Shown here: in pieces, positions 1 through 64,000 of the stretch
Layout: each line of letters opens with the position of its first letter
Position numbering within the stretch: position 1 is the first letter of the stretch
Source: Microcaecilia unicolor
Lineage: Eukaryota
Direction: 5' to 3'
Length of the DNA stretch: 64,000 nt
Assembly: GCF_901765095.1 (NCBI RefSeq)
Contig: NC_044034.1
Coordinates: 62,562,339-62,626,338 of the forward strand
The notes under the pieces: model-generated
Told to the model about the DNA's origin: nothing
Database searches by the model: none
Seen by the model: only the letters and a program-made list of their open reading frames with translations
Translations under genes and position numbers: made by a program

Positions 1-369
1 TGGGAACTACTTTAATACATCCCACAGATTTTGGACTGGTCTGATGAAGAAGCTAAGGAAGGAGAAATGTGGCCTTTCCTGCTAATTTTCTTTTCTTTAG
101 TTCCACCAGACCTCTCCAGATGCCCTCCCTAATATATTTCTAGTTCTTAAATTAATTTAGTATGCTTTATTATTGCTCTTCTGACTCTTTTTATCAACAG
201 TTAAACTTCAGTTTTCTCTAACAGTTTAGCTTTTTGAAGTTTTTATTAGCAGTATGTTAAATGAATATTTTTATTACAACAACTTGAGCGAAAAAGAAAA
301 CAGATGGTCCACTGTTTTGTCTTTCAAAATACTGAGCATTTAAGGCTGCACGGTGCCCTTATTAGGTGA

Positions 370-486
370 AGCATGCAGAACTTCTTTTTTTTTCTCTGTC
401 TCCATCTGCTGGTTGGCGGGCATAGCCCACAGGTTCTAGACTGGTCTGATGGAACTAAAGGAAAAAGAAGTATGAGGTAAGACCCT
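370..486 (+). repeat. R1 family copy
   Basis: …tctccatctgctggttggcgggcatagcccacaggttctagactggtctgatggaactaaaggaaaaagaagtatgaggtaagaccctaatttttcc. Confidence 0.45.
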
Positions 487-663
487 AATTTTTCCATGCT
501 GCCATTTTAAAAAACCCATTTAGCTTTGTCAGTTTTGCATAGACGTAGTAGCAATAAATCTCTCTCTTCAGATTTCTGCGTCCTCACCCCCCTCCCCCAA
601 TCCTATCACTGTTTACAAGTACCATGGAAATGTTTGACAATTATTTGAAACAATTGTTTATAG

Positions 664-750
664 GTGAAGGAAAAGGACCAGGCTCACCAGGAATACAGAC
701 AAGCTGTCAGTGAAGGCCATGGAGCTTACTTGATGGATCAGGATGCACCG
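664..750 (+). CDS. Exon of host VIT-vWA gene (start of VIT domain): VKEKDQAHQEYRQAVSEGHGAYLMDQDAP
   Basis: Polypyrimidine tract plus AG acceptor (ttgtttatag|gtg) and donor (ccg|gtgtgt). The peptide matches the VIT-domain consensus VKEKeeAxxxYxxAvxxGxsAgL. It ends in phase 0 and joins in frame to the next exon. Other frames carry stops. Confidence 0.45.
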
Positions 751-3187
751 GTGTGTATTTCTGTAAATGTGTTGATTTTTTACATTGTTGAGATAAAATC
801 CTAATCTAAGATTGTGATCTGAACTAATACCTGTTTTGGAACTAGAGCTGTAATAGGGCAACGATATTGAGATTGTACCACTGGAAAACATTTTTGTCTG
901 TAGTTGATGCTTTCAATTAGTAGATTGTGGAGATCATTTCAGAAGCTTTGAACAGCATCTACACATGTCAATTGTTGTTTACCTATATGTACAATCTAGA
1001 AGTATAAATATAACTATCTTAGAATGCCACTGTTTACATGTATAGATGGCCCAGGATGCCAAGATTCAAAGCGGTTGTGTTAGGTGTGGTTTGGAAAAAT
1101 ATGCACATACCATATATACTCTATTAGAAGTCAGTGTCATGTAAAAGTCAAATTTTAAAACTAAAAATATAGACAGAAACGCTGTGACCCAAGTATACAT
1201 AGAGGCTCCCCTCCAGCCCTTCCTCCCTCACCTGGATCAGCACCTCTCTCTCTCTCTCTTCTACCTCCAGGATCCAGAATTTTTTTTTTCTCTCTCTCTG
1301 AATAAAGTTACATGGATGAGATCTGTTCAACTTTAAAACTTGCTATTTGTGCAGAACCACTAAAACAGATAAGTTTAGCTGCTATGGGGCTGGCTACTAA
1401 GCCGCATTAAAATCTTGCATTTTACTGCAGCTCAATTTAACATGAAAGTTACTAACTTGCGGCAACTTAGTACCAAGGTTAGTGACTCTAGTGATAATTG
1501 CAAATTGCTGTATTTATTTAACTTTACAAGCTGTGTTATTCTTCTTCCAGGAGTATTGGTCTGGTAGCACGTAGCCCAGTGTTCCCAGAAAGCCTTTCTT
1601 AAAGGAGCCAGTGCCTTTCTAAATCATTGCTGACCACCCTGCCCCCTAGTCAAGACCTCCAATTCCACCAGGACATACTTCCAGTCTGGATTCTCCCCCC
1701 CCCCCCTCACGTGTCACCCCATAGACTCTCTTTTCCTCCAAGAAGTCCACCCAATTCCCCCCCCCCCCATCCCACCACAGGCCTACCTCAAGAACTCTGG
1801 TGGTTTAGGGTTATGGGAACAGGAGCAATATCCAGGTTTTCCTGCCCCCTCCAGCACCAGGTTCAAAATGACACTAGTTGAACCCTAGCAGTAGTACCAT
1901 GGTAGCATGAACCTCTTGTAGTAGTACTGCTACACTACCACTAAGGTTCTGCTGGCACCATTTGGAACCCAATGCTGGAGGGGACAGGAGTGGCTGGAGA
2001 TCACGCCTACCCTATAACCGTAGGCCACCAGGGAGTTCTTTAGGTAGGCCTGTGGGTAGGGTTGGGGAGGTTCTTCTGTAGGGGTTGAGGGGGGAGGAGA
2101 GTCCATGTGCTGAATTCATATAGGGGTAGGAGGCTTTGGACTGGGGGTTTGGAGAGGAAGTATTCTGATAGGGTGGGATTTTTAACGGGAGGGGGGGAGG
2201 AGTTAAAAATTTGTAAAGATATTGGGCCATATGTTAGCAGCCCAGTGCTCCTAGACAGGATATAAGGCCAGCTTTGAGCAGGGATTATTTTTCTAGAAAT
2301 AATTAAGACTGTGAAGTACTTCAAGCTGTGTTATTCAATTTGCATAATAATGAGGCATTTTGTATGCTTTGCATTTCATTATGCAACCTTTGATGACTTA
2401 ACCTAATGTGCCTTATGGCAAAATAACACATGCTTTTGCTATTAACACACAAGAGGCAAATATGTGTTATACAGCTACCTTACTTAAAAAGATAATTTTT
2501 TAGCTAGCCCCAGAATGCCCACAGCTATGTGTAGGGTAATTTTACAATGGCATTTTTGCATGCGTATGCCAGTATACATGCAAAAATGCCGTTTATAAAA
2601 TTGCCTTGCATGTACAAGTAGGCACATACTTGTATGCAACACTGATGTAGGTGTGTACTGTGGCAAGAGTGGGTGGAACATAGTCAGAGTTAGTTTGCAT
2701 ATGTCATTTTTAAAATGCCTGAGATCAGGCCTATTATATGTATGTGCATTTACACTAGCTCTCGAGCTGTGTAAATGTATGCACATTAATTTTTCTCACA
2801 ATGTCTGCAGGATTTCTGCTAGTATTTTTATAAAGACACATAGGTTCCTATGAGCCTTTATAAAGTAGGCTACAAAAGAGGTGCCTGCTTGGCCTTCGCA
2901 TATAAACAACTTTTAATAATATTACCTTGTTAATGATTTAAATGATTAAAGTTATCTGTATAAGTAGCATTTTTTTTCAAATGCAGTCAACCACGCTGCC
3001 GACCGTATACGTGATTTTAAATATTGCCCCCATGATGCCCAGTTATTCATTTCACAGAATTGTTCTGGGAGGAATGAGGTTGAGGTGATTGTGATTAAAT
3101 TTAATTATCAAAATCTCAGGGGGAGGACCTGGTGATTTAAAAATTGAAGGCAAAAAAGGAGGTAAAAAATCCTCACGACACCGTGAA

Positions 3188-3822
3188 GATGAAACAAAAA
3201 AGTGAGGAGAATGGATGAGGATACCAACTGTTTTATATTTATTCACTTAAAAAATTCACTTAAAAAATTACATGTGCATAAACAGCGACCCGACACGGCC
3301 GTGTTTCGGCACAATGGCCTGCTTCAGGGGTCTTTATAACCTTGAATGATGTAGTTTAGAATGTTTGTTCCAAGGGAAATAACAGGAAACAAATCTCTCT
3401 GGTCTCCTCTCTTCAAAAATAATATATATGAAATATATATATTTTTTTAAAAACGAGCATCTAAATACTCCTCTCCTAAGAGTTATCGGCAAATTGTGAA
3501 AAAGCTTTTTCACAATTTGCCGATAACTCTTAGGAGAGGAGTATTTAGATGCTCGTTTTTAAAAAAATATATATATTTCATATATATTATTTTTGAAGAG
3601 AGGAGACCAGAGAGATTTGTTTCCTGTTATTTCCCTTGGAACAAACATTCTAAACTACATCATTCAAGGTTATAAAGACCCCTGAAGCAGGCCATTGTGC
3701 CGAAACACGGCCGTGTCGGGTCGCTGTTTATGCACATGTAATTTTTTAAGTGAATTTTTTAAGTGAATAAATATAAAACAGTTGGTATCCTCATCCATTC
3801 TCCTCACTTTTTTGTTTCATCG
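3188..3822. repeat. Perfect or near-perfect 635-bp palindrome (arms of about 317 bp, centre about 3505), flanked by a 16-bp direct repeat GATTTAAAAATTGAAG (3134-3149 and 3823-3838)
   Basis: Read directly from the sequence: 3188-3505 is the reverse complement of 3506-3822. The loop is AT-rich. This is a foldback-type element or a hairpin-forming duplication. Confidence 0.75.
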
Positions 3823-4124
3823 ATTTAAAAATTGAAGCATTGGTGCAAGGCTATAGGTTTGCTTAGAGTGCCAAATACCCTTGCACTAGCTCTGTGTATT
3901 CTTAAGTTGAATGATTATATCTTCAGGAGGTCAGGCGTGGGTTTTTTTTGTTGTTTTTTTTAGCCTGCCTTCACAGGGTGTTAATGGAAAAAAATCAGAA
4001 TTTTGAGAAAAACTTTCTACATACAAGGTCATTGACATTGATTATAACATAAGCAGATAAATCATACTGGTTTGGTAGTACTGTGCTAAAATGTGAAATC
4101 TTTAAGCAAGTTCTTGTTTTGTAG

Positions 4125-4289
4125 GATGTTTTTACTGTAAGTGTTGGAAACTTGCCAGCAGAAGCTACAGTTCTGATCAAAATCACTTATATCACTGAGC
4201 TGAGTATGCAGCATGGATCTGTATGTTTCCACATACCTGCTGCTGTGGCACCTTGGCAACAGGACAAAGCACTGAAGGAAAATACACAG
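4125..4289 (+). CDS. Exon of host VIT-vWA gene (VIT domain): DVFTVSVGNLPAEATVLIKITYITELSMQHGSVCFHIPAAVAPWQQDKALKENTQ
   Basis: Acceptor tttgtag|gat, donor cag|gtttgt, 165 nt. One frame is open and the other two have stops. The FxVSVxxxxxxxxxVxIxYxEL pattern is typical of VIT domains. Confidence 0.6.
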
Positions 4290-4593
4290 GTTTGTGTAAT
4301 GTGGAACTAGAGAGGTAATTTCTACAGGAAGACCTTTTGTAGCTGCAGGACTGTCTGATTGGAGGCAGCAAGATGGCTTACTGTGCCATTTTGTTTTATG
4401 TTTCTTTGATGAAGTTTTGCTCCCAAGTCACGGCCTGGCACCTAATTACTTTTCTCACTGACTGTGTGTCAATCTCTTTATTTGTTTGAAAACCTTAAAA
4501 CTATTCTTAGTCATGTAGCAAAACCCCCTGTTCTGAAGTGACTTCTGCTGCTTTAGGGTAATTGATTAAACATTGGTGTATTATTTTTCACAG

Positions 4594-4644
4594 GACACTG
4601 TAGAGAAGGTTTATATTAAAGAAGGATGGGCACAAAAAGGGCAA
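4594..4644 (+). CDS. Small exon of host gene (DTVEKVYIKEGWAQKGQ); reading phase ambiguous
   Basis: Acceptor tttttcacag|gac, donor caa|gtaatt. With this acceptor the exon is phase 0-0, which does not join in frame to the next exon. An alternative acceptor at tgtag|agaagg (start 4604) does restore frame continuity. The boundary is uncertain. Confidence 0.35.
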
Positions 4645-4776
4645 GTAATTAAAAAAAATATGTATTTACATGCTGTGACAGTTTGTCACTATTTCAAAAT
4701 AATGTATATTGTGAATAGTTCAGCCAAATGATTTGGCGCTTTGTGAGTTATATGTGTTTTCTCTTTTGCTGTTCAG

Positions 4777-4858
4777 GGCATTCTCTTTGGATATGTCTGT
4801 TGAAATGCCGTACAAGATTGAATTCATTTACAGCCTAACACACAACATCAAAATAAAG
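4777..4858 (+). CDS. Exon of host gene (VIT domain): (K)AFSLDMSVEMPYKIEFIYSLTHNIKIK
   Basis: Strong acceptor ctcttttgctgttcag|g, donor aag|gtaagt. The open frame starts at 4778, so the first nucleotide completes a split codon. Confidence 0.55.
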
Positions 4859-5493
4859 GTAAGTGAAGATCCTTTGCAACTGCAAAATAACTATTTCTAA
4901 GCATATTCTACCTTGATATTTTTACATAATTTAAGATTGTGGAAAACACTGATAAAATTATTAGAAAATGTGTTCAGTTAGAATTGTTGGGCCTGACGTT
5001 CATCCTGTGGTAGTCAGCATTTTTTAAGCCACTGAAAGCTGTGGGCAGAGTTAAGACTGGATATTCATTGCTGGACTGTCAAGTCTTTAGAGGAGGAGGA
5101 GTAGGCTAATGGTTAGTGTAATGGGCTTAGAACCAGGGGAACCCTGCGATGCAGCTCCTGAGCACATACACTTATCTAGGCAGGACATTTGCATCTTCTA
5201 ATTTGTGTGTTTACTTGCAAACTCCATAATCATGTAATTGCATGTACTTTTATGCCACTCCGTATTTTATAAGAGGCTTGTTACTTGCATATGTGGCCAC
5301 ATATGCTTGGAAATTACTTTACAAATTTACCTCCAAAGTGTGCTTCTCAGTTATTAACATCAGAATTAGCACATCTCTGTTGTTTGCATACCAGCTATAT
5401 TATATAAGGAAGTCTCGTGGAAAATCACATAATACGCAGAAAGTTATCATTTTGTGAAAGTTATTCAGTTTTATTCCTCATTTGTTCTTTTAG

Positions 5494-5631
5494 AAAACAG
5501 AGTGTAAAGCTGTGATCAGCACCTGCAAGGACTCTTCATTAGACAGTGATGGCTTTGATTTACGTATATGCATGTGTAAAGCCCACCCTCCCAGAATGTG
5601 GGTGGAAAAGCACCCAGAGCATGAGAGTGAG
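5494..5631 (+). CDS. Exon of host gene (end of VIT region): KTECKAVISTCKDSSLDSDGFDLRICMCKAHPPRMWVEKHPEHESE
   Basis: Acceptor tttgttcttttag|aaa, donor gag|gtaata, 138 nt, single open frame, phase 0-0. Confidence 0.55.
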
Positions 5632-6090
5632 GTAATACTTATTCTTGACAAGATCTTCAGTGTATAAATTGGATTAGCTCACTTGGTCTATGATGCTGTT
5701 CTCAGAAATTGCTGAGGTGGGGACTGTGAGTAAATATTATTTATCCCAGGTTTCCTGTAAGCCTCTCATATGGTAAATGATTACTTCGTCCTGAGAGTAA
5801 AGTTGCAGAAAATTTTTGCATCCACCATGCATTAACTGCAAAAGGTAAGGCATATTAGGTGCACCCCTCTGTGGTTTTCAGCTTTTTTGGGGAGGGCTTC
5901 TGTGCAGTGGCATGGTAGATAATGTGGATTATAGTTATCTGTGCAACAGTTAATATTGCAGGGTCATCCACTATGTTAACTACCTCAAGAAAACTGCCCA
6001 TTCCCCCACCCCAAAATGACATTTCCCATGTTAGCTGTTTACTGTGGCAATTAGCATGGGGTGCTTCCTGCATTAATCAGCTAACTCAGC

Positions 6091-6395
6091 TTCAGTGGCG
6101 TACCAAGGTGGGGGCAGTCCACCCCGGGTGCACGCTGCTGGAGGGGTGCCGCGCGCCTGTCGGCTCCGCTCGTTCCGTGCTCCCTCTGCCCGGGAACAGG
6201 TTACTTCCTTTTCTGGGGCAGAGGGAGCATGGAACGAGCGAAGCCGACAGGCGCGCAGCACTCTTCTTCCCCCCTCCCCCCCAGCAGGTAAAAATGCACC
6301 CGGGGGGAGGGGGTGTCCTTTCGCCGGGGTGGTGGGGGTGTCGCACCCGGGGGGGGGGGGCACATTGGCGATCTGCCACCCTAGGAACGCCACTG
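6091..6395. mobile_element. hAT-like MITE (305 bp) with about 25-bp TIRs (CAGTGGCGTACCAAGGTGGGGGCAG / ctgccaccctaggaacgccactg) and an 8-bp TSD CTCAGCTT
   Basis: The TIRs are reverse complements. CTCAGCTT occurs at 6083-6090 and 6396-6403. The GC-rich interior has an additional 40-bp hairpin (6150-6255). The six-frame ORFs at 5922-6484 are artefacts of this element. Confidence 0.65.
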
Positions 6396-7689
6396 CTCAG
6401 CTTAGTAAAGAGCTCTCTAAAAGTGCCTGAGATGTTTGCTATGTCCTGGCCTTTTTGTTGTCTGTTTGTATGCAAATAAAGCACTGCTTAGCGTGTGCCT
6501 CTCTGCATTGGTAAATATTAGTGGACCTCTGACACTGTGAGGCAGATGCATGAAAGAAACTTAGAAGAACCGAAAATGTAAAGGTCCACGTTACAAGATA
6601 CCGATTATGAAAAATTGACAGATGCTCATAACAAATTGCATGCAAATGAGCCGCTCGGTAATACAAAAAGGTCAATGCATGAAAGTCTCGCTAACCTGTT
6701 GAAATTCAAGGTAGCGGTGTAGCAAACACATGTGCACAATAGTCATTCGCTAAGCACACAGCAAATACTATAGCTGTTGTACGCATGTCTAAGTAGATCG
6801 CATCATAGACGTGCATCCTGGGCATGTGAGATAGACGTCACTTGTAAGCAGAGCCTTATAGGCCACGGTCCGTGCGTGATTTTTTAATAGCTGTGCAGAT
6901 GGTTACCGTATGCTGTGCCACATTGCTTGCATCCCGTTTTTTTGAGGTGGTTTCACATTTTCATTGGTGAGTGTGGAGGGAGGGAGGAAGGGACAAAAAA
7001 ATGGCAAAAATACTTACAGATCTCGGGTACGAAGACCGCCTATTGAAGAGGTGCTGCAGCACTTCCCAGCCCTCGTCTATTCTTATTATGTTTCTCCTCT
7101 TCCCCTGTTGGGGGAAGAGGCACTTCTCATTTATATAACTATGAGCTGCGTAAGCCAGAGCACATCTGTGTTGGAGAAGTTGGGCTTTCTCCTGCAGGGA
7201 CCATGTGCAGCCATGGCTTCTCCAAGACGGATGTACACATACGCACATATGCGTGAATGTCAATGACAGTGCTTATGCACGCACTTTATGGATGTGTTTA
7301 TGTTGACGGCAGATGACAGCTCTCTGGAGTTATCGGCAGCCCCTGAGCACCCATTAAATATATCACGTTAAAGGTATGCAGACCTTTCTGTGCATTGCCT
7401 GTAAATGGCTGTGCATCATGCGTTGCCATCATTTAAATGAGAACCACATAATTGCAATACATTTGCACAGCTTTTTTGTTGCGCATTTGCGAGTGTGGTA
7501 AACAGGTTGCTGTAGACTTTTGCACATTCATCGCTAGATACCGTGGTCACTAAGCCAGTTGAAACTGGCTCAAAACAATTGTCCCGGCACGGTGAGTTTG
7601 ATGCAAAATTACAAATAATGAAGCATGGGCCATCGTATGGCATAGCTGTGATCCACCACAGCACAGGAGGCCTGTGTTTTGGGCTCTAG

Positions 7690-7835
7690 TTCATCAGGGT
7701 AAACAGCCAAAATGTATACTTCCATTAAGTTACTTCCCACTATTTCAGGACGTGTGGGCAGTTCTGTCCATCGACCAGCAGGTGGAGATAGAAAACTCAG
7801 AACTGAGCTGTCCCATATACACTCAGCCAGCCAGC
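7690..7835 (-). repeat. R1 family copy (minus)
   Basis: Reverse complement of 14800-14900. Confidence 0.5.
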
Positions 7836-9557
7836 CCAGTTCTCCAGTATTTTCTGTTTCCATCAGGAAAAATGGACATGCATACTTTTCTGCTCCTGGT
7901 TCTGAGGCCCTGCTCCTGGCCAGTTAGTCAACTGGTCTCCCAGTCAAGCTTGGCGGGTAAAGGTCTAGTGGGAGTCATATCTGGTGGTTCCAGATCCCTG
8001 TCTCTGTTCCCCATAGAACCCTCCCCTCTCTGATTTGCCCTCTTCTCTCTCTGGTCCCGCAGAACCCTGCCCTCTTTGTTTTCCTCTCTGCTCTCTAGTG
8101 CTGCCGGACAACATTAAAGCGGTATTAAAAAAAAAAATAAAGAAAAAAGGGCTCTCTTTATCACAGCAGCTTCCTGGGACACGGAACAGGCATTGCAGGA
8201 CTGTACTCCTGTGCAGCTCTGGGACAGCCCCCAGTCGGGGGGCTGTGAGGTGAGAGGTTTTTCAGGGGTGACAGTGGACTGGGGGGTACCCTGTATTGGA
8301 ACGGCAGTGGAGAAGCACTGGGGGCCGATTTCGGCAGTTTGAAAGAAAAGAAAGGCATGATGTCTGCTCTCCTGGCGTTTTCTACCACGGTGGGGGAAGT
8401 GCTCCTGACGGTCAAGGACTGCAGAGGTTGGGTGTGGCTTCCATCTAGCATGCTTCTGTTTGCTCCTGGCCTGGGGCTACAGTTGAGTGGCTGCTTCTTC
8501 CATGGGCTGCGGCTCCCCTGCCTTTGGCAGTGCTGGGTCAACGCTGGGATCAGTCCCGGTAATGCCGTGTCCCTGCCTTATTTGCTTGCCCTCCTCGGTG
8601 TGCCTTGGAGGGCTGGCGTGCCACTAGTTCTAGTTAAAAAAACAAAAAAACAAACACCCTCAAGATAGTCGCGTGAGCTGGGCTGCTTGTCTCCATCCGG
8701 CACTTTGTCTGGGTTCTTTGGGGGCTGTTGGCATTCCTGGAGGTTTGCTCTGCTGGTCCCCTTTGGGTCACTAAGTCAACCCGTTGCACCTCCCCCCCCC
8801 CCCCCCCCTTTTGGACCACTTGAAGTGTCTGTGCCTTCTCCTGGTCTGTCTATGCAGTCGCCCTCTGGGGCTGCGGTAGTCGCACAAGGGCTTCAGCCTC
8901 TTGTAATTTGTCCCCGATGTGGTCTTCTCCTTGGTCTTCAGGGGTCCTTGTTTCTTCGTTGTGAAGGTCTCTGACCACCGGCAGTCTCTTTGCTCAGGGC
9001 TGCCGTGGTCTCTTAGAGCTTAGGTCACAGACCTCTCATACTTTTCGGGATAGCAGCAGTAGCCTCCTTTCTGGGGACATTTTTTTTTCCTGTATGTGTC
9101 TGTGGCAGCAGCCACTTCTATTCCACAGAGTGTACTTCTCTGCACCTCTAGGGTGTTTTTTTTCTGGAGAGTCTCAGCAGCTTCAGCTGTTTTCTCTGTT
9201 GAGAGTTGCAGATGCCTCCTGGTTTTCACCGGTACGGCAGTCTCCTCTCTTTGGGATTGCGGGCGCCTCCTGGGCTTTGCAGCCTTGGCAGTCTCCCCTC
9301 TGCAGAGTTGCAGATGCCTTTGGGGCTGCACTGCTGCGGCAGTCTCCTTGCTTCTGAGTGGCGTACCTCTCCTGGTCCTCTCGGCCACAGCAGCCTCCTT
9401 TTGGGTGGAGTTGCAGATGCCTAGGGGCATCACAGCTGCGGCAGTCTCCTCTTCGGAATTGCAGACGCCTATAGGGCTTCATAGCCACAGCAATCTCCTA
9501 TATGAAGTTGCAGACACCTCCCGGGCGTCACAGCCATGGCAGTCTCCTCCTTTGGAG

Positions 9558-9745
9558 TAGCCTAGTGGTTAGTGCAGCGGACTTTGATACTAGTGAACTG
9601 GGTTCAATTCCCAGTGCAGCTTCTTGTGACTCTGGGAAAGTCACTTAACCCTCCATTGTCCCAGGTACAATAAGAACCTGTATATACTATGTAAACCGCT
9701 TTGAATGTAGTTGCAAAATCCACAGAAAGGCGGTATATCTGGTAC
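9558..9745 (+). mobile_element. tRNA-derived SINE copy (A-box/B-box GGTTCAATTCCCAG, core CTTGTGACTCTGGGAAAGTCACTTAACCCTCCATTG, LINE-like tail)
   Basis: It has a tRNA-like head with a B-box-like GGTTCAATTCC. The same family recurs at 10098-10285, 54075-54265 (+), 26560-26700 (-) and, diverged, at 49996-50112. Confidence 0.6.
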
Positions 9746-10097
9746 CAGTCCCTCCCTCCCGGTATTCACAGCCACGGCAGTCTCCTCTCTTTGGGATTGC
9801 GGGCGCCTCCTGGGCTTTGCAGCCTTGGCAGTCTCCCCTCTGCAGAGTTGCAGATGCCTTTGGGGCTGCACTACTGCGGCAGTCTCCTTGCTTCTGAGTG
9901 GCGTACCTCTCCTGGTCCTCTCGGCCACAGCAGCCTCCTTTTGGGTGGAGTTGCAGATGCCTAGGGGCATCACAGCTGCGGCAGTCTCCTCTTCGGAATT
10001 GCAGACGCCTATAGGGCTTCATAGCCACAGCAATCTCCTATATGAAGTTGCAGACACCTCCCGGGCGTCACAGCCATGGCAGTCTCCTCCTTTGGAG

Positions 10098-10285
10098 TAG
10101 CCTAGTGGTTAGTGCAGCGGACTTTGATACTAGTGAACTGGGTTCAATTCCCAGTGCAGCTTCTTGTGACTCTGGGAAAGTCACTTAACCCTCCATTGTC
10201 CCAGGTACAATAAGAACCTGTATATACTATGTAAACCGCTTTGAATGTAGTTGCAAAATCCACAGAAAGGCGGTATATCTGGTAC
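10098..10285 (+). mobile_element. tRNA-derived SINE copy (duplicate within the higher-order repeat)
   Basis: Identical to 9558-9745. Confidence 0.6.
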
Positions 10286-12666
10286 CAGTCCCTCCCTCCC
10301 GGTATTCACAGCCACGGCAGTCTCCTCTTCACAGTTGCAGACACCTCCCGGGCTTCACAGTCACGGCAGTCTTCTCTTTGGAGTTTCAAATGCTTCCCGG
10401 GCTTCACAGCCACAGCAGTCTTCTCTTCGGAGTTGCAGAGGCCTCCTGGGCTTCACAGCCACGGCAGTCTCCTCTTTGGAATCTTAGATGCCTCCTGCAC
10501 TTCACAGCTACGGTGGTCTTCCCTTCGGAGTTGCAGTCACCTCTTGGCCTTCGCAGCCGAGGCAGTTTCTCCTTTTCAGGATTGCAGTCACCTCTTGCAT
10601 TCACAGTCCCGGCAGTCTCCTCTCCAGAGATGCAGTTGCCTCCTGGTCTTCTAGCTGCTGTTTTCTCCACACTTTGGGGTTGCAGTCACCTCCTCAGCTT
10701 CACCATTATGGTAGTCTTTTCTCTTTGGAGTGGTTGTCACCTTTGGGCTTTCCAGCTATGACGGGCCTCAGTCTTCGGAGTTGCAGGTCACTCTGGTAAT
10801 CCGTAGTCTTGGCAGTCTCCCTTCCTGGAATCCAGTGGTTTTCTTCTCCAGGGCTACACACTTCTTGGGGGCAACATACAGCTCTGGAGGTCCTCACTGT
10901 TTGCAGTCTCCTCTCTTCTGAGTTGCAGTCTCTTCTCTTGGGAGTTGAGGTCCCAGTTTCTGTGGTTGCTGCTGTTCTGAATTGATGCCATTGGGGGTAT
11001 TTTCTCGGCTACAGGCTTCCCAGTCGGCTCCAGTAGTTCAGTGTTACTGCGGCAGTCTGCTTTCTCTGGAGTGGCGGACATCTTACAGCTGGAGGTTCGG
11101 TCAGCTTCTGCAGTCTTTGGACTTGGGATCTCGTTGGGAATGGCTGATTCATGCCACAGCGGCGGCCAGAGTGTTGAGCTCCTGCCAACACTTGGGGAGA
11201 GCAAGTTTCCTCACGGCTCAGCAACGTTGCTGTTGGTGAGGTGGATTTGCCTAATCCTCAGTGTGCTCATCCTAGAGCATGGACTCAGTGCAGGTCCTGG
11301 AACCTATGTCTGTGGCCAGGGAAGTGGTTCCTGGTGGGGAGGGATAGCTTCTGTCTATGGCAGTTCTTCCTTCTCTTTCGGTGATCCCCAGCCCCCCAGA
11401 GTTGACGCCGGCAGTGGCCTTGGTCCGCCAGGCAGGGCATGCACTGGGAGTTGTTCCCACAGCCGCCCTCCCTCAAGAGTTCCGCTTCCTATTTTGTATT
11501 GGGGCTGGCTACGGCATTCTTCCTTGACTTTCCATACAGAGGAGGTCCCTTCTGGAAAGAGGTTCGCCTTTGGAACCCCTTTCGAACTTTGTGTTCGGTT
11601 TGATTTGTCTGCCTTGTGCTGCGGACTCTGCCACATCTGTCCTTTGGCCCTCTCCGGAAGGCCAACAATATGGTTCATACGTTGCGTGAGGTGTTTTTGA
11701 TGTCTCTTACCTCTGGAGTGCGGATTTCTGGGCGCGGTAGTGCTGGGACCTGTTCCTCTGTTGCCGGAGGCTGGGGTCTCAGTTCTGTCCGTCCCTCTCT
11801 GCCTCAGTTGGTTTCAGTATTCCAAGTCAGTTGGTTGGCGTATCATCTGGTGTTTCGCCGGGATGTTGCATTTCGCCTCACTGAGGCTTCTGGGTGGCCG
11901 TTGGAGTTGTTTGCACTTTCTTGAGGCTTCTCCTTCCTTCTGATGTTTGGTTCGTCTGTTCAGCCCTTTTAGGGATGACAGAGGTTGAGTCTCATGGCGT
12001 CCTTGGTCACCTTTGCCTCTTGGTTGGTAGGGACGCTTACTTCAGCTGTCTCTACGTGCTGGATAGCAGCATCCTGTGCAGCATCCATCTTGTTGGCCCG
12101 GTGGCTTTTGGCAGAGCAGCAACATGGTTGTTATTGTATGCGTTTGCTGGGCTTCTCAGTGGATATTGTGGCCGTTCGGCGGGGGTGGTCAGGGCTTCGG
12201 TTCTCCAGGCAGCGGAGCTGGGGTCCCACCCTGTTAGGATTGCTTTTGAATATCCCATGTGTCCTGGAATTGTGGGAAGTAACATAATGAAGGAGAAATT
12301 AGGGCTTACCTGATGATAATTTTCTTTCCATTAGTTCTTCACAGTATTCCAGGAGCCCACCCCTGGACCTGTTTTGGTGGCAGGCTTTACAGCTTATGCA
12401 CGGGCTGTCACTCTTTTGTCTATCTCTAAAGATACCGGGGACCTTCCGAGAGTCCAATTGTTTGGTCGTTTACAGTTGTAGAGGTTTTTACATAAGTACA
12501 TAAGTACATAAGTAGTGCCATACTGGGAAAGACCAAAGGTCCATCTAGCCCAGCATCCTGTCACCGACAGTGGCCAATCCAGGTCAAGGGCACCTGGCAC
12601 GCTCCCTAAACGTAAAAACATTCCAGACAAGTTATACCTAAAAATGCGGAATTTTTCCAAGTCCAT

Positions 12667-14286
12667 TTAATAGCGGTCTATGGACTTGTCCTTTAGGAAT
12701 CTATCTAACCCCTTTTTAAACTCCGTCAAGCTAACCGCCCATACCACGTTCTCCGGCAACGAATTCCAGAGTCTAATTACACGTTGGGTGAAGAAAAATT
12801 TTCTCCGATTCGTTTTAAATTTACCACACTGTAGCTTCAACTCATGCCCTCTAGTCCTAGTATTTTTGGATAGCGTGAACAGTCGCTTCACATCCACCCG
12901 ATCCATTCCACTCATTATTTTATACACTTCTATCATATCTCCCCTCAGCCGTCTCTTCTCCAAGCTGAAAAGCCCTAGCCTTCTCAGCCTCTCTTCATAG
13001 GAAAGTCGTCCCATCCCCACTATCATTTTCGTCGCCCTTCGCTGTACCTTTTCCAATTCTACTATATCTTTTTTGAGATACGGAGACCAGTACTGAACAC
13101 AATACTCCAGGTGCGGTCGCACCATGGAGCGATACAACGGCATTATAACATCCGCACACCTGGACTCCATACCCTTCCTAATAACACCCAACATTCTATT
13201 CGCTTTCCTAGCCGCAGCAGCACACTGAGCAGAAGGTTTCAGCGTATCATCGACGACGACACCCAGATCCCTTTCTTGATCCGTAACTCCTAACGCGGAA
13301 CCTTGCAAGACGTAGCTATAATTCGGGTTCCTCTTACCCACATGCATCACTTTGCACTTGTCAACATTGAACTTCATCTGCCACTTGCACGCCCATTCTC
13401 CCAGTCTCGCAAGGTCCTCCTGTAATCGTTCACATTCCTCCTGCGAATTGACGACCCTGAATAATTTTGTGTCATCGGCGAATTTAATTACCTCACTAGT
13501 TATTCCCATCTCTAGGTCATTTATAAATACATTAAAAAGCAACGGACCCAGCACAGACCCCTGCGGGACCCCACTAACTACCCTCCTCCACTGAGAATAC
13601 TGGCCACGCAATCCTACTCTCTGCTTCCTATCTTTCAACCAGTTCTTAATCCATAATAGTACCCTACCTCCGATTCCATGACTCTGCAATTTCTTCAGGA
13701 GTCTTTCGTGCGGCACTTTGTCAAACGCCTTCTGAAAATCCAGATATACAATATCAACCGGCTCCCCATTGTCCACATGTTTGCTTACCCCCTCAAAAAA
13801 ATGCATTAGATTGGTGAGGCAAGACTTCCCTTCACTAAATCCGTGCTGACTTTGTCTCATCAGTCCATGTTTTTGTATATGCTCTGCAATTTTATTCTTA
13901 ATAATAGCCTCCACCATCTTGCCCGGCACCGACGTCAGACTCACCGGTCTATAATTTCCCGGATCTCCTCTGGAACCCTTCTTAAAAATCGGAGTAACAT
14001 TGGCTACCCTCCAGTCTTCCGGTACTACACTCGATTTTAGGGACAGATTGCATATTTCTAACAGTAGCTCCGCAAGTTCATTTTTTAGTTCTATTAATAC
14101 TCTGGGATGAATACCATCAGGTCCCGGTGATTTACTACTCTTCAGCTTGCTGAACTGACCCATTACATCCTCCAAGGTTACAGAGAATTTGTTTAGTTTC
14201 TCCGACTCCCCCGCTTCAAATATTCTTTCCGGCACCGGTGTCCCCCCCCAAATCCTCCTCGGTGAAGACCGAAGCAAAGAATTCAT
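12667..14286 (-). CDS. CR1-like reverse transcriptase ORF (539 aa, FADDTKLF active-site block and conserved C-terminal tail)
   Basis: The protein has RT motifs (PGPDGIHPRVL, YLDFQKAFDKVPH, FADDTKLF) and a C-terminal ...FKKGLDRFLKDKSIDRY end typical of CR1/L2 ORF2. Confidence 0.8.
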   Translation of the reverse strand: MNSLLRSSPRRIWGGTPVPERIFEAGESEKLNKFSVTLEDVMGQFSKLKSSKSPGPDGIHPRVLIELKNELAELLLEICNLSLKSSVVPEDWRVANVTPIFKKGSRGDPGNYRPVSLTSVPGKMVEAIIKNKIAEHIQKHGLMRQSQHGFSEGKSCLTNLMHFFEGVSKHVDNGEPVDIVYLDFQKAFDKVPHERLLKKLQSHGIGGRVLLWIKNWLKDRKQRVGLRGQYSQWRRVVSGVPQGSVLGPLLFNVFINDLEMGITSEVIKFADDTKLFRVVNSQEECERLQEDLARLGEWACKWQMKFNVDKCKVMHVGKRNPNYSYVLQGSALGVTDQERDLGVVVDDTLKPSAQCAAAARKANRMLGVIRKGMESRCADVIMPLYRSMVRPHLEYCVQYWSPYLKKDIVELEKVQRRATKMIVGMGRLSYEERLRRLGLFSLEKRRLRGDMIEVYKIMSGMDRVDVKRLFTLSKNTRTRGHELKLQCGKFKTNRRKFFFTQRVIRLWNSLPENVVWAVSLTEFKKGLDRFLKDKSIDRY

Positions 14287-14749
14287 TTAATTTCTCCGCT
14301 ACGGCTTTGTCCTCATTGATCGCCCCTTTAACACCATTTTCGTCCAGTGGCCCAACTGACTCTTTGGCCGGTTTCCTGCTTTTAGTGTATCTAAAAAAAT
14401 TTTTACTATGTATTTTTGCTTCCAACGCTAATTTCTTCTCAAAGTCCTTTTTTGCCCTCCTTATCTCCGCTTTGCATTTGGCTTGGCATTCCTTATGATC
14501 TATCCTGTTACTTTCAGTTGGTTCTCTTCTCCACTTTCTGAAGGATTGTTTTTTGGCTCTAATGATTTCCTTTATCTTACTGTTTAGCCACGCCGGCTGA
14601 CGTTTAGTCTTTTTTCCCTTTTTTCTAATACGTGGAATATATTTGTCCTGAACCTCCAGGATGGTGTTTTTAAACAGCATCCACGCCTGATGCAAGTTTT
14701 TTACTCTGCGAGCTGCTCCTTTCAGTCTTTTTTTCACCATTTTTCTCAT
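14216..14749 (-). pseudogene. Upstream part of CR1 ORF2 (linker between EN and RT) in a different frame
   Basis: It overlaps the RT ORF by about 70 nt in another frame, so a frameshift has broken the single ORF2. The copy is probably inactive. Confidence 0.5.
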
Positions 14750-14789
14750 TTTGTCGTAATCACCTTTTCTATAGTTTTATTCCTTCTGC

Positions 14790-14955
14790 TTGTTTAGGCA
14801 AATACTGGAGAACTGGGATGGCTGGCTGAGTATATATGGGACAGCTCAGTTCTGTCTCCATCTGCTGGTCGATGGACAGAACTACCCACACATCCTGGAA
14901 TAGTGTGAAGAACTAATGGAAAGAAAATTATCAGGTAAGCCCTAATTTCTCCATA
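14790..14955 (+). repeat. Short interspersed repeat family R1 (…GTCTCCATCTGCTGGTCGATGGACAGAACTACCCACACATCCTGGAATAGTGTGAAGAACTAATGGAAAGAAAATTATCAGGTAAGCCCTAATTTCTCC)
   Basis: Other copies are at about 370-486 (+), 1-75 (partial), 7690-7835 (-) and 12236-12312 (- partial, abutting the CR1). Each contains a splice-donor-like CAG|GTAAGCCC. ORFs 7712-7927 and 14794-15075 are artefacts of this repeat. Confidence 0.55.
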
Positions 14956-15502
14956 GAAATCAAATAGAAGAATAATGCAGATGTACACTGAGATCTGAGG
15001 TGTATGCCTAGTGGTGCTATTGAAATATAAAATAGTAGACGTTATAGGCAGTATTGACTTATATGTGGCACACATTCTTAAACTTTTGAAACTTTAAAAG
15101 TGTATATTTTTCACATTCTGATGTCTAAAAAGTACAATTCAAAATGCATGAAAGTATGAGCTTGCTTTACTGATTTACACTGCATACTCTACATTTTCAA
15201 TGTAAAAGAATAATTATAGAAATATTCAAAAGGTCTTAGGCAACTGTGTAGCCTGGTGATTGGGTAAGCAGGCTCCTCCTGTACCCACTGCTTGAGTGAA
15301 AGTACCCATGCTGGGGGGTCACGTGATGGCAGGAGCCTAGACGGACGTCTCGAGGCTGCTCTCCTCCTCATCGCTTATAAATCAGCTGATTTAATGTGCT
15401 CAAACCCCCGATCTGGTCCCTCAAAACATCGTCCAGTACAAGGTAGCTTGGGCTGCATCGATTGAGCAATAAAGGAGAAAGATCAGAAGCGGCTTTCAGG
15501 GT

Positions 15503-16339
15503 ATGCCGGCAAAGACCCCGCGTACTCAGAAAGGGCGCGGAACCCCCCACGTGGCTAAGATGGCGTCTGGAAAGGAGAAAGGAGAGGCGACCCAGAGTCA
15601 GGATCTGCCGGTGGTAGCCATACAAGACGCAGCGATACAAGAGATAATGAAGCACATGGCAGCAGTTCTGGATGACAAGCTGTCGGCGCTGCATGTCTTT
15701 ATGGACGAGATGAAAGAAAGCATGGCAGCACAAAGCACCCGCATACAACTGGCAGAGGAACGAATATCACAGCAAGAGGATCTGGTGAATAATGTGAGTT
15801 CTCAAATGTCTGCTCTGGAGAAGAGGTGTAAACTGCTGGAAGAGCGGGTAGAAGATCATGAGAACCGGAGCAGGCGGAATAATATCAGGCTGGTGGGAAT
15901 ACCGGAATCGGTCAAAGATAAAGAGCTCTGGGACTTGGTAGAAGTCTGGCTGCCGAAAGAGCTTGGGATTGAGTCAGAAGGGCAACGTCTCAAAGCAGAG
16001 CGGGTGCATCGGATCGGAGCGCTTAAAGAACATAGCAGTAAGTCATGCCCGGTAATTGCTCGTATTCTCAACTATGCTGAGAAAGCCCAGCTGATGGAAA
16101 AGTATCGCCAGAAGAGAACCCTGACTTATCAGGGGACAGGCATGCTGATGTTTCAAGATTTCTCGCCGCGGGTGTCAGAGCTAAGAAAACGAGTGTCTCC
16201 ATACTGCTCTCAGCTCTACAACAAAGGGATCCGGTTCTCGCTGCAGTACCCAGCAAAGGTGAGAGTGCTGCATGAAGGTCGTGTTCTATTCATGGAGCAG
16301 CCAGAAGAATTGCGCTCATTTCTGGAGCGGTTGCAGTGA
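15503..16339 (+). CDS. L1 ORF1 protein (278 aa), nucleic-acid-binding chaperone with a coiled-coil N-terminal half
   Basis: It lies upstream of ORF2 in the same element. It has a heptad-rich segment (LSALHVFMDEMKESMAAQSTRIQLAEERISQQEDLVNNVSSQMSALEKRCKLLEERVEDHENRSRRNNIRLVGIPE), followed by a C-terminal RRM-like or CTD-like region typical of L1 ORF1p. Confidence 0.8.
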   Translation: MPAKTPRTQKGRGTPHVAKMASGKEKGEATQSQDLPVVAIQDAAIQEIMKHMAAVLDDKLSALHVFMDEMKESMAAQSTRIQLAEERISQQEDLVNNVSSQMSALEKRCKLLEERVEDHENRSRRNNIRLVGIPESVKDKELWDLVEVWLPKELGIESEGQRLKAERVHRIGALKEHSSKSCPVIARILNYAEKAQLMEKYRQKRTLTYQGTGMLMFQDFSPRVSELRKRVSPYCSQLYNKGIRFSLQYPAKVRVLHEGRVLFMEQPEELRSFLERLQ

Positions 16340-17335
16340 CAGAGTGCAATGTTAGAGTGGTTGAAGGGTGCCGGCTTGAAAACACCTTTGATGACACGTG
16401 GAGTGCCGCCGGAGACATTATGCCAGGCAGGCTAGGATTTATTTCTTGTTATTTTTGACGTGCAGGGGATTGCAAGCAGCAGAACCATTAAAGATTGATT
16501 ACTGTAAACAACAAGGAGTGGAGCCCGGGGCATTCTTAAACGGGAGACATTGTTGATTTGGAAGGAGAGGCTGTTTGTGGTTTTTTTTTTTTTTTTTTTT
16601 CCCCAGCTTTATCTGGATGCCAGCTAGAAGACTGAAGACTCAGTGGGGAAGTTGTGAGTTGCCTGGGGACGATTTGTAATTTAAAGAGGCTTGTTGCAGT
16701 GAAGCCTGTGTTCTTTTTTATAGGCTGCACGAGGGAGAGAGAGAGAGAGAAAAAAAAGGAACACAATGGACTATAGTTTGAACAAGTTTGGAGGGGTACT
16801 GTTATTTGTATAATTTGCCTCTGATGGGATCGTTTTACTTTTCTGCTGTCGTATTGGGGGAGTTGAAGGGAAAATGTTGAAACGGGTGGTGGGTGTTTAA
16901 GAAAGGGAAATGCAGCGCTCAGGCAAGCTGAGGATCCTTTTCAGGGGGGGGGAGGGGAGCAGCTTTCTCTTAGGGGAGGGTTGTAACACTGGTTGTTCTA
17001 AAGGGGAGGGTGGGAAGGGACTTGAGGGTGTGGACACAGGTAGGGGGGAAGGGGGATGGGAGGGGAGAAGTGGGAGGAAGGAGCTATTTGACTGGATGGA
17101 GTGAATGGTACACAGAGTGTGGATGTAGCAAACGAAGGGAGGGACAGGGATGGGAAAGAGAGGGAGGGGAGGGGGAGGGGCTGGGGTGGGGGGAAGGCTC
17201 CTGGAGAAATAAGGAATACTGTTACATGGAGGAGATTGGTACCGAGGCAACACCTGGAAAGGGAGGGGGTGGTGAGCTGGGACATCACCCCTTGTTCTCG
17301 GACATAAGGCTGCATATCGCCTTTCGATCTGACAG
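16340..17335 (+). other. L1 inter-ORF spacer (about 1 kb) containing (T)22, (GA)n and GGGAGG-rich low-complexity DNA
   Basis: It lies between the ORF1 stop (16339) and the ORF2 start (17336). ORFs 16897-17384 on both strands are low-complexity artefacts. Confidence 0.6.
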
Positions 17336-20300
17336 ATGGGTAGTTTGAGAATAGGATCATTAAATGTTGATGGTATTCACTCACCGGTTAAGCGGACTAA
17401 AATTTTGGCATACTGTAATAAAATGAAAGTTGATGTGATGTTTTTACAGGAGACTCATCTCTCACAACAAGAACATCGGAAGTTACAAAAAGGGTGGGTT
17501 GGGGAGGTAGTGTCATCTTCCTTTAATAACAGACAAAGGGGGGTGGTTATATTATTCCATAGAAGGCACCATGTTAGCATGCATAAATTAGTACAAGACC
17601 CAGAGGGTCGGTTTGTCATATGGTGGGGAGAGTTTGCAGGGCAGAGGGTGGCCTTATGCTCCATATATGCGCCAAATGTATATTCCCATTCTTTCTTTTC
17701 TGGTCTTTTAGCTCATTTGGTATCAGTTAGTGGGTACAAATTGGTGCTGGGGGGAGATTTTAATATTACTGCAGACCCCTTGATAGATTGCAAGCCAGCA
17801 AAGCCGCGGCCTCCAGCATGGAAAGATAAAGGGATTAACTTTCTAGTACAAGAGCTAGGGCTCCTGGATATCTGGCGGATCTTACATCCAGAATCATATG
17901 ACTACACTTTTTTTTCTCAGGTACATGGGGTATATGCACGGCTCGATTATTTACTAGTTGATGCAACCCTTATGTCGAAAGTGCAGGCGGCAGATATAGT
18001 GGACGGGGCAGTGTCGGATCATTGTTTGATTTGGGCAGACATCCAGTGGCACCAAGGCAGTGCATCAAGGATGTGGCGTATGAATCCAACGTATTTGGAG
18101 CCTGAGTTTCGTAGTTTTTTGTTGAAGATGTGGGACAATTACCTAATGGAAAATGACCCGGAATCAGTAGACCCTATAACTTATTGGGAAGCGGGGAAGG
18201 CCGTGATGCGGGGGCATATTATCGCCTATGGGGCAAAATTAAACAGGGAGCGTAATAGTAGATTAATTGCCTTATCGAGCCATCTGCAACAGTTGAGGGG
18301 GAGGCATGTACGGCAGAGGGAAGACGAGATAAAAAAGGAATATTTGGACACTCGCCGGCAAATTAATGATATTTTGAATGCGCGCGCGGCTCAGGATATC
18401 AGCTTGTATAAATTTAATATGTATAGATGGGGGAATAAGGCGGGGAGATTGATGTCGACCCTGGTAAAAGGCAGAGGGGCCAAAAAAATCATAACGAAGG
18501 TGAGATCTCCTGGAGGGCAGGTAGTGGCCACATCTGAGGGCATCCAGGAAGAGTTTGTCAAATTCTATCAGGCACTGTATAATGCAGGAGAGACAGATCG
18601 GACCCAGCGGGAATTATTTTTTCAGAATCTTCCTTTACCGCAGTTATCGCAGGAGCAGAGAGATCAGTTAAATGCGCCGGTGAAGGGAGAGGAAGTACTT
18701 CAGGCAGTGAAACGCCTTAAGTTGGCTAAGGCCCCCGGTCCGGACGGCCTAGGGCCTGAATTTTATAAGATATTAGGTGCCAACGTAGGACCCCCTTTTC
18801 AAGAATTATGTCATCATCTCTGCACAACTGGGGAGGCGGGCGGTAGACTTACACATGCACACATAGTGGTACTCCCTAAGCCTGGGCGAGATGAGGAATT
18901 GCTGGGTTCCTACAGGCCCATATCGCTCCTTAATCAAGACATAAAGCTTTTTGCCAATATTATGGCAAATAGGTTGGGGAGGGTCTTACCTGGCCTGGTT
19001 CACTCGGATCAGGCGGGATTCGTGCCAGGCCGATATGCATCTTCCAATATTATGAGAGCCTTGACAGTGTTGCAGAAAGGGGGGGGCAAACCCGGAGATG
19101 CGATCATTACAAGTTTGGACGCGGAAAAAGCATTTGATAAGATCTTGTGGGACTATCTATTTTGGGTGTTACCGCAATTTGGTATCATGGGAGCTTTCTT
19201 AGGAGGAATCCGCGCTTTATATAGCCATCCCACAGCTCAGATATTAATAAATGGAGCATTGTCATCTGTCTTTTTCTTAAAGCGGGGCACACGGCAAGGG
19301 TGCCCGCTCTCCCCGATGCTATTTGTGCTGTCCTTAGAACCCTTTGCTATCAAAATTCGACAGACGGACAAAGTTCAGGGAATTAAAATGGGATCCCAAG
19401 AATTTAAAATTAATCTGTTTGCAGATGACATGCTTATATATCTAGATAGAGCATCCGTGACTGTTCCTATTCTTATAGACTTAATTGTCCAATTTGGGTC
19501 TTTCTCTGGTCTATGTATTAATTTTGATAAGTCTGAGGCTTTGCCGGTGTCCTCCCCTTGTGCGTGTAGGCAGCTCCACACGTTTCCCTTAGCTTGGTCG
19601 ACCGGAACTTTAAAATATTTAGGAGTGTATTTGCACGCGGATATGAGAGTGGTATATCGTCGCAATATACAGGACAAGCTAGATGGCATTAAAAAACTTT
19701 GCCACAGATGGAGAGATTTGCCCCTTTCTTTATTGGGGCGTGTAGCGTTAGTAAAAATGGTTATGTTGCCCAAGATTCTATACCCCTTACAGATGATGCC
19801 ATTTTGGATAACACGGAAAGATGAACTATACTATAAGGGGTTTATTGGTACTTTTCTTTGGGCGGGAAAGCGGGCCAGGATAAGTTTTGCTAAATTGACG
19901 CTTGCTAGGAATAAGGGAGGATTAAATCTTCCGGACCTGCGGTTATACAATGTGGCAGCGCTACTTAGGTGGATTTTTGAGCTCCATTCTGGGTCTGCTA
20001 AATATGCCCCAAAAGGTATCTGGCAAGGTGAGGTGCTGCCATATTCAGTGTTTAATAGTCTACAAGTACAGGGAAGCTCGAAAGGAGACCTCCAGTGTTT
20101 GCTTCAGCCTCTGAGAAAGGCCTGGAATTGGTGGCGGGGTGGACTGGGAAAGGCCACAGGACCATCTCCGTTTCTGACAGTAGTAGATAACCCCTCATTT
20201 CCAGCGGGTCAGGGGGCGTCGCGGTTCAAAGTGTGGGCCAAAAAGGGGTGTCGTTATGTGGGACATTTTACGGTGGAGGGACAGGGGATATTCCCCACAT

Positions 20301-21151
20301 TTGAGCAGGCTCAGAACTCTTGGAGCTTGGGGCAGGAAGATTATTTCCCTTTTCTTCAATTGAAGCACTATTGTGCGACCTTGTCTTCTAGGAAAGAGGG
20401 GGGGCCTAGTTTTTCGCGGCTGGATAAGATGTTTTGTCAGATGCCGAACGCTGCAAACAAATTGGCGGTATGGTATTCTATAGGAAGGGAGCAAAAGGAG
20501 GACTTCTTCATTGCTGGCCTGGCAAAATGGTGGGGTGAACAAGTGGGGGAGGAAATCACGGGTAACATGTTGGCAACCTACTTTGCAGCGTCATTTAAAC
20601 TGACAACTAGTGCAAATTTGCAGGAGATGCAGTTTCGGTTGCTACATGGTGCTTTTATAACAAGAGAGAAAGGAAAGCGGATGGGGCTTTGGGAAGATGA
20701 CACTTGCATAAGATGTAAACACAGCAAAGGCACCTTAGTACATACCTTTTTGGAGTGTACTGAGTTGTATGTATTCTGGAAAGGGGTGCTGCAAGTGTTG
20801 GAGCATTTGTTGGCACAGGCTGTAGAGTGGTCCTACCGGATTTTGCTGTTGGGGGATGAGTCTCAGTTGCAAGAACAGGGGTTGCAGCCATCTCAGGTCC
20901 GGTTTGTATGTGTAGCGCTGATGCTGGCACGAAAAACGGTATTAGCACACTGGATTTTGGAAGACCCGCCGGCTATCAACCAGTGGTGGACTAGAATGCT
21001 GCAGATGGCTAGATGGGAAACGGAACGCAGTAAGTCCACTGGAGGGAGAGGTCAGGCATATGGTTCTTTATGGAAGCTGTTTGAGGTACTGTATTCTGCA
21101 AAGAAGGAATCTCCAGGAGCGGGGAGGGGGGTGGGGGTTAGACGGGTATAA
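17336..21151 (+). CDS. L1 ORF2 protein (1271 aa): APE-type endonuclease + reverse transcriptase + Cys-rich C-terminal domain, uninterrupted
   Basis: The N-terminus has the EN motifs (LNVDGIHSPVKR, FLQETH, SDHC). The RT block includes FADDMLIY, and the C-terminal Cys/His-rich domain follows. The reading frame is intact. Confidence 0.9.
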   Translation: MGSLRIGSLNVDGIHSPVKRTKILAYCNKMKVDVMFLQETHLSQQEHRKLQKGWVGEVVSSSFNNRQRGVVILFHRRHHVSMHKLVQDPEGRFVIWWGEFAGQRVALCSIYAPNVYSHSFFSGLLAHLVSVSGYKLVLGGDFNITADPLIDCKPAKPRPPAWKDKGINFLVQELGLLDIWRILHPESYDYTFFSQVHGVYARLDYLLVDATLMSKVQAADIVDGAVSDHCLIWADIQWHQGSASRMWRMNPTYLEPEFRSFLLKMWDNYLMENDPESVDPITYWEAGKAVMRGHIIAYGAKLNRERNSRLIALSSHLQQLRGRHVRQREDEIKKEYLDTRRQINDILNARAAQDISLYKFNMYRWGNKAGRLMSTLVKGRGAKKIITKVRSPGGQVVATSEGIQEEFVKFYQALYNAGETDRTQRELFFQNLPLPQLSQEQRDQLNAPVKGEEVLQAVKRLKLAKAPGPDGLGPEFYKILGANVGPPFQELCHHLCTTGEAGGRLTHAHIVVLPKPGRDEELLGSYRPISLLNQDIKLFANIMANRLGRVLPGLVHSDQAGFVPGRYASSNIMRALTVLQKGGGKPGDAIITSLDAEKAFDKILWDYLFWVLPQFGIMGAFLGGIRALYSHPTAQILINGALSSVFFLKRGTRQGCPLSPMLFVLSLEPFAIKIRQTDKVQGIKMGSQEFKINLFADDMLIYLDRASVTVPILIDLIVQFGSFSGLCINFDKSEALPVSSPCACRQLHTFPLAWSTGTLKYLGVYLHADMRVVYRRNIQDKLDGIKKLCHRWRDLPLSLLGRVALVKMVMLPKILYPLQMMPFWITRKDELYYKGFIGTFLWAGKRARISFAKLTLARNKGGLNLPDLRLYNVAALLRWIFELHSGSAKYAPKGIWQGEVLPYSVFNSLQVQGSSKGDLQCLLQPLRKAWNWWRGGLGKATGPSPFLTVVDNPSFPAGQGASRFKVWAKKGCRYVGHFTVEGQGIFPTFEQAQNSWSLGQEDYFPFLQLKHYCATLSSRKEGGPSFSRLDKMFCQMPNAANKLAVWYSIGREQKEDFFIAGLAKWWGEQVGEEITGNMLATYFAASFKLTTSANLQEMQFRLLHGAFITREKGKRMGLWEDDTCIRCKHSKGTLVHTFLECTELYVFWKGVLQVLEHLLAQAVEWSYRILLLGDESQLQEQGLQPSQVRFVCVALMLARKTVLAHWILEDPPAINQWWTRMLQMARWETERSKSTGGRGQAYGSLWKLFEVLYSAKKESPGAGRGVGVRRV

Positions 21152-21670
21152 ACTAAAAAGTTAGAGGGAAGGGCAGAGGAGATATATTTATGTTTAAAAT
21201 GGCCTCATTTTGAAAGTTGTATTATGTTAAGGTTATACAATAAGGTTTGTTAGCTGACACCTGTAGTCAATGTATTCATTGTATTCATAGGTTATTATCG
21301 GCTGCTAGATATTGGAAATATGGGAAATAGTTGGCTTCATTGAGCCGGAATGTGATGTTCAAATGTTACATGTCTTTTCTTCTAATAATAAAGATATTTT
21401 CAAAAAAAAAAAAAGAAAGTACCCATGCTCTCAGGGGGGGGGGGGGGGCAGTTTTTGGTGCCTCATTTTTCACAGGTAGGCAGGTAGGTGTTTACCCATG
21501 GAAAAAGATTTGAAAAACTGCTCTCTTGAAGTTTCTGGTTGAGTAAATTTAGGGGGACTTTATTTCATGACCCATCTGGTTGCCATCTGGGAACCAGATC
21601 AATATCTTGTATACAATATAGGGTAGGTTCGTCATTGCTGATGGGGCTGTTTTGTTTTTTCTTCCTGTAG

Positions 21671-21869
21671 GCATGTATGCTGGTGTTTCAACCCTATTTT
21701 GAACCATCCACTTTATTTGAAGTGGATGATTCCAGTGAGATTGTTATTTGTTTGGATTGCTCTACCTCCATGGAGGGCTTGATATTCCAGCAGGCCAAGC
21801 AGATTGCTCTTCTTGTGCTGAAGTCTCTTAGTGACCGTCACCAAATAAACCTTATCAGGTTTGGCACAA
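21671..21869 (+). CDS. Exon of host gene, start of vWA domain with MIDAS motif: ACMLVFQPYFEPSTLFEVDDSSEIVICLDCSTSMEGLIFQQAKQIALLVLKSLSDRHQINLIRFGT
   Basis: Acceptor cttcctgtag|gc, donor aca a|gtaagt (ends in phase 1). ICLDCSTSM is the DxSxS MIDAS motif of a von Willebrand A domain, followed by the typical hydrophobic strands. Confidence 0.6.
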
Positions 21870-22139
21870 GTAAGTTGGTTCTTTCTGTTTTCTGCCAGAG
21901 TATTTGGTTACATATTTTCATAATGGTTAAGTTGAAAGATGACCTGTTTTAACTTACAGCGATAGCTCTCTCAAAGAGCTATCACTGTTAATTCCATATA
22001 ATCTACCTGCATCATGATGTCTACCAGTCCCTTTTCCCTCATAAAATGTGTTAAGATTTCTTTTGAAAACATTTCAAGTCAAATGGGTACAGAACAAGTG
22101 AATAGGAGTTAGGAATTAAAAGCAGTTTCAAAAAGGTAA

Positions 22140-22540
22140 GCTTTTAGCCTAGATTTGAAGACAGCCAGAGATGGAGCTTAACGCATTGATTCAGGAAGTC
22201 TATTCCAGGCATATGGTGCAGCAAGATAAAAGGAGCAGAGTCTGGAGTTGACAGTGGGGGAGTAGGGCTCAGATAAGAGAGATTTACCCAGTGAAGGAGT
22301 TCCCAGGGAGGATTGTAGGGAGAGATAAGAGTGGAGAGGTACTGAGGAGCTGCAGACTGAATACACTTATAAATCAGCAAGAGGAATTTGAACTGTATGC
22401 GGAAACAGATGGGGAGCCTGTGAAGTGACTTGAGGAGAGGGCTAATATGAGCATAGCAACACTGGTGGAATAGCCGCTTTCTTAGACTTTCAGCATAGGC
22501 ATTGCATCCTGTTATAAAATTACCCCCCATATAGGTACTC
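22140..22540. repeat. Unclassified interspersed repeat R3 (second copy 39400-39690)
   Basis: Shared block …gaggaatttgaactgtatgcggaaacagatggggagcctgtgaagtgacttgaggagagggctaatatgagcatag… versus …aggagaagcttgaactgtattcggtacctgatcagaagccagtgaagtgacttgaggagaggggtgatatgagtatat…. Confidence 0.45.
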
Positions 22541-22586
22541 TATCTTTTTTGTTGTGGTATGATTTGGTTTCCATTCTTTTATGTAG

Positions 22587-22654
22587 ATTATCAAGAATTA
22601 TTTTCCTATCCAAAGAGCACAACAAACCGATCCTTATTGGAAGAATATATTAAA
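22587..22654 (+). CDS. Small vWA exon of host gene: (N)YQELFSYPKSTTNRSLLEEYIK
   Basis: Acceptor ttttatgtag|at, donor aaa|gtgagt. It starts with 2 nt that complete the split codon from the previous exon and ends in phase 0. This restores frame continuity between exons 21671-21869 and 22988-23175. The FGT-N-YQELFSYP...SLLEEYIK-IATPTMGNTDLW segment fits vWA domain architecture. Confidence 0.5.
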
Positions 22655-22987
22655 GTGAGTTACAATTGTTCCTTTCAGTGTGCAACTGATTTTATTATTT
22701 GTCTCCATTCCCCTAACACAAGTTCCCTCCTTTATTTTTCTCAACCCTCTTTATTCTTCTAGGCCCCCACCAATCACTCACTGATTTCTTTTAGCCATAA
22801 AAACCATTCTTACAAAAAGAATTCTGCATTTGTCTGAGAGGTCATAAGAAATCCCCATTGTTAATGAATTAAAAAGACACAAACTCTGTTTATTTTCTAA
22901 ATTAAAGAGCTGATCTGCTATTGGGAGAAAAAAATAAGATTCAGATTATTCAGGTGTTTGTTTTTTTCACTGTTTTTTTTTTCTCAG

Positions 22988-23175
22988 ATTGCCACACCCA
23001 CGATGGGTAACACTGACTTGTGGAAACCTTTGCGCTCTTTGAGTTTGTTAGCACCTTCCGACCGTCTGCGCAACATTCTGCTAATATCTGATGGCCACAT
23101 TCAGAATGAGAGCCTTACTTTCCAAATTATAAAGAAGAGTATCAAGCACACAAGGTTATTTGCCTGTGGTGTTGG
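22988..23175 (+). CDS. vWA exon of host gene: IATPTMGNTDLWKPLRSLSLLAPSDRLRNILLISDGHIQNESLTFQIIKKSIKHTRLFACGV(G)
   Basis: Acceptor tttttttttctcag|att, donor gg|gtaggt (ends in phase 2). GNTDLW...ILLISDG is the conserved central part of a vWA domain. Confidence 0.6.
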
Positions 23176-23940
23176 GTAGGTACAAAGTAAATCTTCTCTT
23201 TCTGAGTAAAGGATCATGGATTTGATATACTGCCTTTGTGGTACAGTCAGTGGTTTACATTTATTATAAAACAATGACAGTGGCTCCCTTAACTGTATAT
23301 GTTCACTGTGGGACCTCAGATAGTATCCACTTATATTATAAATCAGCTCCCACTATCTTCTGTCAGTGTCAGTTCAAACAATCATTAATCAATATATTTC
23401 TCTTGGTGACCTCAGCTGTGCACATTACCAGTTTTACTGAATGGCAATGGGTTCTGCCCACCTTTCTTCATTGGTTCACACTATTAATGCATTTATTTTT
23501 TATCATTATTATTAACATTTAATTTTTGTAGTCAAATGCTCATCTTATATAGATATATCGGACCCAGGGGTTGATGTTACTGTCCGACATGCATGTTTCA
23601 CCCTTGTCAGGGCTGTTTCAAGGACTACCCCCTATGAAAAATACATAAAGATTAACTTCAACGGTATAGTGACAGAGATATAAAGTTAATTTCTCATACC
23701 ACCCCACCGCTATATACCGCTAAACGGTAGAGGGGATGTATATAGCGGTGGGGTGGTATGAGAAATTAACTTTGTATCTCTGTCACTATACTGTTGAAGT
23801 TAATCTTTAAGTATTTTTCGTAGGGGGTAGTCCTTGAAACAGCCCTGACAAGGGCGAAACATGCATGTCGGACAGTAACATCAACCCCTGGGTCCGATAT
23901 ATCTATATAAGATGAGTATTTGACTACAAAAATTAAATGT

Positions 23941-26340
23941 TACCTAGAGCCCTCTTATATAAGAGTAGACGGGAGGGAGGGTTGGGGATGCCCAACCTTC
24001 AATGGTATTATTGTGCAGCACAGTCTAGGGCGGCAGTAGATTGGTTTCGACGAGAGGACCACAAGCTGTGGGTTGACATTGAACAAAATCTGGTGGGTTC
24101 TCGTAAGTTGGGACATCTAATGTGGATCGCAGGTAATGATAGGGGTCGGGTGGATAAATTTCCACCTACAGTACAAGCTACTTTTCACTACTGGGACCTC
24201 CTGTTTCCCCAGCAGCAACCTTTGGTGTCAGGACTAGCCCCGATAGTGGATAACCCTCTGTTTGCCCCGGGTATAGGAAACACTACATTCTGTAAATGGG
24301 CGGAGGCGGGTTTGGACATGTTGGGTCAGTTACATGTGGGGGAGACTATTGTACCCTTCGAGACTTTTGTGACTGACTTCGGTCTTTCACGGGGGGATCG
24401 ATACGCCCACTTGCAACTACAACACTTTTTGAAAGGGAAGGCGTATATGGGATGCCTGAAATGGGATACTCACCCGTTGGAGGAGGTATGTGTAGATCCC
24501 AAGGGCACGAAAGGATTGATTTCCAAACTGTACACTTACTTAGTGAAAGGCTCCAAAACATCCCTATTGCATAGAAAACGGTGGGAACAGGAGCTACAGT
24601 TCTCGTTATTTATTATTTATTTATTTGTTGCATTTGTATCCCACATTTTCCCACCTATTTGCGGGCTCAGTGTGGCTTACAATAAGACTTGAATAATAGA
24701 AATACATTTGTTACAACTAAGTTATGGATTACATTGAACAGTGTTGTGCGAGGCATTCGAATATCGTTGGTAGTATAACAATGGGACAAAACACAGAGAC
24801 ATTAGAAAGAGACAATGGGAAAAAAGGGCATTATTAGGCGCCTAGACATATAGTGTACATAGTTCCGTGGACGAATGTATGGTTGACTGGATAAAGGGAT
24901 GATGGATCAGATGTGGATGTGTATTGCATTGTGGACAGTGAGTAGTCTCTATGTGTATTGGCTCTTTCCATAAGTTTGTTCGAACAGGTGTGTCTTCAGT
25001 AGTTTACGGAAGGAGGCTTGTTCGTTGATCATTCTTAGGTTGCGTGGTAATGTATTCCAAGACTTCGTGCTCTTGTAGGAAAAGGTTGACGCGTGTATCG
25101 TCTTGTATTTCAAGCCCCTGCAGGTTGGGTAATGAAGGTTGAGGTGAGTTCGGGATGATCTTTTGGCGTTTCTAGGTGGTAGGTTTATTAAATCAGACAT
25201 GTACGCTGGGGCTTCACCGTAAATGATCTTATGGACTAGTGTGCAAGTTTTAAAAGTAACGCGGTCCTTGAGTGGAAGCCAATGTAGTTTCTCTCGTAGT
25301 GGTTTTGCCCTTTCATATTTAGGTTTTCCGAAGATGAGCCTGGCTGCTGTGTTCTGGGCTGTTTGAAGTTTCCTTAGTATTTGCTCTTTGCAGCCAGCGT
25401 ATAATGAGTTGCAGTAATCCAAGTGGCTAAGGACGAGGGATTGCACTAGGCTGCGGAAGACGAATCTTGGGAAGAATGGTCTAATTCTTTTCAATTTCCA
25501 CATGCTGAAGAACCCGGAGACGGGTTGGCTGACCTTAGAGAGGAGTCTGTTGCGGGTCTCTCGTGCAGTGGACATGCAGGAGAATGCTGTAAAGGTATTC
25601 TGTAGATGGTACCTGACCCCGGTTAGATTACACCATATGTTTCCGCAGGTTTCAAAGGGCTGCTGGAGGAATTGTGGGGGGGAGGGGACTATGGGTCACA
25701 TATGGTGGCTATGTCCTAAGGCACAGGCCTATTGGAGGGGTGTGCACTCTCGACTTCAAGTATGGCTCGGCAGTTCTGTGCGGTGGCATCCTTTGATCTT
25801 CCTATTAGGACAGAGACCTGAGGGCATTACATCTGATCAGTGTGGATTGGTAAGACAGTCCTTGGTGGCGGCCCGAGTCCACTTGGCCTGAAATTGGAAA
25901 AGACCACAGGTACCCTCAATGAGTGGTTGGCTTACTAAAGTGAGTTACATATGTGAAATGGAGAGACTGACTGCAGCGAAAGGGAGAAATTTGCCAAAAT
26001 GGCAAAAGATATGGACTCCTTTTGAAAGCACACAAAGGGAACTGGATAACAAATGTAATTTTAGCAGTCTTTACTGATAAGGATGGGAAGACGGGGTGGG
26101 GGGAAGGGTGGGGGGGGGAGGGTCAAGGCAGGTGAAGGGAGGGAGGATCTGTTGTATAAAATTAAAAATGATAGAAGTAACATAAGCTACTGTTAAAGCA
26201 TTGTGTTGGTGATGGTGCATTTCTTTACTAGATACCCAATGTTAGATTCATATTGTGTTAAGAAAGTGTAAGGTCTCTCATTGAGTTTGGACTGGTTATC
26301 CTATGCAATGATCAATAAAATCTTCTAAATATTAAAAAAA
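23941..26340 (+). mobile_element. 5'-truncated L1 copy (ORF2 3' half + C-terminal domain + 3'UTR + poly-A at about 26328-26340) with a SINE tail and a CR1-like fragment nested inside it (24590-25575, minus)
   Basis: ORF 23937-24692 is homologous to ORF2 residues about 800-1050 of the intact L1. ORF 25502-25891 is homologous to the ORF2 Cys-rich C-terminus. AATAAA lies upstream of the A-run. The flanking TSD is TTAAATGTTA (23931-23940 and 26341-26350). Confidence 0.7.
24949..25575 (-). pseudogene. CR1/L2-like ORF2 C-terminal fragment (…LDYCNSLYAGC…LQTAQNTAARLI…FRKLLKTHLFEQTYGKSQYT)
   Basis: This is the conserved C-terminal domain of CR1/L2-type LINEs, on the minus strand and nested in the L1 fragment. 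Confidence 0.6.
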
Positions 26341-26559
26341 AAAAATTAAATGTTAATAATGTTAAAAAATAAATGCATTAATAGTGTGAACCAATGAAGA
26401 AAAGTGTGCAGAACCCATTGCCATTCAGTAAAATTGGTAATGTGCAAAGCTGAGGTCACCAAGAGAAATATATTGGTTAATGATTGTTTGAACTGACACT
26501 GACAGAAGATAGTGGGAGCCGATTTATAATATAAGTGGTTACCTTTATTATATGCAGGT

Positions 26560-26700
26560 ACTTTCTCTGTCTCTACTGGGCTGACAATCTTAGTTTGTGT
26601 ACCTGGGGCAAGGGAAGGTTAAGTGACTTATCCAGGATCACAAGGAGCTGCAGTAGGAATTGAACCCATTTCTCCAGGTTCTCAGCTCACTGCTCTAACC
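26560..26700 (-). mobile_element. tRNA-derived SINE copy (minus orientation)
   Basis: It is the reverse complement of the head + core (ggaggactggcctaatggttagagcagtgagctgagaacctggagaaatgggttcaattcctactgcagctccttgtgatcctggataagtcacttaacc). Confidence 0.5.
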
Positions 26701-27959
26701 ATTAGGCCAGTCCTCCACTCTGTTTACAAGCTGTTAAATAAACCAGAGGGGGATAAATGTTGAGAGTCAGAATAGAAGAGAAAGAAGAAACAATTTAGGA
26801 GAGTGAGACAGTTTTGGTGGGCAACAGGAAGAAGGCTGAGAGACACCCAGATAAGAGGAGAGATAAAAATGGGTATGGGAAGAGACTGCTTTTGGAGAAG
26901 TGAAGGGTGAAAGGGAAAAATATTAGTGAGGATTTGGTGAGACAGAGCATGAGAAAGAAGCGAGATGTTTTTGCAGATCAGGAATTAATGGGAAGAGAAA
27001 CATATTATGTTGTGAAGTGAAGGAGGAGAAACAGGCAGGAGAAAGTCAATTGTAAAAGACTGGGAGAGAGAATAGGAGACAAGTTGATGAAGAAGGGAAA
27101 TGGTGGAAAAAAAGAGACTGAGGAGTAAAGTAACTAAGAACAAGAAATTGAAGAGAAAAACTTATCCAGTGGAAAAGAAGGCTACTCGGGAAAGAGATGA
27201 TAAAAGCATATGAGACCTTGTGAGATACTCTTATACTGATTGATAGAAAGACTAGCTGAAGAGTGACAGACAAGGGACATACAATATTTGAGACTACACA
27301 AAGAAATATAGGGACTGAGATTCAAAGTGTTAAACAAAACCAGAGAGGCTCCTGCCCAGTTAAACCATTCTGAATGGGCTGGGAGGGGATATTCAGCAGC
27401 ACTTAACTGGACAGTGCTGCTGAATATCAACTCCTCTGACTGTCTAGTTAGTGCCAAGCGAGGTCTGAGGTCAGAGCTGGGATTTAATTGCTAACCAGGT
27501 AAGTAAGCAGCTAAAATTAGGGCAGCAAAAAACTATTTAACTTGCCTTCTCAGCCATCCAGATGCTGATGCTTGGGTTATACATGCCTACTAAAAGATGG
27601 AGACAGAAACAAACATGGGCGCTAGAGGCCAGTAGTGCCATACTAGTGCCTGTGTTTGTGCCTGCCCGATGATCAGAGCCGGTGAGCATGTGTAATAATG
27701 CGATTGCCAGCTCTGAACGCTAATTGCATGCAAATGCATGTAAACAAGAGTCTCCCGCATTCATTCATCCCTCCTGATCAGCGGGCAACGTGCCAAACAA
27801 GGGTACTGCTACCGCTGCAAACCTTATGCCAGCTAGGAGCTGGCGTTAAGGTTTGCTAGCGAGGGAGACCCACTGAAGAGGTTTGACAGGTCTGGGATTT
27901 TCTCCTGGACCTGTTAAACCTAAGCCTGCCCCCCCCCCTCCCAAACACAATATCTGGAG

Positions 27960-28160
27960 GGCCGGTTGACCTCCAGGTCCCCCACCCCCAAAGCACAAAA
28001 AAACCCTGGTGGTCCAGTGGGACCACTAGCTTCCCCCCACCCCACCGCAGAACAAAAACACCCTGGTGGTCCAGTGGGACTGATAGCTTCCCCCCTCCCT
28101 CCCCCCCACCAAACAAAAATGCCCTGGTGGTCCAGTGGGACCGCTATCTATCAGCCCTCC
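27960..28160. repeat. Tandem repeat, about 58-bp unit x3 (CCCCACCCCCAAAGCACAAAAAAACCCTGGTGGTCCAGTGGGACCACTAGCTTCCCC)
   Basis: Direct inspection. ORFs 27856-28116 and 27966-28193 are artefacts. Confidence 0.6.
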
Positions 28161-28599
28161 TTTACCCCCAGCAGCCTTACCTCATGGTCGTGATAGTGGG
28201 AGGAGGGAGGGACTAGCATTCCCTCCCTCCTCTTCAGGGGCTTTCCCAAAATGGCAGCGTCCCACCCTGCCTGGTGCATCCTGGGGTGTGTCGGGTGGTG
28301 CATAACCCAAAGATACCAGTTTGGGCGGGGAGCATGCGGCACGGGTGAAAGATGCATCATATCTCTGGGATCCCAGAGGCGCACCAGTTGAAAAATGCTG
28401 ATTTAGCAGTTTGTGGAACTGCTTAAGGTTCTGTTTTGTCTTTATTTTTCAAGAGCATTCTAACTGTTGGACTCGTGTGGCAGGTGTTAAACCAAAACAC
28501 GGCCCTTGTCAGGTCTTTAAGAATAAAGGACTCTGATTTGTCACAGTCTTGAAGGCCCAGCTGTGCTTTTTTTCTTTTGTTGCCTGTGTTTGTGTACTT

Positions 28600-29260
28600 T
28601 TGAACCCTCTCTTTTGTCACCGAGTTTCTATACTATTGTAACTCTGTCTTGGCATTCCTTAGCAGCTTATATTGAGACTATGGTTGATTCAACATACTGC
28701 TGCTTATATTGGTCATTTAGGAAGATTTGATAATGTGTCTCTTATATAGTGTGAATTTCACTGCCCTTCAATTTAAATTGTTAACTCTGGTTTTGACACT
28801 TAGGCAGGGTCAGTGTCTTGAGTGTGATAAAATCATTAGCTGTTCCTTAAAGTATTTCTTATACACTGAACATGCGGAACTGTTGATCCATCATCTGTTC
28901 GTGATTTGCGGTTGGATGGCTATCATAAGAGAACATTTTCTGTATTGCCTGCTATTTTTATGTAGTGAGCTTCCATTGTCTATGCTGTTGGAGAGGAACA
29001 ATCTTAGTTTTAGGAAATTGTTGAAAGCTTATTTTTTGAGTTGCTTTTCACTGGATAAATGCATAATGTATTTTATTTATTTGATGTGGCCATTCATTTT
29101 TGGATTGTTGTATGGTTTATGGCATGTGTATATGATTGTTGGTTGGGGGAATTGTGTAGATAGAGAGAATGAGTATTATTGTAATGATTATTTATCTCTA
29201 CTGTGATTTTTATTTGATATAATCAACAGTATGAAAGCTTGTTTAAATAAATAAATGAAA
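28600..29260 (+). mobile_element. CR1/SINE-type 3' tail fragment (ORF 28727-29206 contains SFRKLLKAYF, the LINE C-terminal tail motif)
   Basis: Motif similarity to FRKLLKTHLFE at the C-terminus of the CR1-like ORFs. The rest of the ORF is low-complexity. Confidence 0.35.
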
Positions 29261-29889
29261 TGATATAATGTTAATGTGAATTACCCACATATCATTTACC
29301 CTCTTATACTTGGGGCCTACTATTAAGCACCAAGTGCGCACCTGGTTTATCAAAGACTAGCACTAATGCATGTCAGAGGCACCACTAATTGGCATTTATG
29401 TGATGTATTCCCGCTTATGTGGAAACAGGAAGTTGCATCAGAAGGAAGGCTGTGGGGCCAACATGAGCAGTGTATTAGTTGCTGCTCGCTGCAGGTGAAA
29501 ATCTGCTATTTAAAAGGTATGCGGGGGAGGGGGCATGTTTGAGAGACCGTATGGTATGCAGGTGAGAGATGGAGAGACCAAATCACTTGTGGGACAGGGC
29601 GGAGTTCTTCTGCCCACCCATCTTGGGCCCAAACTCACCCAAAATTGGATGTCTGGCTACGCCCATGGCGTTTTTGTATAGCCCTGTTTGATTTATGGGC
29701 ACTTCATATTATCTGCTCATAAGACCGTGATTACTCTTTACTGATACCCTTCCATTCACATATAATTTAGCTTTTCGCTCTTTCCTGTGTGTTATTTTGG
29801 GCGGATTTTGTGCAGATAGTATACATGGAAAATGTTTGACAGATATCCAAATTATAATCATTTGTAAATTAATGTTAAAATTTGATCAG

Positions 29890-29989
29890 TCCCACAGCAA
29901 ATCGGCATATGCTCAGATCTTTGGCGCAGTATGGAGCTGGAGCATTTGAATATTTTGAAACAAAATCTAAGTATAACTGGAAGGATAAA
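29890..29989 (+). CDS. vWA exon of host gene: (G)PTANRHMLRSLAQYGAGAFEYFETKSKYNWKDK
   Basis: Acceptor tgatcag|t (1 nt completes the GG codon), donor aaa|gtaagtgag, phase 0 end. It follows the GxG....A..TGG..E(F/Y) pattern at the C-terminal end of vWA domains in VIT-vWA proteins. The acceptor is weak, and a nearby cccacag acceptor is out of frame. Confidence 0.45.
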
Positions 29990-30404
29990 GTAAGTGAGAT
30001 ATATTACTTTTGCTTTTTCTATAGCATTGATATCCTTAACCACAACTTGCATGATTTCTTAGGGGATAATTTTATAAGGCATTTTCCACTTCAAAAGTGT
30101 GTGTAAAATGTAGAAAATGACTCTCGTGAAATTGTGTGGGTACCTATGCGTTTACAAGTGTGCAAGCCAATAAGAGCAGACATACTTTTATGCAATTTGC
30201 GCATAGATGTTCACAGAGGTAGCGCTGTGGAACTGGGAGTTAAGAGGTATGTGCAGCTGAATAAGTGGTGCAGTGGTTAGAACACAGAATTTATAAGATA
30301 CGTGTGTAACCGCAGAGAGTACAAGCACATAGTTGCACCTCAGAGCAAGTATTACTTTGTGCCTGAGTATTTGTGTACTCTTGGGAATGAATCCAGGAGC
30401 TTAT

Positions 30405-31040
30405 TTCAGTGGCGTAGCTACGGGTGAGCCTGGGTGGGCACAGGCCTAGCCATTCTTGCCTCAGGCCCATCGTTTAGTGGCCCATATGGCCCCCAAAGCA
30501 CCTCAGTGGTGGCATCTCACGCTCCTCTCTCCCTCTTCTCCGTTCATAGCACGGTATCCCTCTCTGAAACCCCCATCCCCACCCCACCATCCCTCCAGGC
30601 CTATCTCAGAGCCGTCACTGGTGGCGATTCCTATAGGCAGCCTGCGTTGGCCCTGCAGGCTTCCCTCTACCGTGTCCCACCCTCGACGATGTCACTTCCT
30701 GTTTTTTTCACTGGCGGGGACACGGTAGAGGGAAGTCTGCAAGGCTAGCGCAGGTTGCCAGTAGGAATCGCCGCTGGTGACAGCTCTGAGATAGACCCCC
30801 GTGGGAGGATTCAGAGAGAGATGGCGGGGAGGGGGGAAGGAGCAGATGCTGGATCTGGGACAGCGGAGAGGGAGAAAGATGAAGATATGTGAGTAGGGGC
30901 AGAGAGGATGGAAGGAAAGACAGAGGGAGAGATGGATGCAAGGGCAGAGGGGAAGGGTATGTATGTATAGGGGTGTGGGCGGGAAGGGCCCACCCAGGTT
31001 AACTCTGGGCCCACCCAAAATGAGAGGTCTGGCTACGCCC
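30405..31040. mobile_element. Second, larger member of the same hAT-like MITE family (TIR CAGTGGCGTAGCTAC… / …GGCTACGCCCGTGGC) with 8-bp TSD (G)CTTATTT and an internal 85-bp inverted repeat (30590-30790)
   Basis: Its terminal similarity to the 6091-6395 element is visible. There are direct flank repeats gcttattt (30396-30403) and cttatttt (31041-31048). A solo right-end copy lies at 29590-29660. Confidence 0.5.
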
Positions 31041-32413
31041 GTGGCTTATTTTATAAAGACATATCCATGTGTATTTTGGGGCTCTTTTACTAAAGTGAAG
31101 TAAGTTTTTTTTTTTTTTTTTTTTGAGGAGGGGGTTTGCACTTACCACACATTAACAGCCAAATTTAGTGCATGATAAGTGCACAGGCTTTGTCTGTGCA
31201 ATAACTGTTGGGGCGTATCCAACATGCCTTCTGCAGTTTCTGCGTAGACACATTTTCTACTAAGCCTTAACATCAAGTGTGATCAGCAAAGATGCACCTA
31301 ATGCCACCTCTTGCGGAGACATTAAGTTCACCAGTGCTAACTGCACATTTGACAGCTTTGCTACTCACTATGCGCATGCACTCCTACCAGCAGAGGGAGA
31401 CTGAGAACACTAAAACGTCTTATACAAGTAGCCTGTGTAGACCTTCTATTAACCAGTATTTTCTCAGTCTCAGGAAAGGGTAGATGTGTGCAGCCTGTGC
31501 AGTGTACTCAGTCTGGTAGGCCCGTTTGGGGTTTCTAGGTTGGGTTGTAAATGTTAGAGAACCCACACTTGGATCTCTATTACAGGGTGTAAGTCCTAAG
31601 GGGCTTCTTATTCCCTGTGGGGTGTCACACCCGGGTGGCCGGGTCCCTCCCCCTGTGCTCTTCCTCTGGAGGACTGCTTGACCTCGGCTACAGACCTCGT
31701 TCTGTACCCTTAAGACATTTAGGCATCAGCAACGAGGTTTAAAAAAAAAAAATAAAATAAACGTTTTTAAAAGGCGGCTATTTTGGCCGTTCTTGTGGCA
31801 GTCCAGAGATAAAACGTCTTCAAGGGCGTTCTTGCCTTAGGCGGTTTTGCCTATTAGTCTGTCAGAGCACAAAGCAACTGTTTGGTTTTATTGTGTTCGC
31901 GGCCATTATGTCTAAGCCGGCGAGGTGTCGGTTTTGCGCGAAGCGCAGCGTTGAAGTGAAAGGTGATCTTATATTTAATGTTAATTTCCAATCAAATTAC
32001 TTAAAAAAGGAGAAAAAAGACTCGTATGTCCCAGCTTGGCAGCATGTAATACATTCTTCTCCGAGGACAAGCAGGCTGCTTGTTCTCACTGATGGGTGAC
32101 GTCCACGGCAGCCCCTCCAATTGGAAACTTCACTAGCAAAGGCCTTTGCTAGTCCTTGCGCGCCCATGCGTACCGCGCATGCGCGGCCGTCTTCCCGCCC
32201 GAACCGGCTCGTGTTCGTCAGTCTTCTTTTGTCCGCGCTCGGGACGGTCGTGTTTTGCGCCGTTTCGTGCCCCTCAAAGTTGACCTTCGCGTGTCTTCGC
32301 GATTTCGTTTAAAAAAAAAAAAAAAAAAGAGAAGACCTCGGTCTTGTCCCTTCCCGTGTGTCCAGTTTGTTTCCCCGACCTAAGTTTCCTTTCGCTTTCG
32401 GGGTAGGCCTTTT

Positions 32414-32857
32414 TTGGAGCCTCGGTACGGGTTTTTTCTCTCCCTATTTTTGGTGCCCTTAGTCGCCATTACGAATTTTGATTTCGCCGGCGTGATTTTT
32501 CCGCCCATGTCATCGAAGTCTCCCAGCGGCTTCAAGAAGTGCACCCAGTGCGCCCGGGTAATCTCGCTCACTGATAGGCACGCGTCGTGTCTTCAGTGTC
32601 TGGGGGCTGGGCACCGCCCGCAGGCCTGTAGTCTTTGCGCTCTTTTACAGAAGAGGACTCAGGTTGCGAGATTGGCCCAGTGGAACGTGTTGTTCTCGGG
32701 CTCTTCGTCGACAACAGCACCGGAGTCATCGAGTGCATCGATGTCGGCAGCATCAAGACCTTCGACCTCGGCATCGACTGCATCAAGGTATCGACCCTCT
32801 GCATCGTCGGTACCGAAATGTCTGTGTCGGTGGTACCGGGACCTCCACTGTTGCTGA
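32414..32857 (+). CDS. DIRS ORF1 N-terminal Cys-rich (zinc-finger-like) segment
   Basis: CTQCARV...CLQCLGAGHRPQACSLCALL is a Cys/His cluster at the 5' end of the element. Its relation to the following gag-like ORF is unclear. Confidence 0.35.
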   Translation: MEPRYGFFLSLFLVPLVAITNFDFAGVIFPPMSSKSPSGFKKCTQCARVISLTDRHASCLQCLGAGHRPQACSLCALLQKRTQVARLAQWNVLFSGSSSTTAPESSSASMSAASRPSTSASTASRYRPSASSVPKCLCRWYRDLHCC

Positions 32858-33067
32858 TGTCGTCGGACGGTGGTGCTTCGACTGGAGTGCAGGTGAGGGC
32901 TGTCCATTCCCCTGCTGGTGGCGGTGAGCCTTCGGGTGGGTCTCCCCCTACCCTGAGGGCTCCTGCGGTACAGCCCCCCCCGAGACCGACCTTCTTCAGC
33001 CTCGGCCCCGAGGAAGAGACGGCTGGATTCTACGTCCTCCTCGTCGGTACCGGGAAGCTCCAGTGAC

Positions 33068-34759
33068 ATGCTTCGTTTGAAAAAATCAAAGAAGCATCGA
33101 CACCGGTCTCCTTCCCGCATTGGTACCGAGAGCTCTGGGTCGCTGAGGGAGTCGGCACCCAGTAGGCATCGGCACCGGGAGGACCGCTCACCCTCTGTTC
33201 AGGAGGTGTCGATGCACTCCACCTTGGACAGCCCGGAACAGCCTCCACGCCCGGAACAGACTCTGACCTCGACGCCTGCATCGGCTTCCATGTCTTTCTC
33301 CACAGCCGCTCTGTACGAGAGTCTCTGGGCCGTTCTCCCGGAGATCCTGGGAGAGCTGTTGCGCCCTTCCCCTCCGGTACCGGGGGTGCTTGCGCCTCCG
33401 GTACCGTTGAGTGAGGCGCCAGCTAGCCCCTTGCCCGGGGTGAGGTCTCCGACATCAGTGCCGCTTGCGGTACCGACTGCGGCCGCCTCCCAGGAAGGCT
33501 CCCCGACGACGTCGGCGGAGGGAGCTTCGCCGGTGCTGGCGAGGGAGTCTACCTCTCGACGCTCCCACCGTGGCCGTGTTTCCACGGAGTCGAGTCGGGC
33601 ACGGCTTCAGACACAGGTTCATGAACTTGTGTCTGATAACGATGGTGAGGCCTCGTGGGAGGAGGAGGAGGACATCAGATATTTCTCTGACGAGGAGTCT
33701 GATGGCCTTCCTTCTGATCCCACTCCCTCCCCTGAAAGGCACCTTTCTCCTCCCGAGAGTCTGTCTTTTGCGGCCTTTGTCCGGGAGATGTCTACGAACA
33801 TCCCCTTCCTGGTGATTGTGGAGGATGAGCCCAGTGCTGAAATGTTTGAGCTCTTGGACTATCCTTCTCCACCTAAGGAAGCGTCCACAGTACCCATGCA
33901 TCATGTCCTAAAAAAGACATTGCTGGCGAACTGGATCAAGCCTTTAACTAATCCCCACATTCCCAAGAAGATCGAGTCCCAGTACCGGATCCATGGGGAC
34001 CCAGAGCTGATGCGCACTCAGTTGCCTCACGACTCTGGTGTGGTGGATCTGGCCCTAAAGAAGGCTAAGAGTTCTAGGGAGCATGCTTCGGCGCCCCCGG
34101 GCAAGGACTCTAGAACCTTAGACTCCTTTGGGAGGAAGGCCTACCATTCTTCTATGCTCGTGGCCAAAATTCAGTCTTACCAGTTCTACACGAGCATCCA
34201 TATGCGGAACAATGTGCGACAGTTGGCGGGCTTGGTGGACAAGCTCCCTCCTGAGCAAGCCAAGCCATTTCAGGAGGTGGTCAGGCAGCTGAAGGCGTGC
34301 AGAAAATTCCTGGCCAGAGGGGTATATGATACCTTTGATGTTGCGTCCAGGGCCGCTGCTCAAGGTGTGGTGATGTGCAGACTCTCATGGCTGCGTGCCT
34401 CCGACCTGGAGAATAGGATCCAGCAGCGGATTGCGGACTCCCCTTGCCGAGCGGACAACATTTTTGGAGAGAAAGTCGAACAGGTGGTAGAGCAGCTCCA
34501 CCAGCGGGATACCGCTTTCGACAAATTCTCCCGCCGGCAGCCTTCAGCATCTACCTCTTCAGGTAGACGTTTTTATGGGGGAAGGAAGACTGTTCCCTAC
34601 TCTTCTGGTAAGCGTAGGTACAATCCTCCTCTCGACAGCCTGCGGCCCAGGCTAAGCCCCAGCGCGCTCGCTCTCGTCAGCAGCATGCGCCTCAGCAAGG
34701 CCCCGCGGCTCCCCAGCAAAAGCAGGGGACGAGCTTTTGACTGGCTCCACAGAGCATAG
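33068..34759 (+). CDS. DIRS gag-like ORF (563 aa)
   Basis: A long open frame immediately upstream of the RT ORF. It is Ser/Pro/Arg-rich and sits at the position of DIRS ORF1. Confidence 0.55.
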   Translation: MLRLKKSKKHRHRSPSRIGTESSGSLRESAPSRHRHREDRSPSVQEVSMHSTLDSPEQPPRPEQTLTSTPASASMSFSTAALYESLWAVLPEILGELLRPSPPVPGVLAPPVPLSEAPASPLPGVRSPTSVPLAVPTAAASQEGSPTTSAEGASPVLARESTSRRSHRGRVSTESSRARLQTQVHELVSDNDGEASWEEEEDIRYFSDEESDGLPSDPTPSPERHLSPPESLSFAAFVREMSTNIPFLVIVEDEPSAEMFELLDYPSPPKEASTVPMHHVLKKTLLANWIKPLTNPHIPKKIESQYRIHGDPELMRTQLPHDSGVVDLALKKAKSSREHASAPPGKDSRTLDSFGRKAYHSSMLVAKIQSYQFYTSIHMRNNVRQLAGLVDKLPPEQAKPFQEVVRQLKACRKFLARGVYDTFDVASRAAAQGVVMCRLSWLRASDLENRIQQRIADSPCRADNIFGEKVEQVVEQLHQRDTAFDKFSRRQPSASTSSGRRFYGGRKTVPYSSGKRRYNPPLDSLRPRLSPSALALVSSMRLSKAPRLPSKSRGRAFDWLHRA

Positions 34760-36662
34760 CCGACATCAACGTATCAGTGCCGGGCGATCTGCCGGTCGGG
34801 GGGAGGTTGAAAGTTTTTCACCAAAGGTGGCCTCTCATAACCTCCGACCGTTGGGTTCTTCAAATAGTCCGGCAAGGATACACCCTCAATTTGGCCTCGA
34901 AACCTCCAAATTGCCCACCGTGAGCTCAATCCTACAGCTTCCAGCACAAGCAGGTACTTGCAGAGGAACTCTCCGCCCTTCTCAGCGCCAATGCGGTCGA
35001 GCCTGTGCCATCTGGGCAAGAAGGGCTGGGATTCTATTCCAGGTACTTCCTTGTGGAAAAGAAAACGGGGGGATGCGTCCCATCCTAGACCTAAGGGCCC
35101 TGAACAAATATCTGGTCAAGGAAAAGTTCAGGATGCTTTCCCTGGGCACCCTTCTTCCCATGATTAAGGAAAACGACTGGCTATGCTCTCTGGACTTGAA
35201 GGACGCCTACACGCACATCCCAATACTGCTAGCTCACAGGCAGTATCTGCAATTTCAGCTGGGCACACGTCACTTCCAGTACTGTGTGCTACCCTTTGGG
35301 CTCGCCTCTGCGCCCAGAGTGTTCACGAAGTGCCTGGCTGTAGTAGCAGCGGCGCTTCGCAGGCTGGGAGTACACGTGTTCCCCTATCTCGACGATTGGC
35401 TGGTGAAGAACACATCCGAGGCAGGAGCTCTACAGTCCATGCAGATGACTATTCGCCTCCTGGAGCTACTGGGGTTTGTGATAAATTATCCAAAGTCCCA
35501 TATTCTCCCAGTACAGAGACTGGAATTCATAGGAGCTCTGCTGGATTCTCGGATGGCTCGTGCCTGTCTCCCAGAGGCGAGAGCCAACAACTTGTTGTCC
35601 CTCGTCTCTCGGGTGCGAGCGTCCCAGCAGATCACAGCTCGGCAGATGTTGAGATTGTTGGGCCACATGGCCTCCACAGTTCATGTGACTCCAATGGCCC
35701 GCCTTCACATGCGATCTGCTCAATGGACCCTAGCTTCCCAGTGGTTTCAGGCTGCTGGGGATCTAGAAGACGTGATCCACCTGTCCACGAGTTTTCTCAA
35801 ATCCCTGTATTGGTGGACGATTTGGTCCAATTTGACTCTGGGACGTCCTTTCCAAATTCTTCAACCACAAAAAGTGCTGACTACGGATGCGTCTCTCCTG
35901 GGGTGGGGAGCTCATGTCGATGGGCTTCACACCCAGGGAAGCTGGTCCCTCCAGGAACGCGATCTGCAGATCAATCTCCTGGAGTTACGAGCGGTCTGGA
36001 ACGCTCTGAAGGCTTTCAGAGATCGGCTGTCCCACCAAATTATCCAAATTCAGACAGACAACCAGGTTGCCATGTATTACATCAACAAGCAGGGGGGCAC
36101 CGGATCTCGCCCCCTGTGTCAGGAAGCCGTCAGCATGTGGCTCTGGGCTCGTCGTCACGGCATGTTGCTCCAAGCCACATATCTGGTACGCATAAACAAC
36201 AGTCTGGCCGATAGGTTGAGCAGGATCATGCAACCTCACGAGTGGTCACTCAACTCCAGAGTAGTGCGCCAGATCTTCCAGGTGTGGGGCACCCCCTTGG
36301 TAGATCTCTCTGCATCTCGAGCCAACCACAAAGTCCCTCAGTTCTGTTCCAGACTTCAGGCCCACTGCAGACTGGCATCGGATGCCTTCCTCCTGGACTG
36401 GGGGGAAGGTCTGCTGTATGCTTATCCTCCCATACCTCTGGTGGGGAAGACTTTGTTGAAACTCAAGCAAGACCGGGGCACCATGATTCTGATTGCTCCT
36501 TTTTGGCCGCGTCAGATCTGGTTCCCTCTTCTTCTGGAGTTGTCCTCCGAAGAACCGTGGAGATTGGAGTGTTTTCCGACCCTCATCACACAGGATGAGG
36601 GGGCGCTTCTGCATCCCAACCTCCGGTCCCTGGCTCTCATGGCCTGGATGTTGAGAGCATAG
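34737..36662 (+). CDS. DIRS pol ORF: reverse transcriptase (YLDD) + RNase H + C-terminal methyltransferase-like region (641 aa)
   Basis: RT motifs are FQYCVLPFGLASAPRVFTK and VHVFPYLDDWLV. It is followed by an RNase H-like segment (LTTDASLLGWGAH...IQTDNQVAMYYINKQGGT). This is the domain order of the DIRS family. Confidence 0.75.
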   Translation: MTGSTEHSRHQRISAGRSAGRGEVESFSPKVASHNLRPLGSSNSPARIHPQFGLETSKLPTVSSILQLPAQAGTCRGTLRPSQRQCGRACAIWARRAGILFQVLPCGKENGGMRPILDLRALNKYLVKEKFRMLSLGTLLPMIKENDWLCSLDLKDAYTHIPILLAHRQYLQFQLGTRHFQYCVLPFGLASAPRVFTKCLAVVAAALRRLGVHVFPYLDDWLVKNTSEAGALQSMQMTIRLLELLGFVINYPKSHILPVQRLEFIGALLDSRMARACLPEARANNLLSLVSRVRASQQITARQMLRLLGHMASTVHVTPMARLHMRSAQWTLASQWFQAAGDLEDVIHLSTSFLKSLYWWTIWSNLTLGRPFQILQPQKVLTTDASLLGWGAHVDGLHTQGSWSLQERDLQINLLELRAVWNALKAFRDRLSHQIIQIQTDNQVAMYYINKQGGTGSRPLCQEAVSMWLWARRHGMLLQATYLVRINNSLADRLSRIMQPHEWSLNSRVVRQIFQVWGTPLVDLSASRANHKVPQFCSRLQAHCRLASDAFLLDWGEGLLYAYPPIPLVGKTLLKLKQDRGTMILIAPFWPRQIWFPLLLELSSEEPWRLECFPTLITQDEGALLHPNLRSLALMAWMLRA

Positions 36663-36673
36663 ACTTTGCCTCT

Positions 36674-37680
36674 TTGGGTCTGTCAGAGGGTGTCTCCCGT
36701 ATCTTGCTTGCTTCCAGGAAAGATTCCACTAAGAGGAGTTGCTTCTTTTTATGGAGGAGGTTTGCCGTCTGGTGTGACAGCAAGGCCCTAGATCCTCGCT
36801 CTTGTCCTACACAGACCCTGCTTGAATACCTTCTGCACTTGTCTGAGTCTGGTCTCAAGACCAACTCTGTAAGGGTTCACCTTAGTGCAATCAGTGCATG
36901 ACCATTACCGTGTGGAAGGTAAGCCGATCTCAGGACAGCCTTTAGTTGTTCGCTTCATGAGAGGTTTGCTTTTGTCAAAGCCCCCCGTCAAGCCTCCTAC
37001 AGTGTCATGGGATCTCAATGTCGTTCTCACCCAGCTGATGAAACCTCCTTTTGAGCTCACTGAACTCCTGCCATCTGAAGTACTTGACCTGGAAGGTCAT
37101 TTTCTTGGTGGCAGTTACTTCAGCTCGTAGAGTCAGTGAGCTTCAGGCCCTGGTAGCCCAGGCCCCTTACACCAAATTTCATCATAACAGAGTAGTCCTC
37201 CGCACTCACCCTAAGTTTTTGCCGAAGGTAGTGTCGGAGTTCCATCTGAACCAGTCAATTGTCTTGCCAACATTCTTTCCCCGTCCTCATTCCTGCCCTG
37301 CTGAACGTCAGCTGCACACATTGGACTGCAAAAGAGCATTGGCCTTCTATCTGGAGCGGACACAGCCCAACAGACAGTCCGCCCAATTGTTTGTTTCTTT
37401 CGATCCCAACAGGAGGGGAGTGGCTGTGGGGAAACGCACCATATCCAATTGGCTAGCAGATTGCATTTCCTTCACTTACGCCCAGGCTGGGCTGGCTCAC
37501 AATGTCAGAGTAATGGCTGCGTCAGTGGCCCACTTGAAGTCAGCCACTATTGAAGAGATCTGCAAAGCTGCGACGTGGTCATCTGTCCACACATTCACAT
37601 CTCATTACTGCCTGCAGCAGGATACCCGACGCGACAGTCGGTTCGGGCAGTCAGTGCTTCAGAATCTGTTCGGGGTTTAG
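36674..37680 (+). pseudogene. DIRS tyrosine recombinase, split over three reading frames (36674-36901, 36885-37130, 37051-37680)
   Basis: The N-terminal core-binding-like segment and the C-terminal catalytic segment (...WSSVHTFTSHYCL) are in different frames. At least two frameshifts mean this copy is not autonomous. Confidence 0.6.
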
Positions 37681-38194
37681 AATCCAACTCCACCCCCCTA
37701 GTCCCATGTTTATTCTGTTCCAGGCTACACTCTCAGTTAGTTGGATAAATTGTTAGGTCAATCTCAGTTATGTCCTCGCCGTTGCGAGGCCCAATTGACC
37801 TTGTTTGTTGTTTTGAGTGAGCCTGGGGGCTAGGGATACCCCATCAGTGAGAACAAGCAGCCTGCTTGTCCTCGGAGAAAGCGAATGCTACATACCTGTA
37901 GAAGGTATTCTCAGAGGACAGCAGGCTGATTGTTCTTACAAACCCGCCCGCCTCCCCTTTGGAGTTGTGTCTTCCCTTGTCTTTGTCTTGCTACATATGA
38001 GACTGACGAACACGAGCCGGTTCGGGCGGGAACACAGCCGCGCATGCGCGGTACGCATGGGCGCACGCGGACTAGCAAAGGCCTTTGCTAGTGAAGTTTC
38101 CGATTGGAGGGGCTGCCGTGGACGTCACCCATCAGTGAGAACAATCAGCCTGCTGTCCTCGGAGAATACCTTCTACAGGTATGTAGCATTCGCT

Positions 38195-38575
38195 TTTGTG
38201 CCAGCATTCAATGGACTCCAGCCTTATCGGTTTAGAAAAAAAAATCCTCCTTTCTAAAACATTTTATTATGATTTATTTTGGGGTATAGGGCACTTTAAA
38301 AATGTCTTTATCATGATGTATTCAAACATTAAAGAATATATTTAAGAGCACTTAGCTTTTGAGGTTGACACCCCAACCGGGCTCTCCGTTTCACTATTAC
38401 TCAAGCTTCTTCAGGGTACTAAGTACTGTACGTTCTGAATAAACCTAAAAAGATGATATAAAATACATCAATGTTGATAATATATGTGAGAAATTGTGTT
38501 TTTTAGAAAGGAGTTTTTTTCTAGACCGATGATAAGACTGAAGTCCGTTGAATGCTGGCACAAACAATGTTATTA
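38195..38575. repeat. Inverted repeat with about 60-bp arms (GTGCCAGCATTCAATGGACTCCAGCCTTATCGG… / …CCGATGATAAGACTGAAGTCCGTTGAATGCTGGCAC) immediately 3' of the DIRS element
   Basis: Reverse-complement arms at 38195-38260 and 38505-38575, separated by about 250 bp of AT-rich spacer. Confidence 0.5.
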
Positions 38576-39803
38576 CTTGCTGCCCAGCTGGGACATATGA
38601 GATCTTTTTCCTCCTTTTTTTTTTTTAAGTAGTTTGTTTGGAAATGAACATTAAATATAAGGTTTACAATCATCTACACTCTTCAGCTGTATAGATTGTT
38701 CACACGTTGGATATTTCGCTGAAGTATTTGCTTATTTAGAAGTTTGTACACTAATGGCAAAATTGTTGCATGAGAAAGGCACAGCGAAGGTAACAAGGTG
38801 GATGATGTCGATGAAACTACTACTGGACTCAAAAAAAAGTTCACAGCAAGAGTTTATTGATAAAGACTGGACTCGACACGAATCGTGTTTCGGCCGCTCT
38901 GGCCTGCCTCAGGGGTCCCTGTCTATTGATGTTCAGTTAGTCCCTGAAGAGAAAATCTGAAATATTTAGTAAAGCCAAAGTACGCTCTGGTGAAGAAACT
39001 TCACTGTAGCACTTAAGTACGAGCGGCACTCTTCAGTGATTGTCATCATTGCTGCATGTCCATTAATGCAAAAAAAAAAAAAAAAAAGGAAATCAGCCAT
39101 TTTACTGCTGTGGTTAAAATGGCCTTAGCGTGAGGGGAAAACCTGTGTAAGGGTGCACTAAGGACAGTTTCTACTGCAGCTTAGTAAAATGACCCCCTAA
39201 TGAAAGCCTCACAGTCAGCTATTAAAAAATAAGGGCCCTGTTTACTAAGCTGCGCTGTAGGCGCGCTATTTAGCGTGCACTAAAAATTAGCATGCGCTAG
39301 TGATAGAGACACCCATTATATTCCTATGGGTGTGTCTTATCATTAGTGTGAGCAAAGTTAGCGTACCTACAGGGCGGTTTAGTAAACAGGGTACTGAAAG
39401 GAGGGATTTGTCTTGAGAGCGGAGGTTACGGGTAGGAACGTAAGGGGAGATGAGGGTAGAGAGGTAAGGAGGGGCTGCAGATCGAGTGCATTTGTAGATT
39501 AGTAGGAGAAGCTTGAACTGTATTCGGTACCTGATCAGAAGCCAGTGAAGTGACTTGAGGAGAGGGGTGATATGAGTATATCGGTCCAGGCAGAAGATAA
39601 GACGTGCAGCCGAGTTCTGAACGGACTGAAGGGGGATAGATGGCTAAGTGGGAGGACTAATTCCTTTCCTTGACTTTCAGAGCTCCAAATACAGTCTTAC
39701 TCTCCAAGAGTAAGCATAGATAGAGGAGGGAATTGTTTTAATATAGTGCTTTATTATGTGAAAACGAGCTGGCTACATTTATCTTTCTCAGGTAAGCGCC
39801 CAG

Positions 39804-39962
39804 GTTTCACGAATGGAATCCCCAGGATGCAGCTCCATTTCTGTGAAGTGGCAACAGTTTAATCCAAATGCTCCAGAACCAATGCAAGCGCCTTTTCAAA
39901 TACAGTCTCTGTTTCGCTGCGAGAGGGTTCTTGTTTATGGCTTTATTCCTCATTGCACACAA
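39804..39962 (+). CDS. Exon of host gene after vWA: VSRMESPGCSSISVKWQQFNPNAPEPMQAPFQIQSLFRCERVLVYGFIPHCTQ
   Basis: Acceptor gcgcccag|gtt, donor caa|gtaagtga, phase 0-0, single open frame, flanked by interspersed repeats. Confidence 0.5.
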
Positions 39963-42168
39963 GTAAGTGAACATCATAGGTTTTGTGATGTAAGACTTGT
40001 CAGAATAGAGGCTTTTATTTTTAGCCTCCTGTCAATAGGAGAGTATTCACTTGGGGTCCCTTTTACCAAGCTGCTGCAGAAGGGGGCAGACTCTGACATT
40101 AGTGCTTGTTTTACACACGCGCCAAGGCCCCCTTTTACCGCAGCTGGTAAAAGGGAAGTGTCACCTTCTTGCAGGAAATGGCCGTACGGCCATTGAGGTG
40201 GCGGTAAGGGCTCCCACGTTAACCCGGCGGTAACCGGACAGTGATTACCGCCGGGTACACTCCGATGCTACAAAAATAAATTTTTGTAGAGCCGGAAATG
40301 ATGGCACTCTAGGGGTGAGAAGTACCGCTGGGCTGCTGCTGTTGCCTGGCGATGCGATCAGTAAGCCCACGTTGGGCTTATCCACCGCTTAGTAAAAGGA
40401 GCCCTTAGATCTTTGTCAAGGCCCCATTCTGGACATGATACAACTTCTACGTAATTTAACAAAGTAAATGGCTGCAGTTAAAGACAAGCATGGCTCATCT
40501 AGTCTGCCCAGGAAGAAGACTATGGTAATACCTGCCACTTCATGCAGGTTATCCTTCTCTGTGCCTTTAACATAGTAGATGATGGCAGATAAAGACCTGA
40601 ACAGTCCATCCAGTCTGCCGTACAAGATAAACTCATAGCATAAAATATAATGCGATACTACATATGCATACATGATTTTGATGCATACTTTATTTAGAGT
40701 TGTACCTGGTGCTCTGTGCCCCCATTTTTTGTTTATTTTTATATGTATTATTGTGTTTATTATTCTTTTTTTTAATGCTTGTATTATAAAATAAACTTGT
40801 CTATAAACTGCAGTGAACGTGTGAGGGGATATAGCGGTATATAAGAGAAACATTTCCATTGTTTATAGGGTTGTCCCTTAGCATGGAATTTTGGCAGGCG
40901 TCCTGAAAGGAAGGCAAGGATTAAGGCATGGGCAAACTAGGAGTGTCTCTAGGGCCCAAATGTTTAGGAGGGGTTCTCACAGATGTTTAATTCAGTAGCT
41001 TCCAAGTCCAATTTTTGCCATGGTCAGTTGCTACCAGAGAGAAGAGTGTCCACCGAGATCTGTCTGTTCCAGTCCCCTGTGCGTTGCTCTCTATTTGCCA
41101 CAAGTAAGCAAGCCACACTTGTTACCTCCTGTTTCCTCCTCTGCTAGTTTTCCTCTGCAGTCAGAGCCACATAGGGCCCTGTTTGTGGGAACTGGGCTAA
41201 ATTCATTTCCTTAGGGTCCATTAGCGGATTAATCTTTCCTGCTTCCCTTCACAGCATGTCAGGTCATTGCTTTCTGTCCCATAGCTGGTACGCTGGAGTT
41301 GATCTCTGCTTCCTGGCTCCCAAGATCAGTTAATTAAGGAATAGGGCATTTTATAGTACATATCAACTAAGCTACTTGGGTTGACATTAAAATCTTGACA
41401 AAAGTTCTGCCAAACAGGTTGTTGAGTTTGCTTGTAGAACTGATGCATCCAGATCAGTCCAGGTTCATTCCAGGTAGACAGACCTCAGATAACATCATAG
41501 GATTTTAAGTCTTATTTGTAATAAACAGAAATAAAACAAAATAAAGAAAATAAAACAAAATGATACCTTTTTTATTGGACTAAATTAATACATTTTTGAT
41601 TAGCTTTCGAAGGGATAATTAGCCTGCCTTGGCAGTTTTCAGTTACCTCACATTCGATTACACAACCTGGAAGCCCTAGAGGCATAGTTCTTATTATACC
41701 GTTCTTATTTATAAGTTCTTATTATATAGGAATGCAAGGGTCTGAGCTAGGGCCACGCCTCTTCCCTAGAACTCCCCTCGGGTACAGCAGCCAAGCCAGA
41801 ACTCCTTGGGAGGATCCTTGCTCAGGGCGGCTCCTGGAGACTTCTTCCCTCAGGGCTTCCCTGATCCATTCTGCTCCAGGACATTTAACCACCTCCTGGC
41901 CTCAGCCCTGCCTCTCTGACTCTGCTTCTGACGTGGCAGGTTAGTGCCATCTGCCGTAAGGCGGCTTAACTACAACCTCGGTGAGGGAGTGTTCTCAGGG
42001 ACACCTGCTGCTATATCGCTCACTCCCTCACAAGGAATGTACTATATATTCAGAATTTGCTCTTAGTATAGTAAGTTATTTTAAAGTGACTGTAAAGGAG
42101 AAAACAGAGAGAGGACAAAATATGAAAAGTAAAAACAACCTAACAAGCGTTTTCTTTTGAACTTGCAG

Positions 42169-42249
42169 GCCACTCTCAATGCTTTTATTGATGACGAAGA
42201 ACTGAGCACAATGGTGTCAACTACTGAATTACAGAAGACCACTGGAACA
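42169..42249 (+). CDS. Exon of host gene: ATLNAFIDDEELSTMVSTTELQKTTGT
   Basis: Acceptor ttttcttttgaacttgcag|gcc, donor aca|gtaaga, 81 nt, phase 0-0. Confidence 0.45.
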
Positions 42250-42419
42250 GTAAGATTCTTTTATTTGTTAAGAACATAAAATAATGCCAAGTTCCCTCGA
42301 TCCCTGGCATTTTGTATTTGACAGCGGACAATCCGTTTCACAAGTACCTGGAAAATCTCAAATAATCAAATTGCTCTTAGCTCATTTCAAGAGCTAAGCA
42401 ATGGTTTATCATTTTTTTG

Positions 42420-43000
42420 GACTTTTTCTACAGATTATCCAGACCTCTTTTAAATCCTGCCATGTTAGTTACCTTGATAATATACTTCAGCAGCAGAATC
42501 TGCAGCTTACTTATACACTGCATGAAAAAAGCTTCTTGTTTTGTTTTTCTTGAAAAGGAAATAAAAAAAATCCCTATTCACCCCAGTCATGATTTTATAA
42601 ATCTCTATTATATCCCCTCATAGTTGTTTCTTTTATAAACTGAAGAGGCTTAATCTGTTTAGCCTTCCTTCATAAAGGAGGCTTCCATCTTCTTCATCAT
42701 TTTTGTCACTCTTTTCTAGTTCTGTAATATCAATTTTGAATAGAGTGACCGAAATTATACACAACACTGAAGATGTGGTCACATATTGATATTCTTAGTT
42801 TTGTTCTCCATTCCTTTTCAAATAATCCCTAAAATTGTATTTTTTTTATTGGCAGTCGTGATATACAGGGCTGAGAATTTCAACTTACTGTCCACAGTGA
42901 CTCAAAGATCTTTTTCTTGTGTAGTGATTCCTAAGTCCGCTCATACACAGCGTTTATACCTGTAGTTGGGATTATTTTTCCCTTGTGCAAACATCAGATA
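42420..43000 (-). mobile_element. CR1-like fragment (minus)
   Basis: Nucleotide similarity to the RT-coding region of the CR1 at about 12900-13400 (…gtagttgggattatttttcccttgtgcaaacatcag…). Confidence 0.4.
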
Positions 43001-43139
43001 CTGGTGAAAGCGTCTTTTAGTTTGTTTTTTAATATTATTTCTTCATTTTATCATAGTCTTCTTTTTGAAAATTAAATGCTACAGCAGCAGTTTTCTTTAG
43101 TTTCTTTGTTCTAATGATTAGGATCATTTTGATCACATT

Positions 43140-44660
43140 GAAGGTAATTTCATAAAAAGCTGCCTATCCAGCTTATTTTCGAAAGTGAAAGACGCCCATA
43201 TTTCAACCAAATCAGTATAATCGGAAGCCGATTTTGGGCGTCCCCAACTGCAGTCTGTCACGGGAACGGACAAAGTTGATGGGGGCGTGTTGGAGGCGGG
43301 GTGAAGGTGGGACTGGGGCGTGTTTATCGGCCGAGGAGAGATGGGCGCACTTGCCCGATAATGGAAAAAAGAAGGGCGCCAGAAGCGAGAATTTGGGTCA
43401 CTTTTTCTGGACTCTTTTTTCCCATGAACAAGTCCCCCAAAAGTGCCCCACCTGCCCAGATGACCACCAGAGGGAATCGGGGATGACCTCCCCGGACTCC
43501 CCCCCCCTGTGGTCATTAACCCCCTCCCACCAAAAAAAAAAAAGAACTTTAAAAACTTTTTTTTCCAGCCTGTATGCCAGCCTCAAATGTCATAAAAAAG
43601 CTTCCTTCCGCAGATCACTGAAGACCCATCTTTTCGAAAAGATTTATGGAAAGAACCAAAACACATAAAGTCCACACTTACTGTTCATTAATGCATCATA
43701 CATTCACCTCTGAATTCTCATTCCCGTATTATCACATCATTCATACCTTTTAATCACAGAAAGATATATACCATATGTCTTCATGCCTTTTTATCGCCCT
43801 CTAAGCTCCCATTGTTTCCTTCCAAAGTTTTAATGTTTGTGCTCCATTGTTACATTCCTTAACGACACCTCAATTGTTTCGCATAACTATGCAAAATGTA
43901 ATCCATAACCAATCTGTAACAAATTGTATTTCCAACATTTAACTCATATTGTAAGCCACACTGAACCCGCAAAAAGGTGGGAAAATGTGGGATACAAATG
44001 CAATAAAATAAAAAAATAAAAAAAATACCCAGCTCCATGACAGCAGTATGTAGGTCCCTGGAGCAGTTGTTAGTGGGTGCAGTGGACTTCAGGCAGGTGG
44101 ACCCAGGCCCATCACCCCCTAACTGTTACACTTGTGCTGGTAAATTGGAGCGCTCCAAACTGCCCCCAAAACCCACTGTACCCACATCGAGGTGAACCCT
44201 TCAGCCATAAGTGCTATGGTAATAGTGTAGAGTTTCGGGCAGTGGGTTTTGGGGGGGGCTCAGCACCCAAGGGAAGGGAGCTATGGACTTGGGAGGTATT
44301 TTAATTTTTTTTTTAATTGTTACAAGTGCCCCCCTAGGGTGCCCGGTTGGTGTCCTGGCACGTGAGGGGGGACCAGTGCACTACGAATCCTGGCCCCTCC
44401 CACGACCAAATGCCTTGGATTTGTTCGTTTTTGAGCTGGGCACCTTCGGTTTCCATTATCGCTGAAAAACGATACCGCCCAGCTCAAATCCGCACAAATC
44501 CGATGCATTTGCTTGGCACAAACCGTATTATGGAAAAAAAAGGTGGACGCCCATCTTTTTCGAAAATACGGTCTGTCCCGCCCCTTTCACGTACCCGTCC
44601 TCGGAGATAGACGCCCATGGAGATGGGCGTTCGTGTTCGATTATGCCCCTCCACGTGTGA
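43140..44660 (+). repeat. Copy 1 of an unclassified, roughly 1.3-1.5 kb interspersed repeat family with subterminal TTTTCGAAA…GACGCCCAT repeats and a CR1-type coding tail (…SLKTHLFEKIYGKNQNT)
   Basis: It shares three blocks with 61890-63185: 43150-43560 with 61900-62340, 44040-44300 with 62640-62930, and 44330-44650 with 62930-63185. An older copy lies at about 57900-58790. Confidence 0.55.
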
Positions 44661-47557
44661 TATGTTTAATATGTCAATATGTCAATATGTCAAGAGCATA
44701 TTGAACAAGGCTGGACTTTCTAAGCATTTACATATTGAGATAAGTACTCTTGCCAAGCTTTAATGTATATGAAAATAGTGTCTCTTATGCATCTGCTTGT
44801 TGGGACTTGAAATTTATGAGAAATTTAGTTGTGAGTGGAGTTTTTTTTAAGACCCATGATTGATAAGGCCTCCTCATTATACAAAAGGCTTGTCCTTTAA
44901 GAACGAGGAACAGCCGAATGACCTGAGGTCTTTTTTCTCCACTTTTTTGTATTTTTACTAGAGTGTCCCTCAAACACGTTGCATAATAGGTAGGATAGTG
45001 ATAATATTATTGAAAGTAGATCCTACTTATTCCGAATTACTACAGGGTAAATGAAATCTCTCATTATTGTGTTATGTATTGCACATATGTAATATGTAAA
45101 CTGCTTTGGTTGTACCACAGAAAGGCAGAATATCAAGAACCTCATAAATACAAACATAATTCCACTCCCCAAAGAGATTGGGTATTTTATATTTTTTTGG
45201 TGTATTTTTTTTTAATTTTTTATAAATTGTATTGAAAATTTTTTTTCAAGTATACAACAAAAGGCAAAATAACAATATACAGAACTAAAAAGCATCCATC
45301 AGATACAGTACAAAAACTGTTATACTGCATAGCTAAAAGTGAAACGATATAGGGGATAGGTGATAGGTAAATCTAAAACATGATGACCTATGCACTAGTG
45401 CAGTTGTTAGCTGAACAGTAAGAGTCTAATGGTGCCGAAGACTGGAGAATGTGTGTTTTTATGGGATTAAAAAAAAATCTGGCTGATTATTCAAAGCAAT
45501 TTAAGCAGACAGGAGAGGCTCCTGCCTGCTTAAATTGCCTGTTGCCACCTAACCAGGGGCTGAATATCGCCTCTGACCGGCCCCAGGAAAAGTAGGCAGG
45601 TCAGGAGTGGTACAGGGGTGGAGTTAGAGAGGAGCCCAGGGTTATGCGGATGTCGGCACCCGCATAGCTAAGAGAGCAAATTTAGGACACCTTAAAAGCT
45701 GTCTTAATTTGACTCACTTAGCAATGCAGGTGCTGGCACTTAATATTGGCAGGCACTGAATATTGGGTGGGGCCTGCTCAACTTGTTTTGTAGTGCTGCA
45801 GTCCCTCTCCTGGGACCCCCCAGAAAAATGAATATAGAGAGTTCTAAGATTAAGCTTCCACTGTTAGAAACTCGCCTGAGGAATGTTTGTTTATGTTTGT
45901 TGTCTAAATGCTCTTAATTGTTTAGATGAAACCAAGAGATTTTATAAGAGGAATTTTTGAAAAGAAGATTTATACCTTTGAAGTAAGGTGAATAAAGAAA
46001 TGACATTTTGCCTGAATTTAAGAGCATAGTCTTTTATTTGGTGTAGAGGAAACTTGTGGACAGATAGCAGCCTAGGATGAAAAGATGGAGGGCCTGCCAT
46101 TACAGGGGGCAGGGTGAAGTGCAAACAGAGGTCCTCCTTCTGGACAGCACCCATGTTGACCCCAGTATGGGAAATCAGGGCCGCCGAGAGACTGAGCCAG
46201 GGCAGGGCCACCGCCCTTCCCCCCCCCCCCCCCCCCCCCCCAGGATCACCATCTCTGCCTCCATACCTTGGCTGGCTGGGCTCCTGAGGCCCCGCCAGCA
46301 GGTGGCCTTCCTTTAGCGCTGCTTAATGCTCTGCCGCATTGCCTGCCCCTGCGGCTGCTTTTTTTTTTTATCATGTCGAGCATGCTGGGTTTCAAAACTG
46401 AGCATGCGCAGCCTGATGGCCCAGCAGCCACTTGGCAGGCAGGCAGTGTGGCAGAGGAAAGAGCAACGCCTGCTGTGTCTGCTCCTTCGGGTCCTCCCCA
46501 GCCTCCAAGGGGGGCCCAGCTCCATAGTTTTCTCTCCTGCTCCTGTCGGACGCAATCACCCAGGTCCCGTCAGGAGCAGGGGAGAGAGAGAAAGGGAGAC
46601 ACTGGTGCCAGGCCCCCCTTGGAGGCCCAGGGATTTTGCTCCCCCTGCCCCACCTGTCAGTGGCCCTGTGGGAAATCATTGCCCAGACAACAGAGTGAAC
46701 CTGCAAACAGACACCAGGGTGGCCCCTAGCTGTGATAGCTTACATAGATAGAGTGAAGTTGTTCCCAGAGGTGGGTTATGGTTAGCATTTACACACAGAC
46801 CATAGTCTTTTACGCAGCTTAGTGGTTAACTCCCTTTGAGGGTTTGAGGGCGTACGATGTACTATAAAGCACAGTCTCCTTGTAAGTAGATATTTTGTTC
46901 TCCTACACACGGTGTTTATCATTTCAAAGAGATTGGGTATGGGTGGGATGGGTTGGGTCAGTGTGGAGGGAGAACGGGGTACATTATGTCAGCAGTGGTA
47001 GTGATGATTAGATGGGGGATCTTAGTTGCTCCAAGCTTGATGACTGTGTAAGTCAGTTCAATTGCATGTTTTTTTGTATTGATCACTGATACTTTGCATC
47101 TTTTATTGTTGGTACAGTCTACTATGGGAGTTAGAGGATAGTTATCATGCGTATATAGTGGGATGGGGGGTGGGATATTTGATGACAGATTATTTTTTCC
47201 CTTTCCTTCTCTGTTGTATGTTCCTCATGTTTATCTTTGTATATGCATTTGATTGGATGTACTCTTTCATATGGTCATCAATAAAAAATTTTGAACCATA
47301 CACACAGACTGAAAAAACAAAATACATGTGTATCCGTGTAGATTAAGTCAGAAAAATTATGTGTGCTAAAGGGCAAGTGTAAATGAAAGTGCATAAATTA
47401 TCTGGAGTAGGTTTTCAAAGTGCGTACTTTGACTTTGAAAATTTACCGGTTCTTGCACAACAAAAGGATATGTGTACTATTAATATGTTCACACAGTTAT
47501 TAAATTATTCCTGAATACTATTTAAGGATTGCTCTTTATATTTGTATTTTATTCTAG

Positions 47558-47638
47558 CTACTTCACAAGCTTACAGCACGAGCAATAATTAAAGATTATG
47601 AGCATGGAATTCTTCATGAGAATGAGGCTGAACATGAG
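47558..47638 (+). CDS. Exon of host gene: LLHKLTARAIIKDYEHGILHENEAEHE
   Basis: Acceptor ttttattctag|cta, donor gag|gtctgt, 81 nt, phase 0-0. Confidence 0.45.
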
Positions 47639-49769
47639 GTCTGTATAACATCTTCAGATTTTGTAAAATAAATCTCTGAAAGCACTGATTTTGGGAAAAT
47701 GGAGTTCTATACCAATACAGTTACTGCTAAATAAGAACAAGTTAAATATGGAGTAATACTAATATTTTTGGTGTCTTCAGATGCATGGACAGAGCCTTCA
47801 TAATTTGCTGTGAAATAGATGCCTTTATGAAAGACAACCAGCAGTCATATAATCATACAGTATTTTATATGTACAGTGTGTGGGTTCTATTTGCACCAAA
47901 TACGTGGGACATTGAATATCTGGAACTAATTCTTTAGGTGCTGGCCACTAGAACCCACATAAAGAATTCTGGCCAGGTAACGATTATCCCCTCCCAAAAC
48001 TTCAGAATCTTGCCCACCTATTTCCTGAAGAAAATCTAAGCCGGCGCTGGCCCCCTCTGAATATAATGGGTCCTGCCAGCGCAGCTTGAGCAGCAGAAGC
48101 CATGGGCTTTCTACTATCCTGAGAAGGATTGCAGGTTCCCTCTAAATACTTAATTACCCCAACCTTGTATCTGCTCATGACAGTTTTACACAGTCTGGGC
48201 AGTAGCAAACTACATAATTAGAAAGAAACCCAATAGTCAGTAGATATAGCAAGATAGTTTATTAGCATCAGTATCTTACCCAAAGGCAGCACAAGGCAAA
48301 TCCGGCAGCTCAGATATTCACATAGTGGAGCAGCACTTCACGACGGATGACATGTGCCTTCAAAGGTTACTGGCTTCTCTCTGGCACTGCTTAGTTAGCA
48401 GACCTTTTATACTTTTTTGATCCCATTGATCCCTATGAGCCACCTGCAATTTCATCATAATTGGCACACACATCCAATTATGCCCAAGTTCCAACTTTCT
48501 TATCTCTCATCCAATTATGACCAAGTTTCAACTTTATCTCCAAGCTTCGCTCATCCTTACATTTAACTTTTCTGCACCTGGCCCAATTATTTTTTATATT
48601 TTCTCAGCATGCCTATGTCCAGCTGTACACAACCCTTGCCAACTCTGTATCTCTGCCAAGCTTAATTGGGCTGTCACATTTCTTCAGTGAAGTATCAGGA
48701 CTGAGAGATGCTATGATTTTACAGGCCTAGTTTGCTTTAGGAAGCCTGAACCTGTTTTTCACTGCATTCAATTTGTGACAATTATTTACATTTCCCCTCT
48801 TGCCGGGCCCCTAAGGGGGGGGCCGGCACACATGACTACACGTGTGTGTGGCCATCCTTTCCAGAGGGCTCTTAGGCATTCAATTTGTGACAATTATTTA
48901 CACCTCCTCCTCCCCCCCCCCCCCCTTCGGACCTACCTTTGTGAGTCCTTGGTGGTTTAGGGGGGAAACAGGCAGGAGTGATGCCCACCTACTCCTGCCA
49001 GGCACATCCTGAAGTAATCGCAACACTTGAAATACTGCGAGGCTTCTGCTAGATGTGGCAGAAATTTTGAAGAGCATGTGTTAAGTGCTTCCACATTAAC
49101 TGAAGCAGGAAGTGCGCATTAATGTGAAAGTTAATATATGTCCTGCATGGAAAATACTGGGAATGGCCCCAATAGGTGCCTTTTTAAATTTGTAGCTACT
49201 GTGTGGTGAAGTCCTTTGCTAAGCTGCAGCTTTTACCATACTTTAGAAAAAGGGCCCTTAAAGCTACATAAAATATTATTTGGGTGTGTGTATTTTTTTT
49301 TCCCAAGTACTTTACCTATAGCTTTTATAGATATCTGAAGGGGTATTTTATAATGAGACTATTAAGGTACCTAGGTGCAAATGCTCATTTGTTCCTTTAT
49401 AAAATTACCCCAGGAAAAATTGGTGTACACATTTATACCTATTCTGAGGCAGAGTATGTATCTGTATGCTGGATAATTTAGGGGCATATGAGCATATTCT
49501 ATAAGGTGTGAACATAAGTGACAGTTCTGCCCCTGCTCTGCTCATTTTGTGCCTTCAGAAACACATGTATATCATATAAAACAAAATGTTATATTGCTGT
49601 GCAGCTGCTTTATGGCTGTAGAAATGCTAAATAGTAGTAGTAGTAGTAGTTCAGTATCTATAAGCTCAGATCCCCTTATAAAATTATCACAAAGCTACTG
49701 TATAGCATATAATATTTATTGTATTAAGTACATTAAATTGAAAATACGTTTTATTTCATTTTATTCTAG

Positions 49770-49865
49770 ATGAGGAAACAAGAATTAAAGTCACTTATAA
49801 TTGAGCTTAGCAAGGAGTACTCCATTGTGACTCAGTTCACAAGTTTTGTAGCCATTGAGGAAAGG
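49770..49865 (+). CDS. Exon of host gene: MRKQELKSLIIELSKEYSIVTQFTSFVAIEER
   Basis: Acceptor ttttattctag|atg, donor agg|gtatgt, 96 nt, phase 0-0. The SxVxQxTSFVAxExR-type motif recurs in VIT-vWA proteins. Confidence 0.5.
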
Positions 49866-50234
49866 GTATGTATTAAACTAGATAACTTTAAAATCTACTG
49901 TTTTATAAATTGGGCCATAGGCTTTACTGTGTATTTTTATTTCTATGGTTAATAATTTATGACGCTGCACTGTAAAAGAACAGTTTTGAAAAATGAAGCG
50001 GAGGTGTGGCCTAGTAGTTAGAGAAGCAGGTTGTGAACTAGAGTAAAAATCCTGCTTCTCCCTCTGATGCTCTTAACAAGTTACACTTCACCCTCCTTTG
50101 CCTCGGGTGCAATTATCTAGATCTTAAATTTAAAATGTTCAGTTTCACTGAATTTCAAACGTCTAAAATTTGTAACATCCAAAAAATGAAAGAAACATAA
50201 ATGTGAAAATAGACCCTTATCTATTGTGCATGAT

Positions 50235-52830
50235 TTATGCTTGTACTGTGTACATAATCAGATCTCTTTCGCAATTCTGATCCTGTGTCTTGTACATTTT
50301 ATCATAAAGCTTTTCGGTCACTATAACAGATCCCCATACATCATTGGAAAAAGTATTGGAGAGCTTTGCTGAGTATGGGGATTTTGCAGGATTTAAATGA
50401 AATCTGCTGAAGTCTGAGGCATTACCTTTGAGGCAACTGTGGGATGCCCTGTTCCCTTTAAAGGGACAATACAGAATCTGCCTAGGAATCCTCAGAGGCT
50501 GCCGCCTCCAAATATATGAAAAGATTTTACTTTGAAGGCCCTTCAATCTAGTAGGATGTATCCTAACAGGAAGAGTTTGAAATAAATGCAAAAGCTTAGG
50601 AAGGGCCATCATTTTGCACACACTGATTCTCCCCAACCAAGTATTATTAAGCCTATGCCACCTATCTAAAGCAGTAGATAATTCAGAGAGAAGCTGTCCA
50701 GAATTCAATTGAAACAAAGAAATAGGTTTGGTGGGGAGTTTTACCCCCAGGTACAAAATATACTTCTTAGCCCATCCAAAGGGAAGCTGAACCTGTAAAG
50801 CAAGGACTTCTGTTGCAGGCAAGTTTATATTCATCAATTTAGACTTAAATGGCATTCATTTTGAACCCTGGCAATATGCTATAATCTTCCAACACATCCA
50901 AAATTTGGGGGAGTGACTGCCCAGGAGATCCCACAGTAAGAAGAATATCATTGGCAAAAAGAGAAATTGTACACTCCTCCCCATCTACTCTAATCCCTTT
51001 AATGCATTTTGCCAAATAATGGCCACTAAAGGTTCCACTACCAGGGCGAACAGCGGGGAGAGAGGGCAACCCTGCCAAGTCCTTCAAGATAAACTAAATT
51101 CACTAGAATACCCCCCATTTACCCTAACTTCGGGCTCTAAGGGAGTCATATAAAGATAAAATTGTCCTTGAAATTAGGCCCAACCCCCATTAGTCAACAC
51201 TTGTTGCATGAAAGCCCACTCTACTCTGTCAAAGGCTTTTTCAGCATCAACAGTGAGGAGTGTCATAGGGGTCTTTGAGGCATGAGCAAGCCAGATCAAA
51301 TCTAAGGTCCTCCTAACATTGTCACCAGTAGTCCACCCTGGTATGAAACCCAACTAGTCCTCCCCCCACTAAAATGCCAATAACCAGGTTCAATCTATTG
51401 GCCAGTACTTTGACAAGAAGCTTCACATCCTGATTCAACAGAGAGTTTGGTCTGTAGGACCCGCACAATGCAGGGTCCTTCCCCAGTTTACAGAACCGTT
51501 GTCCCTGCCACCAGCATAGAAGCAGGCAGATAGCCGCCCTTAAGAACCGAATTAAAGACTTGCATCAAAATTGTGGCCAAAGTCCCTACAAATGTTTTAT
51601 AGAAAGTACCAGTCAGGCCATCCAACCCTGGCGGTTTGCCAGGTTTGAGCGAAGCAATGTCCCTTTTCACCTCCTTCAACTGTATGGGCTCCTCCAAAAG
51701 AGAGCAGTGTTCCTCCATCAACTTAGGCAACAAAGTTGCAGGTAGGTATTGCTCAACAGCATCCATAGAACGGTATATCTCCTGTGTGTACAAATTTTGA
51801 TAAAAGTGGAGAAGTGCCTGTCTCATATGGTCTGAATCCCTAGTAAGGCACCCCATTCCCCCTCTGAAGGTAGTTATATTTGCTTGTGTATACTTCGTTT
51901 TTAATTGATGGGCCATAAATCTGCTAGTTTTATTGCCTTCCTCAAAGTAAATTTGTTGGGCCACTTTCAGGTCAAATGATATCTTATCCGCCCACAGGTT
52001 CTGTTATTGAGCCCTCTGCTGGCCCAGCTTCTTATGGAGCTTCGAAGTGGGAGATGAAAAAACCTTCTGCTCACATAAAGCAATTTCACTCCTCCGTTGG
52101 CATTCAGCCTGGGCTCACTGTTTCTTAAACCTACTAGTCCACTTTACAAGATAACACCTAACGTATGCCTTAAACCCATACCTGTAAGCATTCATCATGA
52201 TGTCTGGAGTTTGATTTAGAGAGAGAGAGAGATTCCTGCATTGCCTGATCAGGATTTTTCACTTCCTTCTGATCCTCCGGAAGAGTGTCATTGAGTCCTG
52301 CAGTTTCTTATCCTCCTCCCCTAAATGGTAAGATGCCCAAACTGGAGCATGATCAGAGCAGACATTTGCTTCAGCCTCCGTTCTGGAGACCCAAGTTCAA
52401 TAAGATCATATCAAAGAAGAGGTAGTCAATGTGAGAATAACAATTGTGAGGTGCAGAGAATAAATTATATTGAGTAGTGCTAGGATGAAGCTCCTGCCAC
52501 ACATCAGTCACCCCCCAAGTGACAGAGTAACATTTCGAGAGCCATCCTATCTCTCCTCCATTAGTGAGCATTGCTGGAATTATCTAATGGTGGAAAGAGT
52601 GTAACATTAACTCCCCCCCCCCCCCCCCCCCCAAAAAAAAAAATATATATATATATATATTCAGTTGAGAAAGTTGGTGTTCCAAGTCCAAAAAAGTCCT
52701 TTTGATGTTTGTTAGATGCGCAAACAGAAACTAAATTATATTTCTGCCCATGAAGTTCAACATGTAGTGCTATAAATCTATCCAAAGAATCTGTAATATA
52801 CTCTAATACAGTGTTTTCCAAGCCCTGTCC
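50235..52830 (-). mobile_element. Degenerate L1 copy on the minus strand, truncated at its 3' side, ORF2 broken into several ORFs
   Basis: The minus-strand ORFs 52561-52821 and 52371-52571 carry the EN region. ORF 51488-51964 has LKPGKPPGLDGL (RT N-terminus), 50845-51087 has FANDILL, and 50235-50855 has MMALPKLLHLF (thumb). Frames are interrupted. There is no C-terminal domain or poly-A at the low-coordinate end. Confidence 0.65.
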
Positions 52831-52995
52831 TGGAGTACCCCTTGCCAGTCAGGTTTTCAGGATATCCACAATGAATATGCATGAAAGAGATTTGCATATA
52901 ATCGAGGCAGTGTATACAAATCAAGTTCATTCATATTCATTGTGGATATCCTCAAAACCTGACTGGCAAGGGGTACTCCAGGACTGAACTTGGGA
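52812..52995. mobile_element. Tc1/mariner-like MITE (about 185 bp) with about 80-bp terminal inverted repeats beginning CAGTGTTTTCCAAG, inserted at or near the 5' end of the degenerate L1
   Basis: CAGTGTTTTCCAAGCCCTGTCCTGGAGTACCCCTTGCCAGTCAGGTTTTCAGGATATCCACAATGAATATG pairs with its reverse complement at 52920-52995. TA-rich flanks (ctaata / taatac) suggest a TA target. Confidence 0.5.
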
Positions 52996-54074
52996 AACAC
53001 TGCTGTAATACTCTAGGCTAAACTCTACTAGACATACAAATGCTCATTCCTTTCTTTTTTTCTTATTGGCGTGAGAGGAGAAAAAGCAAAATGGAAAATG
53101 CCTGTTCTGGAGGAGCCCCTCTACACCTCTCCATAAATGTGTTTCTTGAATAAAGCAAATATCTGCAGATAGGCAGGGTGACTCTTGAAACATACACTGT
53201 CCTTTTAAAGGGGACTTCAGCCCCTTAACATATTAATTTTAAAAGGAGTAGCTCCCATGGAAATCAGAAGGTCCAGGCCATCCAGATGAACAGGCAAAAG
53301 TACCACCTTATAGTTTATTAAAACTTGCTACTTCTCAAACCGACAAAGCAACGTACAGACTAAAAGTCAAAGGTAGGAAAGAAACTCATAATTGACAGGA
53401 CAGTAACAGATAATGAAGTATGTAGAAATAAAAAATAAAGATATTAGGAAGGAAGGGGGTGATGCAAAAGGTGGGCATATCAGACAAGGCAAGGATAAGA
53501 CTAATGCTTGGGGTTGCTGGCACCATTTTGAATCTGGCAGAGGCAGGAGTGACTGGAGGATCATTCCTGTGTAAACCTCAGGGAAACATCAAGGTAGGCC
53601 TGTAGGGGTGAATTTCCAGTAGGGGTCTTCAGCTGGGGGAGCCTTGAAGTCAGGGTGCTGTTGTGAGGGGGTATTACATATGGGGGGGGGGGGACTTTGG
53701 GAGGAGGATTTGTGGTTTGGGGGAGGAGGCTGAGGGGGAAGCTTATTTTTACTGTGGCTGGCCCCTTAAGCAGTGCCCAGGAGTAAAGCCATGGGGTGAG
53801 GAATTCATAAGGAAGGGAAGAGATAGGGAAGAAGCTGGATATGAGGAGGGACAGGGACACAAGGAGAGGGATAAGGACACATAGGAAGTATGGTGAATAT
53901 GGAGGGAGAATAGGGACAGTGAGAGGGCAGATGCTGAACATGGTGGGAAGTTAGAGACAGAGAGACATAAGGAAGACAGTGGACAAGAAGGATAGGGGGA
54001 TGGGGAAGATGAATGGTGGACATAGATAAGAAATGTCAAAAGGACAGGACATCCTGGAAAAGGAAAAAACAAAG

Positions 54075-54265
54075 CAAAGCAGAGTGGAGGAGTGGTCTAG
54101 TGGTTAGGGTGGTGGACTTTGGTCCTGGGGAACTGAGGAACTGAGTTCGATTCCCGGCACAGGCAGCTCCTTGTGACTCTGGGCAAGTCACTTAACCCTC
54201 CATTGCCTGCCGCATTGAGCCTGCCATGAGTGGGAAAGCACGGGGTACAAATGTAACAAAAATAA
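54075..54265 (+). mobile_element. tRNA-derived SINE copy with tail GCCGCATTGAGCCTGCCATGAGTGGGAAAGCACGGGGTACAAATG
   Basis: It has the tRNA-like head GGTCTAGTGGTTAGGGTGGTGGACTTTGGTCC...GAGTTCGATTCCCGG and the shared core and tail. The same tail occurs alone at 63188-63250 (+), 43950-44010 (+) and 24600-24690 (-). Confidence 0.6.
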
Positions 54266-54803
54266 AATAAACTGAGGTGAAAGCAATGCTCAGACAATAA
54301 AGCTAGAAAAAACATTTTCTGCATTTATTAATTGGAATATGTCACCTTTGGGGAATGTGTATCTATGATATCTTGATTTGGATTTGCTATGACGGATTTT
54401 CTTTATAGGGTTTATTTACTGGCACTCTGAAGGTATTCCTCCCCTCTCATTTACCCCCCCCCCCCCCCCCCCCCCCATTTACTAAGCTGCGCAGCAGTGC
54501 CACATTAGTGCGTGGCTTTAGTAAATGAGGGTTAATGAGATAGCTAATTAAATGGGTGGGACATTTTTGAAGGCAGGAAAAAAAGATGCTAGTACTCCAT
54601 ACCAGTGTGTGCCTGCTGGAAAAAGAAGCCTGTTTATTTCACTAAAACTCAGCATAAAACCAAAATGTTGCACGTTTTAACAAAGCGTGTTGCTTTAGAT
54701 TGTAAGTATTCATAGTTTCATTGTAATATACTTACAAAATCTTTCCAGTATCAAATAGCCTCATGAAACCTCTATTCTTGTAATGAGTTTGCTTTTGAAC
54801 TAG

Positions 54804-54986
54804 GGTTCCGAGATAACGCCACAGCCTGACATTCCAAACATTAAAGAACTTATAGCCAAAGAAGATATAGATCTCCTGCCTTATATGGACTGGGAAAGGA
54901 ATGCTAATAAATACGGGAACTTGGCAAATGATTTATGTGTTAAAGACGACTCTCTGGATGGATTTGATGACAACTTCTTTACAGAG
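54804..54986 (+). CDS. Exon of host gene: GSEITPQPDIPNIKELIAKEDIDLLPYMDWERNANKYGNLANDLCVKDDSLDGFDDNFFTE
   Basis: Acceptor ttttgaactag|ggt, donor gag|gtaaat, 183 nt, single open frame. Confidence 0.5.
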
Positions 54987-55955
54987 GTAAATATATGTTG
55001 AAGTATGTTTATTAAAGATAATTCAGAACAAGTACTAGTAATGTGCAATATTCCCAAAATTTTGCTACAGCCTTAAAAGAGGTAGTCTTCCAAGAACAGC
55101 AAGATAAATCTGAGAAAATAAGTGATCATAATATCTATAATCCTCCCATTCTTACATCCACTATCCTTGTCCCACCCCGTCCCCCCCTCAAGTCATTCAT
55201 CCCTCTATACCCCTTGGCAGTGCGGGATCTGTCAATTAGATGATACACTAGTCCATATTTAAGATTATGCTGCCGCATGCGTTCCACATCAATCAATGAG
55301 TTTTAACTACTGCAGCAATTTGTTTTTATGATATACGTAGAAATAAAGGTAATGTTTGGGCATTTACTTACCTGAAGCCTTTGACCACCACCCATCCCTG
55401 ATGATTCCAGTTTAAAGCTTTCTTCATTAAGTTAGCCCCTCTGTTCTGGAGATGCTTCACCCTTTCTTTGATAAGTTGACAGCATCTCCTTGGGATATCA
55501 TGCTGTCATCAGCGGAGCCATGCATTTATCTCAATAATGTGAGCTTTGCTGCCTCAGTCTGTATCATCTTAGAAATATTTGGTAGTCTTGAGTCTTTCCT
55601 CATATAGCTTCATTTACACCTGAAAATGACTTTCTCAAATTACCCCTGGAAAGTGCTTTATAAATTGCACCCACTTTGTTGATTTATTTGATAGTTTATA
55701 TTGTAAACTGCTTAGCTGTCTTTGACATGAGTGGTACATAAAGCGAATAAATCAAATCAAAGGAATATTAGGAGAGAAATGTAGAATAGTCATAGTTTTT
55801 CAGAGTACAAGTTCAGGCACAATGTGATTTATAAATTATATATATTTAATGAAGAAAGGTATCCCATTATATAATCAGAGTTTCTGTTCCTTACAGAGAA
55901 AGTATTTATATTCTGGATTTCTGTTAATGTCTGTTCTCCTAATTTGTCTCACTAG

Positions 55956-56681
55956 GATTATGAAGATTCAGATGCAATGTCACTTGGAATATCAGATGAA
56001 AGCTTCGTGTTTACACGTGGCCTAGTAAACAGTCCAGCGCCACTTATTTTGGATGATATGTTGCAATCAGCAGCCTTTCCTCCCTCTGTTAGTTCTCCTT
56101 TTCCTCCTCCTCCTCCTCCTCCTCCTGGTCTTCCACTAATCCGTCCAATTTGTTTAGCAGCCTCTCCTCCCTGTTCTGGTTCTTCTGCTGCTGCTGCTCC
56201 TCCTCCTCCTCCTCTTCCTCCCTGTGCTGGTTCTCATGTTGTTGCTGCTCCTGCTCCTCCCTGTCCTGGTGCTCCTGCTGCTCCTCGTCCTCCTCCTCCT
56301 CTTCGTCCCTGTGCTGGTTCTCCTGTTGCTGCTGCTGCTGCTCCTGCTCCTCCCTGTCCTGGTGCTCCTGCTGCTCCTCTTCCCCTTCCCTCTCTTGATC
56401 TTCCTAAATTTATGGTGGCTCCTCCTCCTCCTCCTCCTTTTCCTCTTCTTTCTCTTGATCTTCCTAAATTTATGGTGGCAGAAAGTGACAAGATGCCTGA
56501 ATTTCCAGAAGTGTCATTTTCCTCAAAAAAGAAAATACGGAAATATGTTCAGTTGCCATCTGAATATCAAGTTTCCAAGTCCAGTGATTTTGATAAGGAG
56601 TCAAATTTCTCTGCTCCTCCGCCTCTTCCTGCACATCTTGTTTTGCCTGGCTCGAAAACTAAACATACTAGTCTACGAATG
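55956..56681 (+). CDS. Large exon of host gene encoding a Pro/Ala-rich low-complexity region with internal tandem repeats (DYEDSDAMSLGISDESFVFTRGL...PPPPPPPPGLP...PLPSLDLPKFMVA x2...TSLRM)
   Basis: Acceptor tctcactag|gat, donor atg|gtaagatgc, 726 nt, open in one frame. The alternative-frame and antisense ORFs at 56150-56685 are artefacts of the same repeats. Confidence 0.55.
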
Positions 56682-57589
56682 GTAAGATGCTTAATTTCTG
56701 ATAGTTTTACTTGAAATTCTTTTCAGCTTAAATGTTGGTCTCATTAGGGATCTAGTGTATCAAGTACCATCGAAGTGCAGTGATTAATGCTTGACAGAAT
56801 GTTTTCTTGCCACAGTTAGCAAGCCTATAGGGGGAATGATTGAATAATCTACTGTGTTTCAAGCTACATGTACACTTTTACACACGTGTATCTTGTAGCT
56901 GGTTTTCAGAGCATGGCCATCTGAATACTTTGTACCTGCTTGGACAAGACCCCCCTAGCAGTAGTAGCTTGATACTGCCACTAGGGGCACCATTTTGAGG
57001 GCGGTGCTGGACAGGCCAGGAGTGACTGGGCATCACTTCCTATTTTTATATTGCTAATTTGCTGTTGTAGGGTTTTTATGTTTATGTAAATCATTTGCTC
57101 TTTATTGTAAACCTTTCTAAAGCCAAATGGACCAGATGGTGTATGAATACCGTCCCTCCTGATATTCAGCACTATTTAACCAGTCAGAAGCGGCAGCTGA
57201 CCGGTTAAATACTGTTTCGTTGGTTAATCCTGTATATTCAGCAGGAGATAACCAGTTATCTCCACTGAATATTCGCAGTTAGTGCCTACCACTAAACTGG
57301 CTATGTCGCGCGATTTATCCAGTTAGGCATGGATATTCAGTTCCAGACTGGATAAGATTAGCAGTTAAATTGGGCCATGTAGATAGCAGTTTAACAGCTA
57401 TGACTTAACCTGAATATCGGCTTAACTGTTTGTGTTTAGCACCCCAAAACCCCCTCGGATATTTAATGCAAGTCATTGGAAACTGTCTGGAATTGAATAA
57501 TCTGGGTTTAACACCAGCTTGTTTATTATTATTGTTTTTTTCAGGGAGGGGGGGATAGTGACTTCTAACTCAGAAGCCAGCATTTTGTA

Positions 57590-57900
57590 TGTGTAGTTGG
57601 GATTATTTTTCCCTATGTGCATCACTTTGCACTTGTCCACTATCTTCTACTGTTTTAACAAATTTTGAGTAGTTTTTTCATTTGAAAATTTTATCACCTC
57701 ACTTGTCATTCTTTTCTCCAGGTAATTTATAAGTACATTGAACAACACAGGTCCCAATGGAGACGCTTGAGCCACTCCATTAGTGACAACCATTTGGAAA
57801 ATTGACCATTTAGTCCTCGTTTCCTGTCTTTTAGCCAAATTCCAATCCACAATAGGGCATTGACTTCTATCCCATGACTTTATACTTTCCTGAGGAGTCT
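57590..57900 (-). mobile_element. CR1-like RT fragment (minus), ORF 57647-57850: …ASPLGPVLFNVLINYLEKRMTSEVIKFSNE…
   Basis: Homologous to [32 protein letters not shown] of the CR1 at 12667-14286. Flanking nucleotides are similar to 13300-13760. Confidence 0.55.
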
Positions 57901-58790
57901 TTCATGAAAGAGTTTGACAAATGACGTCTGAAAATTGAGCATACACCTTGGGGCTCGTTTTCAAAAGAGAAAACAGTCTAAAAAGTGGCATAAAGCAGCA
58001 TTTGAATGTTTTTCTCGTCAAAATGTCCAAATTGGTATTTTCAAAACCCATTTGCCAGACGTTTTTCTATGCTGTTTGTTTGCAGTGGGTGCTAATCTCA
58101 AGAGGGCGTGTTAAGGGCGGGATTTAGGTGTTCCTAAGACTTGGACGTTTTTCAGCCATAATGGAACAAAACGAAAAATGTCTAGGACTAAAATTAAGAC
58201 GTTTTGAGCTAGACCCGTTTTAATAACTAAGCCACAAAAAAGTGCCCCAAATGACCAGATGACCCCCAAGAGGAATAAAGGAATGACCCCCCTTACTCCC
58301 CCTGTGGCTACTAACCCCTCCCACTGGAGGAATAAAGGAATTACCCCTCCCCCTTACTCTGCCTGTGGTCACTGACCCCCTCCCACCTCCCCAAAGATGT
58401 GAAAGAGACGGTACATATCAGCCTCCATGACAGCCTCAGACATTATGGCCAGTTCTATTAAAGCAGCAAGCAGGTCCCTGCAGTAGCCTAGTGGTCTGTG
58501 CAGTGCACTGTGGAGAAGGAGACCTAGGCCCATAACTCACTCTGTTATACTTGTAGTGGAATGTGTAAGCCTTCAAAACCTACCAAACAACTACTATACC
58601 CACATATAGGTGACCCTGCAGTCATAAGGGCTATTGTTGTGGTGTACAGTAGATATAGGGAGCAACGGTGAGATGTGTACCTGGAAGCTTTTATGTGGTC
58701 TACTGCAGTGCCCCCTAGGGTGCCCCACTACTCTGCTGGGATGTTTGTGTGGCCAATCTACTAAGAATGCTGGCTTCTTCATCCCAATGG
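57900..58790 (+). repeat. Diverged copy 3 of the same family
   Basis: The block order is the same (ttttcaaaagagaaaacag…, caaaaaagtgccccaaatgaccagatgaccccc…, ggtccctgcagtagcctagtggtctgtgcagtgcac…), with lower identity. Confidence 0.4.
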
Positions 58791-61700
58791 CTTGATTTTG
58801 TGTGGTTTTTACTTGGAAGGGTTTTTTTTTTTTTTTTTGGAAAATAGATCAAAAAGATAAACACGCAGAGCACAAAAACATCTATCAAATGGCCATTTTT
58901 GAAAAAAAAGGTTAAACGTTTTGCTGTTTCAAATATCACTATATTTGCTATTCAATGAGCAAAACGTCCAAAATCAAACTTAGATGTCATATCTAAATTG
59001 CCCCTCCACGTTGGCCTACTTGCCCTTTTACATGTTTATTTACACCTTAAAAAAATTAAAATTAATTGGAAAAGGCAATATTTGCCTTTGCTAAACCCAT
59101 GCTTTCTCTTTCCCATTAAGCTTTGAGAAGGTCCCAAGCAACAGTGACTAGTTGAAAGTTGCATGCATGCACAGTTGTGCTTCTCAAAAGTGTATTGAAA
59201 TAGTCTTAAGCTGAGGAGTAGAGAATGACCCTAGGATAGCATTTGGCCCCACCCTGTCCCCACGAGCTCTCTCCCCCATAAGCTCTCTCCCCTGTTCCCC
59301 GCTTCATTCTTGCAAGCTCTGTTTTTTCCCAGCTTCACACACCTCGAACAGTTATGATTTTATATTTAAATCATTTTCTTAAAGTATAAAAAGAAACAAC
59401 ATTCTGTACAACTGTCATTTTATAAATCACAAACAATACAGAACAGGGATCAACAAAACCCCATCTGCCCTTCCTCCTCACAAATATGCCCTCCACTATC
59501 AGGAAAACTGAACAGTAAAATTACTGCAGAATGCTACATAGAAAATTCATGCTAAACAGAATACCTCGATCACACACACATAGAACACAAATGCCAAATA
59601 CATAATAGCTGACCAAAAATGATAAACATGTAGTAAACCAAAACCCCAAGAAGCCACACCAAAGAAACTTAAACATTTCCTCCTGTACTGTGCAAAATTT
59701 AAAGATCACGCATGCCAGGGATGGTGTTAGGTGAGTGTAACTAGGACTACTGCCTCCTGGCCAGAGAAAGCCCTAAGCCTGCTGGAAACTGGTAGTGAGC
59801 TTTGGGTTCCCCTCCCAAATTTCTGCCCTGGGCCCCAGCCATGTCTAAAACTAGCTCTGGCAGGATACACATTTCAAATCTGATGTATTCTAGTCATATA
59901 ATAGAAAATCAATTTTTTTTATACCTTTTGTTGTCTGGTCATTTTATTTTTCAAATCATGTTGGTCCCAGGCTCTGGTTTCTGTTTCCCTCTGTCTTCTA
60001 ACATGCTCACCAGGGTTTCCTGCCCATTTGAAAATTTGAAATTATCTTCTTTCTTCATGCTCACCATCCATCTTCCATCTCTGTGAAACTATCTTTCCCC
60101 ATGTTCAGCATCTCCTTTCTCTGTGTCCCCTATATTGCCTTGTCTAGCATCTCCGTGTCCATCTCCCCACAGGAAGTTTCATCGGAAGGTGAGAGCTAGA
60201 AGAGGGAGGTCCTGGACTAGGCCTGTGGGAATCCTCCTCGTGGTTGCATAAGAGAGAGAGATGCGGCAGGGATGGGGAGGGAGGAAGGAAGGAAGGAAGA
60301 CAGACAGAGATTGTGGACCCGTGGTAATCGTTTTTCTTTTTTACTGCTCCTGTAGAACAGTAAAACGCTTTTCTCCCGCACCTGCGGTAAATTTATTTTG
60401 TTACCATGGATTTACTGAGAAGGCTTCTCCATGTGAGCTCTGTCAGTTGATGTTACCCATCTGTAAGGACATGTATCCAAAGAACTCCTGTTACAGATAA
60501 TTAGCTTGGTTCTCAGTGGTGGCAAAAAAGTGTTACTTTCTGGAAAGTTGTACCTGTCCTTTTGTATATAGTTGGATAAATGTTAGAAATTTAAGGAGAT
60601 GGAAAGGATCACAGCAGATACATTAGACATGTTGTATATATAGGCAGACCAATTAGGTATTTTGAGTATTGATATGTCTATTACCTCAGATGGTCTTGTA
60701 AAATTGTAGTGTTTTCTTTATAAACCTGTCTGATAGTGATGATGGTGATGCAAATATAAGATCCAAACCGTGTATATATTTTTTTTCAGCACACAACATC
60801 CAGTGGGTCCAGAAGTAATTCCACTGTAACTCTTTATTAAATTATTACCTGATGTGATCCACGTTTCGCCCACTTATGGGCTGATTCAGGGGTATTATAC
60901 TACAAACAAATGAGAAAACAAAAGACATAAAACACAGCACTTCATTTGAAATACAAATAAAAAAAAACAACATATATTTATAATGTGAGGGAATCAGAAA
61001 AGTATATGTGCACTTACAACACAGAGGACGATAAATTGCAGCACTTATGCAAAGCTACAAAAATGCACACGTGATAAATGGTATTCATAAAAGAAGTGCT
61101 ATATAAGCATATGGACTAGTCTGTGCGGTGCATAAAAGGTGTGCAAATGTACAAAAAATTCAGTGAGTGTGACCATCAGTTCTCTTCATATTAGTGGAGA
61201 CAAGCCATCTATAGTGCATCATATGAGACTGAATGTGCAAAGCAAAGTGATATGCTCTAAAGCAGGAGTACTTAAGCCATTACGTACAAATATTGGGAGT
61301 GTTCAAGAAATCACAATCCCAGAGCCAAATGCGGAAATATGCTCAGCACAACTGAAGAAGCAAATGCAAAAATGTTACATTTCATTGATCAAAACATAAA
61401 TCTATATAAACATAAGATACACACTTGGTGGCTCTTTTGCTGCCAAGCAACAATGGTTACCAAACTTTTAATCTTAAAGCCAGCAAGTGTGTAAATTAAA
61501 TTTATAAAGATTCATGTTTTGATCAATGAAATGTAACATTTGCTCGTTTCTAATCTAGAGAAGAAAGGTTACCTACGAAAACTAATAAAAAAATGTATTG
61601 TTAGTCCAATAAAAAAGGTATCATCTTATTTCATTTTCTATGTTTTATTTTATTTCTGTTTATTACATGTAAGTGAATAAGTCCTATCCAAACTCCCTGC

Positions 61701-61889
61701 ACTCTTATTATATGGTGGTGCTGCTGGCGGAGTGTGGTGGTGGGAGGGAGGGCATGAATCTATGATTGGAGTGTTGGCAGCAGGTCAGTTCAATATCAGC
61801 TAAAATCACTACTAAGCCCAACTTTACATTGTTTTACTACTGTTTTATTAAAATTCTATTAACTTTGTATTTCAAATTACTATCAAGCT

Positions 61890-63185
61890 TATTTTCGAAA
61901 GAGAAAAACGCCTATAGTGCGACCTAAATCGGGAGATAGACGTTTGTCTCGCAAAGGCGCCCAAATCGGTATAATCGAAAGCCGATTTGGGGCGTTTCCA
62001 ACTGCACTCCGTTGCGGAAACGAATAAAGTTGATGGGGGCGTGTCGGAGGCGTGGTGGAGGTGGAACTGGGCGTGGTTATCAGCCGAGGAGAGATGGGTG
62101 TCTTTAGCTGATAATCGAAAAAAAAAAAGGCGTTTTTACCGCAATTTTGGGTCACTTTTTTTGGACCCTTTTTTTTCATGAACAAGTCCCAAAAAAGTGC
62201 TCCAACTGCCCAGATGACCACTGGAGGGAATCGGGGATGACCTCCCCAGACTCCCCCAGTGGTCACTAACCCCCTCCCACCAAAAAAACCCCACTTTAAA
62301 AACTTTTTTTCCAGCCTGTATGCCAGCCTCAATGCCGTACCCACCTCCATGACAGCAGAATGTGTTTGATCCTGTCACAGCCTTTCCCTGAGTCAGATGT
62401 GGCTCTCAGGTGCAGTACAGGGTCACATCAGCATTGCATTGTGGTGGGTGTACAGCATTCTGCCAGCTCTGACCCACTGCTCATCTCAGTACCAGGGAGA
62501 CTCGTTGCCAGTGGGGCACAACCTCTGATCTGCAGTTAACTGTGAGTAAATGTGGTTATTCCAATAAAGGACATTTTTGGAGAGATTAGTCTTCAGGTGT
62601 CAACTGGTGTGCCAATGTTATATAGCAGCAACCAGTCCTAGAGGCCTGCGTGTATGCAGGTCCCTGGAGCACTTTTAGTGGGTACCGCAGTGCACTTCAA
62701 CAGGTGGCCCCAGGCCCATCCCCCCCCTACCTGTAACACTTGTGCTGGTAAATGGGAGGCCTCCAAAACCCACTGTACCCACATGTAGGTGCCCCCTTCA
62801 CCCCTAAGAGCTATGGTAGTGTTGTACATTTGTGGGTAGTGGGTTTTGGGGGAGGGGGGTTGGGAGCTCAACACCCGTGGTAAGGGAGTTATGCATGTGG
62901 GAGCTTTTTCTGAAGTCCACCACACTGACCTCTAGGGTGCCCAGTTGGTGTCCTGGCATATCAGGGGGGCCAGTGTACTACCAATCCTGGCCCCTCCCAC
63001 GACCAAATGGCTCGGATTAGGACGTTTTTGAGCTGGGCGTTTTTAGTTTCCATTATCGCTAAAAAAAACAAAAGCCCAGCTCAAAAACGTCCATTTTTTT
63101 CGAAAATACGGTTCGGCCCGCCCCTTCACAGACCCGTTCTCGGAGATAAACGCCCATGGAGATAGGCGTTTCCGTTCGATTATGC
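61890..63185 (+). repeat. Copy 2 of the same unclassified repeat family
   Basis: The alignment with 43140-44660 is visible by eye. It ends next to a SINE tail at 63188-63250. Confidence 0.55.
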
Positions 63186-63400
63186 CCCTCCACGTAAGCC
63201 GCATTGAGCCTGCATTATGTGGGAAAGCGCGGGGTACAAATGTATTAATAATAATAATATACCAATTAATTAAAATCCACCCCAGCACTTATCCACACAT
63301 TATGTAAAAGTGTCTTTTGGAGTATTTCCATGAAGAATGGATGTGCTGTTAACATGTATTCTTTGAGTCAACATGGCAGCATTTTTGTTTGTAATACTAG

Positions 63401-63536
63401 AAAGCAGTTACTACTGATGAAGAAGCATCTCAAGTCGGTATAAAAAGCTTCCAGGAACCACAGGATTTAGATGTAGCTGCATCTTATTCTTTCACGTCTG
63501 CTATATGTAACAAGAAGCTACAAACTGCTGGAGCAA
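63401..63536 (+). CDS. Exon of host gene: KAVTTDEEASQVGIKSFQEPQDLDVAASYSFTSAICNKKLQTAGA
   Basis: Acceptor tttgtttgtaatactag|aaa, donor a|gtaagtactgg (ends in phase 1), single open frame. Confidence 0.4.
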
Positions 63537-64000
63537 GTAAGTACTGGTCTAAATTCTAACAATATTATTGTGTTAGAAATTCTGTTGACAGTTATATGAC
63601 AAAGATCTTTGTCTCTATCACAGGATCTCAAGAATGTTAATCTTTTAGATACATTAACTAACTTGAATCAATACCACTACCAACTGTATACACATCAAGG
63701 AACTTGAAATAGTGTCCAAATGCATTGTATCGTAGATCAAATGTTTCATTTTGTGAATTATAAACAATGCACAGGTATGTCATAAATACAAGTCATACTG
63801 ATTTTGTAGTTGGGTGAGGATCCTGTCCCAAAGTGCTTACCATTTAACTAGGAAGAAAGGGTGACATACAAAAGATGGTTTTAAGAGTAGTACCTTGAGC
63901 ACAAAGGTGGGTTTTCTAGAGGTTATTAGAATGCTTGTTTGAAGAAGCATTTTTTCAGATAGGACTTCCCATGAGGGGCTTCTTGCATATTGTAAAAGAG

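Follow-up and report, generated by a model that had tools for sequence, protein, structure and literature searches.

The segment at positions 3134-3837 of the 64-kb window (the whole stretch of DNA that was analysed) is best read, with a probability of roughly 0.7, as a single young insertion that arose when the machinery for retrotransposition of a Penelope-like element (PLE) acted on a short non-coding RNA template, either derived from a pLTR or supplied by a non-autonomous, retrozyme-like relative. Head-to-head PLE insertions of this kind are an already known and fairly ordinary pattern in the genomes of fish, amphibians and reptiles. The link to PLEs is drawn from the architecture of the insertion together with an RNA motif, and not from protein, since no RT/GIY-YIG ORF was found in or beside the insertion; nor does a GIY-YIG motif occur in any frame of the window. 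The features concerned are the following.

3134-3149, no strand assigned: left copy of the target-site duplication (TSD), GATTTAAAAATTGAAG, an exact repeat of 3822-3837.
3150-3187, minus strand: 38-bp one-sided extension ("tail"), made up of further 3'-terminal nucleotides that only the left (minus-strand) copy carries; its RNA-sense sequence is UUCACGGUGUCGUGAGGAUUUUUUACCUCCUUUUUUGC.
3169-3190, minus strand: 9-bp stem-loop, AUCUUCACG GUGU CGUGAGGAU, spanning the boundary between arm and tail.
3188-3504, minus strand: left arm, a 317-nt copy of the element whose 3' end is position 3188 and whose 5' end lies at the centre; 100% complementary to 3505-3821.
3287-3332, minus strand: hammerhead-like motif of the left arm, from descriptor scans and a covariance model.
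3505-3821, plus strand: right arm, a 317-nt copy of the element that starts (5') at the centre and ends (3') at 3821, adjoining the TSD.
3677-3722, plus strand: hammerhead-like type I motif of the right arm, gacccCUGAAGCAggccauugugccGAAacacggccguguC/gggtc, from descriptor scans and a covariance model.
3822-3837, no strand assigned: right copy of the TSD, an exact repeat of 3134-3149.
38833-38933, minus strand: diverged partial copy of the arm family, not inverted, with a hammerhead-like motif at 38869-38918 (descriptor and covariance model).

The perfect palindrome described in the original prediction is present in the assembled sequence, its arms being 100% complementary over 317 nt and meeting with a spacer of 0 nt at a centre where AAAAAG is followed directly by CTTTTT. 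The arms stand as predicted, with their boundaries corrected by one base: they had been placed at 3188-3505 and 3506-3822, for a length of 635 bp, where the actual total is 634 bp and complementarity ends exactly at the pair 3187/3822 (A versus G). Composition of the arms is 66% A+T, with a single tract of 86% A+T. An extremely stable hairpin had also been claimed, and the predicted fold of the single-stranded DNA over 3134-3837 agrees with it, at -391.7 kcal/mol compared with -61.7 +/- 6.0 for shuffles (z = -55). The centre of the palindrome contains a HindIII site (AAGCTT), a sequence that arises from any fragment ending in AAG (1/64); a restriction-ligation artefact at this site was considered and set aside, as it leaves both the TSD and the tail unexplained.

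The 16-mer is an exact direct repeat with only two copies in the window, those on either side of the palindrome, and shuffled windows contain a mean of 0.08 matches to it even with 2 mismatches allowed; neither the palindrome nor the 16-nt direct repeat is attributable to chance. Its right copy abuts the palindrome and its left copy lies 38 unique bases away (3150-3187), with no counterpart of this tail on the right side, so that from TSD to TSD the whole feature measures 704 bp; both the flanking repeats and the 38-bp offset had been recognized correctly at the outset. The TSD is 81% A+T and stands in the target context ctggt[GATTTAAAAATTGAAG]cattgg, with N-ATT following both of its boundaries. 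The insert ends in ...GTTTCATC and, on the minus strand, in ...CCTTTTTTGC. Arm and tail together form a 355-nt unit (3505-3821 followed by 3150-3187 in reverse complement). Its two 3' termini, ...GTTTCATC and ...CTTTTTTGC, lie 38 nt from each other; nhmmer with this unit returns a match at 3150-3503 on the minus strand, comprising the left arm and tail. The stem-loop across the arm/tail boundary contributes to an RNA fold of 3150-3200(-) of -11.3 kcal/mol (z = -3.9), which is equalled in stability by 1 of 200 shuffles, and this stem-loop is the putative proximal start site of reverse transcription.

PLE insertions are highly 5'-truncated, often with an adjoining inverted and likewise 5'-truncated copy that gives rise to inverted repeats, and their tails, of 30-40 bp, are found at one end only. 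The segment resembles insertions of Penelope, Poseidon and Neptune, such as Pen2a_Av of Adineta vaga and the Poseidon element "PAc" of Anolis carolinensis, in having an exact TSD of 16 nt around the whole unit, head-to-head 5'-truncated copies with a palindromic junction (3188-3821), a tail at one end (38 bp on the left, none on the right), an AT-rich target, a stem-loop at the 3' boundary and a hammerhead-like motif placed some 100 nt before the 3' terminus. It differs from them in lacking an RT/GIY-YIG ORF and a direct pair of pLTRs, only two inverted terminal pieces being present, in a junction without any spacer or overlap, and in a TSD longer than the 8-10 bp of the rotifer examples. The TSD-like interpretation first given to the 16-nt repeats is supported, their length and one-sided offset both matching descriptions of PLEs, and the suspicion that a mobile element or a hairpin-type inverted duplication is involved was right. 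The PLE protein of Anolis cleaves and extends both DNA strands; it initiates reverse transcription in a stem-loop, at two adjacent internal RNA sites whose interval becomes the tail, and prefers AT-rich/ATT targets (PMC11167929). Fish, amphibians and reptiles are among the hosts of PLEs.

By analogy, the empty site prior to insertion would have held a single 16-mer (ctggtGATTTAAAAATTGAAGcattgg / ...CCTGGTGATTTAAAAATTGAAGCATTGGTG...), at which the element endonuclease would nick the two target strands 16 bp apart. Each free 3'-OH would then prime reverse transcription of the element RNA, one strand at the distal and the other at the proximal of two internal start sites 38 nt apart, and the one-sided tail would follow from this use of different start sites by the two cDNAs. 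Both antisense cDNAs would extend until they reached the template's 5' end, the same one for each, and be joined end to end, either by template jumping of the RT or by blunt end-joining; the absence of a spacer and the perfection of the palindrome would result from this joining. Simple intramolecular fold-back priming is disfavoured, because the spacer is 0 nt, whereas fold-back needs an unpaired loop.

Since the arms are still identical, they have either been homogenised by gene conversion or belong to a recent insertion, younger than roughly 2-10 Myr if 2e-9 to 0.5e-9 mutations per site per year are assumed. No ORF of at least 60 aa with coding character is present in the 672-bp insert, which would at most be a copy that is 5'-truncated or non-autonomous and owes its mobilisation to proteins acting in trans. 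Metazoan non-LTR retrozymes, which are non-autonomous and PLE-dependent, carry type I hammerheads in units of about 170-400 nt (about 330-350 nt in salamanders), and the present element is similar to them in its short non-coding unit (317 nt without and 355 nt including the tail) with a type I hammerhead-like motif, in its non-mammalian, non-avian vertebrate host and in the high density of the motif, 6 in 64 kb. On the other hand, retrozymes are described chiefly from direct tandem arrays in which the hammerheads are canonical, whereas here the copies are inverted and the core is non-canonical. A circular retrozyme RNA as the template was set aside: the putative site of cleavage lies 213 nt away from the palindrome centre and does not coincide with the ends of the unit.

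The surrounding window is rich in transposons and of non-mammalian vertebrate type; it contains L1, CR1-like and DIRS elements, including an apparently intact L1 ORF1 and ORF2 (15503-16339 and 17336-21151) and a DIRS element with inverted terminal repeats (31968-38661), whose RT is closest to salamander and turtle proteins, with at best about 50% identity to those of Pleurodeles and Chrysemys. Derivation of the arms from DIRS terminal repeats was discounted, alignment scores falling inside the range of shuffles, and a tRNA scan found none, indicating that no tRNA-SINE head is present. Besides the palindrome, the arm family has one copy in the window (38833-38933), which is without an inverted partner and matches the arm at 81% over 48 nt by blastn and with a local alignment score of 48 (null maximum 29), and the 355-nt unit by nhmmer at E = 1.2e-5. 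Homology between arm and 38-kb copy does not extend significantly past the arm/TSD boundary into the flanks (20 of 300 and 193 of 300 shuffles score as well), on which ground the right arm was also rejected as a "native" sequence. A second head-to-head repeat was detected at 23323-23717 / 23738-23942+26354-26542, with 395-nt arms that are 96.2% identical, a 20-nt spacer and two hammerhead-like motifs; it was split by a later, L1-type, poly(A)-ended insertion (23944-26340) with a duplication of ATTAAATGTTA. This older, diverged structure (23323-26542) shows that head-to-head inverted repeats are real and long-lived in this genome.

The second repeat also bears on whether the palindrome was put into the contig by a palindromic chimeric long read (a missed hairpin adapter, a fold-back read or an amplification chimera) or by a mis-join that added an inverted copy of the arm. 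Identity of 100% over 317 nt with zero spacer is indeed how strand-turnaround chimeras look, and the tandem and inverted structures of PLEs are said to trouble whole-genome assemblies. However, a turnaround chimera would carry on into the 38 bp and the left flank, both in reverse complement, whereas the right arm stops exactly at the direct-orientation 16-mer and is followed by unrelated sequence; an artefact alone creates neither the 16-nt flanking duplication nor the one-sided 38-bp extension, the window has no N gaps, and a like structure that has diverged (to 96%) and was later hit by an insertion shows that such repeats are biological in this genome. We regard this explanation as unlikely. 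Exact-protein look-ups with two small ORFs, one across the left junction and one across the centre of the palindrome, returned no other assembly of the locus on record, and a look-up with the L1 ORF2 likewise returned nothing. Inverted duplication at the DNA level, by template switching at a break or stalled fork in which the 16-mer served as microhomology or was duplicated as such, appears equally improbable. Spacer-less palindromes can form by break-induced or replication template switching, and the lack of an ORF in the arms would suit such an origin, but local fold-back should leave one arm continuous with its ancestral flank, and no single ancestral order yields both 16-mer/38 bp/arm and arm/16-mer without a second 16-mer. 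Moreover, the arm is a member of a family of interspersed repeats, its flanks have no homology to those of the 38-kb copy, and its ends coincide with landmarks of an element, namely the hammerhead-like motif at a fixed distance and the boundary stem-loop.

Retroposition of a cellular or SINE-like RNA by L1, with a rearrangement of the twin-priming type, has in its favour the apparently intact L1 ORFs in the window and a 16-nt TSD that lies inside the L1 range of 7-20 nt. Yet there is no poly(A) or A-rich 3' tail beside the TSD at either end, the nick sites deduced from the TSD, GAAG/CATT and (other strand) AATC/ACCA, are not TTTT/AA-like, and the parts that twin priming inverts are different stretches of a single RNA, whereas the two copies here are identical; the genuine L1-type insertion at 23944-26340 does display a poly(A) end and a duplication, and we consider L1 a very improbable agent here. 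More improbable still is a foldback (FB) or long-TIR, MITE-like DNA transposon that excises and reinserts as a hairpin-forming unit, an option raised in the original prediction. Long inverted repeats between short direct duplications are what such elements show, but in this case 38 bp separate the direct repeat from the left inverted repeat, no internal region lies between the presumed TIRs, no transposase ORF is found and the other copy of the family in the window, at 38833-38933, is not inverted. The TSDs of DDE (cut-and-paste) transposon superfamilies are of 2-11 bp, a range that the 16-bp TSD exceeds.

Returning to the PLE reading, its RNA component is a motif present in each arm that comprises helix I, CUGAAG, helix II with G10.1-C11.1, GAAA, a palindromic helix III/loop 3 and GUC. 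In the right arm the putative cut would follow C3717, which leaves 104 nt to the end of the arm and 142 nt to the equivalent of the tail end; the distance corresponding to the former in the Anolis element is 85-92 nt (computed from PMC11167929). PLE hammerheads sit in pLTRs, and "dual" motifs on opposite strands, 100-700 bp apart, have been reported. A descriptor scan of the window identified five motifs against 0.02-0.08 expected, and for the scans that pick up the right-arm motif the expectation per shuffled window is 0-0.08 hits, a comparison to be read with the proviso that descriptor and structure were drawn up after the motif had been seen. A covariance model (R1) built from these motifs scores the right-arm motif at 63.6 bits and recovers an independent motif, the sixth, at 60843-60897 (39 bits, E about 1e-9), so that the motif occurs at four further places outside the palindrome, two of them in the older head-to-head repeat. 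Compensatory changes across families affect 4 of 13 pairs, in all three helices, and 94% of cells are paired, versus 20-33% in slid controls. Positions 3 and 8 change from C-G to U-A between families, and a covariation from C3-G8 to U3-A8 has been reported for PLE hammerheads.

Against the type I hammerhead core (C3 U4 G5 A6 N7 G8 A9 ... G12 A13 A14 ... U16.1 H17), every position matches except position 9, which in all copies of the motif is C followed by an unpaired A, in place of the expected invariant A9 and one extra nucleotide; this C-A also sets the motif apart from those of the PLE insertions compared above. Rfam hammerhead models give no match at E <= 1 over 3000-4000, and none at E <= 10 for the right arm and the copies at 38 kb and 60.8 kb, while the older repeat has only a partial, 12.8-bit match to Hammerhead_HH9, for which the gathering score is 52. 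Rfam at gathering threshold yields 0 hits in the whole window; sub-threshold "long hairpin" matches within 3000-4000, to plant miRNA precursors and similar families, were dismissed as generic hairpin scores. Predicted folding energies of the motifs are no better than those of shuffles, and metagenome contigs, when scanned with the motif family, contained 0 matches. A core of the form "CUGANN-CA-G" is nonetheless common to at least three unrelated repeat families in the window. It is conceivable, if doubtful, that this core is a functional and undescribed hammerhead variant of vertebrate PLE-derived non-autonomous elements; the spacer-less palindrome with its 38-nt tail would then directly record, in vivo, target-primed reverse transcription of a dimeric kind on both strands, with cDNAs from two start sites reaching the same RNA 5' end and being joined end to end. 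On this doubtful reading the perfect hairpin of 317 bp could also, if transcribed through, feed small-RNA silencing of the element family. Self-cleavage by the putative ribozyme with this recurrent, non-canonical core could be cheaply tested.

From the perspective of annotation, a striking perfect palindrome with seemingly "odd" TSDs can be read as the standard footprint of a PLE insertion, and such a palindrome does not have to be put down to a misassembly, to a new foldback transposon or to a curiosity of fragile sites; PLE-derived fragments are missed or misclassified by most pipelines. Very young head-to-head insertions record at nucleotide resolution the 3' start sites (here 38 nt apart), the stagger of the nicks (16 bp) and the junction (zero spacer), and for this reason they constrain the mechanism of PLE integration, in which both-strand priming has to date been seen only in vitro, with the Anolis element. 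The palindromes termed PATRRs, on human chromosomes 11, 17 and 22, are nearly or fully perfect over several hundred bp and more AT-rich, and are not known to be flanked by TSDs or to carry landmarks of retroelements. The present palindrome is like them in being spacer-less and in its potential for cruciform or hairpin formation, with breakage and central deletion to be expected, and is unlike them in its TSD, its retroelement landmarks and the more modest A+T content of its arms.

The feature at 3134-3837, a palindrome with its flanking repeats, most plausibly represents a recent head-to-head insertion of a retroelement of the Penelope-like (PLE) type, which is probably non-autonomous. The palindrome and its flanking 16-nt repeat are confirmed in the sequence and are not due to chance. 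The original prediction of a perfect 635-bp palindrome was correct as to its perfection and one base off in its coordinates: the arms (3188-3504 and 3505-3821, 317 nt each) are 100% complementary and meet with a spacer of 0 nt, giving 634 bp in total, and complementarity ends sharply at 3187/3822. The 16-bp direct repeats it described are exact copies of GATTTAAAAATTGAAG at 3134-3149 and 3822-3837, the only two in the 64-kb window, where chance matches average 0.08 per shuffled window even with two mismatches allowed. The right copy directly adjoins the palindrome and the left is set off, by the 38 bp predicted, by unique bases (3150-3187). The expected extreme stability of the hairpin was also borne out, the region folding as single-stranded DNA at -391.7 kcal/mol against -61.7 in shuffles (z = -55). 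The palindrome centre, 3504/3505, is an AAGCTT (HindIII) site; we judge it coincidental (1 in 64 for any given hexamer), though it should be kept in mind if the library used restriction-ligation steps.

Neither arm contains a convincing ORF. A search of the window for other copies of the arm, which had been proposed for the genome, yielded one further, partial copy, at 38833-38933 (-): about 100 nt are homologous (81% over 48 nt by blastn; local alignment score 48, where shuffles reach at most 29; E = 1.2e-5 by nhmmer), and the arm is therefore a member of an interspersed repeat family. This 38-kb copy is not part of any inverted repeat, and its flanks are unrelated to those of the arm. The best-conserved block of the arm has the layout of a type I hammerhead ribozyme, reading in the right arm, in order, helix I, 5' core, closed helix II with G10.1-C11.1, GAAA, a closed helix III that is palindromic, GUC, and finally the second strand of helix I.

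Hammerhead-like motifs in the window
3287-3332, left arm
3677-3722 (+), right arm: gaccc CUGAAG CA ggcc-auugu-gcc GAA acacg-gc-cgugu C / ggguc
23582-23625 (-), older inverted repeat, U3-A8 core UUGAAACA
23830-23873 (+), older inverted repeat, U3-A8 core UUGAAACA
38869-38918, 38-kb copy
60843-60897 (-), sixth motif, CUGAAUCA-gccc..gggc-GAAAC..., found by covariance model alone (39 bits)

A strict descriptor of this layout, drawn up, like the structure, after the motif had been seen, matched both arm copies and had 0 matches in 100 shuffled windows; a looser one (C3-G8 or U3-A8) found five sites against 0.02-0.08 expected, namely one in each arm, one in the 38-kb copy and a pair in the older inverted repeat. 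When the four distinct motif sequences are aligned, 94% of cells are paired, against 20-33% with slid partners, and both-sided changes occur in 4 of the 13 pairs, across all three helices; U3-A8 core covariation is reported for PLE hammerheads (Cervera and de la Pena 2014, PMC4209133). The covariance model built from these four recovered the sixth, independent site (E ~1e-9), which stands alone and represents a third family, again with 'CA' ahead of helix II. Indeed, in all six motifs position 8 and G10.1 are separated by 'C A'. PLE hammerheads are described with A9 and one extra nucleotide at this place; they also share a conserved G10.1-C11.1 and a palindromic helix III/loop 3 (PMC4209133). 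Rfam hammerhead models gave no match at E <= 1 across 3000-4000, and none at E <= 10 in the right arm and the 38-kb and 60.8-kb copies, the best Rfam result among the motifs being a partial Hammerhead_HH9 match in the older repeat (12.8 bits against a gathering score of 52). Motif folding energies were no better than those of shuffles. As this evidence speaks against a canonical hammerhead, we call the motif hammerhead-like and the ribozyme putative; its 'CA' core may mark an active variant or a relic. A scan of metagenome contigs for the motif family gave no matches. The recurrence of the 'CA' core is one of two mildly interesting points.

The older repeat is also head-to-head, pairing 23323-23717 with 23738-23942 plus 26354-26542 (395-nt arms, 96.2% identical) around a 20-nt spacer (23718-23737), and each arm bears one hammerhead-like motif, of a family differing from that of the 3134-3837 arms. 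Its right arm is split by an insertion of ~2.4 kb (23944-26340), which has a poly(A) end and a flanking ATTAAATGTTA duplication and is therefore a typical L1-type event.

Coding sequences in the ~2.4-kb insertion
23937-24692, L1 ORF2 C-terminal fragment
24949-25575 (-), CR1/L2-like ORF

The later insertion into the older repeat establishes that the genome really contains head-to-head repeats with this motif, and that they are old and tolerated there; the insertion itself also provides an internal reference for how L1 insertions appear here. Flanking the older repeat is a weak candidate for a 9-nt target-site duplication (TSD), TTTATTATA (23260-23268 and 26544-26552), which would leave an extension of 54 nt on one side only.

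Other origins for the palindrome fit less well. An assembly artefact is unlikely: a strand-turnaround chimera would carry on by repeating the 38 bp and the left flank as their reverse complement, and would create no direct 16-nt duplication. Local fold-back duplication at the DNA level seems equally doubtful, because one ancestral sequence could yield both junctions only if the 16-mer were present twice, and the arm belongs to a repeat family whose other copy has different flanks. L1-mediated insertion would account for the TSD length, but the feature has no poly(A) and no TT/AAAA-type nick site, and two identical copies would be left without reason, making this route improbable. The foldback transposon suggested originally can be set aside with slightly more assurance still: a TSD of 16 nt is too long and fails to adjoin one of the arms, no transposase ORF is present, and the family's second copy is not inverted.

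By our comparison, the combination of features at 3134-3837 is instead the published signature of PLE insertion. PLE insertions are strongly 5'-truncated and their hammerhead motifs sit in pseudo-LTRs (Craig et al. 2021, PMC8557442), while TSDs bracket entire units (Arkhipova et al. 2013, PMC3846280). Their hammerheads occur by thousands in coelacanth, Xenopus and reptiles, mostly in isolated truncated copies, with some paired on opposite strands 100-700 bp apart (PMC4209133). In purified form, the PLE protein of Anolis nicks both target strands and extends them, with a preference for AT-rich/ATT sites. Its reverse transcription begins within a stem-loop, at two neighbouring internal positions of the RNA whose interval equals the genomic tail (Frangieh et al. 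2024, PMC11167929). Here, the 16-nt TSD is 81% A+T with N-ATT after both boundaries, and a 9-bp stem-loop (z = -3.9) spans the boundary of the arm and the 38-nt tail. In the Anolis element, as we compute from published positions (+26, +111-118; PMC11167929), the hammerhead cut is followed after 85-92 nt by the start sites. At the present locus, the distance from the putative cut is 104 nt to the end of the arm and 142 nt to that of the tail. So-called 'non-LTR retrozymes', which are non-autonomous PLE derivatives of 170-400 nt, are described from amphibians and from other vertebrates outside birds and mammals, and the 317/355-nt non-coding unit falls in their size class. Neither the insert nor the rest of the window encodes a PLE protein, so the assignment to PLE machinery, to which we give a probability of about 0.7, rests on insertion architecture and a non-canonical RNA motif. 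This kind of insertion is already known, and the present one is a further case of modest interest.

The structure of the insertion is read from the sequence, and from it we infer the following steps. Staggered nicks, 16 bp apart in ctggt[GATTTAAAAATTGAAG]cattgg, would provide 3'-OH ends, each of which would prime a cDNA templated by element RNA. Priming from the plus strand would use the distal start site and so add the 38-nt tail, and priming from the minus strand would use the proximal site. Both antisense cDNAs would stop at the same template 5' end, and template jumping or blunt end-joining would link these ends into a spacer-less palindrome; the older repeat's 20-nt spacer would reflect cDNAs of unequal length. 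Intramolecular snap-back by itself cannot account for a spacer of 0 nt, as the turn of a hairpin has to leave some bases unpaired. The two arms, each with 7 CpG, do not differ at any of their 317 nt. For mutation rates between 2e-9 and 0.5e-9 per site per year, this bounds the age of the insertion at ~2.4-9.5 Myr, provided that gene conversion does not homogenise the arms. The other mildly interesting point is that 3134-3837 records, at nucleotide level, both start sites, the nick stagger and the zero-spacer junction.

The window is repeat-rich DNA, as from a vertebrate that is neither mammal nor bird, with 0 tRNA genes and 0 Rfam families above threshold in the window; its long ORFs are few and scattered, and all encode transposon proteins.

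Other elements in the window
12667-14749 (-), CR1-like LINE ORFs: 539-aa RT (12667-14286) and an overlapping 177-aa upstream ORF
15503-21151, apparently intact L1: ORF1 15503-16339 (278 aa); ORF2 17336-21151 (1271 aa, endonuclease and RT)
31968-38661, DIRS-like element: inverted terminal repeats (e.g. 32070-32224 and 38000-38154, 95%); gag, RT/RNase H and tyrosine-recombinase ORFs, 33068-37680

The exact 1271-aa L1 protein has no record in the public collection, and the best database relatives of the DIRS RT, only ~50% identical, are from a salamander (Pleurodeles) and turtles (Chrysemys). Tandem arrays of 49, 98 and 102 bp (73-80% matches) occupy a GC-rich, T-skewed stretch at 9267-10651, and a proline-rich 245-aa ORF over 9-60-bp tandem repeats (55977-56714) could be a formin FH1-like exon or low complexity. 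Four shorter, imperfect inverted repeats (6141-6266, 30598-30797, 52809-53002 and 61370-61541; 60-90-nt arms, 85-89% complementary, spacers of 6-44 nt) may be MITE-like elements or more truncated head-to-head insertions.

Follow-up and report, generated by a model that had tools for sequence, protein, structure and literature searches.

The new analysis indicates that positions 15313-21414 of the window, the whole 64-kb stretch of DNA that was analysed, very probably hold an autonomous non-LTR retrotransposon of the L1 clade, inserted recently and structurally complete. Its architecture is that of non-mammalian L1 (frog, fish and lizard clade 2), and it appears to have been made by target-primed reverse transcription. 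As such, an L1 in the intron of a PARP4-like gene is an ordinary find, a fresh member of an already known L1 type. A sequence-only reading had proposed a full-length L1 with two uninterrupted ORFs, an ORF2p with endonuclease (EN), reverse transcriptase (RT) and Cys domains, a poly-A tail, a polyadenylation signal and a perfect 15-bp target-site duplication (TSD), and each of these features could be located. The range it gave, 15298-21429, places the L1 correctly but takes in both TSD copies, which lie outside the element proper.

Anatomy of the element

The features of the element and its surroundings are as follows, with the motifs of the 5'UTR read from the sequence.

5494-5661, + strand: upstream PARP4-like exon (tblastn; 3' boundary approximate)
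15298-15312, + strand: 5' TSD copy, exact 15-mer GAAAGTACCCATGCT
15313-21414, + strand: L1 element proper, 6,102 bp, 47.0% GC overall
15313-15502, + strand: 5'UTR, 190 bp, 52% GC, 9 CpG
15313-15318, + strand: G6 start of the 5'UTR
15319-15326, + strand: palindromic E-box TCACGTGA
15326-15330, + strand: ATGGC (element positions 14-18)
15376-15381, + strand: TATAAA in the 5'UTR (element position 64)
15468-15473, + strand: AATAAA in the 5'UTR
15503-16339, + strand: ORF1, open, 278 aa, 837 bp, 51% GC
16340-17335, + strand: inter-ORF region, 996 bp, 49% GC, 36% G, low-complexity
16581-16600, + strand: T20 run in the inter-ORF region
16731-16750, + strand: GA repeat in the inter-ORF region
17003-17193, + strand: three G-quadruplex-type motifs in the inter-ORF region
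17336-21151, + strand: ORF2, open, 1271 aa, 3816 bp, 46% GC
17336-~18050, + strand: APE-type endonuclease, aa 1-~238 (Pfam Exo_endo_phos, 1.1e-10)
18875-19630, + strand: reverse transcriptase RVT_1, aa 514-765 (Pfam, 5.4e-32)
20705-20758, + strand: CCHC motif CX2CX8HX4C, aa 1124-1141, aligned with the relatives' motif
21152-21401, + strand: 3'UTR, 250 bp, 32% GC, with short repeats TGTATTCAT and ATATGGGAA
21387-21392, + strand: AATAAA polyadenylation signal, 9 nt upstream of the A13 tail
21402-21414, + strand: poly-A tail, pure uninterrupted A13
21415-21429, + strand: 3' TSD copy, exact 15-mer GAAAGTACCCATGCT
21671-21871, + strand: downstream PARP4-like exon, start of the VWA domain (tblastn; Pfam VWA, 1.8e-05)

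The two ORFs share one reading frame. ORF1p has the layout of a type II protein, with a coiled coil at aa 39-122 that runs for about 12 uninterrupted heptads in one register (hydrophobic residues fill 69% of the a/d positions in the best register vs 27% elsewhere), followed by an RRM (RSRRNNIRLVGIPE) and a CTD (YPAKV). Specifically, phmmer aligned aa 75-274 with human L1 ORF1p (2ykp/2yko; E 5.5e-13 for 2ykp) and also recovered the mouse protein (2ldy, E 2.9e-06); none of the Pfam L1 ORF1 models, Transposase_22 included, matched at E <= 1. ORF1p is predicted to be a coiled-coil, trimer-type RNA chaperone. A further ATG in frame, at codon 20 (position 15560), lies in a better Kozak context (GCTAAGATGG); if translation starts there, ORF1p may be 259 aa long, after a 5'UTR of 247 bp.

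An alignment of ORF2p with 22 homologues shows conservation of the endonuclease residues N10, E39, D141/N143, D204 and D228-H229 as well as of D595 in RT motif A (SLDAEKAFD) and the FADD at 695-698. The endonuclease matches the human L1 EN crystal structures 1vyb/8sp5 (E ~4e-30), and the whole protein is collinear with human L1 ORF2p (8sxt; query 5-1223, chain 9-1225), at E 4e-152 among solved-structure matches vs 4e-20 for R2. The top database matches all have the L1-like EN+RT layout. Pfam zf-RVT gives a weak match, and the intact Cys motif, CX2CX8HX4C, is of the form found in non-mammalian L1 (PMC5381506).

The lengths of the 5'UTR and of the roughly 1-kb, low-complexity spacer were correct in the sequence-only reading, but the view that both are odd does not hold, since it judges them by the standard of mammalian L1. 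Among frog, fish and lizard clade 2 elements, 5'UTRs of 91-267 bp are the rule and 257-1,032 bp is usual for the inter-ORF region (Boissinot & Sookdeo 2016, PMC5381506), so that the spacer is still inside the published lengths, close to their upper limit. The 5'UTR agrees with this type in its length and its G-run start, and it is likewise CpG-poor, with 9 CpG vs about 7 on average (PMC5381506). Its ATGGC is also the core of the YY1 site, CAAGATGGC, that mammalian L1s carry close to their start (PMC5381506). We infer that the 190 bp contain an internal promoter; given TATAAA at element position 64 and the AATAAA in the 5'UTR, full-length transcripts would not obviously be favoured.

The inter-ORF region itself contains polypurine G-runs and, in each of the three frames, 11-15 stops; each of its 14 AUGs opens a short uORF only, and a Pfam search of its longest open stretch gave no match. 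Because 996 nt with 14 AUGs separate the ORFs, translation of ORF2 from the bicistronic RNA would presumably take a non-scanning route, either IRES-like or by shunting. The region shows no excess of RNA structure over shuffled sequences (fold z-score +0.5), and the IRES idea thereby gains no direct support from it.

Insertion, age and host gene

The 15-mer GAAAGTACCCATGCT occurs exactly twice in the window, precisely at the two junctions of the element; by chance, a given 15-mer would be met at a set place with an expectation of about 1e-9. The duplication implies a bottom-strand nick at 5'-CTTTC/ACTC-3', an approximate T-rich/A site near the L1 endonuclease consensus, TTTT/AA. Together with the A13 tail and the AATAAA 9 nt upstream of it, these are hallmarks of target-primed reverse transcription. 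The available data are compatible with a model in which this site on the bottom strand was nicked by the endonuclease of ORF2p, leaving a free 3' end as the primer from which a full-length L1 RNA was reverse-transcribed, beginning in its poly-A tail. Subsequently, a second-strand cut staggered by 15 bp would have generated the TSD.

The youth of the insertion, which had been read from the sequence as very recent, is borne out by two independent signs. CpG dinucleotides are retained, with an observed/expected ratio of 0.58 in the element and 0.70-0.73 in the 5'UTR and ORF1, vs 0.12-0.32 in the adjacent flanks. In turn, under a Monte-Carlo neutral-decay model the probability that both ORFs stay intact falls from 0.045 at 0.5% divergence to 0.003 at 1%, a simulation bound that would put neutral divergence below about 0.5%. 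The exact TSD and the pure A-tail are concordant with both.

The proposed intronic, sense placement likewise stands, with PARP4-like exons on the + strand on either side of a single intron. PARP4 fragments from tuatara, sturgeon, bird, gecko and camel align collinearly with + strand exons on both flanks; in the tuatara fragment, residues 63-123 map to 5494-5673 and residues 109-174 to 21671-21871. The upstream exon, which matches the PARP4 fragments P0121, P0125 and P0127 at 47-51% identity and collinearly with other exons (tblastn), is preceded directly by the acceptor TTTTAG and may end at a GT donor at 5660 or 5662. The downstream exon follows a polypyrimidine tract and an acceptor AG at 21669-21670, 241 bp past the 3' TSD. 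With Pfam VIT and VWA matches in addition, the host is a PARP4-like (VIT-VWA) gene that carries the L1 in sense within one intron of ~16 kb.

Relation to known L1 elements

Among 1.84 billion representatives, the nearest ORF2p is just 31-39% identical. The ranges published for Xenopus tropicalis L1 contain the element's total length (5,470-6,340 bp), inter-ORF region (257-1,032 bp), ORF2 (3,225-3,855 bp) and 3'UTR (98-365 bp), whereas its 5'UTR lies slightly above a range that is also short (91-162 bp) and its ORF1 slightly below 873-1,113 bp (PMC5381506). Frog GC values are 55% for the 5'UTR, 50.5% for ORF1, 43.7% for the inter-ORF region, 43.3% for ORF2 and 35% for the 3'UTR; all values of the element fall inside the published Xenopus ranges, and its overall GC and the 26.7% A of its ORF2 fit the moderate GC (38-48% in frog) and weak A-bias of non-mammalian L1 (PMC5381506). 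Both have the 5' G-run, the CX2CX8HX4C motif and an ORF1p coiled coil of regular heptads; a further likeness is the number of poly-A hexamers in the frog ORFs, about 7 (PMC5381506). They differ in the 5' terminal motif (GGGGGGTCACGTGATGGC vs GGGGGCGTGGCC) and in the spacer, which is markedly G-rich and bears repeats, unlike most frog ones (PMC5381506). The available Xenopus L1 proteins are 27-30% identical in ORF2p and 38-42% in the RT core.

Clade 2 L1 of Anolis carolinensis resembles the element in its short 5'UTR (216-238 bp) and in G-rich stretches that raise the GC of the inter-ORF region, but that region measures just 270-384 bp and the elements are AT-rich, at ~35% GC (PMC5381506). L1 proteins of Podarcis muralis are ~27-30% identical (RT core 33-36%). 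Human LINE-1 (L1HS) has the same gene order, domain order and hallmarks of target-primed reverse transcription. Its ORF2p (8sxt/8uw3/8c8j) is collinear over ~1,220 residues, among which the catalytic N, E, D-N, D, D-H, the D of motif A and FADD are the same, and its ORF1p (2ykp) likewise comprises a coiled coil, an RRM and a CTD and conserves the YPAK motif. In contrast, the human 5'UTR is ~900 bp long and CpG-island-like, the spacer measures tens of bp, the Cys motif is CX3CX7HX4C and the sense strand is strongly A-rich, while the parts of the element contain 25-31% A (26.7% in ORF2). The G-rich polypurine tract of the mammalian L1 3'UTR has its counterpart here in the spacer and right where ORF2 ends. 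Spacers in most mammals measure 26-82 bp (PMC5381506), vs 996 bp.

The nearest labelled relative is an L1 fragment fused into a Microcaecilia unicolor gene model annotated as toll-like receptor 2 (P0099), with 52% identity over 201 aa and 55% over 168 aa of the RT core. The two have the lineage-specific strings KLAKAPGPDGL, SY.PISLLNQDIK and LVHSDQ.GF in common. Unlike the element, P0099 is a mere fragment within a chimeric gene prediction, and at ~50% identity it is a related lineage of a separate family. The closest related element recovered is a fish-type L1 (L001, Logan contig SRR5149434_534), whose ORF2p (P0002) is among the best full-length matches (34% identity, 97% coverage) and whose ORF1p is collinear and 29% identical. 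It likewise has a short 5'UTR, a long inter-ORF region (637 bp) and FADDML in place of YADD; it is deeply divergent, its spacer is T-rich rather than G-rich, and its 5' terminus, unlike that of the element, has the zebrafish-type GGACTTCCGGTT motif.

Alternative readings and expected activity

That the element belongs to another LINE clade (Tx1-like, CR1, RTE or R2) and is mislabelled as L1 is barely credible. The low ORF2p identity to any database protein and the Pfam failure on ORF1p would fit such a mislabelling, but the best solved-structure match of ORF2p is human L1 over its full length, far ahead of R2, and ORF1p matches its human L1 counterpart. A poly-A tail, AATAAA and a TSD of variable length are L1-type hallmarks, and the CR1-like element in the window is just 28% identical over 249 aa of RT. 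An old insertion whose ORFs were kept open by selection, as in a domesticated or co-opted L1 gene pair, is very improbable: purifying selection would be compatible with the long open frames taken alone, but selection on protein would not keep a 15/15 TSD, an A13 tail or the CpG of a non-coding 5'UTR, and a bicistronic arrangement whose ORFs stand 1 kb of non-coding sequence apart belongs to a transposon rather than a host gene. It is similarly very unlikely that the assembler placed or collapsed a consensus-like L1 into the intron. Perfect palindromes are sometimes made by long-read assemblies, and a perfect, spacer-less palindrome of 634 bp at 3188-3821, 12 kb upstream of the L1, makes local assembly errors conceivable; the junctions of the L1, however, are clean, its matching TSDs rebuild a plausible empty site, no N occurs in the window and the flanking exons are collinear with PARP4.

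It is possible, if on balance doubtful, that this is a recent but passive copy rather than a source, either promoterless through 5' truncation from a longer 5'UTR or inactivated by missense changes. In mammals, the majority of new L1 insertions are themselves inactive. The window holds no further copy of the family, the contig collection searched gave no exact protein match and metagenome scans for family members found nothing, so that no second member defines a consensus or the true 5' end (here the GGGGGGTCACGTG start); in addition, the TATAAA at element position 64 would put a conventional start site inside the element. Against truncation, the G-run and short palindromic motif resemble the conserved 5' termini of frog (GGGGGCGTGGCC) and lizard clade 2 (GGGNGCTGCGCATGC) L1, and the 190 bp lie within the 5'UTR lengths of full-length non-mammalian L1 (91-267 bp) (PMC5381506). 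The catalytic and structural motifs of ORF1p and ORF2p are, furthermore, all intact.

A young, complete L1, the preferred reading, would make the element a plausible source: both required proteins are intact and the true 5' end is apparently retained. On these grounds we infer that it may be competent for retrotransposition, and the insertion could be polymorphic in the population. In sense orientation, the L1 might also attenuate host transcripts. This argument is weaker than for mammalian L1, because the element is not A-rich and its poly-A hexamers are nearly equal in number on the two strands (10 sense, 8 antisense).

An intact L1 inside a PARP4-like gene

The available data support an intact, young, sense-oriented L1 in an intron of a PARP4-like gene. 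The sequence-only reading had reported two intact ORFs, a poly-A tail with a polyadenylation signal and a perfect 15-bp target-site duplication, and all of these were recovered. Specifically, ORF1 (278 aa) and ORF2 (1271 aa) run on the + strand without interruption, AATAAA precedes an A13 tail, and the duplication is identical at 15/15 positions, its only two exact occurrences in the 64-kb window lying at the element junctions.

Features of the element
15313-21414, +, whole element, 6,102 bp, 47% GC
15313-15502, +, 5'UTR, 190 bp, 52% GC
15503..16339, +, ORF1, 278 aa, 837 bp, 51% GC, uninterrupted
16340-17335, +, spacer between ORF1 and ORF2, 996 bp, 49% GC
17336..21151, +, ORF2, 1271 aa, 3,816 bp, 46% GC, uninterrupted
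3'UTR, +, 250 bp, 32% GC
21387-21392, +, AATAAA, 9 nt ahead of A13
21402-21414, +, poly-A tail, A13, no interruption
15298-15312 and 21415-21429, target-site duplication copies, 15-mer GAAAGTACCCATGCT, abutting both element ends

On sequence evidence, the combination of ORF2p, ORF1p, poly-A tail and target-site duplication places the element in the L1 clade. Among all solved structures, ORF2p is best matched by human LINE-1 ORF2p (E 4e-152; residues 5-1223 align with 9-1225 of the human chain), whereas R2 proteins match far more weakly (4e-20). The endonuclease, reverse transcriptase and Cys domains that had been read from the sequence return Pfam matches (APE-type endonuclease, reverse transcriptase and, weakly, zf-RVT), and alignment with 22 homologues shows all catalytic positions intact.

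ORF2p motifs intact against 22 homologues
N10, E39, D141/N143, D204, D228-H229, endonuclease residues
SLDAEKAFD (motif A) and FADD 695-698, reverse transcriptase
CX2CX8HX4C, aa 1124-1141, Cys motif

The Pfam L1 ORF1 models found no match in ORF1p even at E <= 1, and its membership rests on direct alignment to the solved ORF1p structures of human and mouse. With the human structure 2ykp the match (E 5.5e-13) covers the RRM, the CTD and the last part of the coiled coil, and the strings RSRRNN.R..G.PE and YPAK are kept. The coiled coil keeps one register for about 12 heptads, in which 69% of a/d residues are hydrophobic, vs 27% at other positions. At codon 20, ORF1 has another in-frame ATG whose Kozak context is stronger than that of the first, so that ORF1p may instead be 259 aa long. 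L1 endonuclease prefers TTTT/AA, and the first-strand nick implied by the insertion, 5'-CTTTC/ACTC-3', is close to that preference.

ORF2p is 31-39% identical to its best matches in two protein libraries and no more than 39% identical to any of the 1.84 billion proteins of the representative library, which was queried with residues 1-1200. Such libraries have most vertebrate transposon proteins masked, so this low identity is not counted as novelty. Among labelled relatives, the closest is an L1 fragment within a Microcaecilia unicolor gene model (52% over 201 aa), and frog L1 proteins reach about 38-43% in the RT core. When the contig collection was queried for the exact ORF1p and ORF2p sequences, no match came back; 29-mer DNA and protein-pattern scans of metagenome contigs found no family copy, and within the window the element itself, used as a blastn and tblastn query, retrieved only unrelated LINE debris (the longer alignments at 23-29% amino acid identity). 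Other L1 lineages have left degraded L1-like remnants at 50487-52514 (-) and 23949-26026 (+), mostly at 23-29% amino acid identity to ORF2p. Judged by these remnants, one gene houses several divergent L1 lineages, the usual state in non-mammalian vertebrates; many such lineages are still active at low copy number in the genomes of amphibians, reptiles and fish.

Age of the insertion and its host gene

Three lines of evidence indicate a recent insertion, in agreement with the earlier reading. The identical duplication and pure A tail, the retained CpG and a model of neutral decay concur, and by these sequence measures the insertion is young in evolutionary terms, which does not by itself establish polymorphism. 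CpG observed/expected is 0.58 for the element and 0.70-0.73 for its 5'UTR and ORF1, vs 0.12 in the adjacent 500 bp upstream, 0.32 in the 3 kb downstream and 0.42 in the remaining window. The Monte-Carlo simulations assumed 10% indels and 8-fold CpG hypermutability; in them, both ORFs are still open with a probability of 0.31 at 0.2% divergence, which falls to 0.045 at 0.5% and to 0.003 at 1%. The empty site, reconstructed without the insert, reads CTTGAGTGAAAGTACCCATGCTCTCAGGGGGG.

The claim that the element sits in sense orientation within a host-gene intron also holds. PARP4 fragments from tuatara, sturgeon, bird, gecko and camel, together with the unlabelled fragment P0125, map collinearly to + strand exons, the best protein match being 58% to the tuatara fragment, and the gene has Pfam matches to VIT and VWA.

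PARP4-like exons placed by PARP4 fragment mapping
664-771, +, exon
4125-4298, +, exon
4778-4867, +, exon
5494-~5661, +, exon, upstream bracket of the element
21671-21871, +, exon, downstream bracket of the element
22988-23176, +, exon
29885-30040, +, exon
39765-39968, +, exon
42166-42252, +, exon
47558-47641, +, exon
49770-49865, +, exon
54816-54947, +, exon

Since the two exons that bracket it match consecutive residues of the tuatara fragment (63-123 and 109-174), the element lies in a single intron of about 16 kb, and the acceptor AG at 21669-21670 is 241 bp downstream of the end of the 3' duplication. Further along, the gene runs into proline/alanine-rich low complexity (…PPPPPPPPGLPL…APAPPCPGAPAAP…) in a 252-codon open stretch at 55956-56711 (+), where the repeat leaves frames open on both strands.

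As cited in PMC5381506, work on mammalian L1 (Han et al. 2004; Perepelitsa-Belancio & Deininger 2003) describes sense, A-rich copies that attenuate or prematurely polyadenylate host transcripts. Here, a smaller effect would be expected, because A content is only 25-31% across the parts of the element and poly-A hexamers number 10 sense vs 8 antisense. Competence of the element, polymorphism and effects on the host gene are each plausible from the sequence, and a possibly polymorphic sense insertion so near to one of the splice acceptors in a PARP4-like gene is of modest interest.

Architecture, spacer and ORF2 translation

The 5'UTR of about 190 bp and the spacer of about 1 kb had been considered unusual, a view that does not stand, as both are normal outside mammals (PMC5381506). 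Boissinot & Sookdeo 2016 (PMC5381506) tabulated full-length L1 families and inferred short 5'UTRs and long spacers to be ancestral. Measured against their Xenopus ranges, the element falls within every GC value and most lengths, its 5'UTR (190 bp) and ORF1 (837 bp) lying just beyond the length ranges (PMC5381506).

Xenopus L1 ranges (PMC5381506)
Whole element, 5,470-6,340 bp, GC 38-48%
5'UTR, 91-162 bp, GC 44-60%
ORF1, 873-1,113 bp, GC 43-54%
Spacer, 257-1,032 bp, GC 34-50%
ORF2, 3,225-3,855 bp, GC 38-47%
3'UTR, 98-365 bp, GC 26-42%

The same source describes for non-mammalian L1 the CX2CX8HX4C form seen in ORF2p, for lizard clade 2 L1 G-rich stretches in the spacer as in the element, and for frog L1 a mean of 7.5 poly-A hexamers within the ORFs, where the element has 7 (PMC5381506). 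The 5' end GGGGGGTCACGTGATGGC, a G-run followed by a short palindrome, is similar to the conserved ends of frog L1 (GGGGGCGTGGCC) and lizard clade 2 L1 (GGGNGCTGCGCATGC) (PMC5381506), a resemblance that speaks weakly against 5' truncation of the copy. Among full-length relatives with ORF1 on their contig, the closest, a fish-type L1 in Logan contig SRR5149434_534 (34% identity in ORF2p, 29% in ORF1p), has a zebrafish-type terminus (GGACTTCCGGTT), a 5'UTR of about 225 bp and a spacer of 637 bp. Outside mammals, a short 5'UTR and a long spacer are thus no ground for calling an L1 anomalous, and the element is a further example of a well-known kind.

The spacer itself is 36% G and contains a T20 run, a GA repeat and three G-quadruplex-type motifs (17003-17193); a fourth such motif sits at the extreme end of ORF2. 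It lacks a long ORF, with 11-15 stops in each of the three frames, and each of its 14 AUGs heads only a short uORF. A nested SINE or other captured sequence was considered as its source and dropped for lack of evidence: no direct repeat flanks a nested insertion beside the T20 run, no spacer-like sequence occurs elsewhere in the window except a poly-T run, Rfam matched no family across the whole window, and the longest open stretch of the spacer gave no Pfam match or detectable coding remnant. By minimum free energy, the spacer folds no more stably than shuffled sequences (z = +0.5).

Ribosomes scanning on from the ORF1 stop would encounter these 14 AUGs ahead of the ORF2 start, from which we infer that ORF2 may be translated by a non-scanning route, either IRES-like or by shunting. 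For long L1 spacers, non-scanning translation has been argued in general (PMC5381506). The most far-reaching reading is of a live source element from an uncatalogued L1 lineage, whose G-quadruplex-rich, AUG-laden spacer would force IRES-like or shunting translation of ORF2, and whose possibly segregating insertion might prematurely polyadenylate the PARP4-like transcript 241 bp before the next exon. This conjunction is unlikely; if true, the element would provide a natural test case for the open question of L1 ORF2 translation. On its own, the element carries little weight, as intact young L1s are to be expected in the genomes of amphibians, reptiles and fish. As a clean full-length exemplar with defined ends, from a lineage scarce in protein databases, it is useful for the species repeat library, and its 1-kb spacer makes it a candidate for functional study of ORF2 translation in non-mammalian L1.

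Other repeats in the window

The intron that holds the L1 also contains an antisense CR1-like LINE fragment at 12670-14776 (-), about 520 bp upstream, with a 539-aa open RT frame (RVT_1 1.1e-36; 28% identity to the L1 RT) and CpG observed/expected of about 0.7. A G15 homopolymer (21434-21448) begins 4 nt past the 3' target-site duplication; its proximity to an element with a G6 start and G-rich spacer tracts is probably coincidence. A block at ~8000-12000 has 53-55% GC, a strong T-over-A skew, tandem repeats of 49, 98 and 102 bp (9267-9450 and 10295-10651) and a higher-order duplication of about 540 bp, in which 9475-9645 and 10015-10185 translate identically.

An apparently intact DIRS-like retroelement occupies ~32057-38196 (+), with inverted termini (155 nt at 95%, 40 nt at 100%) and open ORFs of 600 aa, 668 aa (RVT_1 4.5e-19 and RNase H-like) and 212 aa. 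Its reverse transcriptase is 48-50% identical to its best relatives, in Pleurodeles waltl and Chrysemys picta. CpG observed/expected is 0.9 over its first 2 kb, and its apparent youth matches that of the L1. The frog-like make-up of the L1, together with a repeat set of LINEs and DIRS, would suit an amphibian genome, perhaps that of a caecilian (PMC10195157). A perfect 634-bp palindrome (3188-3821; two 317-nt arms, 100% complementary, 0-nt spacer) in the intron between exons 664-771 and 4125-4298 represents a genuine foldback or else an artefact of long-read assembly. Finally, near-identical translated strings (e.g. ...GGHPRFP.VVIW..GALF.DLFM.KK.P.KVTQ...) recur at 43136-43665, 58114-58417 and 61892-62405, which appear to be one interspersed repeat family in different introns.

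Follow-up and report, generated by a model that had tools for sequence, protein, structure and literature searches.

Dictyostelium DIRS-1 (Cappello 1985) carries inverted terminal repeats (ITRs), an internal complementary region (ICR) encoding the circle junction, a pol with reverse transcriptase (RT), RNase H, and methyltransferase domains, and a tyrosine recombinase (YR). The requirement for its ICR and the action of its proteins in trans have been shown experimentally (PMC7192593, Malicki 2020). Among the DIRS1-like families of Xenopus, XtDIRS3 is 6,196 bp in length and has TTT at both ends, AAA at the junction, an extension of 34 nt, and an ICR of 41–65 nt (PMC3266345, Piednoel et al. 2011); PMC9210276 likewise describes ends of the TTT type. 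In the caecilian Ichthyophis bannanicus, DIRS/DIRS elements account for 26–30% of the genome (PMC8498967).

The window analyzed here, a 64-kb stretch of DNA, almost certainly holds a single DIRS1-like tyrosine-recombinase retrotransposon copy of 6,140 bp (32057–38196), which lies in an older palindromic repeat and splits one of its arms (Table 1). The copy belongs to an already known kind of element; its own structure is complete, and its coding capacity is dead. All of the cis elements are present and nearly intact, and the coding order agrees with that given in a preliminary description of the locus: gag (found here to be LAP2alpha-type), followed by RT/RNase H/methyltransferase and tyrosine recombinase (33068–34759, 34737–36662, and about 36680–37677). 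Searches found no further DIRS copies within the 64-kb window and no tandem repeats within the element.

Table 1. Coordinates of the element and of the host repeat that it interrupts (positions in the window)
Feature	Position	Strand	Basis or detail
Left piece of split host palindromic arm	31968–32056		Alignment to opposite arm
Left inverted terminal repeat	32057–32224	+	blastn inverted match to 38000–38166; CpG o/e 1.05
5' leader, CpG-rich	32225–32506	+	A18 run 32311–32328 read in sequence
Ancestral gag start	32507–32806	+	Cys/His motif (MSSKSPSGFKKCTQC...CLQC...H...CSLC), then Ser-rich spacer
Disrupted gag stretch	32807–32965	+	In-frame TGAs 32855, 32894, 32954
Gag remnant ORF, 563 codons, with LAP2alpha-type domain	33068–34759	+	
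True pol N-terminal part	34741–35072	+	tblastn of intact homologues P0002, P0005, P0006, P0009, P0014
RT (YLDD motif) and RNase H domains, open, in frame	35070–36239	+	
Methyltransferase-like C-terminal pol domain	36240–36662	+	DLSAS, YAYPP, APFWPRQIW motifs
YR gene, three frames	36680–37677	+	36680–36898, 36903–~37055, ~37042–37677; tblastn of P0121
ICR	37840–37939	+	Left half 37840–37879/80, right half 37878–37939
Right inverted terminal repeat including 30-nt extension	38000–38196	+	
Remaining host palindromic repeat	38197–38661		Right arm piece 38197–38265, loop, intact opposite arm 38491–38661

Relation to Described DIRS Elements

Compared by their published descriptions, not by sequence, the Xenopus DIRS1-like families (XtDIRS3; DIRS-37_XT, PMC9210276) resemble this copy in length (about 6.1–6.2 kb), in ITRs of about 120–170 nt with few left/right differences, in an extension on the right of about 30 nt and ICR halves of about 41 and about 62–65 nt, in an AAA junction with T-run ends (TTT in those families, TTT on the right but (C)TT on the left here), and in the content of ORF1 (LAP2alpha gag), ORF2 (RT/RNase H/methyltransferase), and ORF3 (YR); they differ in that this copy is coding-defective. 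DIRS-1 of Dictyostelium has the same ITRs, junction-encoding ICR, and enzymatic domains but differs in the order and overlaps of its ORFs, its YR preceding or overlapping pol, and it has no LAP2alpha-type gag similarity and a host that is only distantly related. The LAP2alpha domain of mammalian TMPO and ZNF451 (PMC4495291) shares homology with the conserved domain at the C terminus of the gag in this copy, but the mammalian sequences are domesticated host exons, whereas the gag here belongs to a whole transposon with ITRs at its limits.

An element of Rhinatrema bivittatum (L001, LR584394.1, 5788–12285) has the same layout and long open ORFs, with 139-nt ITRs, an ICR whose left half matches at 44 of 44 positions and whose right half is 67 nt long, and TTT at its start, and the N-terminal Cys/His motif of gag is common to both. 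In nucleotide sequence, however, the RT/YR regions of the two are only about 66% identical, and in the Rhinatrema copy, which looks largely intact, pol and YR form one open ORF of 947 codons. The gag proteins of caecilian DIRS1-like elements are 28–41% identical to that of this copy, and when the entire window was compared with the Rhinatrema locus (15 kb), no high-identity repeats common to both were found. With protein identity of at most 55% to any database homologue, the copy belongs to a family other than those of Xenopus. Its value lies mainly in annotation, as a clean case of DIRS1-like anatomy with both boundaries placed, from which a family consensus could be started.

Terminal Repeats and Internal Complementary Region

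The left (32057–32224) and right (38000–38166) termini align in inverted orientation with 160 of 168 columns identical (95.2%; blastn E = 9e-72), and the core motifs GCGCATGCGCGGTACGCATGGGCGC and CTAGCAAAGGCCTTTGCTAG are found in both arms. No direct terminal repeats were found, the only direct repeats being by-products of the ITR/ICR palindromes; the inverted termini of the preliminary description are thereby upheld, the alternative of direct repeats having failed on alignment. The ICR, earlier placed at 37838–37935, is complementary to both ends as had been proposed: 37840–37879 pairs with the left end (32057–32096) at 40 of 40 positions (E = 3e-14), and 37878–37939 pairs with the right end (38135–38196) at 60 of 62 (E = 2e-23). 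The two halves overlap at the AAA of the circle junction, and in reverse complement the ICR reads as the right end followed by the left. The 30-nt right extension (38167–38196) has no left-end counterpart; its only other occurrence is in the ICR, where it pairs with 37878–37907.

On the right the element ends in TTT, and AAA stands at the ICR junction, but the left end is CTT where the ICR predicts TTT, and there are four Ts at the right junction. A crossover displaced by one base within the T-run would fit these features, as would a subsequent change of 1 nt, and the position of the crossover is thus fixed only to about 1 nt. The 5' leader (32225–32506) has a CpG o/e of 1.53, as compared with 0.43 for the whole window.

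Insertion Site and Dating

Once 32057–38196 is excised, the continuity of the host repeat arm is restored in a single HSP, in which 31968–32056 joined to 38197 onward aligns over 165 nt (82%, E = 4e-40) with the reverse complement of 38501–38661. The empty site used here is the paralogous intact arm (38491–38661), which is 82% identical and not orthologous; further copies of this palindromic host repeat were sought as a better empty site, and none was found. The two flanks with TT between them read ACATTCTTTGTGCC, and the paralogous arm reads ACATTGTTTGTGCC. No target-site duplication was found, there being no repeated flank at the junctions relative to the paralogous arm, and the comparison shows an insertion at a T-run without such duplication. 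Both junctions correspond to the exact product of a reciprocal exchange between the ICR-encoded junction and the target ACATTC-TT-TGTGCC.

The steps of a possible mechanism can be borrowed from Dictyostelium DIRS-1 and from comparative work. The left repeat would drive transcription of an RNA without the extreme ends, which the RT/RNase H of the element would turn into single-stranded cDNA; the ICR, as the complement of the right end plus the left end, may then act as the template or splint by which the ends are restored and joined into a circle. The YR would then recombine the circle junction, CGC-TTT-CTCC in this copy, with a genomic T-run that matches it and leave no target-site duplication.

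The approximately 95% identity of the termini had been taken to indicate a young insertion, but this step is unsound for elements of this class. Within the outer 40 nt the left and right repeats differ twice, by an A indel and by a C/A change, and because each difference recurs in the corresponding half of the ICR, both were inherited and not acquired after insertion; four of the other six differences are CpG transitions. Since the left/right differences are in part inherited, ITR identity is not a valid clock for this copy. Comparison of the ICR with the termini is a better one than left/right identity, and the 100 matches in 102 positions that it gives suggest a fairly recent insertion, an estimate with only two events behind it. 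In practice, DIRS insertions should not be dated from ITR identity in the manner of LTR elements, and the ICR should be compared with the termini, because it records which of the left/right differences were inherited.

Coding Regions and Their Lesions

The preliminary description combined a complete DIRS structure, which is borne out, with intact gag and RT/RNase H ORFs and a defect confined to the recombinase, which are not. Coding lesions were located by comparison with intact homologues, and by this comparison gag, pol, and recombinase are all defective; the uninterrupted frames of an autonomous copy were not found in 32057–38196. With all three genes disabled, the copy therefore cannot move by itself. 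The proteins of intact relatives could at most copy and insert it in trans, in agreement with the earlier view that a helper would be needed.

The N terminus of gag matches that of the Rhinatrema gag-like protein P0184 (BLASTP E = 3e-10), and residues 2–88 of P0184 map by tblastn to 32513–32806, which shares its frame with the main gag ORF. The ORF from 33068 is an internal remnant of gag, from which three TGAs cut off the N-terminal Cys/His motif; the frame adjoining the disrupted stretch is open from 32635 to 33066. A word-indexed protein search with the full-length conceptual gag gave no matches, presumably because the candidate list was swamped by the Ser/Pro-rich spacer, but an exhaustive search with the conserved domain alone (33761–34540) recovered 214 homologues (best 1e-56), the eight best of which are all caecilian (Rhinatrema, Geotrypetes). 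The gag ORF itself falls below the Pfam cut-off for LAP2alpha (E = 0.0021, 18 bits; cut-off 25), and it is through four homologues (1e-56 to 1e-28) that exceed this cut-off, with 27–40 bits, that ORF1 is recognized as a LAP2alpha-type vertebrate DIRS gag. From 34660 the gag tail aligns with P0181 in another frame, and a frameshift near 34630–34660 probably leaves the last ~40 codons out of frame, as judged from low-complexity matches and one gene-model protein.

It might be argued that the gag TGAs lie inside a retained 186-nt GT-AG intron (32788–32973), removal of which would join the motif to the body in phase and leave gag nearly intact. By eye, the boundaries AAG/GTATCG (32787/32788) and GGTACAG/C (32973/32974) have the correct phase, all three TGAs cluster between them, and the P0184 alignment skips 32807–32965. 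In the Rhinatrema homologue, however, residues 1–684 are encoded by one uninterrupted exon, within which the region matching 32807–32965 is situated, and a spliced intron would be lost from the genomic RNA of a retroelement. The splice sites are, moreover, weak and could have arisen by chance in GC-rich sequence, and a search for support in the literature found none. Such an intron is very improbable, and interruption of gag by the TGAs is the preferred reading.

In pol, the RT and RNase H segment is 46–50% identical to vertebrate homologues. The Pfam check proposed earlier succeeds for the RT (RVT_1, 4e-19); the RNase H scores below its threshold (RT_RNaseH, 5e-4, 20.5 bits; cut-off 24.8), but the family profile matches the Ty3 RT/RNase H structures (3e-39, profile positions 35–467) in an alignment that runs through RNase H and identifies both domains as Ty3/gypsy-related. 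A sequence profile of the C-terminal region gave no match in the PDB, and fold comparison alone revealed the methyltransferase fold. A methyltransferase-like domain downstream of RNase H is absent in VIPER. The first ~95 codons of pol, for which homologues indicate the interval 34789–35082, are in a frame other than that of the long ORF (34737–36662, 641 codons), contain a premature TGA at 34921–34923, and require a frame change in the G-run at 35067–35072 to be joined to the RT.

If recoding at this G-run were normal, or the gag intron at 32788–32973 retained, in an uncatalogued DIRS1-like amphibian (probably caecilian) family, some of the apparent lesions would be an expression strategy; we regard this as very unlikely. 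Autonomy of the copy for gag and pol, with the recombinase alone missing, is extremely unlikely. In its favor are the two long open ORFs, of 563 codons (33068–34759) and 641 codons, and the fact that the domains for RT, RNase H, and methyltransferase are free of stops. However, the 641-codon ORF begins with ~110 codons that are out of frame and unlike any homologue, the conserved pol N terminus lies in another frame with the TGA and the frameshift noted above, and the gag motif conserved with P0184 is cut off. A copy with lesions in all three genes is thus the reading adopted here.

The YR is split over three frames, as had been noted, and its lesions comprise two frameshifts, the stop TGA at 36899, and, immediately ahead of the HxxR box, a deletion of 7 codons. 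The repaired reading keeps all six catalytic residues (R, K, H, R, W, and Y), in the R..K..HxxR..W/H..Y arrangement of a tyrosine recombinase and not that of a DDE integrase. The single pieces and the repaired YR gave nothing in Pfam at E ≤ 0.01, contrary to what the earlier proposal had anticipated, and membership is therefore shown via the family profile, which matches Cre recombinase (1e-10); PF00589 is matched by 12 of the 23 family members. The recombinase, RNase H, and LAP2alpha assignments are accordingly those of homologues and profiles, not of the copy's own Pfam scores.

Element Class, Host, and Genomic Setting

That the element belongs to another class, Ngaro or PAT, Ty3/gypsy LTR element, or Crypton DNA transposon, has a negligible probability, since, although its RT is most similar among solved structures to that of Ty3 and a tyrosine recombinase is common to all of these except Ty3/gypsy, its terminal repeats are inverted, not direct, with a two-part ICR and without the split direct repeats (A1...B1-A2-B2) of Ngaro and PAT, it has a methyltransferase, which Ngaro is without (PMC3266345, PMC9210276), the presence of an RT excludes Crypton, and the direct terminal repeats and the protease and DDE integrase families of a Ty3/gypsy element were not found, the latter in a Pfam scan of the ORFs that yielded no integrase or protease family. 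The DIRS1-like assignment is therefore retained.

The best RT and YR matches are from salamanders, turtles, and coelacanth, and together with the caecilian gag matches they fit the earlier suggestion of an amphibian, fish, or reptile-like host. The accompanying statement that DIRS elements are rare in most amniotes needs qualifying, turtle and lizard proteins being among the matches. The element hints at a cold-blooded vertebrate host, most likely an amphibian and probably one of caecilian type, DIRS elements being abundant in such genomes. Its setting is a repeat-rich stretch, in which an L1 ORF2 is a neighbor of the element.

Organization and Coding Capacity of the Element

The element at 32057-38196 is a textbook DIRS1-like element, structurally complete and dead in all three genes. 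In a self-comparison of the 64-kb window, its left and right inverted terminal repeats (ITRs) match over 32057-32224 and 38000-38166 (160 of 168 columns, 95.2%, E = 9e-72), and the right ITR runs 30 bases further, up to 38196, where the left ITR has no counterpart. The internal complementary region (ICR) opens with 40 bases that are a perfect complement of the element's first 40 (E = 3e-14) and closes with 62 bases that pair with the element's final 62 at 60 of 62 positions (E = 2e-23). Because these halves complement both ends and abut at the AAA at 37878-37880, the reverse complement of the ICR reads as "right end plus left end," a circle junction. A preliminary description had recognized the inverted termini and an ICR complementary to both; self-comparison of 32057-38196 bears out this geometry, and the coordinates proposed were right within a few bases.

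The same description held gag and the RT/RNase H region to be intact and the tyrosine recombinase (YR) to be frameshifted, of which only the latter stands. The YR shares 55% identity with a coelacanth protein and about 50% with proteins of salamanders, turtles, and caecilians. It is split over three reading frames, with a TGA at 36899 and seven codons missing directly before the HxxR motif; the repaired reading retains all of the catalytic residues (R, K, HxxR, W, and Y). A profile of 23 YR sequences matches Cre recombinase (1e-10) in the core-binding and catalytic parts alike, and 12 of its 23 members individually match PF00589. In pol, alignment with intact homologues maps the first ∼95 residues to 34789-35082, in a frame other than that of the long ORF (641 codons), and the first ∼110 codons of this "intact" ORF are therefore meaningless out-of-frame sequence. 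The true N-terminal frame carries a TGA at 34921-34923 and can be joined to the long ORF only through a 1-nt shift in the G-run at 35067-35072.

The first ORF of the element, gag, gives a weak match to LAP2alpha in Pfam, a domain known to have its origin in DIRS1-like gag (PMC4495291); an exhaustive search with 260 conserved gag residues found 214 homologues, several of which pass the Pfam cut-off for LAP2alpha. A Cys/His motif beginning at the ATG at 32507 matches the N terminus of a gag-like protein of Rhinatrema (838 residues, E = 3e-10) and shares its frame with the 563-codon ORF, from which it is separated by TGAs at 32855, 32894, and 32954. Removal of a 186-nt GT...AG interval, 32788-32973, as a putative intron would take out all three stops with the correct phase, but the corresponding region of the Rhinatrema locus is a single exon, and decay is for this reason held to be far more likely. 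The frame seems to change in the gag tail between about 34630 and 34660, a less certain call given the low complexity of the region and the use of a gene model for comparison. The CpG-rich 5′ leader, between the left ITR and the gag start, contains an uninterrupted run of 18 A residues (32311-32328).

The stops and frameshifts mapped in gag, pol, and YR therefore leave all three genes disabled, and the cis elements are almost untouched. Since the family has at most 55% protein identity to anything in the databases searched, the element is counted as an additional member of the known DIRS1-like kind, and its presence is unsurprising.

Insertion Site and Mechanism

The element lies within one arm of an older palindromic, MITE-like repeat (31968-32056 and 38197-38661), of which the window contains no further copies. 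When the flanks are joined without 32057-38196, they match the other arm (38501-38661, in reverse complement) in a single 165-nt HSP (82%, E = 4e-40). With one TT in common, the two flanks read ACATTC-TT-TGTGCC (the opposite arm at the junction being ACATTGTTTGTGCC), and the circle junction encoded by the ICR reads CGCT-TT-CTCC. The observed junctions, ACATTC-TT-CTCC and CGCT-TT-TGTGCC, are the exact outcome of a reciprocal exchange within TT, a crossover that is placed only to about one base because the comparison site is paralogous. Comparison of the flanks with the paralogous arm reveals no target duplication at the two element junctions. In the published model, the circle junction carries a trinucleotide typical of the species, reported to be TTT for Xenopus elements, which recombines with an identical target trinucleotide (PMC3266345, PMC9210276, PMC7192593); as read from the sequence, the junctions are in agreement with the prediction of this model.

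Family knowledge suggests a cycle in which an RNA without the extreme ends would be transcribed, single-stranded cDNA would be made by the RT of the element, the ends would be restored and joined through the ICR, and the circle would be integrated at a T-run by the recombinase. For Dictyostelium, the ICR has been shown to be indispensable and the proteins to work in trans (PMC7192593). A copy of the present type could in principle be mobilized by intact relatives.

Age of the Insertion

The 95% ITR identity had been taken to indicate a young insertion, but this argument is not sound here, as the two ITRs of a DIRS-class element may already differ when it inserts. Within the outer 40 bases, the left and right ends differ by an extra A and a C/A change, and each of these is mirrored in the matching ICR half, which marks both as inherited family features; four of the six remaining differences are CpG transitions. 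Because the model has the ends renewed from the ICR in every cycle, post-insertion change is better measured by the pairing of the ICR with the ends, where 2 of 102 positions mismatch. Under that model, this suggests roughly 1% change per lineage since insertion; with just two events to count, the error is very wide. The CpG observed/expected ratio of the repeats and leader (1.05-1.5, versus 0.43 for the window) also fits a fairly recent copy.

Related Elements

The top eight gag homologues are all caecilian (Rhinatrema bivittatum and Geotrypetes seraphini), and in one caecilian, DIRS elements account for 26-30% of the genome (PMC8498967). An amphibian is the most probable host of the present element, perhaps a caecilian. 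One gag homologue led to a complete DIRS1-like element in R. bivittatum (LR584394.1, locus positions 5788-12285) that has the same layout as the present element but is only about 66% identical to it in nucleotide sequence. Its ITRs are 99% identical to each other, its ICR halves measure 44 nt (left, matching at 44/44) and 67 nt, and it starts with TTT. With a gag of 783 codons and with pol and recombinase together in one ORF of 947 codons, it looks largely intact. The gag of this element has been annotated as a host "gene," XP_029467466.1 ("serine/arginine repetitive matrix protein 1-like"). In another Rhinatrema gene model, XP_029448242.1, a KRAB box (3.8e-22) is combined with a region resembling DIRS gag; this could be a fusion that has been domesticated, or an artefact of annotation.

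Other Repeats in the Window

Coordinates of mapped features (window positions)
Feature	Position	Details
GC-rich region	9215-10575	strong AT skew
540-bp duplication	9215-9514 and 9755-10054	98%
49-bp tandem array	10252-10575	after the 540-bp duplication
539-codon ORF	12667-14286	- strand; strong RT domain (RVT_1, 1e-36); another retroelement
L1-like LINE	15503-21151	ORF1 15503-16339, open, 278 codons; ORF2 17336-21151, open, 1,271 codons
Inverted repeats, 189 nt	23323-26542	96%; enclose about 3.2 kb
Perfect-type hairpin, 205 nt	23513-23942	97%; adjoins left arm of the 189-nt inverted repeats
Tandem repeat	27976-28154	three copies of a 57-61-nt unit containing CCCTGGTGGTCCAGTGGGAC
Host palindromic repeat		arms about 155-165 nt, 82% identity; loop at about 38266-38490
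YR reading frames	36680-36898; 36903-∼37055; ∼37042-37677
ICR	37840-37939	100 nt; between coding region and right ITR

The segment enclosed by the 189-nt inverted repeats may be a DNA transposon; its two ORFs (23937-24692, + strand; 24949-25575, - strand) have no Pfam match. ORF2 of the L1-like LINE contains endonuclease (1e-10) and RT (5e-32) domains and, both ORFs being open, the copy may be young or active.
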